A stretch of 64,000 bases of DNA, from the NCBI GenBank assembly GCA_964658305.1, contig OZ210885.1, positions 23,436,001 to 23,500,000 of the forward strand, written 5' to 3'. This stretch comes from Leptogorgia sarmentosa (lineage: Eukaryota). The notes under the pieces are model-generated. The model was not told the DNA's origin. It did not search any database and worked only from the letters and a program-made list of their open reading frames with translations. A program made the position numbers and the translations under genes. Shown here one piece after another: positions 1-64,000 of this stretch (the first letter of the stretch is position 1; each line of letters begins with the position of its first letter).

Positions 1-941
1 AATCGTTCAATGTCTCTCAGTTGTTGTTCAGAAGCAAGGAAAACAATCGGCTCTGGAAACAACGGAATCTCCCTAATGAACACATTTTCAACCCGTCCTC
101 TTTCGCCTTCGTGACAACTTGCAACAATGGGTCATGGGTTGGTACTGTTGTCTTGGACCTCTGTATCTTTAGTCTCCTATTGACATTATAAACCTGGTTG
201 CGATTGCGAGGAAATTCACCAGACTGCCTGATATTCTGTATACCACCCCTCTCCTTAATAATTTCATGGGATGCCTCTCGTGGTGGAAACTGCAACAGCT
301 TTTCCGCAATCAGATCTTTCGTGCTTTTCATCGTCCTCTTATATCCCGTTTTTCCCAAAGCTTTTTTTACTGTTCCCATGAGCTTTAACGTGAACCTCTT
401 GTTCTCATTCTTCAAAAATGTACTGAATGAAGCATAAATCTTCGGGGACACTGGAAATCATATTTCGGGCCATGATAATAATTTTCCGAAGTGATGGCAA
501 ACTTTTGTTTTTAAAGAATTGACGGCTGAGTTCGTATTGAGGATTGTCAGCCAAATCATCTTCCCGGTGTACCGCTCCCGTGTCGTCTAATGAGTAACCA
601 AACTTTTTGGTTCTGGTATAATGCCATGCACCAAGATCGTCACACTGAACATCTTGATCATGATGAAGCTTGGTTGTATCAATAATGAACGAAGTGTTTT
701 TACTCACGTTTGTTGGAACTTTTGTGGCTACCCTGGCTTCATCAACATTCCCTCCCAGAAGTATTGTTGCTATTTCATCTGTCGATACGACTTTTGATAG
801 TCCCCACCGGTATACAGGAAGGGCAGGATCATCGTCATACAGCTGTGGTGCTGTGATACCCACATCGTATGAATCGTCGTTTTCATCTCCACTCGATCCA
901 TAAATCAAATCTTCGTACGGGCTGGCAGTTTTTCTTAACAT
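1..941 (-). pseudogene. N-terminal/central part of a Mutator (MULE)-like transposase, frameshifted, running off the window start
   Basis: ORFs 405..941 and 17..451 join by frameshifts to give ...CDDLGAW...AHGNSKK...YKRT...PRNRNQVYN...FIREIPLFPEPIVFLASEQQLRDIER. I associate this motif order with invertebrate MULE-like transposases just upstream of the DDE domain; the DDE domain itself is outside the window. Confidence 0.5.
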
Positions 942-1084
942 GCAAGTTTAACTCAACAAGCTCTGTTTTGCTAAGCATATACACACTGTGCACACACAAG
1001 TAATCTTTGTACAGTTGTCAAGTTTGCCACGAAGGCCATGTACAACAACAAACAAAACATTATCCAACATAGTTTTTAAACGGG

Positions 1085-1340
1085 GCCAACATTAATATGA
1101 ATCATCATGCTTTGAACAGAGATGACGGCAGTTATTTACCACAGGAGTATCTCCATTAGATGACGTTGTTGGCAGATGATGTCATCTCTTGAGTATATAA
1201 GAAGCTGCGTTGTAACCTTAGATCACCCGTGATGAAGACACTAGACCTGAGTGTCGAAACGTTGGATCGTGAATACACCTCGAGGAAGCTCTGTATTCAA
1301 TTATACAGACCAGAGCAGCCAGCAAGATGAGTGATATTAT
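1085..1340 (+). mobile_element. 5'-truncated Penelope-like element (GIY-YIG C-terminus plus pseudo-LTR)
   Basis: 1085-1159 translates ANINMNHHALNRDDGSYLPQEYLH*, with the LNRDxG motif that ends Penelope GIY-YIG endonucleases. It is followed by TATATAA (~1194) and a hammerhead-like motif. The right boundary is approximate. Confidence 0.7.
1223..1272 (+). ncRNA. Minimal type-I hammerhead ribozyme-like motif (variant core)
   Basis: The sequence reads tcac-cc-cGTGATGA-a-GACACT-agacctg-AGTGTC-GAAACGTT-gg-atc-gtga. It has a perfect 6-bp stem II, GAAA followed by a palindromic ACGT stem III, and a bulged stem I. The core reads GUGAUGA rather than CUGAUGA. Confidence 0.6.
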
Positions 1341-2512
1341 ACCTAGTTGCCTTGAACGAACTAACTTTAGGACATAATATTAATTCCGTCCCCCCCCCCC
1401 TCCCCCTAATTACTGGTTTAGCTTCTCCCCTGCCTTATTAGGGAATATATCTCATATATACCTTCCAGACTGTCTTCCTGAACTTGATCGTGTACAGGTG
1501 AACTTGATTCTGATCTGCTCCTCCGTTCCTCCTTCACAAATATCAAACCAACATCCTCCACACCAGGTTTTACACATACGATCTCAAGACCATCTGTTTC
1601 GAGAAGTTTTTTTCGCTTTTTTTGGAAACCATGTTTTTCAATATATTCTGAAAATTTAAGAAAACTGTATTTATTGGCATGCCAGAAACACACCCAATTA
1701 TGAGTGAAGTGCACTAAGATGTTATATATATGCTATTTACTGTAGGTTATAGGAAATTGTGTAAGCCTTTTCCAGGTATCTATGCATGGAAAACCTCGCT
1801 TATAAAATGGCCTGTTTCCGCAATATAGAAGCATGTTCAAATGTGCACAAAATTCACGAACGACTACTATACTTAGGATTGATCTAGAGCAAGAAATGTG
1901 TTGCTAAATAGCTCTTGGCTTTTTATACACCCTGTGGCATAGATCAATAACTGGGGAGGATTTATGATTCACATTTACATGTATGTGTAATACCTTGTCC
2001 ATCCGAACAGTCATCCGCAGTGTATAGGTCCTGACTTTGTCCATTTCTTTCGTCATTTGTTGTCAACTAATTTTAAAATAAAAATATACTGTATATCATG
2101 AATCCCTATCAACTACAGATGCTAGATTTAGACAGGCAAAACGAAATCATAACAGTTTGCTATTCTCTTGAAATAAAAAAGGATTGGGGGTCAGGATGGT
2201 TTTTAGTGGAATTTAAACTTGGAGAAACACATTTTATTTTTCTTTAAGAATTATTTAACATTCATGAGGGACTGGTGGGCAAATAAAGAGAAACATGAAA
2301 ACGGGGAAATTAGAAAATACAGTAAATGATAAGGTCTATTATCCCGTATAATGATACCTCCTCAATTATTTCACAGGAATTCTCCGAATTTGCACCCCGA
2401 CAGGTCATCTCTTCTGTAATTCCTTTTTCGTTGCCTGAATATAAACAAAGAGATTAAAACATATATATGCCTACAGGCCCACCACTACAAAACCTATTTG
2501 ATATTTCCCTAA

Positions 2513-3640
2513 CCTTGGAGTGGCTTAAACTAAGCTTTGCTTCGGATTTCTTTTCACTCCTGCCATCGTTGATCGCTGTAACAACCATTGGACAACAGAT
2601 CTACAGGATTTGTAACTACAATCTGGTGTTACCATTAGAACACCATTGCCATTTCCTCCAAGCTCTTCATTCACGGGGTGAGTGTCAACCAAAAAGAAAG
2701 CATTTTTGCAAATTCCAATAGTGAATATGTAAGGGCTGACGGTGTAAGCTCCCATGTATGCTTTACCCTGTGATGCCTGTGATGCTAAACTTTTACAATC
2801 TCTTCTCGTCCTGCTGTGGAAAATACTTTGCTCATGACTGATACACACTCTTCCAAAAGTTCATATTCCTCAGACAGTAAATTGTTTCTTGCGAGAATAG
2901 ACTGTGCTTCTTCGATATCGTACAACTTAGTGTGGCATCCCGGTGGCTGTTGACATGCGAGGGTAGTTTAAGGATTACATCCTCGACGACTTCACATACA
3001 TGTTCCCAGTCTGGTTGTTCAACAGTCGGTCAGAAATACCAAGAGAAAGAAATGCACAGGCATTGGTGGCATCGTTTGGAGGTGAAGTTAGTTCGGGTGC
3101 TGGTTGTAGCTCATTTCCTCCTAAATTTGCTGCAAGGAAGGCATCATACTGATCCAAGATCGTAGCTTGGCTGATTGTCAAGGGTAGGCAATGAAAACAG
3201 TCCAACAAGCTTTTCCAAAAAGTACACAGCATCTTTGCTGGGGAAGGTCTAGCCATTGCATCAAAATTAGCGCACTGATCGAAGACCTCTTTTTCACCGC
3301 TTCTTTGACATCTAAAACACCAGTTTGCTCGATTTCAGCTTGATATGGGCTACCAAGTTCTGGATTCATCATCGTATGCACTACTAGCCCCAAAGACCAC
3401 ATATCCGAGCGCTTGAGATCGTCCAGGCTGGCAAAGTCAAGTTGATTGAGTTGCATTTCTGGGGCCATGTATGCTGGAGTACCACAGTACATTGACGTTG
3501 TCTTGGACATAGTAACTGACTTGGTTTGTAAATCAATACTGCGACTAAGACCAAAGTCGGTTAGGCGACATACAATTGGACACTGTTCGTATGCTTTACC
3601 CATGGCAATCTCATCATGAGCAACATCTAAAAGGATTTAT
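2513..3640 (-). pseudogene. Ser/Thr protein kinase C-lobe followed by a putative papain-like Cys-protease domain, frameshifted
   Basis: Kinase subdomains VII-IX are visible: LTDFGLSRS, YCGTPAYMAPE, SDMWSLG (3178..3603). Downstream frames give TNACAFLSL ... FFLVDTH. A GT donor lies near 2513, followed by small AG/GT-bounded exons (~2357-2431, 1462-1664). Confidence 0.7.
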
Positions 3641-3990
3641 ATAGTCATGATACAGCCATATTTTGTTCTACGTTATGGAATAATTGTTGTCATCATTCGA
3701 AAGATAAACTTCAAAAATTTCAAAATCGCGCAGCAAGAATTATTGCCGGTGTAACTTTTGAAGTCAATTCGGCTGACGATTTTCACTCTCTTTGTTAGGA
3801 AGGAAGAAGAAATCGAAATAAATTAGTTTTAATGTTTACAATTCTGAAATGTTCCATTGTATTGAGCTTAAGCAAATCCTCCAACGTTGGCACAATTCAA
3901 GCAAACTATCATCTTAGCAATAGTCGCAAATGCGAGAAGAGAATCTGCTTAACTCCTGAATGACCGGCCTCTCAACATCACAATTTGCGC
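3630..3990 (+). mobile_element. Decayed 3' fragment of a non-LTR retrotransposon (CR1/L2-like RT C-terminus)
   Basis: Translates approximately IQPYF..CSTLWNNC....KDKLQKFQNRAARII, typical of the post-RT region of CR1/L2 ORF2. It truncates the kinase. Confidence 0.65.
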
Positions 3991-5431
3991 AGTGTACTTC
4001 GGTTTGAATATCTCCGCGAGCATTTTACCATTTATACCACACAATACATCATTCGAAAGCCTATAATACAGGCTATCGAATGGAAATGGTTAATTTCACT
4101 TGTTGTACACCATGTCACCAAAATTGTGGCAAAAAATGTTGCGATTTTTTTAAAATTTTGCTTAGTTATGCCAAAACATGTCAACTTCATCAATATTATG
4201 AAAATTTAGCATTGTTTATGTAGCATGTGTGTGCCAAGTCTCATAATAATTGGCTAAAAGGAAGCATGTTTTTTTATTGTTTGAAATTCACCCTCCAAAA
4301 GTAGCGAAGTCTTGTCTAATGTTCCTGTTCCATGTGCATGGCACAAATTTTGCCGCAAATCAATGAAATTCAAGCTTCTGGGGCATTACATCATTCCGAA
4401 TCGTTTCCCGAGGCCTTTAGGTCCGTAGGGTCAAAGCATCCTACGATTTTGTGCCCCCAAAGAATGCCGGCGGGTTACGACTGCGTCGCGATGCACGCGC
4501 TTTTCCAAAAATGTCCATAAAAGTATTTGTTTATGTGGTAATAACACGAAATTTGAGATAAATATAGTTTTCAATATGAGGATTCCATTTTTTTTGTAAA
4601 TAACTATTCTTCTTTCCATATTCGACGCCCGCCCGCCCACCCCCACCCCATGAAAACTATGGCGGTGAGATGGGAGCGATTGCAGAATACCCGTCCATTT
4701 TCAAAGACACTCTAGAAATCGATGTGGCTACGCAGTGAATTTTTAGAAGGAGGCAAAGTATATGACGCAAGCTGATATTACTAGCTATATTAATTCTAAT
4801 TCTAACGTGAACCCAAATCCTACCCGACATTTGATTTAATATGCGATTACGATTTATGCGATGAAGTAATGATATGCTAGGTATATTTTTCAGTGGCTAC
4901 GTGGCAACGCAGTGAAAGTTGCGATGACGTAATGATATGCTAGGTATATTTTTCAGTGGCTACGCGGTTAAGTGGCAACGCAGTGAAAGTTGCGCTATAT
5001 GATATAATCGACGCAGTGTTAGCTTGGGTGCAGCTGTTTTTATTTCCGGAGGTGAAATAGTGTAAGGTGTTACAATATGACATAGTGACTTTGCATATTC
5101 TTTTAGCTTCTGTAAACTGTAATGTATAAACTAACAGCTATAGACTTAGCCGGAAAAATTTAGCCCTAAGTTTGCATTGTGTATTGTCGAAAAATTATAT
5201 TAGGTTCGGCTCATGAGTAGAGTGGTGTATAACTTTTCTATGCTTGCATGTAACTCGATTGAGCTTTGATTTAGCTATAGTAACTACAAACAATGAATTG
5301 GTTTCGGTTGAGTTGCCTTTTGTTTTGTTTTGTTTCATTTTTGGTTAACATCGATAAAGTTCTATTATAGGAAGCGTGTATACAGTGTAGTATGTCATAA
5401 TTTCATAAATAATAAATGCTTCTTTCTTTCG

Positions 5432-5504
5432 TGTTTTACAAGTCCATGTTTTACAAGTCCATGTTTTACAAGTCCAGTCCATGAGTCCATGTTTTACAAC
5501 ATGC
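5432..5504. repeat. Short tandem repeat (TGTTTTACAAGTCCA)x3 plus variants; possible transposon subterminal repeat
   Basis: A 15-bp unit is directly visible. It sits at the junction with the truncated DIRS 3' region. Confidence 0.6.
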
Positions 5505-5879
5505 TGTTTATTGCAACAAATAAAAACAACTTCTGACACTGAATACTCTTGTGGGACTTGCCATGGTGCAATCTGCAAGGGGAGGAAACAATGTATGTCA
5601 ACCAAACATAGATCCTTGTGAGAGTAAAGAATGATGCAAATAGAACCATCATTAGAACACCAAACACACTGGCAATGCAGTAATGTCAAGCAAGAGGGAG
5701 GGAAGGAAGGAAGAGAAATTAGTGAATTCTTCGTGCAACAATAGGATTCTGATTGTACTTCAGCTAGTTTGTAGCCTAGCACAATCTTCAATTCTATAAC
5801 ATGTTGCACTCAGAATTGACTAATTGGTCTTGTTCAAGGCTCCTGACCTGTGACAGGACTGCTCTGCCGAAGGAGCTAC

Positions 5880-8110
5880 AATGAGTCTGTCGGTAGTAAA
5901 AACAGTTGAAGGTGGTCTCCTTGGACCAATCTGCAGCATTTAGAATGTCCTGAATGGATACCCATATCTCATAGCAGTCGACGTTCAGGCACTTCTTGTG
6001 GAGTGGGGCTTGAAGATATTAGTGTCCACTCCAGCCTCTTGGAGGACGTCATAGAAGCAGATGAGACAGGTGTGAAGGGTTTCTGCATTGATCAGAACAA
6101 GGACTGACTGTCACGGTCTTTCAGCCGGCGAATTTGTGTTCGTCTGAGGTATTCCTTTAAGCATAACGCAGGACAGAGCTTGGGCGTGCCTTGAAGTGCT
6201 GGAAAGAAAAAGACAACTTCCTTGCCCGGACCTCTAGTTTTTGTATCTGCGTGACGTAGTGACGCAGATATATTGCTATTGTGTTGTAACTGTAAATGTA
6301 ACTGTAACCGTGCTTGCAGCCAATCAGAGCTTCGTGCTGTTAGCTTGTACCCAATCAGAGCTTCGTGCTGTTAGCTTGTACCCAATCAGAGCTTCGTGCT
6401 GTTAGCTTGTACCCAATCAGAGCAGAGCTTTTCGCATGTCGATTCTGAATTCTGATGTCCCGCCATTTGCAAATACTCTGAACTTCGAAGCATGCTTGGT
6501 AAATCGTTTAAAATATTGTACTTTTTTCTCATTTCTATCCTACTTTTGTCGCCATTTTATACGGATACCTATGTTGATCTGGTAAGTGTAAACAAGACAG
6601 AATTACAGCAGGTTTTACGGGTTGTTTGGATATCAAAAATAGGATAGAAATGAGACACTGCGTGCCGCAGATTTATACGCAGATACGCAAAAATATCAGG
6701 ATGCAAATCATACATTGGCATTGCTTTTAAAGATATTAAAGAGGTTTGCTATGGAATTTAGATCATCAAAGCAGAAATATGACATGTATTACCTTAAACA
6801 CACACAGCGAAATGAGCGAATATTATACACGTTATGATTGAAAGAGGTTTATGTCTTGACAAAATTGCTCGTATATTTTTCCCTACGATACTTTAGCGTG
6901 TCGGCACTGACACAGTGGCACATTTGTACATGTTTGGACTGCACGCGTTGTCATTGTGATCACGGAATATCTATTATATTTTGACGCTTCGCCATACAGA
7001 ATGGTTGAAACATTCAATACCAGGAAAATAGATTTTGTAGCTTGTAATGAAACGTGTTTGTTAAGCGCGAGACAAAACAAACGAAATCATATATAGTTTC
7101 AAGTATTCTGTTTTGCACTTATGCGCATACCGATCATACACTTGAGCGTCTAGGCAAATGCTGCATGAACGGATAGAATATAGTGCATATAAATATATTA
7201 TTATAATATGGTTGTGAAAAGAGTAAATTTGGTTTTTTGAAAGCCACATTTTTCACAAACAATCGCAAAGCGCTGTCTATATTTTAAGGACGCAATAGCA
7301 TAAAATGCGATATCATATTTCGTCAAGTTTAAATTCATTATGCAATTTGATATGATCGCTCGAATTCCAGAATGCGAGATAGTCATGAAAGCTTATATCA
7401 AGTATTGAATACGTCTCACGTCTTAACCATACACAACCTCATGTCTTAAAAGAAATAAGTATTTGCGCTATTCGCCTATTCCCTAGCAGTAAGTCATTTC
7501 ATACAAGATCGCGTATTAGGGACAGGTGAGATGCGTGTATGGAAAAGCTGAAAACAAATAAGACTTGATCATCGCTGGTAACCAAGCTACATAGGCGCAG
7601 ATACATGTACACTTGTGTACCTATTTTTGTTAAACCTGGGATCTTAAACTCAACCCCTTCTGGTAAGGATCTCATTAATGTCAGATCTATTGCACGAAGA
7701 TCCGACTGGCGTTTAGCACTTGTCAGGGCAAGAAGCATAGCACATTTCCTAGATAATTGTTTAATATCAAGGGAGCTATTGTCGTGTAAATTCTCAAACA
7801 ATTGGGTAACCTTGGCAACATCCCAAGTCTGAGAGTACCGAGGCTTAGAGGGTCTTTTGTTAAACACTCCTTTCATAAATCTACAGATTAGCTTATGTTG
7901 ATGAACTGGTACACCTTCTGCATGGGGTACTGTAGAGCTGATAGCAGATCTATAGGTGTTAATAGTAGCATATTGCTTACCCTGGTCAAAAAAACTGAGG
8001 ACATCCTTCACAGATGGTCGAAAGGAATCAAATTGCTGTTTGACACACCAGCCATCCCAGTTGGCCCAACATGAGTACAGTACAACTTGTACTGTTGTAC
8101 TGAGCTCTTC
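5880..8110 (-). pseudogene. DIRS tyrosine recombinase split by the HINE insertion
   Basis: ORF 7499..8011 gives YRSAISS...FMKGVFNKRP...WDV...LLALTSAKRQSDL...PGLTK. It resumes TRG... at 6240 and includes AGVDTNIFKPHSTRSA (HxxR box). Confidence 0.85.
6241..7628 (+). mobile_element. Non-autonomous Helentron-associated element (HINE/DINE-1-like)
   Basis: Inserted in a T-run (tagTTTTT|gttaaa). It has a 5' subTIR GTATCTGCG (6243-6251) with a nearby IR (6263-6271), a (TGTAAC)-like microsatellite and a 31-bp tandem repeat x3 (6320-6423). The 3' end has subTIR CGCAGATAC (7596-7604), hairpin GTACAC-tt-GTGTAC (7607-7620) and terminal Ts. Confidence 0.8.
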
Positions 8111-8111
8111 T

Positions 8112-9143
8112 TTAAGGTCTCTGTGCAGAGAGCAGAAAGTCTGTAGTGTTCTCTGATATTCCTTCTGATGAATAATAACACCTGAGACTCTCCACCCTGC
8201 CAGTACTAATGAACTGTTTAGGACTAGCGGGTGCCTGTTGCCTTTGTAGGTCTTTTAGCAGGTCCAGGTGATATGAAAGGAGGATTGGGTTGCACACTAG
8301 CAGGCTTAGGAGGGGCAGGTACCACGGCTGAGCAGGCCAGATTGGGCATATTAGAAGTAGTGATGCCCCCTTGTTGCATATTTTCTTTAGACATTTACTG
8401 ATGATGTTCATAGGGGGGGGGGGCGCATAAACATTCTCACCTCTCCAGGGTTGAACAAGGGCATCGTACTGTTGTGCGTCTGGGTCTGGAAGGTAACTGT
8501 AAAACCAATCTATCTGAGCAATGTTCCTGTTGGCAAAAAGATCTATCGTAAATGGAGCAAAAGTTAGATTTAGGGTCCGAAACAGCCTTATATCCTTGAA
8601 AACCATTGCTGCTGATGTGAGGCCAAAGATTCTCAGGCCCATTCTCCTCATGTGAGCGGTAAGGGTTTCAAGAGCTTGATGAAAACCCTTGGTGCTGATG
8701 TGAGGCCAAATGGAAGGCACCTGAATTGGAATGTGGTTCCCCGATGCTGGAAGCATAGGAACCTCCGGTGTGGCTGCAAAATGGGGACCGCGAAATACAC
8801 ATCTCTCAGGTCTATTTTGCACAAAAAATCTTGGGGCTGCGGGAGATCCCCTGCAACTTTCAGGTCCTTCATCTTGAAGTGTTGATGTACAATGAAATTG
8901 TTCAAGGGTGACAGGTTTATCACTGGATGCTGTCCCCCCCCCCTTCTTTTCTACTAAAAAGAGATTGCTGCAAAAACGTGTCCTGTGTGGACGAACCTTT
9001 TGTATGGCTTGTTGTTCTAACAAGCTGGCAATCACGTCCTCTATTAAGGACAACTCAGTGGCACTTAGACGAGGGGCAGTTGGTAACTTGTGTCGAGTGG
9101 GAGTCCCTGTGAACTCTAGCATGTAACCCTTGACAGCGTTCAA
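8112..9143 (-). pseudogene. DIRS RT (partial) and DNA-methyltransferase-like domain, deleted and frameshifted
   Basis: RT motifs: FCSNLFLVEKKGGG, KIDLRDVYFAVP, LPFGLTSAPRVF. MT-like motifs: IDLFAN...YAPPP...WPAQPWY. The YxDD/RNaseH region is largely deleted. Confidence 0.85.
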
Positions 9144-10699
9144 GGTTCAACGAGGTTAGGAGCTCCCAATTTCTCAGAAAATGTTTGAGCCTCCCTGCCC
9201 TTGGGACATCTAAATGAGGGGAGAGAAATAAATGGAAGTAGAGGGTGATTTACCTTTGTTGAGACTGAAAGTAGTTCTTTTGGTCTTGTGGGTGAAAGTT
9301 TTGCCTCCACCTTTCCCTCCAGGTGTGGCTTCCCCTGAGGGGGGCCCCTCCGAAAATACTGGTTGTCCTCCTATTCCTCTTCTGGACATTCTGATATTTA
9401 GAGTGGTTGGAAAGTGTCTGTTTGCCCTGCAAGAGAACTAACCAACTATCCAGTTCAGGCACACCAAAGCTGGCACGCTCGGTTTTGGAAAGTGTTCGAC
9501 CACACAAAGAGTGATCTTTGTCTTCCATACAAGATCGGAAATAATATACAATGTGTATAAAAAAAATTCGAATCCAACTTTGGTGTGTAATAACGCAGAA
9601 TATATTTGACAAATACGGTTGGTTTGTATATATTTCTTTAGTACGTTTATTTAGCTTTCAAATGACATGACAATCTTGTATGCATCCATTTGGTTGGAAA
9701 ATGAAGGAGTATAGGTTTGAGGAAAAAAGTTCATGAACATCACAATTTTCTGCCGATGGGAATTGCGCATTGTTCCTTCGATGGGTGATCCAATAAGCCT
9801 TTGAAATACTGATCATCGATAAAATGCAATTTTAAACGCAAGCTTCTTGACTTGAAGGCATTGGAGCTTAAATTTGCATTTCCTTTTGTTGCACCTCTCG
9901 CTTTGAATTCCCACCGGCGGAAATATTTGATTTCGAGGAACCATTTTTCACAGACAACTACTCGGTCAGTTTTGGTCGTACAGATACAAGAACGATATAA
10001 TTGGAAACCTGATAGACCATTCTTCATTTCCATATACAATTATTTCGGTTACTTTAGTATTTCATAAACAGCAGCCTGTCAAAGTTGGATTCAAATTTTT
10101 TTGATACACACTGTATAGAGCAATTCCTGAAGATCTTTATCAATGTTCCACATGCAGTATTTACTGTTCATATTCCCGGGATGTCATCCACAACTGACAC
10201 CTTTGAGGAGTGTCTCTTTGCTTCTTGTTGTGCCGCCAAAAGTGCAGCAGCAAACAGGTCATTGATCTGATCAGCACTTTTGGCGAATTTACGTTTCAGT
10301 TCAGAAGGAGGACCTTGAGCCCCTAGGCTCAAGACACTAGCCTGATAGGATCGCTTACGATCTTTGTGTTTGTTTGAGGTTGGCTGTGAAAAGCCGTTCA
10401 TTGAGAAACGCTCCACTTCCAAGCCGGCTTGCTCATCAACGGATGGTTGCTTTTCGCCTTCTGACGAGTCCGGTGGGGAGTCAGGTGGAACATCATTATC
10501 TACAGAGCCTGTAGGCTCGGAATGTTGATCATCTTACATAGGAAATCAAAGATTTGTCAGGCAAACTTTAAACACAACTACACTATGTAGGTTGCATGGC
10601 CTTATGAGACTCAGATTTCCATATATGGTCAAGATGACCATATTTAAGTCGCTAGTTTTGCACCTTTATAATAATTCAATTATTATTTAAGCTTTAAAC

Positions 10700-11977
10700 A
10701 ACAGGTGGGAAATTTGTTGGCGCTGACCAAAAAATCGCGGGCACATGGTGTTTACATTCCAAAACATGGCAGAAAGTTAGCAAACGACTGTTTTAGCTGA
10801 CGAATTTTTGCTTTTTATTCAAATGATGTCTAACTTAGTGCTTAATCTTTTAAAATCGATGATGCGGTGGTTTTTTTTGCAATCGAGTGCGTGGAAGAAG
10901 TAAGTATGGCGACGTTAAAATAGGAGCAAATGAGTGGCAAATACCGTAAATGTCAAGATGTGGCTTGTTTAAACCGTAATCAACGAGGAAAACGTGCTAT
11001 GAGAATGAAATGAAAGTTGAAATTATTCTTTTTATTTCTCAAATTACCCATAATTTGTTTGTTAGTGTAACTTGTGCGATTTATACTCGAAGTACTAGCT
11101 CGCGAAATTTGACGAATTTTGAAAATTTGTGAAAATAGCTTGACTTTGAACTGTATTTTTGTAAAAATCGCCGGTGGCCTCAATTTCAAATATAGCTAAA
11201 TGAAAAGTAACACTTCTTTGGCGTTTAGTGGTACCAAACCTATCAACAGGAAAATAGGGCCTCATGATGCTTTAGTTAAGTGTTTTAGACCCACTTGCTT
11301 CACACGTATTGTGGTCAAATTCTGGCCAAGAATCAAAGACCCAAAAGTTAATTTACATCATCAAATCTGCTTCGAGAAAGGTCTAGTTTAAAAATATAGC
11401 TTTTAATTTAGATTTCGTGAGCGTAATTTGGTTAGAAATGAAATATTTTTGTATTTGATGGGATTCAAAATTTTGGGTTTATTCAAGTCAGGCTTCAGTG
11501 TAATTATAATGATAACCGGCAATGAAATGAAGATATTTCAAAAACTGGCGGTGGCCTCACGATGAAACATTCCAAAAATACTCTCCACTTCATGTATTTT
11601 CTTGTGATACTTTACTTGTAAGCGTCAAAATAGGGCCTTGAACAGTCCCGGGGTTTGTATTTTAGCCTTCGGTAGAAGTGAAATCTCACGCCTCATCACA
11701 AGTTATTTTGCTCCGCCGTGATTTGTGCTCTGTCGCTGATATTTAAACCTTTACGACATAAATATTGTCATCCTCGTTACGATACGAACATTTCACAGAA
11801 AATTCTAATTATTGCAGATTAACTTGTGACTGCAAACAGTAGGTAGAAGTATGCCATTCAGAATCGACACAAGATTTGTTTTGATTGTTCGTAAAATGTA
11901 CATTTCTTCTTCCCGCAAAATACATGCAAGTCTCGTGGGGATTTCCCGCGCATGCTCAGTCAATTTTCCCACCTGTT
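10700..11977. mobile_element. Non-autonomous TIR DNA transposon (MITE), copy 1, with a 9-bp TSD
   Basis: TIR AACAGGTGGGAAA...TTTCCCACCTGTT; TSD GCTTTAAAC at 10691-10699 and 11978-11986; near-identical to 60677-61967. Confidence 0.92.
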
Positions 11978-12449
11978 GCTTTAAACACTCAGTAGTTTCC
12001 TATATTTTATGGCCAAGACCAATTAGTGAATTCTGAGTGCAACATGTTATAGAATGAATCTTGCATAGTCTTTATGCCAAATTTCACAGTACTCTAAAAT
12101 GTCATTGTAACTGAAAAGGTGCTCACAGTTATCCACAATTTGTTGGACATGGAAAATGTTAAACTCTGTTTGAGAACATTCTGTTTCCCATCAATTTCAC
12201 TGGAAACCACTGGACGCTACTGGTTAGTATTTAAATCTTTCCTGGTATTAACATGGATTAATTTCATTTGTAATTTGTTATCACCGTTCTGAGTGACATT
12301 TCAAGTAAAACCATAACTACTGTTACAAAATGTATACCAGGTTTTCGACAAAGATTCGAAAAGACCCCAACAAACCCAGAAGGGTGATACCCTTATCTAC
12401 CCCTTAATAAAGATATAAATGTAAAGGCACACATAGGCATGGCGAACTA

Positions 12450-13754
12450 AGCCGAAGTTGTTGCTGGGAAAGCACACACAAACCGTTTTAAGTCATTCAA
12501 CTCTTGCCATTCGGACGTAGATTCACCAGTAGTAGGCGTTGCCAACCTTGGCAAGCTTCAGGTAATGGAGAGCAGTATGACGCCGATTCCATCCCACATG
12601 ATCCATAATCTCTGATAGATTAGACCCAGTTAATGCCAAAGTGATTGCACAACCTGAACGAAACCCATGTAAGGTCTCCCCATCATCATCCTTCATCTCC
12701 GTAAGATAATGCTTTAACCTGGCCTCCGCTGCGGAAGATGTCAACGGGGAATTCTTAACTCCACCCTGAGGGGTTGTCGGGCGAAACAAGTAGCCTGTGG
12801 TTAAGTCAATCTGCATCGCATTTGATACTGCGACATAATGCTCAATAGCCGCAACCGGACAAATAGTGAGGTTGGGGTTTCGCCGGATACCAAACACATT
12901 TTGATCGCCATCTCTGAGGGTCTTCCCCCAAACATGATTGAAAAGTAATCCATCGTCATTAGGGAACCGCAAGATCTCGGGCACTTTAACCTGACCCATA
13001 TCACCGGGGCAATCCCCACTGAAAAAGACGGCCTTAAAATAAGCCTAATCCCGAGCAATCAAAACCGCTGTGAAGAGGAGAGGGTAGGCCCTTCTGCCAG
13101 CCGACTTAAATGCAGTGCCAACCAGACCAACTTATCAATGAGAAAAGGTGTGGCTTGTTTTGGAGTAACGCGAGCTTGCAGCTGCTCCGCCGTGACCAAA
13201 CGCAAATAATCGTGAACTACTGTAGCCGCGGCCGGGTTGCCCAAACCCAAGCGCTTATCCCATTCTCCATCACATCCCAGAGCCAAAAAAATAGCACGTA
13301 ACTTCCCGATGTACGAGTCAACCGTCTTAAAAGAGAAGCGCATAGGACACACACATGCACAAACACCCTGTTGGCCCAGAAACAAGCAATCATTCTTGTG
13401 AACTTGAGTTTTCCCATGCTGGTCTTTAAACACCAAAAACCGTGTCACATCCCGTGGCGTCGCCGTCATCAATCCAGGGCGGCCGGGCAAAGCGGACAAA
13501 AAACATTCCAACTCCTTTCGCAATGATTCCTTCTGGCACACATAGCTAGTAGCCTGAGCCGACGTACCCAGCTGATCCAGATGAGTATCAATTGCCGACA
13601 AATCCACGGGAGGGGAAACGCCCGGATGTAATGAAACCGTCCGTTGTCGCTGGTAGCCGCAACGTTGGCAAAAATAGAAATCAAAATCATTCGCATAACC
13701 ACAACTCGGACACCTGTCGGACGCTACAAACAGCTTGGCCACAGGCACACAGGG
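12450..13754 (-). pseudogene. Tyrosine recombinase with N-terminal double-CxxC zinc ribbon (element A)
   Basis: CPSCGYAND...FCQRCG; SYIGKLRAIF; ETLHGFRSGCAITL...HVGW...ALHY. There is a stop/frameshift near 13050. Confidence 0.9.
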
Positions 13755-13846
13755 CTAAATAAAACAAGGGCAATAACCGTATGAAATCACACCATAATCA
13801 GAATTATATTGACCACTCAACTTTACAAACGGCAGGCATGTTCACA

Positions 13847-15950
13847 TCACCCCGCCGTGAAGTCTAAGGCAAAAACCCACAAATCCCCTGAGAGTCCTGG
13901 ATGTGGCACCCAACCTTGCGAACTCGGTACCCGTAGTGCAGACTGATCGCCCCTCCAGGCAACCCGTAGCGATAGAGTGGCATGTTCCTGAAGCAACGGC
14001 CACCAATATTTTCTGGGATATACATCCAATGTAACCAAAGTAGACGATCTGCGACATTGCTTCAAAAAACGTGATAAAGCGCCTACCATTACCAAAGGTG
14101 GAAAGACATATGGATGGGACAAAATTGGATCCTGTCGAGACAAATCCTGGGCAAAAACATTGACCGCGGCGGAATTCGGTGACAACCATGGGGTAAAATG
14201 CGGTAACAGATGGCCTTGCAAATCCCACATCACATTTGAATCAAGAGCCATCAAGGCACATGTGTGGCCCGTCACACCACCAAAGCGTTGTTGAACCAGA
14301 TTCCACATCTCCGCATCGAGACAACAATCTGAGGCTGACAGGCGACGAGATGGCGCATCCGCTGGATTGTCGTGACTAGAAACATGACTGATGAGACAAA
14401 TCCTGGGCAAAAACATTGATCCCGGCGGAATTCGGTGACAACCATGGGGTAAAATGCGGTAACAGATGGCCTTGCAAATCCCACATCACATTTGAATCAA
14501 GAGCCATCAAGTCACACGTGTGGCCCGTCACACCACCAAAGCGTTGTTGAACCAGATTCCACATCTCCGCATCGAGACAACAATCTGAGGCTGACAGGCG
14601 ACGAGATGGCGCATCCGCTGGATTGTCGTGACTAGAAACATGACTGATGCAGAGATGCACATTCAACGTAATGGTAGCAAAAAACAATCGCTTCACCGCC
14701 CAATTAAGCCGAGGGCTGCGGCCCCCGGCGGCATGCCAGGCAGCCACTACCGCCTGATTATCCACCAGAGCATCGACCCACATATTCTGGACTGTATTGG
14801 GGAAGGAAAATAAGACTCGCTCGAGAGCGATCGCCTCCTTAACCGAGACATCCCATTCTACTTCGTCTGGCGCCCAATAATCAGACACCTGGAGAGGCAT
14901 CGGCGAGGTCATCGAACCACCCCAACCAAACGCGGATGCATCTGATGCAATTGTGACATAAATATGTCGCTCGTCCCTCCAAGGTACCGAATGACACCAC
15001 ATATCGACAGACACCCAATGAGTAAGCTCCTCCCACAACGGACCCCGTAAAAAAATTTTCGGTTTTCCGGTCCGATGGTACAGAGATATAGCTGTATTCA
15101 TTTCACGTGTAAATAACAGAGTGGCCGGAACCACCAGTGAGAAAGAAACACATTTCCCGACCAACTGTTGCAAAAGCTTTACCGTAACGTGGCGACCCTG
15201 CAAAATCTCCGTCGCCAAGGCCATGAGTTGACCAAAAACCCCAGATATGGCACGACCTTGCGAGGCACCAACACCGATTTTGACAAGTTGAGAAAATAAC
15301 CCAGGTGAACCAATGTATACATCACTAAGAAGAGAGTGGATTTTGCCGCCAAAAACGACTGTCCGTTGTGTCGATCATCAATCTATAATGAACACGGTAC
15401 GCGAATTGAACGGAAGTAATTCGAGACCACCAGCCCTGTAGTATGGTAGACATAAGGAGACGCTTTCCATCCAAACGGGAGGGAATTATATAGGAAAACC
15501 CATCCTCCCCATTGGATCCCAAAATATTGACGCGTCGCCGAATCAAGCAAGAGATGATCATACCCCGACTTATCATCGAGGACCGTCTGGTAAAAATCAC
15601 GTTCCACGTACCGAGGAAGATCACTCAATGAGTTGAGACGAAACGGATTATATTGAATCCACAATTTCAAAAAACGTAGGATTATTGGAAAAATAAGACA
15701 CGGGAGGTCGATCAGAATCATATGCTCGACCTTTGAATACGCCTTTATAATGCTGCCATTGTGGACAAATCGACACTTTATCCCGAATCCAACTCAGCAC
15801 TCGAGCCTGCTGTGGAGTCGGAGAATGTCCCACCAAAGTCTCCCAATAAGCAGCATGTGCATGCAGTTCCCCAGCACGAAATGATGACGGGTCCCGGAAT
15901 ACTAAGTCCGCAGGGTCGCCCAACGATTGCCCATTCATAATAAAACACAT
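13847..15950 (-). pseudogene. RT + RNase H + methyltransferase-like pol (element A), frameshifted, with a 256-bp internal duplication
   Basis: RT: LDDKSGYDH, LPFGWKASP. RNase H: ASDAS, KEAIAL, LVDNQ, NPADAPSR. MT-like: VNVFAQD...YVFPP...PRKYWWP. Confidence 0.9.
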
Positions 15951-16194
15951 GGAACCCCCAAAGAGCCAGTGGAAGGATGACAGTTCTGACCTGGCCTAGC
16001 CAGGGGAGTTAGTTTGGAGACTCTGTTTCAAAACTGACAAACCCCCAAAAACCCTTAAATATGAGAACTGAAACCCCCAAAACAAGACACACTGTAATAT
16101 AGTTGTAAACACTCCTATTCTCTTTTGAAGAATTGACAAAGTAATACACAATGCATAGCACTAACCCAACAACACAATATCATCATTCCTACAA

Positions 16195-18250
16195 CTATTC
16201 ATGCAATTCAGTTATGGAGGTCGAGGCTGGCGCAGGAGTTCCAGAATTCTGACGTGCTTGAGTATCTTGTTTTTTCTTAAAACACGTAGCCTGGAAATGC
16301 CCCGGAATTCCACAGTAGAAGCATCGGCGATCCTGCAGATTGCCCTGACCCCCACAACCTCGCTTGATTGGTCGCCGAGAATCCTGCTCAGCCTTGCGCG
16401 AATATCTCTTATCCACTTTACTGACGCGGTCCAACACGCGTTCTTGATCCTTATCGCACAATAGTGCCAACAACAAGTCACGGAAATACTGAGATGACTC
16501 GCCAATCTTATCCCGCATAGTATCATAGGTCGCCAGATAGTAAGCACTCTTGTCGTGCTTTAAGTCCATAGCCGTATCCTTCAAAGATTCCAACAATTCT
16601 AATGCGTCATATTTGTCGGTCGTGCGGTTATGCTCACAATCTTCTTCTGAAGAGCGTCGACAGAAGGCTTCGACAACATCTCTATATTCTTCTTCAGAAC
16701 AGCCAACTCCTTCTTAAGGTTCTATAAAAAGGACAACAGTATAACTGCCACATCCGCCTTTTAAGGAACCCTAAGGAACTGAGGCAACATTGAACATGCA
16801 ATTTAATAGACGTAACTGCAATCCGAACTGCCTACATGTAACTCTGCCATGTACATGTCTAAAATACCCCTGTGAACGGTAACAGACAATCAATGAACCC
16901 ATCCATGCCGAGGCTGATGTACAAACACTGCCCCCCAGGAACGAACGGCCGATGAGCACCAACCATGCACGCACGGAATATGCCACAACAGGGAAATCAC
17001 AACATAACCTAACTGTCTGTGGCCGACAGGACAACCCCTACAGGTGGTCGTACTGTAACCCCACCGAACCGGTGCAACTAGCAGATAACAGACCCATCGA
17101 CCGCAATGGTGCCCGACCACGCCCTTCAGCGCGAAAATTTAACCTTCCATCTGGCCGTTCAAGACATGAACCATTCATGCGGATGGCTCCCCTGAACTGG
17201 CCATCAGTTACTACTGCCTACTAGTAGTTAATGGACCATCCCCACAGGTGGCCCCGCACAAAACTCCCCATCAGGGAACTGCAAATAGCCATCTAGCCGT
17301 AAACCAACAGAAGCCCGCAGGCAGCTGGCGACACGCTGACACCGGCTGGACTTCATATAACTTAACTGTCCTGCTGGCAGTCAACAGAACCACACATACA
17401 GGGGTTCACTACCAATACTTCAAGCCACCCAATTTTACTATCCCACTGGCAGTAAAATACGTAACGATAAGACACAGCGATGGCTAAACCTGAACGCCGA
17501 GAAGATAACTGTCCCACGAACAGTTAACCGAACAATCTCCACTGGGAAATGCCGATCCCATACTTGAAACTAGCACATAACCGCCCTAGCGAATCATGCC
17601 AGACAACCATATTCAGGACAATATCATCGCCTTACAAACGCAAACCGAGTGCGTACCCCCAAGAGTATAATGTATCATAATCGGCAAAAATCAGCCCCCG
17701 CGTCACGGCAAACGAACATACCTATATAAAAGAATAGGCAAACAAACTATCCTAGCTGAAATCCTAATGCAGAAAATGTGCCGCCTGTAGCATGCATGTA
17801 ATAACCGTGCAACCTAATACAAGAGTAACCGACTAAACCGATAGCCGTCAGCAAAATGTTAAGAATAAGTCTACCAACAGCACGCGACAAGTAGAAAGCG
17901 CTGATCGTAATAAACATGTGTGAGCGACTCCCATAGAACACTAAATATGCAAACTGTTGTTTTCGCCAAACCCGACAGTACCATCAAGTCAGCAAATAGA
18001 TCAATATAATAATCATCCCGAGAAATCAACTCATAGGGAAATCATCGATACACAAAAAAAAAACCAACAAGAAAGATATAGAATACCTCCAACTCTTCAT
18101 TCGGATTGTTCGCCACTGCTTGAAGAACAGGGGCTGCCGGAGGCGGTTGTGTTGCTGTTGTGGATCTATTTCAGGGCCTAGGGGCACCTGAACAGCATCA
18201 TGATCCCGTTCCTGAATAAATTGTACATCACCTTCAACCTCTTCAGCCAT
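16195..18250 (-). pseudogene. Spliced gag with CCHC zinc knuckle (element A); exon 1 18250-18087, intron 18086-16722, exon 2 16721-16195
   Basis: Zinc knuckle CFYCGIPGHFQATC; donor TTGGAG|GTATTC; acceptor ttgtcctttttatAG|AAC. Each exon carries one frameshift. Confidence 0.7.
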
Positions 18251-20040
18251 AGAAAATTCGTGCCTTGTTTCAATCACAAAATCGTCCTGTTACTACAACT
18301 CACTTTGTTGCTGACTTGAAGATACTGAGCTAAAACCGAGTTTAACAGCCTTTTATACCTATGGTCCTCCGTCCCTATCCTAATCTTTTATTCACAATTC
18401 CTTATTAGGTATTATTTATCACTAAATCACTTTTGCATATAATTACGAGTGTTAAGAATAGTATGCTGGTACATATATGCAGCTGCACTTTTCTAAAACT
18501 GTTTTTAATTATGCTTCAAAGAGATCTGGTTGATAGAAAGACAGGATGGAAAACACAAAAGTGGACATGCTCCCAAACTGCTCCTTGCAGGCAGAATGAT
18601 AACTATAACTGCTGAGTATTTGTTTGTTTTTAAAGTTTTCAAAATCGTATATTTTTATTGCACTGTAGCTAAATTAAAAAAAAACAATTTCTGCATTTTG
18701 GATACTTCTGACTTCAATATTTTTTGTTGTCATAGTTTGCACACTGTGTAGCTCATGGAGAAGGTGAGAAAATAGAACGTGAGAAAATATTTGATACTGT
18801 GTATGGGAACTGCTACGATGATGTGGGCAGGTAAAATTGTACTGAATAATGTGGTCAGTTATCACTTATAAGAAAAACTTTAAACTATTTAGCTGAAGCA
18901 AGTGAACAATTGTTGAAATATACATTAATGCTCAAGATTTTTTCTTGTTGCAGTGGAAGAAACACGGCAGTATGCAAAATGTGCAAAAACGATGACGGCG
19001 ATGACTGGCTCGGTTGCGACAAATGTGGGCAATTTTTTCACGCCAGTTGCAGGGTTGTTTTTTCGACAGCCCTCTCTCAAACCTTTTATTGTTAGGACTG
19101 TTGTGTAAATTATGCCTGTACATACTGTATGTACCTATTCAATGTTTAAAATAGTTATGTAAATGTGGAGTGAAAAAATAATTTGTGTTATTTGTGAAGT
19201 TTAATAACTTTAGACACCCTGTTGTTAGTAAAGTGACTTATAGTTAGATACTATGTTTCCTCTATTCAGCCCTTTTGGGGCTTATTTATTTTTGCCAGCT
19301 TTCAATTGGGGTTCATTGGAAGGGGGATAAATATAGGGTGGGCCCTTCCTGAATTTCCCGCAGATTTGTTAACGTAAATATGCCAATTGACACAACACAT
19401 TCATCTATATCAATTTGTATTAAAGTATGCCCCATCCAATGTGGTCAGTATACGGTAATGCCTTTTCCTCTGATAAACGTTTTTAACAACGACCTTAACG
19501 AGAGGTTACAGTCCCTTTTGCGCATGTGCTAGCTTTGTTTACGTCTGGAGACTCCACCGGATGTGTCAGTATTATTCTTGGTCTAGTCTCACTCACTTCC
19601 GGCAATAATAAAGGCTCGTTTGTTTTAATTGAGGGGTGAGCATATTATTTAAATCGGTGTAATCAGTGCATGCCTCTTGTAACATGTGATGTTCTTGTTT
19701 CAAATAAGGGGTCGTCATGCACACACATCTCACAAATTCCTCATAGAAAGGACAAGGTAATACTTATGAACCCATTATACATGTATCAGATGGACTATTC
19801 ATAGAAAGACCAAATATTATTTATGAAATGCCCCAATATTGTCATATTGTAATAACAATACTGTCTGGCTTTTTGTGAACAGTAGTTCAATAAATATTAC
19901 AATTTTGACTGATTAATCCAATAATGCTGTTTAGGGGAGTCAGGGAGTGGACAGATAATTTATTTAAAGCAGTGAAGTGTGCTGTTGGGGGGGAGGTTAT
20001 TTCCTGCCACACTATGGGTAGTTACCATGCAGCAGTCATA

Positions 20041-21032
20041 CAGGCGCGGATCCAGACCGTGGCGAACGGTGCTCGCGCCACGGTCAGATTTTTCCCACCC
20101 TAGATTTTCCGGGGTTCACCTTTTTCTGATATTAGATTAAAGAATAATAATTTGAAATAAATCCTTCAAAATCAAGGAAATCTGCATCTATTGCAGCCTA
20201 TTTGAATAACATTTTCCCTGATAGTTCACATTATTTTATGTGGTGTCATATTTCGCGTCAAATGCAATGAAAACGCCGAAATATTATGTCTCTTCAATAG
20301 CATAATCATTCAGTTAACACTGAACTATAAAAACAGCCGAAACCGTACCGAACTGTGCCGAATATGTTCGGTAAACAGTCAAAAATTTGAAGCTGCCGCC
20401 TGCGATCACAGCCACAAATTTTGCCACGGTCAGTGTGCAAAAAGTTTCCATTTGTTACTAAACATAGTAACTTTCTGCCACAGTGCAGAGGTGCAAACCA
20501 ATCACAGGGCTAGCTGTGGTCATGTGCACCACAGTGAGTGTATTTTTATTGCACAATTCAAATGATCAACGATGAGTTTGGGTACTTGTCGGATTTGACG
20601 GGTAGAATTTCATAACAAACCTATACTTATCGAATGCTTGTTAGAATGGAGGCTTTTGAAAAGGTCGATGTTCTCAAGAAGCTCGTTGAAATCTTTCAAA
20701 AATTGAACCAGGGCGAAGATATTTCAGGGCAGTTATCACTCTTGAGGCAACAATGTGATAAATTTATCACTGAAGGAAAAGCTCTGCCGTATAAAATCTA
20801 CAGGCGACATTGTGCTGTGAGTGTGCGAATTTTCCAAAAGTCAACTGTCCCCAAGAGTCAAATTGAAAGATCTGGGCCTAATATCCATGTTAAGTAAGAA
20901 TTATATGATAGAATTCGATGCTCTGAACACAGGAAATGTATTCAAATATTTAGCGGGGGTGCCCCCGGACCCCCCTGGTTATGCGAGTTTTTGACCCTGC
21001 CACGGTCAGATTTAATGCTGGATCCGCGCCTG
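20041..21032. mobile_element. Non-autonomous hAT-type element
   Basis: Perfect 15-bp TIR CAGGCGCGGATCCAG / CTGGATCCGCGCCTG, resembling the autonomous hAT TIR CAGGGGCGGATCCAG. The flanks share only GTCATA (imperfect TSD). Confidence 0.8.
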
Positions 21033-21132
21033 GTCATACCCATAGTAGGACAAGTAAAGCAAGGTGATATATGTCATTTTAGAACACATGCCATATATGA
21101 GTAATGAAAACACAATTTTTATACAGTATATT

Positions 21133-21645
21133 TAACAGTTATTCTGCGAACTCGAGTCGTATATAATCGTATTATAACAGTTTTACAGCTTGATAAATAC
21201 ACGCCAAAAAGCACTGAAAAAACAACAGTTACGGAATTAAAATAGTCAACGTTTCGATTAAACCATAGCTAGTTTTAAATTTCAGCAGTTTTCATCTGTA
21301 TTTTTCTGCATTTGAAAGTACAACACAAATTCTTCCGTTGTAAAATGTCAACAAACAGCAACAAGCGATCCAACTCAGTCAAGCAATAAATATTACAGCG
21401 TCGAGTCCGGTTGTCCAGATTCAAAACTGCACAATAAACATTTACAACTAAACTTCTTGAATTTTATTCTTTTAATCGGTCGCAAAGACGTTTTTAACTG
21501 TTGAAAACTTCAATTTCGGCTCCGCTCTTCCAGCCATTTTGTTTACATTTCTGTACTAGCAGGATATGAGCTAATATCCTGCTAGTAGAGAACCAATCAG
21601 ATTGCAGAATAGCTCATATCCAGTGCTTGTGTATATAATAATAGT
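21133..21645. mobile_element. Short non-coding repeat element (possibly non-autonomous Crypton-like) into whose end YR element B inserted
   Basis: It begins TAACAGTTATT and, with element B removed, ends TAATAGTTATT (short direct repeats). There is an internal perfect 14-bp hairpin at 21554-21587. The family call is a guess. Confidence 0.3.
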
Positions 21646-22132
21646 AAAATATCCAAACTGGCCATTCTTCCACGGATCATTGATTAGCATTGGGAAAAGG
21701 GAAGATCCATTGTTTCCAATGAATCATGAATGAATTCCGTAGAAGAAAACCAGCGAGGACAGGACGCAGACGGGTGGGGGGGAGGGCGCATTTTACTGCA
21801 ACGTACGAGTACCCCACCCCAACCATTCCCCGGCCCCCATCCCCCTCCCGCTCCTGTATCCTGTTACTTTATCCTAGCACTCCAATATCGTCGTGGCGAT
21901 CAGCACAAATTATGGCATATAGCACGGGAGACGCGGCATTTTATACACGGCAAATCATTATTTATTCATCAACTGCATTACTTATTCGTATTTTAATGCT
22001 CAATAATGATCCCTGAGCGTTTTGTCCAATTTGAATAGTAAAATATCCAAACTGGCCATTCTTCCACGGATCATTGATTAGCATTGGGAAAAGGGAAGAT
22101 CCATTGTTTCCAATGAATCATGAATGAATTCC
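21640..22132. repeat. 3' split-direct-repeat block B2 / A2 / B1 of element B
   Basis: The 99-bp B repeat appears identical in its two copies. The ~172-bp A repeat is nearly identical to 29023-29194. Confidence 0.95.
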
Positions 22133-22187
22133 TTCGCAAAAAACCGCTACTGCCTACTCCTGACCCCAATCCCACCAACCCTCCCCT

Positions 22188-22272
22188 TTCCCCATACTCA
22201 ACATCCTTTCCCCATACTCAACATCCTTTGCCCATACTCAACATCCTTTCCCCATACTCAACATCCTTTCCC
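22188..22272. repeat. 20-bp tandem repeat (TCCCATACTCAACATCCTTT) x~4 in the 3' UTR of element B
   Basis: Directly visible. Confidence 0.9.
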
Positions 22273-22347
22273 CCCCCCCACCTATTGACCAAGGTTCCCT
22301 TCCATACCGGAAGGAGTAAAGGGACACAGAGGACATCACTCGATGGT

Positions 22348-23690
22348 CTACGACGACAATGGCGGGAATGCGAGGACGAAATCCTTAACAGCATTGAGGT
22401 CCTGGTACAATTTAGTCAAATTTTCCGCTGATTGAGGACCATCCACTGCTGCTGCCATGAGAGCGGAAGTGCTGTCGTGTCGAAGCACCTGCTCCAGCTG
22501 CATATAATACCGCGCCGTATGGGCTCTTTCCCATCCAACATGGCCCATAATGTCCGCCAATGCGGAACCAGATAGGGCCAGGGTAACAGCGCATCCGGAG
22601 CGGAAACTGTGCGCCGTCTCACCTTCATCCAAGCCTGCGGCCGAAAGGTACGTCTTCAACCTGCCATTCATACCTTCTGACGATACGGATGTGTCGGCAA
22701 TTGTTCCTTGCACCGTTGTAGGACGAAACAAAAACCCGTGGGAGAGATCCACCTGCATGATACGTGAAGTCGAAATATATCGCTCAATCGCAGCTACAGG
22801 GCATATACGTGTATTAGAACATCGTCGAATACCAAAAAGATTGGAACCATCCCCGCGAAGCGTCTTACCCCATATGTGATTAAACAATAATCCATCATCA
22901 TTGGGGAAGCGGAGAATCTCATTGGTACGAACCTGAGCAAGATCACCCGGCCGATCACCCGAAAAGAAAAGGGTCTTCAAATAGGCTTGATCTCGGGTCA
23001 AAATGTACGTTTGCAAAGGGTCGTCCTGGCAACTCAGAATACGATGATCGATATGGTCGGATAACCGGGCTAGCTTGTCGACAAACAATGGGACCGCCTG
23101 TGGAGTCACACCTGCCGCTGCCTGCTCTTCTTTAACACACTTCAGGTAATTCTTTACCAATAGGGAAGCCACAGGATTACCTAAACCAAATCCACTTTCC
23201 CAGTCCCCCCCCATGATCATTATTCTTAAAAACAGTGCGTAACTTCCCCACGAGAGAATCGACAGTGCCGGCCACCAAACGAAGCAGGCATTCACAGGAA
23301 AAGGAACCTTTAAGGCCCCGATGCGGGCACAGCAGGGAGTGGACCTGGGTTTTTTCCAGTCTTGTCTTTCCACACAAGAAACCGAACGATATCCAAAGGG
23401 GTAGCTGACAGGAGATCCTTGGGCACGGGCAAAGAGCCCAAAAACTGAACCAAAAGATCAGCCACACGGGACGTCTGGCGATCATACGCAGACTCTTGGT
23501 TAAACAGCTGAGAAATTCGCGCATCAACCGATGGGAGGTCAACCGGCAGCACCTGGCCCTGTTGCGGAATCATAACAGACCGACGAACATAGCCACACTG
23601 TTGACAAAACCGAAAACCGTGGTCGTTCGGATATGAGCAATTTGGACATGCCACAGCCGGAAGCCATATACGAGGGAGCACCCAAAGAGA
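22348..23690 (-). pseudogene. Tyrosine recombinase with N-terminal zinc ribbon (element B); two frameshifts at homopolymers
   Basis: CPNCSYPND...FCQQCG; FFSGDRPGDL (Arg box); TAHSFRSGCA...HVGW...ARYY. Confidence 0.92.
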
Positions 23691-23817
23691 CTATGGTATA
23701 AAGTAAAACGCAGAACGCCATGAGTTAACATACATTTAATGAACATAAGCCTACACAATGAGATTGTGACTGGGTCGTAGACCAAAATATTACAACTCAA
23801 TCACGCAGTCCTAGGAA

Positions 23818-25794
23818 TCAGCCATACACAAGGCGAAATGCCCACAAATCCCAGGGAATTGGTCCGTATTTGACCACGCCAGCTTTACTCGGTCGAAGCA
23901 GGACACCGGTTTCTCCTTGACGGGCGATGCACATAGTATGAACACTGTCAGCGCACAAAATGGGCCACCAATACTTCCGAGGGTATCGATCCGACATGTG
24001 ACGAGACAGCGCATCCGCGGGATTCTGAGTAGTCGGAATATACTTCAAAGAAAGACTGAGATTAAGCCGCACCGTCACCCAAAAGAGCTCTTTCAATGCA
24101 CTCAACATATCCGGGGATCGAGTATACTGACGCTGCCAACAATCAAGAAGTATATGCGAATCTACGTGGACATCAACACGATGATTACGTACCTCATCAG
24201 CCAAGGCTAAAAGTGTATGTGAAAGCGCAACGGACTCCTTAACATGAATAGGCTGTGACAGCGTAGGTTCAGTCCAGGAATCGCGAACTTCCTTAACGAC
24301 ACAACCACGGTCACCCAACAATGTGCCACCCCAGCCAGAACCTGAGGCATCCGATGCAACTGAAATAGTAAGATGCCATTCCTCACGCCAGGTCATATGT
24401 TCTGTCCACTTGTCCAGGAACCGCCAATACAAAATTTCCTCACGCAGTGGACCCTGGATCTTGATAAGCTGGCGAGATCGCATAGCCTTGGTCATGGCAA
24501 TATTCATTGCCCGAGTAAATAATTTTGCGGCAGGAACAACCAAACTGAACGACACGCATTTTCCAATCAGTTTCTGGAGGGAGATAATCGTCACATACTT
24601 CCGGGATAGAATACTTTCCCGAAGAATAGAAAACTTTTGCACTTTATCCGACGGCAAAAGGAAAGCTAACAGCGTAGAGTCACAAGTTCGACCCAAAAAG
24701 ACTAGTCGTTGCACGGGAACAATAATAGATTTTGATAAGTTCAAAAAGTAACCCAATGACGTTAGGACAGAAATTGCAATAAATACAGCCTGGGAAGCAG
24801 AGTCAAAACTACTGGGGACATCGGCCTGCACCAACGCAGTAGGAACAGGCAAACCGTCCTGACGAGGGAACCTCCGTTGGCCGAGATGACGGTCATCAAT
24901 GTACTGGGAGCAGGGTATATGCTGGTGACGCAACTCTTGCGTGGCGACCATGCCCAACGTCTGATATACATAGGGCGAAATTTTCCAACCAAATGGGAGG
25001 ACATTGTTGACAAACCACCAACCTCCCCATTGGAAACCCATGTAGAGACGACTCTTGTCATCCATGAAGACATGATCATATCCGGACTTATCATCCAACT
25101 TCGACTGGTAATGATCCCGGTCAACGTAGCGAGTCAGATCAATCACAGAATCAAGACTGAAAGGCATGTCTTTCATCCACGAATTAAGATAACGCTGATC
25201 TTGGCGCAGTCGAGGTTTCTGTGGTTCAACCGTCACAGGCATGACTAAAAGAGGTGGTGGACATTCCCCCACTCGACCAATTACATCAACCGCCCCGACC
25301 TCAATGCGTTCACAAATAGTGCGTGAAATAAAATCTGTGAACGGTTTGCACGAGACATTGTTCTGAAATATCCTGGGCACCGGAGTATCAGATTGATATG
25401 TAACACCACCAAAATCTCCACGAAAATGAGCCCAGTAGTTTCGAACAGAAACCCGGTTCGTTATCCAACTCATAATTTCGGCGTTGTTGGGTAACGCTGC
25501 AGACAATCGGCCCCACACCTCGGGGTGGTTATGTATTTCATCCGCACGAAATGTGTTAGGGTCACGGACAAGTAACTCACAGGACTTCGCGGGTGAACCA
25601 AGAGACTCATCAGACAGAGGAACTGATGAGTACCCGGCAACTGCTGCCCCAGAACTGGTCGCTGGAAGATGTTTCCATCGAATCTCGCGGGTCTTAAAAC
25701 GCTCAACGGCTGCCAGTGGGGAAAACTCAATTGTAGCGGCAGCTTCCCACTCGGGCACAACGAACGTTTGAAAACGATAACGTTTAACGGGCGG
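23818..25794 (-). CDS. RT + RNase H pol of element B (open frame; MT-like domain mostly deleted)
   Basis: Motifs LDDKSGYDH, LPFGWKISP, YIDD, ASDASG, KES, VDS, NPADALSR. The start given here is the proposed splice acceptor. Confidence 0.9.
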   Translation of the reverse strand, partial: PPVKRYRFQTFVVPEWEAAATIEFSPLAAVERFKTREIRWKHLPATSSGAAVAGYSSVPLSDESLGSPAKSCELLVRDPNTFRADEIHNHPEVWGRLSAALPNNAEIMSWITNRVSVRNYWAHFRGDFGGVTYQSDTPVPRIFQNNVSCKPFTDFISRTICERIEVGAVDVIGRVGECPPPLLVMPVTVEPQKPRLRQDQRYLNSWMKDMPFSLDSVIDLTRYVDRDHYQSKLDDKSGYDHVFMDDKSRLYMGFQWGGWWFVNNVLPFGWKISPYVYQTLGMVATQELRHQHIPCSQYIDDRHLGQRRFPRQDGLPVPTALVQADVPSSFDSASQAVFIAISVLTSLGYFLNLSKSIIVPVQRLVFLGRTCDSTLLAFLLPSDKVQKFSILRESILSRKYVTIISLQKLIGKCVSFSLVVPAAKLFTRAMNIAMTKAMRSRQLIKIQGPLREEILYWRFLDKWTEHMTWREEWHLTISVASDASGSGWGGTLLGDRGCVVKEVRDSWTEPTLSQPIHVKESVALSHTLLALADEVRNHRVDVHVDSHILLDCWQRQYTRSPDMLSALKELFWVTVRLNLSLSLKYIPTTQNPADALSRHMSDRYPRKYWWPILCADSVHTMCIARQGETGVLLRPSKAGVVKYGPIPWDLWAFRLVYG

Positions 25795-26085
25795 CTGAGA
25801 TAGAAAAGAACGGAAGGGGACAAAATAAATCATAACGGCATCTTCCGAATGACCAGAAGGGGGCAACAGTCCCGGCCCAACTGCGAGAGTCGAACACAAA
25901 GAGCTTCAGATAGCCCTGGGAAAGTTATCCCCCGCCAGTCAACGGTAAGAATAGTAACAAACCAGAAAATAGACACAGATAACCCAAATGCAAACGTTTA
26001 TTATATATCCGATTTATGATTCATCCTTTACTAACAACATTATGAACTAACACAACACGAACGTATCACAGCAGTAACCTAGATA

Positions 26086-28978
26086 TCACTTTCTCTGTGG
26101 ACAGTTACGCGCAAAATGGCCTAGACGCCGGCACTGAAAGCAGCGTACTCTCATCTGAGGAGGCTGAGGACAAGGGACCGGGGGATAGGGATTCAGACGG
26201 AGTGGGGGCGGAAGCATAGCACGTGGGGCATTCCTTGGCGCTTTATAGACTTTCACCATCGTCTTAGCCACTTCCTTCTCCACGTCGTCACCCAAGACTT
26301 GGATAACGAAATCGGCCATTTGTGGCGTCATGGGAAGCCGTTTGCAGTTGGCGAGCACAGCGGCATATTTTCGTACATCTTTGTGGGCGGAGCAACGCGC
26401 AACATCTTCCAGATTCTCTAATGCACCCAAAAGGGCATAGGGATCGAACACCGCAATGGGACGCGACGCCAACTGTCTCACCAACAATACCGCCTGGTCA
26501 ACTGACGATACTTGAGCAATATTCTGGAGTTGTTCAAGGCGTTGTTGCATTTCCCGCACGCGATTCTATAACAACATACGACGTGTTAACGCATGTATCT
26601 CATACCCACCGCTACGGTAGGTTAAGTTAGTGGGCAAGTCAAATTCCGCGGGCACGCGTGCCTAGTCAACACAACTCTAACATGACTAGAAACACCTCTG
26701 TCAATACCGTACCCCACTTAAATTAGCAATCTCCCATGCTATAGTTACACATGCTCATATACCAACGAAGTTGGGATTTACCAGAAGCACATGTTTTAAT
26801 AGACCAATTTCACGATATCAGCGAATTCAAGTTCACTCGGTACGCTGGCACAGTCGGAAGCAAGCTAACATTGCCAGAAGCACATGTCTCAATATCACAT
26901 TTAACGATATTAGCAAGTTCAAGTTCACTCCGTCCTCGTGCACAGTCCGACGCAAACTAGCAGTGCCCGACGCACATCTCAAGATCAATTTGACGCTATT
27001 AGCGAATTCAAGTTCGATCGGCCTCGTCACGGTCTGAAGCAATCTAACATTGCCAGAACCACATCTCAAGATCAATTTGACGCTATTAGCCAATTCAAGT
27101 TCAATCGGCCTCGTCACAGTCTGAAGCAATCTAGCATTGCCAGAACGACATCTCAATATCAATTTAACGATATTAGCAAATTCAAGTTCAATCGGCCTCG
27201 TCACGGTCTGAAGCAATCGAACAGTGCCAGAAGCACATCTCAATATGAATTGTACGATATTAGCCAATTCAAGTTCAATCGGTCTCGTCACAGTCTGAAG
27301 CAATCTAACATTGCCAGAACCACATCTCAATATCAATTTAACGATATTAGCAAATTCAAGTTCAATCGGCCTCGTCACGGTCTAAAGCAATCGAACAGTG
27401 CCAGAAGCACGTCTCAATATGAATTTGACGATATTAGCCAATTCAAGTTCAATCGGCCTCGTCACGGTCTGAAGCAATCGAACAGTGCCAGAAGCACATC
27501 TCAATATGAATTTTACGATATTAGCCAATTCAAGTTCAATCGGCCTCGTCACGGTCTGAAGCAATCTAACATTGCCAGAACCACATCTCAATATCAATTG
27601 AACGATATCAGCAAATTCAAGTTCAATCGGCCTCGTCACGGTCTGAAGCAACCGAACAGTGCCAGAAGCACATCTCAATATGAATTTGACGATATTAGCC
27701 AATTCAAGTTCAATCGGCCTCGTCACGGCTTGAAGCAATCTAACATTGCCAGAAGCACCTCTCAATATCAATTTAGCTATATTAGCAAATTCAAGTTCCA
27801 TCGGTACACGTGCCCGGTCTGAAGCAATCTAACATTGCCAGAAGCACATCTCAATATCAATTAAACGATATCAGCCAATTCAAGTTCAATCGGCCTCGTG
27901 CACGGTCTGAAGCAATCGAACATTGCCAGAAGCACATCCCTGAATATACCAATTCAACGATATTAGCGACTTCAAGGTCACTCGGTCCTTGTGCACGGTC
28001 TGAAGCAATCTAACATTGCCAGGCGCACATCTCTCAATATACCAATTTAACGATATTAGCGACTTCAAGGTCACTCGCTCCTCGTGCACGGTCTGAAGCA
28101 ATCTAACATTGCCAGAAGCACATCTCTCAATATACCAATTTAACGATATTAGCGACTTCAAGGTCACTCGGTCCTCGTGCACGGTCTGAAGCAATCGAAC
28201 ATTGCCAGAAGCACATCTCTCAATATACCAATTTACTGATATTAGCGACTTCAAGGTCACTCGGTCCTCGTGCACGGTCTGAAGCAATCGAACATTGCCA
28301 GAAGCACATCTCAATATACCAATTTCCCGATATTAGCGACTTCAAGGTCACTCGGTCCTTGTGCACGGTCTGAAGCAATCGAACATTGCCAGAAGCACAT
28401 GTCTCAATATCAATTTAACGATATGAGCAAATTCACGTTCACTCGGTCCTCATGCACGGTCTGAAACAATCTACCCTTGTCAGAACGCTAATACTGCCCG
28501 GTAAACGCGAAGCTTGGGGAAGCCATTGCTTGGGCGATACACAATTCCCCCGCGAACACCAATTCATACAATAAAGATACGAACTAAGTGAAAACCGCTC
28601 ATGCAACCCATGAGGAGATAAAACCACCCAACTAATATAGCTGCTCAGGCAAACCTACGAAGTTATAGCGCTAGATAGGCGAGAAACCCCACCGAACTGA
28701 AAACCCCAACCAAACAGACGAAACTTGAAACACTGAGACCACACATGAAGAACTTCCACAAACCACCTGGGCTGTGCTAGAAAACCCATCTAGCATGAAA
28801 TAGACAACATAATTACCTCCAAATTCGGTGCCTGTGGCTGGTCCTCTTGAGGAGGATTCGGATTAACGACACCAGGTGGACCCGGCAAGTTGTGAAATAG
28901 CACAGGCTCCTGCCGTGGTATTGGATTAGGTTGATCTTCTTCGTGTCGTTGCGGTGGGCGAACAGGTCGTTGGGCCAT
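26086..28978 (-). CDS. Spliced gag with CCHC knuckle (element B); exon 1 28978-28817, intron 28816-26566, exon 2 26565-26086
   Basis: Exon 1 MAQRP...APNLE (54 codons) ends GAG|GTAATT. The acceptor gttgttatAG|AAT joins in frame to NRVREMQQ...CFQCRRLGHFARNC. Confidence 0.8.
26775..28485. repeat. Tandem array of ~19 units (87-bp then 93-bp variants) inside the gag intron of element B
   Basis: The anchor CACGGTCTGAAGCAATC (or a close variant) recurs at 27028/27115 (period 87) and at 27901/27994/28087 (period 93). Units degrade at both edges. Confidence 0.95.
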
Positions 28979-29729
28979 CTGTTCGGTTTCGTTATCTTCT
29001 TTTTGGGTTTCTTTATATTCTTCTTTATCCAGCACTCCAATACCGTCGTGGCGATCAGCACAAATTATGGCATATAGCACGGGAGACGCGGCATTTTATA
29101 CACGGCAAATCATTATTTATTCATCAACTGCATTACTTATTCGTATTTTAATGCTCAATAATGATCCCTGAGCGTTTTGTCCAATTTGAATAGTTATTAA
29201 TGTTTTCCCTTTGGGGTGCATGGCCTATGGCATTTAGAAATGATACTGGGCTTTGTAATTTTGACAGATGCCACTTAACTTGAGGGTAGGCACATAGGGA
29301 TATGTGTGATAGGCACTTAGATCTTAGAGATGTGTAGCTAGGACTGCATCATAGACTGCGGCCCAGCGTGATGCAAGCTATGTTGCAGCCTAAAGAAGCA
29401 TCAGATTATTCCATTTTCATGTTGCCTTTTATCATGCCTTGTTTGCCACAACTCTCTATTATGCCAAATAGTCTCCCCACATTGAAGATTTTGGCAATTT
29501 GAGTCTGGGTTGCCTACCCTTCCTCCAGGGAGAAAGGAGTAATATGCCTTTCTTGATCTATTAAAAAGGTGTACCTGGTTCGCTTTGTTCACATTCAAGA
29601 TACTGAAGAAGACAGTGAGCAATCCGACAATCATGATAGTGCTCCACTGCTTTCCACCCACATGAAACGCAAATCATCAGATATCGATTTGAGCTGTCAA
29701 CTGACTGGACTTTCAAAATTATAAATCAG

Positions 29730-30110
29730 TTGTCGATGACAATGGATGACCATGCTAGAAAACAAGTACAAATGCATGAGGTAGCAAAGGCAAAAAGATG
29801 TCAAAGAAAGCTCCACAGCAATTTGGTAACACTTTTCATTACAACAAGGTATATTACACACAGTTTGAAGGTCAACATGCTACAATCGAAGAGTTTGTAA
29901 ATGGAGAATTTGTAAAATATGTGAACAACAATGGCCATTGTGTCGTCCCACCGGCCTCGTCATCTCAAGATGACAAAGCAATCTATGAAAAAGCAGAAAC
30001 CTTGGTCCATTACAGTTATCCACTCTCAGATGGAAAGATGATGTTGTCGTTGATTGATATTCAAGGCTGTGGCTATGCATTATGTGACCCGGAAATTGCA
30101 ACAGAAAGTC
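29730..30110 (+). pseudogene. Alpha-kinase (eEF2K/TRPM7-type) domain fragment truncated by Harbinger
   Basis: DHARKQVQMH...IEEFVNGEFVKYVNNNG...LVHYSY...LIDIQGCGYALCDPEIAT. Confidence 0.85.
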
Positions 30111-30509
30111 TAAAGCCTGGTTTTCATATATCGTAATTCATCGGCGATTATCGCCGAATCATCTTCCTGATGTGATACGACGAATTACGAAGGCTGGTTT
30201 TCATATATCGTAATTCATGTCCATAGTTTCTGTGCTTTTTGGCGCGAGTTTTTGATCTTGCAAGATGGCTGCCTTGAATAGAAGGTTATTGCTACAAAAA
30301 AAACTGCTATTGATTATTGCCCTTCTGGTGCAAAGAAAGAAAACAGCTAAAATGGAAAAAATATAAAAGAAAGCGGTTCTGGGTGAGGAAAATCTTTGAA
30401 AGAAGAGAGGAATTAGGACAATTCCACAGTTTAGTCAATAAACTTAATCTTTTCGATCGGGAGTACTATTTCAGGTAATTTATTTATTTACTTTTTTATT
30501 TAAAATTAA

Positions 30510-33480
30510 CCCTCTGGGAGCCAAGACTAGAAAAACTTGAATTAAAAATATAATCTATGGGATTGTGAGTACATTTGAGGCCAGATATCAGATTATGGGG
30601 CCAGTTTCATTTTTTTACACACCCAACTCGGTTTTCCGAACTGTTGCTCAGGAGCAACATTGGCCTTTATAGTACAAAATGGGTCAGAAAATAATTGATA
30701 TAGAAACGCAAAATTTGTTGTGATAACACAGTAATAATTTAATTTAATGGATATATAGGCCCTAATTTGTAACATATTGAATATAGAAAATAGAAAAACA
30801 TGCAAAATACTCTGTCCATCATTAAGGATTTTTAAAGTTTATTTCGTATGATAGGCAGCAAAGCAATTTCTGGCATTTTTGCCACAAACCAAGCACAGGT
30901 AAACGTGGCATTTGGAGCATGTCCAAAAGCTATATCCATTTGGACAGAGTCGACACCGTCCCTTGGTCTCGTGGCTCATTGGCAGGTGGCCAACATTGTC
31001 GAAACAGACATCAGGCTGTGGGCCAGGCTGAACTCGATGGTTCTTCACTGGCGGTGGGGTCCGTAATGACGGACGACCACGGTGTACCTTTCCTTGGCAC
31101 ATGAGGGAGGTTGCAGCTTGTATTTGGAATTCCTTCATTTGAATATACTTGGGTTTTTTGAGGGACTTCGACTCCCGCCGATAATATCAGTCAACCGACT
31201 GATACTCTTATAGCTAAGAAGTTAGCTTTGAGCTTCTCAATCCAAGGCCGCAATTTCCAAACACGATCTAGCTTTTCGTCAGCTGAAATAATGTTGTTGT
31301 CAACAAAATGAAGAGTCCGGTGGATTAGTTGAAATCTATTGCGGGACATCTTCTCAGCAATTTGTGCATACCGCAAATGAGAACTCCAATAGTCATTAAC
31401 CTTAGGGAGTCGAACAATACCCATCAGGTAATAAATACCAAAATAAGTTCGAAGCTCTTCTTTGCTGATGTTAGGACATGACCCCGTCTTTTCAGTGGCA
31501 TACTTATTTGATTCCAGAACTAGATTCTCAATCATGTCATCTGTAATGAACATGTCCACATACAGGGGGTTGCCAAAAAAAAGAGCCCCCTTGTCTCACA
31601 CAGAAATAAACAAGGTTTATACAAGTCATATTCCTTATGTCGTAAAAAAAGGATTGCACAACAAATGAGATGTAGAGAAATAGTCCTATTTCACTCTAAG
31701 AACACAACATTTGGTAAGCAATATGATATCCACAACTTTTGACGATCTGTGGACTGCACCCAAGGATGTTCTAGACAAGTTTATGAACGTATTCATGTTT
31801 GTTATTCTTCCAACCTTGACTCCTCAAATAAGTACTCCTCAATTCGAGATGAACATTTCATATCTAGTCTTCTCTCCTGGCTCCGCAACAAATTCTCAAT
31901 GGGATTGAGGTCTGGGCTTTGTGTTAGCAAAAGAACACTTCAATTTTCAATTAAAATTGATTCCTCAGATAATATTCCACAATACGAATCGTTCCTGGGA
32001 GTCCTTGTCATGCTGCCATATTAAGTTATCTCCATGGTGTAATCGGACTGAAGATTGTTTGAATTAAATTTTTCGGTTTATTTTTGGCAGAGGCGGTGTT
32101 TTAGTCCATGGTGATATTTGGTTACATATATGTGCGCTTTATTAGTGGCTGTGCGATGTCAGCGATATTTGGGCAAACATTCGAGAGTTGATAATCTCTT
32201 AACAGCCTCTCTCATCAAAAGCCTGTCTTCGTGAATCCTTGTCTTGTGCGGTGTTCAAGAACTTGGTATTCATCCAGCACTCTCACTTTCCTTCATACGA
32301 CTTTTTTTGCCCAAGAATAGCTGAGTCTATATTCGTTGCTACTTTCCAAGCACTCGCGTCTAGCACGGGGTGAGTCCAATATTGAAGGTTTCTATCTATC
32401 TTCTTTTTAGCCCTTTCTTCTCATTTGCTTCCTCGGTGGCAACAGTTTCACACTGATTACAGTGAGATCGGCTAAAACCCATCACTTTTAGCACGAACTA
32501 TTTGTTGAATGCTTGTGAGGCAATATACTTTATCCATACCGCATGTGCGTCTACATTTACACAAAAAGCCCTTTTTAAATAGGGGGGGCTCTTTTTTTTT
32601 TGGCAACCCCCTGTACTCAATAGGAATCTGATCCTCTGGTGTTGGTCGTTCTGGTTCTGGTACAAATGGAGGTAGCTGCGGTGGGACAAATGGCTGTTTC
32701 GTTTCAAACTTGTATTCCTCCTTCTTTTTCCCTTTTGATTTCTTTGCTTTTGGTTTATTTGCATTCTGTCTTGTTTTCACAAGATTGGCCAGAGTTACAT
32801 CATCATCACTATCATCACTGTCATCATTGTCAGGACTAGCACTATCACCACCGCCATTACCACTATCAACATTGTCACCACTATCAACATCATCACCACC
32901 CTCATCACCATCAACATCTTCATCCAACTCTGATAGCTCATCATCATTATCTAACTCCCACAAATCATCATCATCATCCAACTCTCCTCCAGAAGACAAC
33001 ACTTCACACTCACTATCTGAACCTGTCACCATATTCAAAATGTCCTCAAGTTGCATCAACTTTTGTCCCTGCCAAGAAAAAATAAGACTCAGTAATAATA
33101 TATTTTAATATCAAATGTCAAAATATAAACAAAATATTGTCATGAAAAGGTTTTTATTTGGCATTGCATTCATAAAATAAAAGAAAATTCATCTAATAAT
33201 CAATGAATAGCATGAGTAACAAATTCCGCATGTGTCATGTGCATGTTGCGCTTAGAGCCCAATGTTGCTTGTGAGCAACACGTGTATTTTGTGGTTTGTT
33301 TTGAAAGCATACTGTTTTTATTTGCCAAGTTTGATTGAATAAATAATTCCTTCAAACACTTATTGTTCATATTTTTGCTTAAATACAAGCAGGGTTATTA
33401 TAAAGTAGAGATTAAGACAAGTTTTTCTTACCTTCTGTGTGTGTCTGTGCGTGCTCGTTGAGGCAGCCATTTTGAAAACT
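30510..33480 (-). mobile_element. Decayed piggyBac in the Harbinger intron
   Basis: TTAA|CCCT end at 30506-30513. Transposase pieces: an acidic N-terminus (32616-33059), FITDDMIENLVLESNKYA...YWS...MSRNRF (31191-31559) and a C-terminal CRLC...CSKCHVYLC...CFAAYH cysteine-rich domain. The DDD core is deleted and the other end was not found. Confidence 0.85.
31563..32613 (-). mobile_element. Tc1/mariner deletion derivative inside piggyBac
   Basis: TA TSDs at 31561-31562 and 32614-32615; TIR CAGGGGGTTGCCAAAAAAAAGAGCCCCC; an SPDLNPIENL remnant at ~31889-31918 (-). Confidence 0.9.
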
Positions 33481-34085
33481 ATTATTTATTATTTATCTAA
33501 GTACTCTCCAATTTGTTAGTAAGTATATAACTTGCTTCACACAGTTCACAGTTTGTTGAATTAATACTTGACTAAATTCTGAACTTTTCTTTCATATTTG
33601 TTTCAAGATTCCTTCGAATGAGTCCTGATCGTTTTGAGAATTTACTGACTTGTGGGTCCCTATATTGTAAAACAACGTTGCAGAAGTCGAGAAACAATCA
33701 CACCAGCTGAACGGCTTACAATAACTTTAAGATATTTAGCATCTGGAGACTCACAGCAGTCGCAATCGTTTAATTTTCGTGTCGGAAGAACAACACTGTG
33801 CAACATAATACGTGGTAACCACCCAGGACACAGGAAGATTGGAAGAAGATAGCAAATGAGTTCTTCACGAAATGGAACTTGTCGAGAAGTAGAACAGACT
33901 GTTTAATATTACACGAAGTTCATGTAACATTCTTATTATTATTATTACTCTGTGGTACAAGACAGTGGGCTCGGAAACGTTCCCTGTACGTTTTAGGGTT
34001 AAAAATTGTAATCGAGTGATTGTTTAGTTTCACCAAATAAAATCAGTACAAAACATTGTCTTTCTCGACCTTTCTCGACATTATT

Positions 34086-34103
34086 TGGTGCCGTGACCAG
34101 GAT
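34086..34103 (+). promoter_or_regulatory. Primer-binding site, tRNA-His type
   Basis: TGGTGCCGTGACCAGGAT lies 5 nt after the 5' LTR. Confidence 0.8.
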
Positions 34104-34112
34104 TATTCGAAT

Positions 34113-37100
34113 ATGGAAGGAATCGCTCAACTACAAGCCTCACAAAGGGCTCATAAAGCACATATAACAAAGGTTTTAAAGAAAGCAAACGACTTTGTAA
34201 ACACGGAGACACATGTAGACAAAAACATGGCGCTAGCCAGCTTGCAGACCGCACTGGAACAACTAATGAAGAAAAGGGACATTCTACGAGAACTCGACGC
34301 GAAGATTGTTGCAGAAATGGAAGATCCTACGGAACTTGAGCGCGAGATTTTTGAATCTGAAGAGATAAGTTACGAGTTAGAAGAGAACATCAGCCATATA
34401 CGTAAGTACATTGAAGTATTCTCTTTACCAAGTCCCACGCATGAATTAAGCAAGCCCGCTGCATCGACTTCAACCCCACAAGCCACTCTACAACAGGACA
34501 CAACGCAAGAAACCCCGCAAGAACCCAGCACGTACCCCAGCAAGAACACCCGCAACAAGCTGCACAACAAGTCTTCCCACAAGAGACCAGTCACAATCAC
34601 ACATCTACACCAATATCCACATCAGTTAATGCAAACGCACCACCATTTGTTCCACATGATCCAAGTAATGCCACCACCAGTACTCCTTCGCAACATACAT
34701 GTCGACTCCCAAAACTGAGCGTTCCTGTATTCTGTGGAAACCCTCTCCAATGGCAGTCTTTCTGGGACTTATTTGACACCACCGTGCATAGCAACTCCTC
34801 TCTAAATGGTGTACAGCGTTTCACCTATTTGAAGGCACAACTTAAGGGGCGATACTTTACAAGCTATAACGAGCAAGCAGTTAACCTCCTCAAAACACGA
34901 TTTGGACAGCCTCACAAGATAGTTAATGCACATATGCAAGCTCTGTTAGAAATCCCTGCCCCAAACGAGAAATTGGCCAGCCTTCAAAGATTTTACAACA
35001 CAATGAAACTCACATTCAAGGACTTGCATCAATTGGGAAAAGTCAAGATTCATATGGCGACCTTCTCATACCAATTATATTGGGGAAACTACCAAGCGTG
35101 TTTTGCAAGAATCTAGCTCGGGAGCATGGCACATTAGATTGGACAATCCACCAATTGCGTAGTGCTATCCAAAAGGAACTGAGAATTCTCGAACCTGGAC
35201 AGTTTGCCAATTCTTATAGTAGAAATAATGAACAGTCAAACTCCACTGTAACGTCCTCATTTCATACTCAATCACCCAACCAGTCAGCACCTCTATCCCC
35301 TAAACACACCCGACATCCAGTCCGTGGCAAAGGTGAACTATTCTGCCTCTACTGTAATGGAAAGCATCATCCCACAACATGCACTGTCATCACTGACCCT
35401 GAGAAGCGTTATGAAACCGTAAAGAAAGAAAACCGCTGCTTTAACTGTCTTGGTAGACACCCGGTCACCCTATGCAAGTCAATGAATCGTTGTCAATGTT
35501 GCAAATGGAAACATCACACCAGTCTATGTAAAACAAAATCGAATGTTACAAACCAGAAACAGGATAGTACCACCTCAGACCAATCTAAGGGACAACCACC
35601 AGCCACCCCACCATCAATCCATTCAACTAACATTAACTTGGATTGTGGTACAACTTGTTTATTAAAGACAGCGATTGCCACAGTAAGTGGTCCACAACTC
35701 AAGACAGAAGCGAACATCCTGTTTGATGAAGGGGCCCAGCGCTCATTCATCCAACAAGATCTGGTCAACCAACTCCAATTAGAGCCAACAAGGAAGAAGA
35801 CTATTAATTTATCCGCATTTGGTGCAGCTACCCTGTCAGTACGCCAACTTGATGTTGTAACAATCCATCTAATGACGGATTCTGAAAAGACATTATCCTT
35901 AGACGTCTTAGTAGTCCCTGACATCACCACCCCAATTCAAAACCACTTACACTCTATTGTGCCTAATTTGGAATACCTCAAGGAGTTTAAACTCGCCCAC
36001 CCAGTCTCTGCTGATGAACGGTTCGAGATCTCCCTGCTCATTGGTGTCGACTATTACTGGCAAATCGTGCAAGATGAGACTGTGCGAGGTGATGGACCAG
36101 TAGCAGTCAAATCAAAGTTGGGATATCTGCTTTCTGGACCAATTCATTCCAATGCATCATCCATGTCACCATCAACCAGAATTCTGAATGTAAAGATTCA
36201 GCACAAGGAAGAAATGTTTGACCTTGAACGTTTCTGGACAGTTGAGTCTCTTGGCATTACACCCCCTACAGTCAACGAAGAGCAAGAAAACCAAGCCAAA
36301 GAATACCAAAGTACATCCATAACATGTGACAAAGACGGTGCTTACATTGCTGCCTTCCCCTGGAAGAAAGACCATCATCCACTTCCTACAAACTACAAAA
36401 CATGTGAACGCCGAACAAGATTGTTAGCTCGTCGCCTAGCCCAGTCACCAGCCCTCCTGAAAACCTATGGAGAGATTATCGCAGATCAGGAGAAACGTGG
36501 GTTCATCGAGCAGCTTCAACCGCAACAAAATGGTCCAAATCAACACTACATACCACATCACCCTGTTATCAAAAAGTCCTCCACAACACCCGTGCGAATC
36601 GTTTATGATTGTAGCTGCCAACAGTCAACCAACTCCCCAAGCCTAAACGACTGTCTAGAGACGGGACCTCCACTATTGACTGATATGTGTTCCATTCTTC
36701 TACGTTTTCGTACGCACATGTACGCCTTTTCCACTGATATCGAGAAAGCGTTTCTCCAAGTAGGTTAAACGAACATGACCGAGATTTTGCACGTTTCTTA
36801 TGGCTATCAAATCCCAGCGATCCAGAAAGCCCATTCGTCACGTATCGTTTCAAGGTGGTCCTATTTGGCTCTGTAAGTTCCCTCTTCATGCTTAATGCTA
36901 CCTTACACCACCATCTGGATAGTCACAACACCACCGTTACCCAAGACATGAAGGAGAACCTTTATGTCGATAACCTGATATCCGGGTGTGGAACGGAAGT
37001 CGAGGTCATCAACTCCTACGAAGAAGCACGATCCACCATGAGTCAAGGTCACTTCAACTTACGTTCCTGGGCAAGCAATAGTCCCGTACTCCAAAGACGT

Positions 37101-39000
37101 GCTGCCATTGACAAGACAACTGACAAGTCGCAGAGTGTCAACCTTCTTGGTCTTAAATGGAACCCTATAGCTGACCAGCTTACCCTAGTGGAGAACAGTG
37201 GCAGTTTCACTCAAACCAAACGCCAGATCCTACAACAATCTGCAAAGGTTTATGATCTGCTTGGTCTCTTATCCCCTGTGACGGTGCGAGCCAGAATTAT
37301 GTTGCAAGACCTGTGGCGTGGAAAACTCTCTTGGGACCAACCTGTCGATGAAGACCTCGCTCGGGCATGGTCAAACATTGCTGAAGATATCCAAGAGTCC
37401 ATCCGTGTGTGTGCAACCCGTTCAAGACCGTTCTTCCCGGAGATAGTGAAGCAAGAAGACAAGGTCCACTTACACGTATTTTCCGATGCCAGCACAGTAG
37501 CATATGGCGCAGTAGCATATGGCGCAACAGCATTTCTTCAACGAGCAAACCATACATCATTTGTTACGGCAAAAACCTGTGTTGTACCCCTCAAGACACG
37601 AACACTTCCTCAACTGGAACTCATGGCTGCCCTCATCGGTGCAAGATTGGCTCATTTCATCCAAAACAACCTGCAGAAACGATTTCTCAATTTGAACGTC
37701 CATTTGTGGTCAGACAGTCAGATCGTTCTTCATTGGTTATCCAGTGAAAAAACATTACCACAATTTGTCGCCAACCGTGTGAAAGACATCAAGCAACTTT
37801 ATTCCCCCTCTTTCTGGTGTTACTGTCCCACATCAGACAACCCAGCCGATCTGTTAACCCGAGGAATTACTTTCCGTCAACTTCGATCTTCAACGATTTG
37901 GTTCCATGGCCCATCGTGGTTAACATCCGAAAGTCAGTGGCCGTCATGGATCCCCAACGAATCACTATTGTTATCCACGCAGACACTTGACGTGTCTACC
38001 GCCTCTGCGACAACCAGTATACAGTACGTCCACCAAAACCAGTTGCACGCAGGTGTAAATTCCACTGTTACAGCACTACGCCAGAAATTCTGGATTCCCG
38101 CAGCGTGTCAGTCTGTAAAGAAAGTTCTCCACCGTTGTGTTACCTGCCGGAAAGTTGTAGGAAATCTGTATGGAACGCTGACGGAACAGAGTCCAAAGTG
38201 TACATCTGTCTTTTCACTTGCGCAACATCCAGAGCCATCCACCTCGAAATTGTCATTGATTTGACTGAAGAAACCTTTATCCAAGCCTTCCACCGTTTTG
38301 CTAGTCGCAGATCACTTCCAAAACGAATGATATCTGACAACGTGTCAACCTACCATTCGGCAGCGGATGAACTTAAAAGGCTCTTTCAATCACCCTCACT
38401 AAAGAAAGCATTCATTGTGCGTGGAGTTGAGTGGGAGTTCATACCCAAGAGAGCACCATGCCAGATAGGTATGACGAAAACGGTCATCAAGAAGGTACTC
38501 GGTCGAGCAAGAATCAGCCTCACCGCCCTTCAAACGCTAATTACAGAAATCGAAGCTGTGCTCAATGACAGACCATTAACCTATATTTCCTCCGATTTAA
38601 ATGACCTCCAACCCGTCACACCCGCTCACCTTATCTACGGCAGACTAATGACGATGTTACCTTACGAAGACGTAGATGATGACGAGATTGAAGATCCAGA
38701 TTTCATGGATGACTCTGAAGCAAGAAGAAGGGTTAAAACACGAGCACAACGGTTAAAGCAATTCGAATCGCGGTGGAAAAGGGAGTATCTGACGTCACTT
38801 CGTGAGTTTCACAAGACCACGGGAAAAAACACTGAGTCAGTTCAAGCAAGCGACAAACCGAGACTCCAATGGAAAATGGGAGTTATCGAAAGCCTGATAT
38901 GAGGAAAGGATGGTTTTGTATGCGCCGCGAATCTATGCACCAAAAGCGGAAAGACCAATCGACCCATCACAAAGCTCTATCCATTAGAACTTTGCAGCAA
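34113..39000 (+). pseudogene. BEL/Pao gag-pol (Cys-His knuckles, aspartic protease, RT, RNase H/A17, integrase) with frameshifts and stops
   Basis: CLYCNGKH, CFNCLGRH, LFDEGAQRS, YIPHHPV, DIEKAF, YVDN, FSDAS, LELMAA, WSDS, NPAD, ISDN, EAVLNDRPL. Confidence 0.93.
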
Positions 39001-40339
39001 TGGTTCCTCGAAAACCCCAACTGTACAGAAATCTGATGAATCCACAGAGATAGCTACCAAGACCTCAAGAACACCGGTACGTAAAGCTGCAACACAAGCG
39101 TCACAAAGGATTAAGGATTGGGCTGTTTAATATTACACTAAGTTCATGTAACATTCTTATTATTATTACTCTGTGGTACAAGACAGTGGGCTCGGAAACG
39201 TGCCCTGTACGTTTTAGCGTTAAAAATTGTAATGGAGTGATCGTTTAGTTTCACCAAATAAAATCAGTACAAAACGTTGTCTTTCTCGACAGAACTTTCC
39301 AAATTGCCTGGGGGCTCTCGATGGAAAGCACATAGCTATAGAGTGCCCAGGATACAGTGGATCACAATATTTTAACTATAAACACTTTTTCAGCATTGTT
39401 TTAATGGTAATGTATGATGCAAATTACTGCTTCACACTTGTCCATGTGTTAAATTACGGAAAGGATAATGATGCTCACATTTTCAATGAATCTGATATGG
39501 GAAAGGCTTTCCTTGCAAAACAAATGAACATCCCATCTCCAACAGAAGTGAACAACCACTACCTTCCATATGTGATTGTTTCAGACAAAATTTTTGGACT
39601 TCAAAGATGGCTAATGAAGCCCTATCCTGGAAAGGGTCTTGATGAACAACAAGCTGTTTTTAATTACAGGTTAAGTCGCTGTCGAAGGACAATAGAAAAC
39701 TGTTTTGGTATTTTATCAGCAAGATGGCATATTTTCAGATGGCCTATAAGAGCTGCACCAGAAACAGTTGATGGTATAGTGAAAGCATGCTTATGCCTGC
39801 ACAATTACTTACGGCTAACAGAAAATGCACAATATATTCCAACAGGTTTTGTCGATTCAGAAGATTCATCAGGAAACATTAATCCTGGTGACTGGAGAAA
39901 TATGGTCCAGGATGAAGAAGGTGCATTCAAATGTACACATACCGGTCCAACTTTTAACACATCATCAAATAAAGCAAAGGATATTCGAGATAATTTTAAA
40001 AACTATTTTAATAGTAAAAATGGTTCGCTACCATGGCAAAGGTCTCATGTAAATAGCTGCTAATTTATAAATGTTGTTATCACCATGTCACAATAAATAG
40101 AACTCAAACAAGGAATTCATCCAACTACAACATTTTTAGGTACAATTTCTCTCTTAAAAATAGAGTAACATATAAAAAATGTTCATAATTATGTTCAATG
40201 TTCATATTAAACTACATAAAAATGAGTGTTGAAAACAGGATCAATTTAAACTCAACAACAACACAACAAACAGCGCATTATTCATGCAAGTTGTTGATCA
40301 TTTTGTGCTGGAAATGGTGTCCACATGTAATTACTTAGC

Positions 40340-41180
40340 AAATTTTGTGAACTGGATTGAATTAGGGTTGTTGCGTGGTGGTAAACTGCATTGGATTTTG
40401 CATGGTAAGGTTATTGTAGTTACCAAACTGTATATCCAAAAATATTTTCTCTATTGCACTTCGGGCAACTGCCTTGTTCTTTTCATCTAACTTTCTCATC
40501 CTATTCCCCAGGCTCATGCAATACACATAATCCTGATCCATTTCTTGTTTATCTGCATGTTTCATGGAACTTTCTTGTAGCTTAATGCTTTCATTGAGAC
40601 TTGAAATTGACTTATCTAATTGTCAATCGGTTCCCTCTAATTTTCGTTTACGGCTTTTTGTTTTTTTCCACTGTTTTTTACTTTCTCCTTTGGTGCTATC
40701 TTGAGGGGTGCTAACTGTGGTTGTGCGATCTTTAGGGGTGCGCTAACTTTTGTTGTAGATGTGCTTTCATCCACAGTTTGGTTAACAGTTGTCTGAATAC
40801 TGGCGATGCTGTCATCACTTCCTTCGTCTGGACTTAACATTAACAGCCACAGGTGGTTGATCAGACATAGAGCTCTTCTCAATGTTCCTATCAGAGAGCT
40901 TAAAATTTCCAGAGCTTCGCCTGATTATAAAGGGCTTCAGCCATAGAAGATGCTCATATTTTGGATTTACTACAAAATCACCAGCTCCTGAATCAGATCT
41001 CCCCCTCATTTTGCTTAGATATCTGCTAAACTCAGTCCTGATAGTCTCATACCTTCGCTTTACAGAATCTATGGTTTCGTGGAGTCGTTCTGCGATTTTC
41101 TTCCAGCTGTTGGCTTTCTTATTCCTATCTTTGAAATCCTTTGACGCTCGGTTGTATATAGAAGGAAATTTTTTGAAGTG
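40340..41180 (-). pseudogene. Harbinger accessory Myb/SANT-like (MADF) protein with C-terminal BESS-like motif
   Basis: FPSIYNRASKDFKDRNKKANSWKKIA...KRRYETIRTEF (MADF) and DYVYCMSLGNRMRKL...IEKIF; convergent with the transposase. Confidence 0.8.
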
Positions 41181-42683
41181 AGATGATTTCTGGAGTCTCG
41201 ACTCTAATTTCTTGTCGCATTCCATCTGTTTTCGGTTTTCATTTACATCACAGTAGCAATTTGTCATGGTTATCAACATTGGCCATTCAGGGATTTCTCA
41301 ATGAGAATGCTTGCCTTAAGTGGATATAAAGATGGTGATTAAACAAACAATTACCTAAGTTTTGAACATATTGTAGCAGTATGTAATGTGTTACTGTCCT
41401 TAAACTGCAACATTCTAGTGGGGAAAAAAACAAGAATTTGAACTACGAAGTTAAATGTATAACTGCAGCTACAAGTTAAACTGATATGAACAGTAATTTG
41501 TATATGTTCTGGTTGTACATATCGAGGTGTCTGGGTTTAATGTTGAATGTTTATTTACAAAATTACAATTTTTCATCATTGTCTCTGATGTCTGTACTGG
41601 GCCTCAAGAAACAAAAGCGAATCTGATGCATCATCAGGTTTCACTGTTTCCACCTCTGGTATAATGCGTTCACAATTTGCTCTAACATCTGGTTCAAGGT
41701 AATCATTCCCAAATGCCATAACACCAGATAATATAGCAACTTCATCAGTTGATACAGGTTTTCCTAAAATAGAAGTACATATTAGACATAATTTTGTTGT
41801 ATTTTCGTGACTGTGTTATGCCTGACCATTTTATTTACCAATTGGTGAGTAGTGCAACATAATGGTTGAAACTAAAGTGCACTAGGTTGGCACTGGTGTA
41901 CACTGACTGCCTGTTATGAAATATATGTCAGCTATTTTGTCCTGATTGTGCTGAAAGCTAATATTTATTAATTTTACTTGTCTCTATATAAATTAATCTT
42001 TACAAGTTTTAATAACGAACTCATAGTGCAAGTTGGCTTTTACATACCACATTCTTCTGCACCATGTGCTTGTGGAAAACGGTACAGATGATCTGGTATT
42101 CCTTTAGGTAATGCAGCATCTTTTTGCTTTCCTACTCTGTGTGAATTCCATACTGAAGAACAGAAAGCATCCAATGGTATAAAAATAAGACACCTGTGAG
42201 CAAAAAATAAAGTATACAGGTATTGATTGTAGATAAATTTAGTTTGTAGTGATGAAATTAAATATCATGTCATTTAAGGGTTAAGAGCTTTGGTTGGTAG
42301 TGTCTAACAAGATGATAAATGCTTTAATATTAAATGGATAAACCAGGGGCGGATCCAGCGTTTCGAACGTACTTAGTCGCAAAGGGGTTGTGGCGACCTA
42401 GGGGGGTCCGGGGGCATGCTCCCCCGGGGAAATTTTGAAAATTGAAGCTCGGAAATGGCATTTCCGGGCATTTCAGAGGGGCTTTAAATGATAAAATTTA
42501 CGAGGTTTTAGGTCTGATTAAAGCACTGCCTGCAAATTTTCAACCGTTTCGCTCAATATCAGAGCTCATCAGCATGCCTAGGATGTACTTTGAAATATTA
42601 ATTCAGTATAACATCCGACATGGACGGCCAAGTTTTTGCAAACTCAGCCTTATAAAAAAATCTTTATTATTACTTACAAAGTA

Positions 42684-42906
42684 ATCCACCACCACCAAAT
42701 CCACCACCACCACCAAATCCACCACCACCACCACCAAATCCACCACAACCGACATCAAATCCACCACCACCAAATCCACCACAACCAACATCAAATCCAC
42801 CACAACCAACATTAAATCCACCACAACCAACATTAAATCCATCAGGAAAACCGAAACCACAATAAGACCAAGATGAACAGGAAAACCGAAACCACAATAA
42901 GACCAA
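42684..42906. repeat. Low-complexity minisatellite (AAATCCACCACC/ACAACCAAC units, then a ~37-bp duplication) downstream of the hAT transposase
   Basis: Directly visible; it produces spurious Gly- or Val-rich ORFs. Confidence 0.85.
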
Positions 42907-42921
42907 GGTTACAACTACAAC

Positions 42922-45900
42922 CTAGAAAGCCAATTCAATCCTTCTCCTATCTTTTGCAAACAAGTCAATCACTTTTTCAACATCTAGCTCTAAATCCTGG
43001 TGAATGTACAGCAAAGCCAAACCATTTAAGCGAGCTGCTGCCATAGTGCTTCGGGTATAATCTTTAAGTCTTCTTAAAGCAGAAAAGGATCTCTCACACT
43101 CACAGGAAGTAACGGGAATAGTTCCCAAGATTCGTAATAAAACTTTTATATTCTCAAAACCAGGAAAATTAATAGCTTTCAATGTGGACGAAACGTTATC
43201 AGGAAGACTATCGTTAGATTTCCAGAATGATTCCCATAAATCAAGCTCACCGTCCAAAGCAATAGGGTTAGGGAGATCATCAGAAAACATAGAAGCGAAT
43301 AAAGAAAATTTATCTTTCCAACATGTACCTCCAGAGTTGGAATTAGAAGAATAAGAGACCAATTTTGCTGGAATGATATACAAGCCATTATAAACATTAG
43401 TGGAAGATTCGTCAAATCTACTTGCTAATTCAGAATTCAAGTGATCAGCCATGGGGATGGTAATGGACTTCTTATAGTAATCAGAAATGGAATCTGAAGG
43501 AATGTTACTGCGATGAATTTGGCTCTTGCAAGTCCTGGGCTTACTCTCGTCAATATTGATTTTAGTTGCCAATTCTAAAACAAGTTTATACCATTTGGCA
43601 TGATAATTATCAACACCATTGCGAATTAACGTAACCAAATTCTTTAAAGACTCAACTAAATGCAAGCCATCCGCGATATCGTTACTCGAAGATTGAAGTA
43701 ATTGAGTAACAGGGAGAGTAAGGTCGAAAAAGCACCTCGTAATAACCAGGCAAGCAATGAAATCGAAGCTGCTTAGTGTTCTAAAAAGCGACCCAGCTTT
43801 GCTTGATGTTTCACTGTTACACTTCTTTTCCAGGTTGAGTTCCATCTCTTCAAGGGTCATTGCAATTGCAACAAAGAGCTCCTCGAACGTGTCGAGGCTT
43901 TCAATCCGCTCAACCCACCTGGTTTTGCAAGCACTTTTCAACCGTTTCTTCAGTGAGTCTGAGCAGTAACTGCTGATGTTTGACTCAAGCATTAGCTGTC
44001 TCGTATCAGATGAGTTGAAAAAATTAGCAACTTCTTTAACCTGCTCTAAAGCATTTTTTACACATTGAACAGAGCATGATCCTAAAATGCTTAGGTTTAA
44101 CCTATGGCTATAGCAGTGAGTATAAATAGCTTTATTATTCAAGCGCTTTATCCTAGCAGCAAGACCATTAATGTGGCCAGCAACAGCACCTGCACCATCA
44201 TAGCCCTGCCCACGGCAGTCCTGAATATCCAAGCACAATTCCTCGCTCAAGCATCTCAAAATTACAGCAGCTAGATCCTTCCCTGCTAAGCCTTCACTAC
44301 AATGTATAAAACGAAAGAATTCTTCCCTTATATTAAATTCTGAATCTATAAAGCGAAGAACAAGTGACATTTGCTCTTTATGAGAAATGTCACAAGTTTC
44401 GTCAGCAATGATCGCATAAAACTTGCTCTTTTTAACCTCTTGAAGAATATGCTCTGTGATGAGCTGCCCACAACACCTAATTAATTCATATTGAGTTGTT
44501 TTCGATATATAGGAAGCATTCTTGGGGTGGTTTCTTAAGTGTGCCTCAAGATCAAAGTCCCCACCTCGAACACGATAATTAAGCAGCTTAATAAAATTTC
44601 CCACACCGGGAGAAGAATAATGACCAACTTCAGGGTGATATTTGGAATCATCTCGATGGCCACGGAGTGGCAAATTCAACTGACCAGAAAGAATAACTGT
44701 ATCAACTACAGAAACCAGTTTCTTTCTATTCTCAGAAACTTTTTTCTTCAAATTAGAATCAATCATCACATTGATTGGCTGCATTTTCCCAGATGATTGG
44801 GCAAGTATATCTTGCAAGATGGCATGTGTGTCAGAATGAAGACCAGAAGATGATTTCTCATGACGTTTAAAAGCAGCCTTGGCATCACGCCAGTATTTGA
44901 AAGGCTCACTAAAAAGCTTCTTAATCTTGCCAATCTTGGACGGAAACCTATCCCCAAACAAAACACACGAAAGACAAAACACTCCATCTAATTTTGGTGA
45001 ATAACATAGCGAAGAATGCTCCTGAAGCCAATTAAGCTGAAATCGTCTACCATTAGTAGACTTGGGAAAAGAAAAATACTTGTCAGGTATAAAGACGCTT
45101 GTAACAAGCTTCTCAATCTCAAAATTCTCCATGCCCTTAACTTTTCCCCTATAGGAAGCAACATCAAATTCATAGTCACTAGAATCAGATGACCCTTCAC
45201 TAGAAGACGCACCTTTATTTAACAGAATGCTAGTTGTTGGTACGGATGATGCTTCAGCAGAATTAGAACTACTAGGTTTGCTTACAGTAGATGACACTTG
45301 TAAATTTGCCTTGGTGCTTAAAGGCAAAAATGACAACTTAGATTGAATTGCCATCTTTTTTGGCTTAGAAGAAGGAAAACTATATTTTCTTTTGACACCT
45401 TTTATCCCAGAAACTAAAGGCACATAATGATTGTGATTAAATGATACAGATGGAGGAAGTACACCTTCAAGGCAAAACAAAATTCTCAACTCAGTGATAT
45501 CTGGAGATAGATTAGCATTAGTTAGGTGACGAGGCTCAATCTTTTGATTGAACAATAACCTGAATCTCTCAGAGCTGGAGTCAAAGTCAGGATAATGTGA
45601 GTATATAGTACAGGACGTGACAGTAGATAATGCTAATAAACAAATAAATCCACACCATCTTTTATCACCACAGTTGAGCAATGCCTCTTTCCTTACTAAC
45701 TCAGCAGAAGGCACATCACCTGCTGTGTCAACAGCCTCAAATGACAACGACATAGCAACCATACCTTTCAACGACTTAAAAATTCTATGCTTGTTACTCT
45801 CAAAAAGTGATGTAAGACATGGATGCTTGCAGTAATAATCGGCATGTAAAAACAACTCAACTGATGTCATCAATCTCAGAATTGAAACGAGAGAGTTGTC

Positions 45901-48900
45901 CCCAACCAACAACAAAGAGACAGAGCTATATAAACAGTCACCACTTGCATTAGATCTAAAATATGAAGCAAAAATAATCATTATTTTATAAGCCTTGCTA
46001 CCTTGACAGTTGTAAATAAATCTAGTCAAAATAGACTAGTCGACTTTGGAGAAAATCAAACATCCCGGGGCATTTCTTAGTAAAAGTTGGTAACAAGCAG
46101 TTTCTGAAGTACTTTTATCTGCTGAAGACGAAAATGCTTGTTACCAAAGCTGAAATTGCGATCTTCAGTGAGAAAAGACATCACAAAAGGTGAAGTCATC
46201 AAAATGACGAATACAGAGAAATAAATCTTTTACTTACCGATATACATCTTATTTTGATCCACTGATGATCACTGACTGGCATTAGTTGTCTTGCATGCTA
46301 AAATTTAAACAATTAGGGTGTGGTTGACACCTTGTTACGTCAGTTACGTCATAATGACGTCATACAGTCCCTAAATTATTTCGAATCTACAAATTGCTTG
46401 GAAATATATTTTTAATTTTTTGATTGTTAATAGCAACATCTGATTTGGATAACTTTGCTGATTACTTATTTAAATAAGCATTGATAATAGTGTTTAAAGG
46501 ACATTGGCAACGAAAATTTTTATTGCCTATTTTGAAATTGCTACATCACCTAACGACAGATCTGGTATTAATTTTCGTCTAAACGTTTTAGTTTATGAGT
46601 TATTTGCATTTGAATTCACTCTAAATCTGCATGTCGTCGGCCATCTTGGATAAAAATCTCAAAAAATTATATCTTGCGTAATATGATCCATTGACGTCAT
46701 AAGATGGGTTCGACGAAAACAACAGTATAGTTTTGTATGGTGTTCTGTATCGAGTTGTCTAGTTTCAATGGAAAATTTTGATGGAAAACTATTTCAATGG
46801 AAAACATTCACGAGAATCGAGTTGCGGGGGTACTACACCACCTATTTGAGCCAAAAGCGCGAGGGAATCAAAGCAATACTAGCCATGAAATAGATTCAGA
46901 TCAAAGCAGCGATCTGTCTTTGATGAGGAAGTCTTGTACAATAGCTGCGCTAACAACTTAACTATAGTGTCCTATAGCTATTATTTCCTAGGATCAGACT
47001 TGCCTTAGTTTTGTTAATCATATTTCTTCAACTTTGCTGGTTACTAGCGATGAAAAATATTCAGATCATCATAAAAGAAGCGATCTGTCTTTGTCTGATA
47101 AGGAAGTCGCGTACAATAGCAACGCGCAATGATGACTAAACCCGCGCTAATATAAGGACTTCATTCCCTAAGATCAGACTTGGCTTAGTTTTATTGATAA
47201 TGCTTCCTCAACTTAATTTGCTTGTCCGTACAAACAGGCGCGACATATATCACATCAATACGGCTATATCTTTTGCAAACCGGCTGTAAATCAGATGCAC
47301 TCATGTGATATGCAGCAGCGCAGTTAGTGCATATGAACCCAACCCAGTGATACAAACAAACATTTTCGGTGCAAACTCTAATTTTACTCGCATGGCTATC
47401 AGTAGAATTCACCTGTATCATACAGTAGGTTATAGCATTGAGTTTCTTACAGACAACGAGTTATTTCTACAAAGACTACAATACAATATATAACATGTGT
47501 TGATGCGTGCGTGTGGTAAAATGAGTCTTGTCTGAGGAGTATATAAGTTGTCAAAGTCTTAGCTCGTTTTAACAGCGCAAACACATGCGTATGTTTCAAA
47601 TAATGTCTTAAAAATATTCCCAGGCACCTAATACTATGCAACGACTTTAAATTCTTAGCGGTTTATCAGTATTTTTCCGCTAAAATGATTTTAGAACAAC
47701 ATTAATGATAAAGTCATATAGATCGTATAGTTGTATTTTGCGTCGAACCCATCTTATGACGTCACATCATAAATTCTACATAAATTAGCATACGCGGTTT
47801 TTTTCAAAATGGCCGACGACTGTTGAACATTTTCATCAATTTTCTCAGCAACTAAACGCGTTGGGCAGCGTAAACTAGGAAATTAAGTATTCCGTAGGAA
47901 TAGTCTACCGATATAACGAATAAAAATTTTCGTTGCCAATGTCCTTTAAAGTAAAACTACAAAGTTTTAGTTCTTATCGCGTTTTTGTACTTAAATCGTT
48001 TAAAAGTGAAGTTACTCATGTCTTTATAAACTTTTGTCTCGATTTTTGTCTGACTTTTTATCAATGCGCCAGCTTTGCAACAATGTTTGGATAATATTTT
48101 GGCAATTGTTTCATTTGTTTGTGATATCACTTGCACAGAAACAGTTTTCTTATTGTGTTTGCGTATTTAGTATGTTGAATACCTGATGATTTTAAACGAT
48201 TTCTGTATCAGATTACATATCTTATTGTCAAATGATATATCGAAATTCATAGCGTATGTTACACAAAAACACAGTAATCTGGTATCTGAGCAATCCATAT
48301 TATTTACCTGTTGGATCGTTTTGCACAGTCATCGTTTTGCGGTTCATAAATAGTTGTAACTTCTTTGTCCTTATCTTAGTTCTAAAGCAAGTCTCCGGTG
48401 GTATGTTCTACTTGATAAGTTGTTTCATTTAGTGTTGTTGTTTTTACAGCAGTTTGTGTTAGCGGTTTTCCCGCACCCACAAACACTTGTGCAGAACAAG
48501 CTAGACTTTTTGCAACTACATCGACATGTTGTACAACCAGTGCGACATGAACAAGAGATTATTTCACCGCAAGCTTTTGGGATCGGATCTTGGGTCATCA
48601 GAACAGGTCGCAATTTGTTGTCATCGGTTCTGTTCCATCCCATCGTTACAGGATCTGGAAGGAGGGGCTCCGAACGGTGCGCTTGTTTCCAAACAAGTGT
48701 CTGATAGTGAGCACGTAACGTGTGCAGTGATAATGCATCGCTCGTTGGTGGTAATGCCTCTGGCTTTCCTTGGAAAATAGTACAACTCGGGCCTTGTCAA
48801 CCGATGCAAGATCCAATTTGTACATCATGCAAATGAACTTCTCCACTGCTTTCTTCTTCTGCTCTGTTAATACGCCTTCTCCTATCGACGAAAGTAGTTC

Positions 48901-51900
48901 GTGGTGGTCGAGGAAGATCTTCCATGCAGATTTTTTGGAGTGGTTGTATATAAAAGAGGTAGTGTCACAGCCAGTCAAGGTATGGAAAGGCAGCAGGGCT
49001 TCGGTAGATGCTTCAGGAAGATTCTCGTAGATAGACTTAATGTTGTAGTACTTTTGTTTAGCAGTGGTACCGGACATCATCCAAAGGTTTGTGCATGAAA
49101 TGTGTGGAGCATGTGTGATCAGAAGTAACAGAACATCGGTGTCTCTCGCCGATACAACAATGGTGTCGAGACTACTCTTGGCGCAGTGGAGGATCAAATG
49201 TGTATCTGCTTCCTTGTGTGTTGCATTAAAAACACTTACATCGAGTAACTGTCCCGATCGATCTGAGGACTGTACTTCCCTTTCATCTAGAAATCCTCCA
49301 CCAGCCACAATAGTTTTCTCTGGGGGCGCATTGGCAACGATGTGCTCGGAAAGAAACCTAGACAGATCCGACTTGTTGTCTGGTAATGCAAGGAAGTTTT
49401 GCCAATTGTGAGGGAGTGGGACACTACCGTTTTCAATAACCCGTCGGATGGGACGTGTCGTTTTTGTTCGCCTTTGTCTTGTTCCCGATTTTATTGAGTC
49501 TTCAACGTAGCGGTCAAATACGACGTGTATCTTCTGATAACGTGACCCAGCCTTTAATACTGCTCTTTGAAAAACATTTGCATAGTTTGGGTACCAGACG
49601 GTTTCCCGATTCCAGCAACTAATGCCATGCCATCAATTAGCAAACCCGTACAGGTACAGGCATCAACTCGTATTTTAATACACTCTGCAAATCAACACTG
49701 CGACCAGCTTCATAAGCTACTATTAAACGATGCAGAACATTCCTATCCGCTCGTAGTATGGTGGATTTCTCTTTTTCTTTTGCCGCCTTCACAATTTGAT
49801 ACAAATTATCAAAGGTTGGAGCGTTGTTCTTGTGAATGGTGTCGTAGAATTCCACTTTCTGGCTGGCTGCTTCCTGTGGCTGTTGGCTGTCAGGAACACT
49901 TTGTAGACGTTGCTCCACAAATTCGCTCATTTGTTGCTGACCAAGATCTCGCGCATTTAACAGCGAAACTTGAATCTCGTCCGTGACGAGGTCTTTTGTA
50001 GCGATGTTATAAAGGCAATCTGGATGAGCTGTCGGAGAAAAAACTTTGTACTCTTCAAAAATGGCGCAGAGAGAAGATTCGTCCATGTTATCGCGGTGTT
50101 TCCTTGCTGGAGTCGATTCGTTGTGTGAAAACTTGTCTTCATGGCGTAGTCCAAACATCTTGTGTGTTTCGTCAGCAATCTGTGAGCGTAGATTATAAGA
50201 CAGTGCCCATCTACTTAAAACAGGCGATGTTTTCGTTATGCCCACGATACCTCCTCCTCTTTTCCCAATGCCATTGAGCCATTCCAAACTGTGATCGGGA
50301 CTGACTTGATTGAATTTTCTTGCATTCCATTTGACAACGAAGTTACCGTTATTGAACTCATCTAACACTTCTGTTGGTAACTGATCCATTTCTGTGATGA
50401 ACACTGATCCCCATCTGGCATAATTGAAATGATTGTATCTGAAAAAGTATGGCATCATCAAGTGAAAACTGTGCATGTAAAGGTCCCAGCATCCATCCCT
50501 CTGAGCACGTGTAAACATTAACAGGATTGACACCATCTCCATATAGCTCCACCAAAATAGGAAATTAACGTTCTCTTCAGATTTCTTTTTCACAAATTCG
50601 TCGAGAGCGTCCTGTGCCAACGATGATTTAAGGGATGTTATCAGCTCAACAGCTGATTCTGTAGATGATGCAAAAGCTGATATCTCTTGATAAAGATTCT
50701 GGTAGGACGTCTGGTAAAACTTTAACAGTTGAGGTAGCAGCAACTTCCACAATGCCTGCAGAGTGATCTTGTGAGTACGCATAGCTCTTTTGTACGCCTT
50801 TCCATAAATAACATGCTCCGATGCATTTGGTCCAAGGAGACCACTCTCAACCCATGCTTCTACCAAACCTGACGAATTCATGTGGTCTCCAATCGCCTTG
50901 AGAAAACACATGGATATGTGAAGACCACCCATCTGTATCACCAGCTTATCTTGGTATTCAGGGATTGCCCATTTCAATTCTACTAGCTTACAATATAACG
51001 CTTGATCGACTGTGATAACTGTATGCTTTTGTCCAAGCGCAGCTGCAATATACATGCACCTTTTCACGACTGTGTTGAGAGTATCAAATTCATGCGCAGG
51101 GGCATGAAGGATTGGCATATATCCCACTGTTGTCACATCCTGTTCATTAGTAGGCAGTAACTGGTTAAATTCTGTCCACCCATTCTTCATTTCAGCTTTC
51201 TGTCGCAACAGGTTGAATGCGATGTCAGTTGCTCGAGCCGTACGTACAACTTCGTTATCATCTTCAATAGCATTCTTCTCAGCTGCTGCCTTTAAAAACA
51301 CTGGTAAACCTCTTTTTACTTCCACTGGATAAAGTGCATTCATTGACACTGGTACATTTAGACAGCGCTTAGTCGATGGCTTCAGGTTTTCAAGCAACGT
51401 GTCCGCTTCTGCTCCCCGCTGCCATGCAGCAATTTGAGTAGCATGAAACGTGTTTTTGCCATCCATCGTCTCATCCAGAATGTCGATATTATCGGCAGAA
51501 AAATGGACGAATTTTCCCTCAACCAAATTTGGTGGTATTACACTGCCAGAATTAGGATCTAAAGAATCTAAAACGCTCTCAGCTAAGCCAGTGTCAACCT
51601 GAAGGATTTGATCATAATTTAAAAAATATGACCAGCTTGACTGAAAAGTCTGACTAGATCCTTTGAACGCGTGACTTGATGAAGAGTGCTGCCCAGCCCA
51701 ACATGTTTGGGTGTCCATTTCTTTCCACAACTCACTCCATATACAATATCTTGACCAATGGAGAGCACCTTGTATCTAGTCTCAGCTTCCTTCTCCTCAG
51801 CATTTTCTCCATCCAGAAGTTTTTGGCCGCCAAACAGGAGTCGTAAAAACATGAACAAGCTGTCAGGTACGCAATCAATGGCATCCTGCTCACAAATTCC

Positions 51901-54900
51901 AAAACCTCGGTGCCCAGGCGCTTCCATCAGGTCTCCACGTATCTTCAACGCAACGTGAACCAAAGACAAGAAAATATCCTCGTGTGGTTCGTATGTAGGC
52001 ATTGTAAGCAATTCACCCGTTTCAGTAGCCAATTGTGACACAGCAAGATTAGCGTATTTAGTCGGGATAAGCAAGCTTTCACGTCCGGACGGGATACAAT
52101 CTATCACATTTCCAAGTCTCAACAGCAGCTTGTCTTTGAACGTTGATCGTCGGCTTAAAAATGAGCTAGGAATTTCGATTTGTGGTTTTTCTGCTAGCGT
52201 GGTGTATCTTTCCCATGCATCGCTTAACTTGATCACCTGTCCTTTTTCAGCAGCATATTCCAACTCTTCACACAACCAAACCAATACTTGATCAGTTTCC
52301 TTTACTTCGCGCTTTGCTTTTTCTGCATATCGGTTGAATGCACTTAGACAAGGTAGATGATATTTTGCTTCTGCTATAAGATCAGACACTCCACTCAAAC
52401 GCACTCTAACTTTGAAGTTGTATTGTGCATTTTGGATAACATTCTCGCTCATTTTGAAAGTCATTACAGATGACAATCGTTCCTTTGAGTGTTCATTTTG
52501 ACAAAATATGCACTGTTTCCAATTCACTTGTTGAACATGACTTCGTGTTTTACGAGGACTGGTTGATGTGATTGTTTCATTTCGTAGGGCTTCACGGCCA
52601 CTGGCAACATGCTTCTGTTCCAGTCGTTGGATCTTCTCCTTACTTGTGAACTGCGCATAACAATTTCTGTGCCACACAATCGAATCTTCCTGATTTGTTG
52701 CAAGTAGATTATTTAAACGATCACTTACCTCCCTGTTGGCGATATCCTTAAGCTTTTGTCGCTTGATCATAGCGTCGTGAACAACATTTCTACTGTATTC
52801 AGTAGACTCTTTTAGAACTTCGTTTGATTTATTGTGCTTTTGGCAAAATATACACAGCTTTAAATCAACTCCTAAAGTTCTCTTTAATGTAAAAGTTGGA
52901 TCCATTTTCAAATAATCTTGAAGCAGCGACGGCGAGAAACTGCGAGTAGAAGCATAGCGCTATCTATGTATACCTATATGCAAAACTGTCGCTATTTTTT
53001 ATTTGCAAGAAATGAACATTTATTAGAGCCTCATCATCACTACTAAAAATAGAAATTGCCGACCGGGCTAAGTATAATGGTATGTTGACATTTCAATTTT
53101 TCGCGCAATCTCGCAATGCATTGTGGGATCGCCAGGGGGCAAACAAACATTGTTGTATACTGCGAAATATATGAATATTCATATACTCAACGTTTTGGAG
53201 CGAAATTTTCTTTAAAATCTCATTAATATTTAAAATAGTCTGAGAATTTTGTTTACATAATGCCAAAAGGTGATCATTGTGCTGTATTTGGGTGTTCAAA
53301 CGATCGTAGATATCCCGAGAAGCAAGTTATCAAACCTCATGTCGGTGTTCTTCGCTTTTATACGCCATTAAACCCCAAGGATGCCAGTAAGTGGGAAAAA
53401 CTGATCAATCGTCGGGACTTTAAAGTTAAACTTTCGACAAAGGTGTGTTCGAACCATTTCAAAGCTGGTTATCGTTCCAAAGACTGCCCAAATCCAACAT
53501 TATATTTGAAAGGATACGATAGTCCAATAAAATGTAAGCGAAGGGCATGCCCAAGAGAAAGGGTTCCTTCATCTCCAAAGCCAGCGAAACGTCGAAAGGT
53601 TGATAAAAAGCAACAAACTCCTAATGAGCCTTGTATAAAGAACACAAACATAGATGAGGAAGCTGTATCTGAGATTGATACGGGTAATATAGAAGATGAC
53701 TTGCCAGATACATCAGTAAATCTGCCTGATGATGAGAATGACAAAATATGTGAGAAGAGAGAACGCAGGAGACTATTTATAGCTCAAGCAACATGTGAAA
53801 AAAAATTGCTTTAGGTACACTGGCATAACAAGACCAAAGCTTGATTTAGTTTTCGACCTCGTCAAAGAAAAAACTGAAAACTTGCGGTACTGGAGAGGCT
53901 CTGTCAAGACACCACCCTCTCGTAATAAAAAAAAGAAGGGAAAACCAAGGATTCTCACTCCTTGGGAAGAGTTTGTATTGACTCTTGTTAGGACAATAAA
54001 AAGGGTTCGACGTGCACTTTCTTGCAGATACTTTTGGTATTACTGCTGGCCATGTTTCCCGTGTTTATAACACCTGGATAACGTTGTTATCATCCGAGCT
54101 ATCTTTTTTGGTCCCATGGCCCACCAAACAACAGATTAGAAACACCCTACCGAAGCGTTTCAAGAAATTTCCAGATGTAAGGGTTATCGTGGACTGCTGC
54201 GAATTTTATATTCAGAAACCAACTATTCCAGAAAGTCAAAAATCAACATGGAGTAGCTACAAGAGCTACAATACTGTAAAATTACTTGTTGGAATTACAC
54301 CTACCGGAGTATTTTCTTTTATCCCACCTCTATGGACTGGTAGCATATCAGATAAAGAAATTGTCAAAAAATCAGGTTTGATAAACTACCTTGAAGAGGG
54401 TGATGCAGTAATGGCAGATAAAGGATTTTTGGTCAGGGATTTATTAGCATTCAAAAAGGTTAAACTTATTTCACCAGCATACTGTCATGGCCCACGCCTT
54501 TCATCTAAAGCAGTGACACATACACGTCGTGTTGCTGCCCTAAGGTCACATGTTGAATGTGCCATACTGCGACTGAAACATTTTAGAATTCTCTCAGGTG
54601 TAGTACCTGTTCTACTAAAAATGGTGTTGGACCGTATTGTTTTTTTATGTGCAGCATTGGCAAATTTAAATAAACGTTTGATCAAGTGAACAACTCAATA
54701 ACAACTCAGGAAAAAGTATTTATTAATAGCGTGTTTTATGCATGCATTGTAAATTAATCTCTGAAAGTAGCAATGTTCTTATAATATTCTTAGTATAAAA
54801 GGTCTTAACTGTGTTAACAGTTGAATTCCAGAAAGCTTCATCAAAATCAATATTAATAACATAAATACCCTTGCTGGTAAAGACAACAAAATCACATTTT

Positions 54901-57900
54901 TTCAAACCACACACTGCCATTCCAGTTTGAATTTGAAAGTAATGGATATGTGTCGTTTTAAGAAAATAATTACCATCCTTATCGATATTCCCACGAATAG
55001 TGTCCAAAAGAAAGGCTTCTTTAGGATCTATATCAGCTCCTTTGAAGGGACATTTGATTTCCAATAGAGTGTATGGACAACAGCTACATTTTCTGATACC
55101 ATCAGGGCTTGCACCAAGCCATCCATGCTCTCCACTAAGCACCAACCCAGGTTCCTCCATAGAAAGGTTGGCATGTTTTCTCATTATTTTTATGTAAGCC
55201 TCTCTCGCATCTTGTTCCTTATTTATGCCATACTGTATTGCAACTGGATATGTCTTCATATGTGTAGGTGGTGATACAAAGTTTTGAACAGTTTTAGTAA
55301 CATCTTCTTGTGGATTTCTTTCTGTAGTTTTTTGCCGTGTGTAAAGGTTTTTAATCTTTTTGCCAGTCACCAATAAATGTCGCATCTCATGCCAATTATC
55401 ATTTTTATGTTGTCCGATAGTGGCTCTGTTCACTAAATCTATATCTTTTTGGGTTACCTTTAGACTTTCAACAAAACGTTGGGACATTTCATCTATATTG
55501 GACTCATTAATTTCATTATCCCTAGCGAATTCTTTTGCCCTTGCTTTTATTGTCATATGGGATAAGTCCACTTCAGCATCAGACTCTGATGAACTAGAAG
55601 TTTGATTCTCCCTAACTGTATGTGTCTCAGAACCTGGCAAGTAGTCCAGTATTCCAGAGTGTTTGTCAATATCTCTCAGCCTTCTTGCAAACTCTTTTTG
55701 TTTATCATCAGGTTGATCTTTCCTTTCTTTAGGTGGTCTGGGGTCAAAAGAATCTATCCAAGATTCATCATAATTAGTCACAACCTTTTTAGTATTTTGC
55801 CCAGTAGAGGATGCCATTTTCATTTCCATAAATGGTAATGGTGTTGTGTCTGGCATTGGCTTTGGATTCCAGTATGGTGGCAGTGAAGTAACTGATGGTC
55901 GTTCTTTTGAAAGAAAGTCATCCAACTCAAACAAAGCTGCACCAAGATGTCTACAACCCTGGTCAGCTCCACCCTTGCACGTACAAAATGCAGAGTACAC
56001 TGACCCATTTGGTTTGAGGATAAACCATAAACTGTACATTAATTCTCCTTCTGGTGTCTTGTCTCTCTGTGTGGGTATTACCTTGGCAGTAATAACATGG
56101 TATTTGTCATCATTTTCATCAAAAACAATCTGATTCTGCATGGACCGAACATGACCATTTTGACACAAGGTGTACTCCTCAAAACTTCTCCATGATGCCA
56201 ACATGTCCTTGTCATATTCAGTTTCACTCATGATGAGGTGGTTAAAAACATCCATCAACCCGAAGTTTGGCAAGTTTGAGAAGTCATTCGACACATTTTT
56301 CATTTGCAATGGGTTTGGGACAATTCTACCACTGGGTAAAGTCAACCGATCCTTTAAAACTTCTTCAATGGAATCATTTTTGTAGTCAGGATCCACATCT
56401 GCATTCATCTCATGCAAGGAAGTTGCCAAGTGAATCAGTTGTTGTTTCTTGTAGGCTGAGACAGGCACACCCCGCTCTGTTACATAGGTTTTTAACTCTT
56501 TTAACTTCATTGTTCCAAAGTCTGGAGCTTTCTGCTTTCTGTCCACAGCCTGCTTTTTCCCTCCAGAACTACAGCATTTACGTTCCTTCTTAACTTCAGC
56601 CTGACATTTTCTTTTTCTTTTCTTTTGTTTTGGCAAGTTAACTTTACCAGAGGCAGGAAATGGGGTGTCATGGCATTTATCAATGAGGTTAATCGTGGAC
56701 GTTTCAGGAAGGTTGTGGGGTTTGGGTGCTTTGCAGCATTCTCCTTCTGGCTCCAAAACATTAAAATGACTGCAAGAAGGATGTGAATCGTGCAGTACCA
56801 AGGCGAAGGGACAAGCACAAGACCGATCGCAAACAATAGTAGCTTGAGTAGTAACACGAGGTTCGAATTTCATCCACTTCTGGCTCGTGATCGAGTAGGT
56901 GACTATAGTGCGCTGAAGTACAGTGGCACAACTAAAAATATCTATTGTTTCTGCCCACGTACCATCCTGGGAACTCTTGGTTAGATGCTCTTTTAGCGAT
57001 TTAGTGCTGAACAAATAAGCCTCAAAAACTTCTGGGTACTCCGCTATCATTTCATTACACATGGCTCTAAACACTGGCTAAGCTTTGTCAGTTTTGCCAT
57101 CAACAGCGAGTGCCATAGCTCGATAAAAACAATTTCCGTCCCCACGGACATTTACTTCACGTCTGCCAGCCGGAACACAAGACATATTTTAAATATTAAT
57201 GAGATTTTAAAGAAAATTTCGCTCCAAAACGTTGAGTATATGAATATTCATATATTTCGCAGTATACAACAATGTTTGTTTGCCCCCTGGCGATCCCACA
57301 ATGCATTGCGAGATTGCACGAAAAATTGAAATGTCAACATACCCATTGTATTTTGCAGGTATATATATATAGTATAAATTGAGCCACGTAGACTACCTAG
57401 AGGCTTCTCCACACTTGTCGTAGCATCCCTATACCACCCACCCAGTGGAAACAAGTCGGATATGTTAGAATACTTACAATCATCTTTGGAGTTACTCGAA
57501 ACCAGATATCCCTCGTTTGGCCTAATCTTGGCTGGAGATTTTAATAAACTGCTGATAGTGCACATCGCCCGTCAATTCCAACTCAAGCAAATTGTGAATT
57601 TTAACACAAGAGGAACAAGTAAATTAGACCTAATCTTGACCAATCTGTCCAATTTCTATGAAGAGCCTTTAAGTACCCCTCCACTTGGTTTATCGGACCA
57701 CCTCACCGTTATTGCTCTTTCTAAAGAAAAGATTCATAATAACCAATCTAAAGAAACCATTAATGTACGGGACAAAAGGCCTAGCAGCATCCGTCGTCTT
57801 GGACGTTTTTTATGTGAACTTCCATGGGATCTAATAGTCAATCCAAACCAGTCCTGCGACCAAAACGTGAAAAACCTCACAGACGTTATAAATTATGGCC

Positions 57901-59916
57901 TTGACACTCTCATGCCGCTGAAAGCTGTAAAGATCCACCAAAACGACCAACCCTGGATGAACAACAACCTGAAAGGCTTAATAAAAAAAAGGCAAAACGC
58001 TCTTGCACGGAACAATTATGCTTTATCCAAACAACTGAGGAATAAGGTAAATAGATGTAGGAAAAACTGCCGCAAATTATACTATGAAACTAAGGTGAAA
58101 GAACTCAAACTCGATAAACCCAAAGATTGGTGGAAGGAGGTGAAACGTCTCTGCGGTCATCAACATAAATCCACAAGTAATATGCTGTTCACAAATCTGC
58201 AACAGGAAACACAAGATCTTGTTTCATTGAGCAACTCGATAAATGACTGTTTCCTGGAACCTATGCGCGACTACCAGCGGTTACCTCACAGTACCTTTGT
58301 CATGACTGATAATAATAATACAATCTGTTTAACTGAAGAAGAAGTCTTTGCCTCTCTGAATGGCGTCAAGCTTGGAAAATCCAGTGGCCCAGACCGTTTG
58401 CCCAACTGGGTTTTAAAGAAGTTTGCTATAATCCTGGCAAAGCCTATTTCAATAATTATAAACGCTTCATTTAAGGAAAATCGTGTGCCTACCTGCTGGA
58501 AATTGGCTGATATCTGCCCAATTCCGAAAAGTAAGCAGGTAGTGGACATTAATAAAGACCTAAGACCTATATCCCTCACTTCAACACTTAGTAAGATCGC
58601 TGAAGATGGTATAATAAAATATGATCTAAAACCCGCAATAATGAACCGCCTAGACTGTAACCAATTTGGTTTTATACCAGGTTCTAATACCACTCTGGCT
58701 CTAATTACCCTAATCCATCGTTGGTCAATGACAGTAGACAGAGAGGGAGGATGTGTGCGGGCATTGTTTACAGATTATCGGAAGGCTTTTGATCTTATAG
58801 ATCACAACATTCTATATGCAAAACTTCAGGGAATAGGATTAAAAACATCAACCTTAAATTGGATCGCAGATTTTTTAAAGGGTAGATTACAAAGGGTCAA
58901 ACTCTCCTCAAACTGTTTCTCAAATTGGAAGCCTGTTAGAGCCGGTGTCCCCCAAGGAACGAAGCTTGGTCCATGGCTCTTTTTGCTCATGATAAACGAC
59001 CTTGTAATTCCTGATAACCATTTTGGTGGAGATATGATGAAATATGCAGATGATACTAACGTTTCGGAATACATCACTGATCAGTCGGAAAGCAGTTCTC
59101 TCCAAGAGGTAACTAATTCCATTGTCGATTGGCCGGAAAGAAACAAATTTCAGCTCAATCCATCTAAATGTAAAGAATTTGTTGTGTCTTTCAAACGGAA
59201 AGACCCCAATTTCCCTCCCATCAGTATTGACGAATCAGAAATTGAACGAGCTGACAAATTATCGATTCTTGGTCTTACAATCACAAATGACCTAAAATGG
59301 AACGATCACGTGGAAAAAATAGTTAAAAAAGCGTCCCCAGCGAATCTACCTGTTGAAACAGCTTAAAAAGTTTGGACTCGATGCTAGTGATCTCAAGTGC
59401 TTCTATGTCGCTTCAATAAGGTCAATATTAGAATACTCATGCCAGGTATTCCATTATGGCTTGCCACAATACCTATCTGACATTATCGAAAGGATTCAAA
59501 AGAGGGCATTGCACATCATTTATCCTCAGCTATCATACCAGGATGCTCAAGTGATGTTAGAATTAAAGACATTATCTGAAAGGAGAGATGATTTGTGTAA
59601 GAAACTTTTTAAATCAATCTTGGACGAGGAAAACCATAAACTTCATCACTTACTACCTCCCAAGATGACATCTAATAGATATAACTTTAGGAATGAAAAA
59701 CTTTTTAATATTCCAAAATATCGCACCAATAGATTTAGAGATACTTTTATAATATCAAGCTTATTAAATTTGTAATTTGTAAATAATAGACAATAGTCAA
59801 AGATTAATAATTATATAAAATTTTTAGCTTAGCAACCCTGTAACAATTCCTATTAATATTTTATGTACAAATCATGTAATTCAGCCTTTTGGCTGCTAGA
59901 TGATTTTAATAAACGG

Positions 59917-59997
<81 letters not shown>

Positions 59998-62662
59998 ATA
60001 TATATATATAGTATATATAGTATGCATATATAGTATTTTTTGTATTTTGACTATTACAAGTTACAACTCTTATTTTTCTGACGCCCTCGCAGCTTTAGAG
60101 CAGGACATGTATTATTAAAAATTCAATATACATCTATACTAGCAATTTACCGTTTAGAATCGTATTATATAAGTAATTTATTTCTTTGCTTCCTAGACTA
60201 AAATGCCACATTAATAATCTAGTTGTATTGTAGCGGCCTAGACAAGCTGGCGCATTGATAAAAAGTCACACAAAAATCGAGACAAAAGTTTATAAAGACA
60301 TATTATTGAGTAACTTCACTTTTAAATTATTTAAGTACAAAAACGCGATAAGAGCTAAAACTTTGTAGTTTTATTTTAGCCGACACTATTATCAATGCTT
60401 ATTTCAACAAAAATCATTAGACTAATTAGATTCTTAATATATCAGGGTATAGTAAAAACAAATGAAGCAATCGGCAAAGTTATCCAAATCAGATGTTGCT
60501 ATTAACAATCGAAAAATTAAAAATATATATTTCCAAGCAATTTGTAGATTCGAAATAATTTAGGGCTGTATGACGTCATTATGACGTCACTGACTAACAA
60601 GATGTAAACCACACCCTAATTGTTTAAATTTTAGCATGCAAGACAACTAATGACAGTCAGTGATCATCAGTGGATCAACAGGTGGGAAATTTGTCGGCGC
60701 TGACCAAAAAATCGCGGGCACATTGTGTTTACATTCCAAAACATGGCAGAAAGTTAGCAAACGACTGTTTTAGCTGACGAATTTTTGCTTTTTATTCAAA
60801 TGATGTCTAACTTAGTGCTTAATCTTTTAAAACCGATCATGAATTCCTTGTCTTGCGGTGGTTTTTTTTGCAATCGAGTGCGTGGAAGAAGTAAATATGG
60901 CGACGTTAAAATAGGAGCAAATGAGTGGCAAATACCATAAATGTCGAGATGTGGCTTGTTTAAACCGTAATCAACGAGGAAAACGTGCTATGAGAATGAA
61001 ATGAAAGTTGAAATTATTCTTTTTATTTCTCAAATTACCCATAATTTGTTTGTTAGTGTAACTTGTGCGATTTATACTCGAAGTACTAGCTCGCGAAATT
61101 TGACGAATTTTGAAAATTTGTGAAAATAGCTTGGCTTTGAACTGTATTTTTGTAAAAATCGCCGGTGGCCTCAATTTCAAATATAGCTAAATGAAAAGTA
61201 ACACTTCTTTGGCGTTTAGTGGTACCAAACCTATCAACAGGAAAATAGGGCCTCATGATGCTTTAGTTAAGTGTTTTAGACCCACTTGCTTCACACGTAT
61301 TGTGGTCAAATTCTGGCCAAGAATCAAAGACCCAAAAGTTAATTTACATCATCAAATCTGCTTCGAGAAAGGTCTAGTTTAAAAATATAGCTTTTAATTT
61401 AGATTTCGTGAGCGTAATTTGGTTAGAAATGAAATATTTTTGTATTTGATGGGATTCAAAATTTTGGGTTTATTCAAGTCAGGCTTCAGTGTAATTATAA
61501 TGATAACCGGCAATGAAATGAAGATATTTCAAAAACTGGCGGTGGCCTCACGATGAAACATTCCAAAAATACTCTCCACTTCATGTATTTTCTTGTGATA
61601 CTTTACTTGTAAGCGTCAAAATAGGGCCTTGAACAGTCCCGGGGTTTGTATTTTAGCCTTCGGTAGAAGTGAAATCTCACGCCTCATCACAAGTTATTTT
61701 GCTCCGCCGTGATTTGTGCTCTGTCGCTGATATTTAAACCTTTACGACATAAATATTGTCATCCTCGTTACGATACGAACATTTCAAAAAAATTCTAATT
61801 ATTGCAGATTAACTTGTGACTGTAAACAGTAGGTAGAAGTATGCCATTCAGAATCGACACAAGATTTGTTTTGATTGTTCGTGAAATGTACATTTCTTCT
61901 TCCCGCAAAATACACGCACGTCTCGTGGGGATTTCCCGCGCATGCTCAGACAAATTTCCCACCTGTTCAGTGGATCAAAATATGATGTACATCGGTAAGT
62001 AAAAGATTTCTTTCACTGCATTCGTCATTTTGATGACTTCACTTTTTGTGACGTCATTTTCTCACTGAATATCGCAATTTCAGCTTTGGTAACAAGCATT
62101 TTCGTATTCAGCAGATAAAAGTACTTCAGAAAGTGCTTGTTACCAACTTTTACTAAGAAATGCCTTCAGATTTTTTTTCAAGCGCCTTATTTGAAATTTC
62201 GACTAGTCTAAAATTAATTCATGTATTAAATGCCATTTAAATCGCACAATAATTTAATTACATATCTGTTTATATAATAAATATATCAACACTGACAACA
62301 CAATCACATCGATCCTTCCATTTCATTCGAATATAAAATATTAATTTCCAATGATTTCATAATATAGTTTCATCTTGTGTATAACTCAGAAAGACAATCA
62401 TAAATATTAAAATATGCTAAATTTGAAGTGCTAACCTTAGAGCAATCAGATCAGCAACACTTCTCTTGACGGAATCAGGGATGAAATTTTCTGCATTAAT
62501 ATTTCGAAAAATATCAACTCCAACACGCTGTAGTATATTAGCATTCGTACACATTGTGCGAGATAACATTGACGCTGACATTTCATTGTAAATACGACGC
62601 AAAGTTACTTCATCTTTGCTAGATAAAGCACTTTTTATGCGGTCTTGTATTAAAGACGCCAT
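42922..62662 (-). CDS. Intact two-exon hAT transposase (~1086 aa) with N-terminal OTU/vertnin-like domain; exon 1 62662-62436, exon 2 45955-42922
   Basis: Donor CTAAG|GTTAG and acceptor attttAG|ATCT join in phase 2 to give LIALRSNASGDCLYSSVS. Then a TTF-type Zn finger (FCLSCVLF...H...H), LRGH, IADET, GQGYDGA, HCYSHRLNL, TRW and CERSFSALRRLKDYTRSTM (hATC). Confidence 0.88.
46498..47945. mobile_element. Non-autonomous Kolobok-type element in the left Academ TIR
   Basis: TTAA TSD (46494-46497, 47946-47949); TIR AGGACATTGGCAACGAAAATTTTTATT with 5'-RR ends rather than the piggyBac CCY; further imperfect subterminal inverted repeats. Confidence 0.82.
48425..52911 (-). pseudogene. Academ transposase with XPG/FEN1-like nuclease domain and C-terminal Cys-rich finger; several frameshifts
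   Basis: Transposase motifs: FSADNID, TFHATQ, ITVDQALY, MGGLHI, NYARW. XPG-like motifs: HKEADT, DTDV, GCDTTS. C-terminus: CSCRTGCTTCRCSCKKSSLFCTSVCGC. Confidence 0.85.
53260..54689 (+). pseudogene. THAP + HTH + DDE_Tnp_4 transposase; two frameshifts in A-runs
   Basis: THAP: CAVFGCSN...W...VCSNHF...P. DDE: VIVDCCE, SSYK, GSISD, VMADKGF, RSHVECAI. Confidence 0.92.
54723..57185 (-). pseudogene. ISL2EU second protein: OTU + SAP-like + SWIM + YqaJ exonuclease; one premature TAG at ~57078-57080
   Basis: OTU: ATG 57185 ...VRGDGNCFYRAMA...WAETID...HFNVL. SAP-like: MKLKELKTYVTERGV. SWIM: CTCKGG...CRH. YqaJ: GASPDG...EIKCP...YFQIQ. Confidence 0.88.
57377..59998 (+). mobile_element. 5'-truncated CR1/L2-group LINE (partial APE + RT), one frameshift at ~59340
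   Basis: APE: AGDFN, LDLIL, SDH. RT: RPISLTS, DYRKAFD, GVPQGTKLGP, YADD. AATAAA precedes a (TCTA)n tail, and both flanks read TATATATATATAGTATA (TSD). Confidence 0.93.
59919..60010. repeat. (TATC)n microsatellite tail followed by (TA)n
   Basis: Directly visible. Confidence 0.97.
60677..61967. mobile_element. MITE copy 2 with a 9-bp TSD, in the right Academ TIR
   Basis: TIR AACAGGTGGGAAATTTGTC / GACAAATTTCCCACCTGTT; TSD CAGTGGATC (60668-60676, 61968-61976). Confidence 0.93.
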
Positions 62663-64000
62663 ACTAACTATGAAATGATTGCACTCAATTGCGCAAGTGG
62701 TGCAAGCAAGCCACTCTGCAAGCTAGCTAAGCGCGCATTTTGTCCGCAGGATTTGCACACAAAACCGCATTGAAATGCTGCAAAAACGAAGGCTCAATAC
62801 CATGCGCAATGACGTAAATCGTGATTTTGACCAATCAGAAGTCAAAATCGCGCTTACCCAAGCCTGCATGTTAGTCGCAAACTCGCTGGCGCGACTTACT
62901 TTGCGGGCAGCGCTTGAACTCGTTGTTAGGTTACATGATTTGTTTATAGTTCGCGTTCTCCGTTTGACCTTTGACTTGTGTCATGGAACATGATACTTCA
63001 TTTAAATAAAATTTAAATACGAAGTTTAAAAGACGGAAATCGTTCATTTTGCAATTAATATTTCGAAAATATTTGATTATATTTGGCAAATTAATCATTA
63101 AAAAATTATTTAAGAAATATTGCAATAAATCAATAATCCTCTGGATTTTTTTACTACGTCCTGCGACGTAGAAGACGTAGTCTGGATCCGCCCCTGGGAT
63201 AAACACTACCTTTTATATTAAAAATTGCAGTATGCTATTTCTTACTGATCAGTGTTGTCATTTGGGTCATAGTGACCTTGTTCCAGCAGCATTTGAAGCT
63301 TTCTTTTGAAATATTTCTCAAGTCTACTGTGCAATTCATGCCACCACCTTTCAATCTGGAAGTAATGATTAATGTAAAGTACTCCATTTGGAATCAATAA
63401 ATTATGCAATATTACTCAAGTTAAAGGCTGCTACATGAAATATTCGACAAGGGCATTCCTGTCTTTTAATAATTACCTTGTTGCTTGTAGATGGACAATA
63501 ATGAACTGTATTTTCAGGCATGAATGGTGGCTATGTCCTTTGTTTCGGTGCCTTTGTCAAGACGAAGATGTTGGCTAATGACTAAAAACAATCATACATA
63601 ACTAACTTAAAAATATTTCATTTTAGGCATATACATTAGTTGACCTGCATCTAAGGACGAAAGCGGACTTATATTCATTTATGCAAGGTTTCATTCGTAA
63701 AGATCTAAGATGTGATTGGTTATGTTAGTGAATATATGCTAATGCGACCTAAACATTCTAAACGCGACTTAAGGCAACTTATGTATGCAGATTATTTAAT
63801 CGTTTTGATATGGAAGAGGATCCAATTACTGTTAACGTCTGCAAATTGTATAACCACATTCAGGATGCCTCATCCGATATACTAAATTTATATAGTATAA
63901 AATGTACAAGCCAGCTGGCAAGTGAAGTATCTCTCCATCTCCAATTATTGTGACAGAGGAATCCACACTGAATAAACACGATTCTGCCATTATTGTCCAT

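Follow-up and report, generated by a model that had tools for sequence, protein, structure and literature searches.

Element A, which lies in a 64,000-nucleotide window of Leptogorgia sarmentosa contig OZ210885.1, is, judged by its sequence, a decayed and end-truncated copy of an ALOG-tyrosine recombinase (YR) retrotransposon. The copy is dead, and its family, which occurs in corals and sea anemones, likely splices one short coding leader to three in-frame acceptors that open Gag, Pol, and the recombinase. The domains, the splice donor, the gag and YR acceptors, the position and phase of these sites in relatives, and the lesions of A can all be read from the DNA. All features of A and of the comparison element B (21640..29194) are on the minus strand unless otherwise indicated.

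Identity and state of element A

The ALOG domain that distinguishes the ALOG-containing DIRS1-like class is present in A (PF04852; E 4.4e-21), within an exon (12450..13754) that also encodes a zinc ribbon (E 1e-4) and a tyrosine recombinase (PF00589; E 1.1e-7) by Pfam profiles, with frame breaks near 13062 and 12548. Upstream of it, as in that class, lie a Gag with a zinc knuckle (PF00098; E 0.0012, short of the cut-off in this broken copy) and an RT-RNase H region (PF00078; E 0.0018, also short of the cut-off, the frames being broken, with E 9.6e-10 in B). A repeat search found no terminal direct repeats around A, and we therefore term it a truncated remnant rather than a complete class member; such repeats are present in B. 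The split direct repeats A1...B1-A2-B2 typical of PAT-like elements are likewise absent from A and found in B (A1, 29031-29194; B1, 22034-22145; A2, 21876-22039; B2, 21640-21751), where the 164-nt pair is 99% alike and the 112-nt pair is 96% alike. No inverted pair occurs at the ends of either element, unlike in strict-sense DIRS1-like elements, whose terminal repeats are inverted and which have an internal complementary region.

The pol remnant of A (13847..15941; RT, RNase H, and a methylase-like tail) has several frame breaks, compares at 51-56% with the pol of Actinostola, and contains a 256-bp tandem duplication (14132..14643, no strand assigned; 98% alike) whose approximately double contig depth indicates that it is real in the sample. 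Some 200 conserved codons follow RNase H; they have no Pfam match and reach only E 0.79 to a Dam-like neighbor, and by motif likeness this tail may correspond to an inactive adenine methylase. DNA-like contigs from three runs of one sample are identical to A over 14620-18707 and include no close second copy of A and, over that interval, no intron-less joint. No relative was found in prokaryote genomes or viral contigs, and there were no Rfam matches within 12000-29500.

Leader exon and gag acceptor

A TATAAAA box (18351..18357), which may act as a promoter, and a TCAGT initiator-like site at 18328 precede a stretch without an ATG that extends to 18250, the first ATG of A. There begins a 164-nt coding leader exon (18087..18250), rich in P/Q/E/A/D/N, with VQF near its start and ELE at its end, followed by a predicted donor, GAG/GTATTC (18085..18086). 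The original prediction had the leader ending in NEELE at TTGGAG/GTATTC (18087/18086); the site stands, but NEELE falls in a frame that lacks an ATG in A. Measured from its ATG to the donor, the leader of A spans 164 nt and is therefore out of frame, with a break near 18160-18145; this departure, which the prediction itself would have counted against splicing, is confined to the single dead copy A and is seen neither in B, whose 162-nt leader (28978-28817) is in frame, nor in the gene models. The hallmarks of a GT-AG intron, namely, a GT donor, a pyrimidine tract with YAG, and a frame kept in relatives, are present; in A itself, the frame of the leader is broken. Both donors have T at +5 and are weak.

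The predicted leader-to-gag intron of A (16722..18086) is 1,365 nt long, against 2,251 nt in B, as originally reported, and the interval from 18400 to the gag acceptor contains 41 ATGs. That acceptor, cctttttatAG/AAC (TAG at 16722-16724), is where it had been placed and opens, at 16721, a gag exon (16195..16721) with a coiled-coil-like start, a CCHC knuckle, and a frame break near 16617; the corresponding exon of B starts at 26565. The proposed LE/N junction is found in both A and B, but its N is not retained in relatives. A leader profile matched B and, weakly, the last piece of the A leader (E 0.25), with no convincing leader among the 22 loci; one locus, L009, has a leader-like start that is interrupted by other DNA. 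No loose end was found at the B donor among the 16 of 18 matches listed, for contigs in 28520-29500 only.

Evidence that the leader is joined to gag comes from gene models made by others, which make the join likely; these are predictions, with exon ends that we placed by alignment. A single-sequence gag search gave two matches. Among 269 gag-like proteins, 12 scored as leader-like and 11 proved to carry real leaders, all 11 being NCBI gene models, from four anthozoans (Dendronephthya, Exaiptasia, Paramuricea, and Desmophyllum). Their P/Q/E/A-rich leaders begin at the first AUG and, like that of B, are in frame, with a P/Q/E/A/D/N content of 0.65-0.78; five of eight end in LE, and in seven of eight the last residue is one that an exon-end NAG gives (E, K, or Q). 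An F/L-rich extension on gag was also encountered, with all 10 proteins checked being unnamed ENA records; Q occurs near the junction in 22 of 33 representatives with this extension, against an expected 21%.

Gag-pol spacer and pol acceptor

A long stem that includes a three-way junction is predicted in the gag-pol spacer of A (15955..16060; z -1.65; no Rfam match) and is also predicted in B (z -3.59) and in L003 (z -4.98). The end of this hairpin is approximately 63 nt from the RDP motif in A; the same interval spans approximately 272-281 nt in B and in L003. In A, pol homology resumes at 15941. Spacer comparison therefore places a deletion at 15942..15960 that removed some 210 nt, including the pol acceptor and the pol N terminus. 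The acceptor of A had been considered unresolvable through frameshifts and was sought near 16020-16080; it is missing because of the deletion, and that interval is the wrong place. The AG sites found within 16020-16091 were dismissed as candidates, since they lie upstream of or inside the hairpin, with the acceptor position in B and L003 being downstream of it.

The pol acceptor is seen in B (exon start, 25794), in L009, and in gene models (P0210; Desmophyllum). In B, in L009, and in P0233, it lies 71-75 codons ahead of an F/V-x-D motif; L003 has TGG at the expected position. The sole leader-pol model, an Actinostola protein with a leader ending in GELE, is joined downstream of the conserved acceptor.

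YR acceptor

The YR acceptor of A, ttgttttatttAG/CCC (TAG at 13755..13757), is confirmed with its exon base at 13754; it lies 92 nt past the pol stop and 14 codons before the first zinc-ribbon cysteine and opens a 231-codon frame without an ATG before the zinc ribbon. The YR exon of B starts at 23690. Of 14 elements, 13 have a TAG at the homologous position, behind 14 to 18 pyrimidines in 20. The distance from this TAG to the first cysteine position is exactly 14 codons in 12 of them and 13 codons in L022, and L009 is the exception; for this count, 10 of 22 loci were left out for want of a YR 5' end. The site is kept in six of seven lineages once copies at least 79% alike are pooled, although flanking intron DNA is only about 45-60% alike between lineages. 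All six ORF-called proteins spanning the site have Q, which CAG can encode, at -15, and P0422 has L there. No intron-less retrocopy was found among the 12 loci with a YR 5' end.

Were functional splicing absent, the sites would have arisen by chance in spacers rich in T, and the models would be artefacts of gene predictors. The sense strand of the element is indeed T-rich, and in pyrimidine content the YR acceptor of A is only 18th among 197 AG sites, so the case rests on position across relatives; there, position and phase are fixed in those six lineages against a background YAG rate of 0.02 per site, TAG and CAG are exchanged at the same place, and leaders of similar composition recur in a stony coral, in a pair of anemones, and in two octocorals. 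We regard chance as highly improbable.

A second alternative is that only leader-to-gag splicing is real and that pol and YR are expressed as fusions through short introns with donors near the ends of gag and pol. Models that join gag to the pol acceptor (P0210, P0232, and P0233) and pol to the YR acceptor (P0007, P0010, P0019, and P0348) are in keeping with it, as are the methylase-ALOG fusions reported in metazoans (PMC3537659) and the lack of any leader-YR model among 218 YR proteins (78 plus 140). The four pol-YR models, however, use four different donors, and the three NCBI models that join exactly at the YR acceptor do so from three different donors. Ordinary stops end gag and pol. Where the end of pol can be read, in nine elements, an in-frame GTR site, a Val codon, is never common to more than three, and L001 has none. 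Such fusions are, in our judgment, unlikely.

Alternatively, the acceptors may be used while each gene has its own ATG or near-cognate start, the first exon being untranslated, as it is for pol and env in foamy viruses; the sites may otherwise serve trans-splicing or internal promoters. The ATG found at codon 6 of gag in B and at codon 15 in A, the out-of-frame leader of A, and the Met that one large YR family has at -10 would fit. Met stands at -10 in P0010 and P0348, and 26 of 78 YR calls begin at -10, with Met or some other codon. An ATG lies within 14 codons of the YR acceptor in 4 of 14 elements. The other 10, however, have none before the zinc ribbon, phase 0 is kept at all three acceptors, and the in-frame leaders of B and the 11 models share a composition and a start at the first AUG. 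Trans-splicing is not known to occur in anthozoans. Separate starts are thus rather improbable, and a translated leader is the reading that we favor.

Kinship of elements A and B

The original prediction held A to be too diverged from B for DNA-level matching yet alike in layout. DNA matches are indeed local only (68% over 236 nt of RT and 69% over 179 nt of YR; the YR proteins are 45% identical), but A lacks the split direct repeats of B, so the shared layout applies inside the element only. A YR tree, built without an outgroup and with 5 of 102 rows omitted as too short, places A and B on opposite sides of its deepest split, with the splice trait on both sides. Element A is therefore a distant cousin of B, not the sister that had been proposed, and the architecture, thought to be independently conserved, is instead shared by descent; the best explanation of these sequences is that both elements inherited the splice plan from one ancestor, basal to the clade sampled. 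The suggestion of selection on the splice sites is supported well past A and B themselves: 13 of 14 elements keep the YR acceptor, gene models from four anthozoans join the leader to gag, and a pol acceptor is present in B, in L009, and in P0210.

Proposed expression and known systems

We suggest that the leader exon would be joined to the gag acceptor, as gene models predict, and in other transcripts to the pol or the YR acceptor, the weak donors and acceptor choice together setting the ratio of the three proteins. Unspliced RNA would be the copying template and would yield only a short leader peptide; if so, translation would be separated from packaging, since the copied RNA would encode no element protein. 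There is an even chance, in our estimation, that this plan extends to a whole animal YR clade predating the stony coral/anemone/octocoral split, with one leader and three acceptors, every protein, including Gag, being spliced and bearing the same acidic proline-rich tag, and full-length RNA encoding none. If real, such a tag, carried by Gag, Pol, and the recombinase alike, could recruit the enzymes to particles with no need of a Gag-Pol fusion.

ALOG-containing DIRS1-like retroposons are a known class (Iyer and Aravind 2012, PMC3537659), likewise described with a zinc-knuckle Gag, RT-RNase H, a methylase-like tail, and zinc ribbon-ALOG-YR and likewise from marine animals, mostly as dead copies with direct repeats. 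A coding leader exon and acceptors are not described in its main text, from which "splic," "intron," and "exon" are absent. PAT-like YR retrotransposons, compared by their descriptions (PMC3266345, PMC6681497, PMC4157794, and PMC7192593), have split direct repeats as in B and a methylase region after RNase H and are reported in Nematostella; the repeats of A are lost, and the ORFs here are nonoverlapping and separated by spacers ending in acceptors. The passages on PAT-like elements in these four papers give no expression mechanism. Ngaro-like elements lack a methylase region; the conserved tail that follows RNase H here is a putative one.

Foamy virus Gag is made from full-length RNA, and unlike it, gag here appears to need splicing too. 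In those viruses, spliced subgenomic RNAs give Pol and Env, Pol is not fused to Gag, and a suboptimal splice site sets the Pol level (PMC7828637); upstream exons of Env are noncoding, whereas the shared exon here is predicted to supply the start codon. Alternative splicing likewise sets protein ratios, with unspliced RNA kept for copying, in the short gag RNA of Arabidopsis Ty1/Copia (PMC5580714) and the CERV Cer1 of C. elegans (PMC10309623), but there, as those reports describe them, a single splice lies inside the gene for a polyprotein or yields an accessory protein, the enzyme is an integrase rather than a YR, and no coding leader is common to all genes. The LAP2alpha exons derived from DIRS1-like gag are inferred by their authors to have brought their own splice acceptor (PMC4495291), a claim that concerns host genes capturing an exon and not expression of the element.

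The class is thus already known, and the leader-splicing scheme was not found in print: the literature searched, which did not extend to subscription reviews and Repbase notes, contained neither splice-based expression of YR elements nor an explanation of how YR retrotransposons obtain three proteins from one RNA. A shared coding exon, if confirmed, would answer the latter question for this clade, and would also explain why coral annotations contain odd gene models and ORFs without an ATG. Element A itself, a dead copy, attests only to how old the splice plan is. Separately, an acceptor-like site precedes RT in an unrelated DIRS fragment of the window, which hints at wider splice-decoded expression in the DIRS order.

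Elements A and B

In element A (~18360 to 12450, minus strand), gag encodes a CCHC knuckle, RT-RNase H is followed by a conserved tail, and a further gene specifies a zinc ribbon-ALOG-tyrosine recombinase (YR). Relatives with a named source were from Porites, Oculina, Desmophyllum, Actinostola, Exaiptasia, Nematostella, Dendronephthya, and Paramuricea, which makes an anthozoan host likely. Element B (29194-21640) shares this gene set and also has split direct repeats (A1...B1-A2-B2); the layout common to both elements in the original prediction therefore holds for the genes and fails for terminal repeats, none of which were found for A. The donor GAG|GTATTC at 18087/18086, the acceptors ahead of 16721 (gag) and 13754 (YR) in A, and the intron lengths of 1365 and 2251 nt were all confirmed. 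The leader of A was expected to be in frame up to NEELE, but the first AUG that follows the TATAAAA/TCAGT pair, at 18250, stands 164 nt from the donor and leaves the NEELE frame with no start; the leader-like sequence, judged by composition, shifts frame near 18160-18145. The B leader is 162 nt long with its frame intact. An LE|N junction does occur in both elements, but its N carries no weight because the residue past the junction varies in relatives.

Element A is also broken near 16617, within RT and at a 256-bp duplication, as well as near 13062 and 12548. These lesions are real, since contigs from one sample are identical to the window over 14620-18707 at flat depth, and no close second copy of A shows in those contigs over that interval. 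Although dead as an element, A remains an informative witness. B is damaged too, with ~270 nt of the pol tail absent relative to metagenome loci L001 and L004 (23818-24000, minus) and a frame change in YR within 23180-23690 (minus).

Leader and gag

We propose, as the probable reading of these sites, that a single transcript started at the TATA box would either stay unspliced and serve as reverse transcription template or have its single weak donor joined to any one of three phase-0 acceptors, with each spliced mRNA giving one product: leader-Gag, leader-Pol, or leader-YR. The predicted leader-gag splice, taken alone, is very likely. Gag itself supplies an ATG, at codon 6 in B and codon 15 in A, and unspliced RNA would place 54 and 41 ATGs, respectively, upstream of it.

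A profile search found 662 gag relatives, and among 269 gathered gag-like proteins the N-terminal extensions were short in 177, hydrophobic in 80, and leader-like in 12. One of the last, P0160, was rejected as a real leader. NCBI gene models account for all of the remaining 11 (Dendronephthya, Exaiptasia, Paramuricea, and Desmophyllum; in Exaiptasia, three models each appear under two accessions, submitter and RefSeq), whereas all 10 hydrophobic extensions checked belong to unnamed ENA records; the leader thus adjoins gag in splice-aware models only, never in plain ORF calls. Q lies near the junction in 22 of 33 hydrophobic-extension proteins, against 21% expected, over a span that takes in three exon residues. 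The eight distinct leaders taken from gene models, including one that an Actinostola model joins to pol, have 26 to 63 residues and a P/Q/E/A/D/N fraction of 0.65 to 0.78 (0.67 in B); their ends, set by alignment and not from DNA, are LE in five and E, K, or Q in seven.

Tandem arrays occupy the leader-gag interval in three relatives, B (26805-28485; 87-nt unit, 18.8 copies), L009 (6900-7620), and L003 (4000-4200), the last two with shorter units identified by eye; A has none. Contigs at ~5 to 10x flank depth (28806-28905 and 28978-29021) represent a B-family variant in which 10 nt replace 42 nt ahead of the leader ATG and which seems to miss ~98 nt including the donor (its loose end was aligned with the window by eye); this variant may be a nonautonomous derivative unable to splice.

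Predicted acceptors before YR and pol

Twelve of 22 metagenome loci reach the YR 5' end, giving 14 elements with A and B, and in 13 of these the homologous position has a TAG preceded by a 20-nt stretch with 14 to 18 pyrimidines. With three YR starts anchored on the first cysteine, since BLAST placement was off by two codons, the acceptor precedes the first cysteine position of the zinc ribbon by exactly 14 codons in 12 elements and by 13 in L022, and is off by a small indel in L009. Pooled at ≥79% identity, 6 of 7 lineages have it (background, 0.02 YAG per site), and an ATG between acceptor and cysteine is absent in 10 of the 14 and present in four loci. In all six ORF-called proteins that read through the site, an F/L-rich stretch is present and position -15 (counted from that cysteine) is Q, which a CAG acceptor would encode, and three NCBI models place a joint at the same residue; the 140 cluster members include 9 read-throughs, of which 8 carry Q and belong to one family and P0422 carries L. 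Against the acceptor, the A site alone ranks 18th of 197 AG sites by pyrimidine content, Met occupies -10 in P0010 and P0348, and 26 of 78 calls begin at -10, where the codon is not visible. None of the 218 YR proteins examined was a leader-YR protein. Internally deleted copies (L019:335-980 and L009:9018-9500) retain the YR acceptor directly after truncated pol.

The pol acceptor of A, thought to be masked by frameshifts near 16020-16080, has instead been deleted, with pol homology resuming at 15941. In B and L003, ~55 nt separate a predicted three-way-junction stem from the acceptor site, and ~75 to 80 codons follow before the RDP motif; the stem-to-RDP distance is ~272 to 281 nt in these two and ~63 nt in A, which argues for the loss. 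Candidate acceptors in B (CAG|CCG at 25794) and L009 (TAG|GTC) each lie 75 codons ahead of the motif, and in Desmophyllum models the entry into pol is at PPPKRV, 71 residues short of it. The site reads TGG in L003, and the sole leader-pol model has its joint downstream of the conserved acceptor. If only the leader-gag splice were real, pol and YR would be made as fusions, pol being joined to YR from internal donors; gene models of such fusions do exist, but they use four different donors, and an in-frame donor is common to at most 3 of 9 pol ends, which weakens this explanation relative to splicing from the leader.

The long stem, just upstream of the pol acceptor position, closes a two-hairpin three-way junction in A (15955-16060, minus; z = -1.65), B (25845-25945, minus; z = -3.59), and L003 (5090-5190; z = -4.98). 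It has no match in Rfam and might act as a signal in packaging or in splice control; a similar motif at L009:7780-7880 lies ahead of gag and folds no better than shuffles. A fragment of an unrelated DIRS1-like element (7499-9657, minus; Dam-like match, E = 0.009) has between gag and RT a 44-nt GT...AG stretch with a pyrimidine tract (9253-9210), directly ahead of the RT start DVPRAGRL; this stretch may be an intron between gag and pol or an acceptor for RT.

Relationships and known systems

A had been regarded as a sister of B that independently conserved the splice architecture. Their YR identity is 45% over 425 columns, the nearest sampled proteins to A being 64 to 67% alike, and in a midpoint-rooted FastTree phylogeny of YR (97 of 102 rows) the deepest split separates the two (support of 1.00 for B's side). 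They are distant cousins, and their common splice sites are best read as inherited.

Iyer and Aravind (PMC3537659) described this class of element, and their main text makes no mention of splicing. The splicing of foamy virus pol and env (PMC7828637) and the Copia and Cer1 cases (PMC5580714 and PMC10309623) resemble the proposed scheme in their way of working; unlike them, it would have a coding exon common to the products and a spliced gag. Natural splicing of YR elements was described in none of the literature covered, including the available portions of PMC7192593, PMC3266345, PMC6681497, PMC4157794, PMC12477816, PMC5890265, and bioRxiv 2021.08.05.455354; subscription reviews, Repbase notes, and the PMC3537659 supplement fall outside this coverage and may bear on the point. 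An acceptor on a captured DIRS gag is inferred in PMC4495291.

The window is crowded with other elements (33899-39290, plus; 39233-40063; 42922-46035; 53079-57343; and 57378-59366), comprising a Bel/Pao LTR element, Harbinger-type DDE pieces, a hAT transposase, an inverted-repeat element with YqaJ, OTU, and DDE genes, and a LINE.

Follow-up and report, generated by a model that had tools for sequence, protein, structure and literature searches.

A damaged YR retrotransposon of Leptogorgia sarmentosa points to a family with probable alternative splicing of one ATG leader to any of three last exons

A damaged copy of a tyrosine recombinase (YR) retrotransposon, here called element B, was found on the minus strand of the window, the whole 64,000-nucleotide stretch of Leptogorgia sarmentosa DNA that was analyzed. 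Comparison with its relatives makes it likely that this family splices one ATG-bearing leader to three alternative last exons, each with a predicted polyA site of its own, to give Gag, Pol and recombinase. In the proposed mechanism, transcription would start after a TATA box in the repeat A1, the leader donor would join one of three acceptors with the leader providing the ATG, each last exon would terminate at a polyA site specific to it, and unspliced read-through RNA would serve for reverse transcription, as is suggested by the introns that the genomic copies keep. An arrangement of one donor and three acceptors had been proposed in the earlier note, and it gained support from the conservation of the YR acceptor, from leaders that recurrently end in Leu-Glu/GT and from leader-Gag proteins; the splices from the leader to pol and to YR, as well as the use of the internal polyA sites, are what we infer.

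Element B is bounded by split direct repeats in the order A1...B1-A2-B2 that is typical of PAT and Pat1-like elements. A1 (29031..29194, minus strand as for all features of the element) forms the 5' end, comprises 164 nt with 99% identity to A2 and contains the TATA box, and it is followed at the other end by B1 (22034..22145), A2 (21876..22039), which carries ATTAAA at 21997 and AATAAA at 21966, and B2 (21640..21751), the 3' end. No inverted pair bounding the element, as would be expected for DIRS1-like elements with their inverted terminal repeats and internal complementary region, was present among the 25 of 27 inverted pairs listed. Pfam identified zf-CCHC (Gag) and RVT_1 (RT), thus a zinc-knuckle Gag and an RT upstream of the YR, and within the YR, which is encoded on the same strand as pol, DZR, ALOG_dom and Phage_integrase, corresponding to zinc ribbon, ALOG and catalytic domain. 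ALOG_dom matched with an E-value of 2.6e-5 in the fragment of element B, which is below the curated cut-off, versus 4.4e-21 in element A (12450..18360, minus strand), which is distantly related, more decayed and built in the same way. By its domains element B matches the ALOG-type YR retroposons (PMC3537659) and by its repeat layout the PAT elements (PMC4157794), as these are described in the accessible parts of both papers. The split direct repeats would also fit Ngaro elements, which are without a methylase domain; in pol, a conserved C-terminal region is present. Relatives keep this region after RNase H, and it is mostly deleted in element B; no match to Pfam Dam (adenine methylase) was found in it, and a pairwise test against a neighbouring Dam-like protein was not significant. 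The best named YR match came from Paramuricea clavata, and scans of viral contigs yielded nothing useful, one of them giving one weak locus and the other two none.

The damage to element B had gone unmentioned in the earlier note. About 104 codons of pol were lost in frame from the C-terminal region at 23992/23991, and the YR is broken over three frames near 23350-23200.

The leader had been described as an ATG-initiated stretch of 54 codons with a phase-0 donor and a TATA-like box upstream, and it was recovered as such. Its coding part (28817..28978, minus strand) extends over 162 nt from the ATG at 28978 to 28817, consists of 54 Q/P/E-rich codons of which the last two encode Leu-Glu, and ends at TTGGAG/GTAATT in phase 0, while TATAAAA is located at 29100-29094, inside A1. 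In element B and in the two relatives L059 and L015, TATA boxes lie 113-122 nt 5' of the ATG. By weighted scoring, the leader donor ranked second among the 502 GTs of element B, and intron 1 that follows it (26566..28816, minus strand; 2251 nt, GT...AG) would be absent from each of the three mRNAs. Of the 17 upstream regions of relatives that were inspected, 9 showed a Q/P/A/E leader of low complexity that ends at a GT, and the other 8 showed none. Together with elements A and B this gave 11 leaders, eight of which end in Leu-Glu/GT and seven of which keep the in-frame ATG, with donor scores between -0.8 and 4.8. Since donors were chosen by eye or in a phase-0 scan, it is the recurring end and not the phase that counts as evidence. 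The leader of element A ends like that of element B (ATG at 18250, donor at 18087/18086), and in the same element AGs were located before 16721 for gag and before 13754 for YR, all on the minus strand.

The YR exon (22348..23690, minus strand) encodes the zinc ribbon, the ALOG domain and the tyrosine recombinase and is frameshifted in this copy. Its acceptor lies 14 codons 5' of the first Cys; the AG just before 23690 is in phase 0 with 126 aa open at the N-terminus and ranked third of the 309 AGs in element B by a simple pyrimidine/YAG score. As had been claimed, the frame has no ATG ahead of the ribbon, the first Met being codon 40, past the ribbon, and the three reading frames are separated by spacers instead of overlapping, with the gag stop at 26086 and the pol AG at 25794, and the pol stop at 23818 and the YR AG at 23690. 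For a comparison across the family, the best 80 of 132 metagenome loci and one genome contig were fetched; the set comprised 84 sequences including elements A and B, and 43 of these had a readable ribbon start. In 41 of the 43 loci an AG stands exactly 42 nt 5' of the first Cys of the ribbon. The readable loci fell into 21 families, L067 with its unrelated upstream sequence was dropped from the 41, and one family was represented by L020 since L019 had lost its AG, leaving 20 representatives. The alignment of family members, which the earlier note had named as a check of acceptor phase, showed the YR AG at the same position and in the same phase in all 20, the next commonest AG offset being shared by 10. 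The acceptor triplet was TAG in 17 families and CAG in three, positions -20 to -4 were 84% pyrimidine, and no other AG occurred at -20 to -3. An in-frame ATG before the ribbon was present in only 3 of 20 families. Median identity between families amounted to 59% over the first 34 codons versus 37% on the intron side, and the spacers from pol stop to YR acceptor ranged from 53 to 320 nt. Judged from sequence, this pattern is characteristic of a 3' splice site under selection that precedes a reading frame whose start codon must come from further upstream. Neither an intron-less, leader-joined DNA copy among the 43 YR starts nor a leader on the 87 ribbon-bearing proteins (of 260 YR-type proteins inspected, most of them prokaryotic gene calls on DNA) was found.

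The pol exon (23818..25794, minus strand) comprises the RT, an RNase H-like region and the remainder of the C-terminal region, and it has the strongest acceptor of element B. The AG just before 25794 lies in phase 0, in agreement with the earlier note, opens 658 aa and ranked first of the 309 AGs; a conserved RDP motif occurs at about codon 76 of this frame, and the first Met follows only at codon 108. The pol acceptor also came first with a position matrix trained on the YR acceptors of relatives, in which neither gag nor YR was in the top 12. When the best-scoring AG was taken blindly, it kept the frame of the RDP anchor (phase 0) in 15 of 24 rows, which are not independent, compared with about 8 expected. 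In the out-of-phase rows L020, L035, L054 and L058 the N-terminal peptides are the same as in in-phase relatives, which points to later frameshifts. Some loci, element A among them, lack a recognisable pol acceptor, and in the pol families L007, L010 and L062 a Met occurs within 7 codons of it.

The gag exon (26086..26565, minus strand) encodes 159 aa with a CCHC knuckle. The AG just before 26565 is in phase 0 with all 159 aa open, again as proposed, and it is weak, ranking 40th of the 309 AGs by the same score; a Met occurs first at codon 6. Gag acceptors were in phase with a downstream anchor in 6 of 10 loci, and as they were picked by eye this phase is partly so by construction; the four offset acceptors fit frameshifts in decayed copies. 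A Gag profile search of proteins gave matches with leader-like N-termini, and the ten that were looked up were all NCBI models, hence predictions, from Acropora, Oculina, Actinostola, Ptychodera and Branchiostoma. One of them, P0149, is an Acropora millepora RefSeq model of 245 aa. Its cluster contains a Logan member of 245 aa on a 906-nt contig (run type not shown) and two Gag-only members of 163 aa on ENA contigs of 1.4 Mb and 15.7 kb, and leader-Gag on a short Logan contig versus Gag only on long contigs fits a short spliced gag mRNA. Two Branchiostoma proteins, P0278 with a leader and P0300 with a read-through sequence ending in Gln, join Gag at one and the same residue. The leader of element B as query gave no matches to longer proteins, and the ten Gag clusters nearest to element B, judged by member length and names, included no member above 260 aa and no named leader-fused model.

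PolyA signals for the individual genes, which the earlier note had missed, complete the picture of an alternative-last-exon unit. In element B, AATAAA at 25997..26002, about 86 nt past the gag stop, is the predicted signal of the gag mRNA, and ATTAAA at 23735..23740, in the pol-YR spacer, that of the pol mRNA (both minus strand). A hexamer after the gag stop was present in 8 of 11 elements and one before the YR AG in 12 of 20, where dinucleotide shuffles gave means of 1.6 and 2.5, respectively, and none of 1000 shuffles reached either count. Hexamer counts on the antisense strand were at chance.

A branched RNA stem is predicted in element B (25850..25942, minus strand), 3' of the gag polyA signal and 5' of the pol acceptor. 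It has a fold z of -3.6 and is a divergent form of a structured element, about 90 nt in length, that recurs across the family, and it matches the family profile weakly (E 2.5); profile matches were obtained in 24 loci, and element A has its stem at 16045-15955 (minus strand). The stem lies 3' of the first gag hexamer in all six loci in which both were located, and at or before the pol acceptor in all eight in which the acceptor was located. In 20 aligned copies 91% of the cells were paired compared with 27-48% in slid controls, and 10 of 14 stem pairs change on both sides; because this alignment also supplied the structure and the copies share ancestry, the covariation is supportive and gives no probability. 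In the RNAalifold consensus the outer stem and the 3' hairpin were retained, and the middle hairpin of the single folds was reduced to one pair, so that the two helices are more certain than a three-way shape; two of seven single folds were no better than shuffles. Rfam gave no match in window positions 11500-30000 and, on five loci, one sub-threshold, unrelated match. Hammerhead and SECIS were considered as identities of the stem and set aside, the hammerhead core and the SECIS spacing being absent by eye. Intron 1 of element B contains in addition a tandem array (26805..28485) of about 19 copies of an 87-93 nt unit, and arrays were found in 10 of 11 first introns, eight by TRF and two more by self-alignment, element A having none. 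Due to its position between the gag polyA hexamer and the pol acceptor, the stem would be whole only in the unspliced read-through RNA. As both the whole stem and the intron-1 array would be confined to unspliced RNA, they are candidate packaging or priming signals, and the branched stem appears to be the likeliest signal for packaging or reverse transcription.

The features described above were weighed against other ways of expressing the three frames. Splicing might be real but chained or dependent on other donors inside gag or pol, so that leader-gag would be accompanied by Gag-Pol or Pol-YR fusions, or internal promoters with separate first exons might be used. Such fusions are suggested by the Porites lobata model P0302, which joins the end of pol to the predicted YR acceptor, and by the models P0186, P0223 and P0192, which join gag to pol, and leader-Gag is the only type of leader product that was seen. 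However, at the position used in P0302 only 5 of 17 pol ends have a phase-0 GT, always with a score of -1.6 or lower, and element B has none there. No shared strong donor was found near the gag or pol stops, which argues against chained fusions, and the gag and pol ORFs keep their stops and are then followed by enriched polyA hexamers. Overall, we regard this explanation as unlikely.

Smaller chances are given to two explanations that do not need a cis-spliced leader for pol and YR. If a single RNA served for the translation of both, through reinitiation, near-cognate starts, read-through or frameshifting, the nearby Met in some families (three of 20 for YR, and three pol families) would be accounted for, as would the many database YR proteins that start with a Met at codon -10. 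As an own ATG of the frame this Met was rejected, because only 3 of 43 loci have ATG at this codon in the DNA, the usual codon being GTT or GTA. Such a mechanism would also have to cope with the in-frame TAG at the YR acceptor in 17 of 20 families, with variable, non-overlapping spacers and with 49 ATGs between the leader start and gag in element B, and it leaves the invariant pyrimidine tract and AG unexplained, so we consider it very improbable. Spliced-leader trans-splicing is known in hydrozoans, and spacers with a polyA signal followed by an acceptor look like operons resolved in this way, a polycistronic RNA being cut at each AG and polyadenylated after each gene. Yet an ATG before the ribbon is missing from 17 of 20 YR exons, which would require a coding exon upstream, a cis donor is in place together with an ATG leader, and leader-Gag proteins are on record, all of which makes this the least probable explanation. 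Alternative splicing in cis from one coding leader is retained as the likely reading.

One leader joined to alternative acceptors with alternative polyA sites is also the layout of the adenovirus major late unit, but adenovirus is an unrelated DNA virus and its leader is non-coding. Among retroelements, foamy virus pol and retroviral env share the use of a spliced mRNA for Pol or Env with unspliced RNA as the genome, as far as described in the accessible parts of the sources (PMC8003144, PMC12789967). There, retroviruses make Gag from unspliced RNA, whereas in the family of element B Gag is apparently spliced too, the start codon is part of the leader, and there seems to be a separate polyA signal for each gene. 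According to the portion of the account available, plant Ty1/Copia elements likewise couple splicing to early termination, resulting in a Gag-only mRNA (PMC5580714), but with one splice in a single gag-pol frame, in contrast to three separate frames with their own acceptors here.

Within the YR elements, ALOG-containing DIRS1-type retroposons have been described from marine metazoan hosts, mostly as inactivated copies (Iyer and Aravind 2012, PMC3537659), and in the text consulted they share with element B a zinc-knuckle Gag, RT-RNase H, a recombinase of zinc ribbon, ALOG and catalytic domain, and terminal direct repeats. An inactive adenine methylase domain after RNase H is reported for them, and the main text, in the part consulted, contains no mention of splicing, introns or exons. 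PAT and echinoderm-form Pat1-like elements have the A1-ORFs-B1-A2-B2 repeats, the Gag zinc finger and the same-strand YR in common with element B, and Pat1-like elements were reported in Nematostella; in the accessible parts of these accounts neither a leader exon nor acceptors nor polyA sites for the individual genes were found, and DIRS1-like elements are stated to often overlap pol and YR (PMC4157794, PMC3266345, PMC6681497). A leader-splicing layout for YR retrotransposons was not found in the literature searched, that is, in the accessible text of YR-element papers and TE surveys (PMC7192593, PMC6681497, PMC3537659, PMC12477816, PMC5890265, PMC4157794, PMC3266345, PMC3783388, PMC13465315), and the available portions of the DIRS papers searched gave no account of how three frames are expressed or how the RNA for copying is chosen.

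More tentatively, and with rather less than even confidence, we propose that a widespread marine-animal YR clade of corals, anemones and possibly hemichordates and amphioxus may run like a viral late unit, with a coding leader joined to three terminal exons that have their own polyA sites. No protein would then be made from the genomic RNA, which the branched RNA element and the intronic array, present on no mRNA, would mark for packaging and reverse transcription. The layout offers an answer that can be tested, as it specifies three junctions and two polyA sites within the element together with a conserved RNA structure. If it is true, annotations of the family miss the true N-termini of its proteins, and a missing start codon or a frame set apart by stops would alone be no proof of a dead copy.

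Within the window, a contrast to the layout of element B, the minus-strand YR retrotransposon in which spacers separate the gag, pol and recombinase frames, was provided by a decayed DIRS-type fragment (7499-9146, minus strand), in which an RT/Dam-like frame overlaps a recombinase-like frame. The Pfam match of the former to Dam was weak, and the latter, recognised by eye, had no Pfam match. In element A, the more decayed distant relative of element B, the pol C-terminal region carries a tandem duplication of 256 nt (14132-14649, 98%).

Several other mobile elements were detected. A broken LTR retrotransposon (34041-38902, plus strand), flanked by repeats at 33933-34069 and 39154-39290, is presumably BEL/Pao-like, judging from its motifs. 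On the same basis, we take an uninterrupted frame of 1037 aa (42922-46035, minus strand) to be a hAT-like transposase, a large fragmented gene (48646-52959, minus strand) to be transposase-like and a further frame (57378-59366, plus strand) to be a LINE-like RT. At 53079-57343, inverted repeats of 159 nt (99%) surround two facing ORFs of 229 aa and 784 aa, a layout resembling that of a DNA transposon.

Among the relatives of element B, one lies on a contig catalogued as a bacterial MAG (L082), yet it is an animal retrotransposon; its presence there probably reflects host contamination.

The motif ACTATT is common to the ends of element B (29194 and 21640) and its B1/A2 junction, and similar text was found upstream of the promoter in several related metagenome loci (L006, L015, L017 and L059). 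We consider ACTATT a likely recombination site. In another such locus, L010 (locus positions 2216-2643), the end of the recombinase frame is followed immediately by the TATA box and then the leader of another copy, the copies being arranged head-to-tail, and in L007 and L017 element sequence is repeated within one contig. Tandem integration would fit both arrangements.
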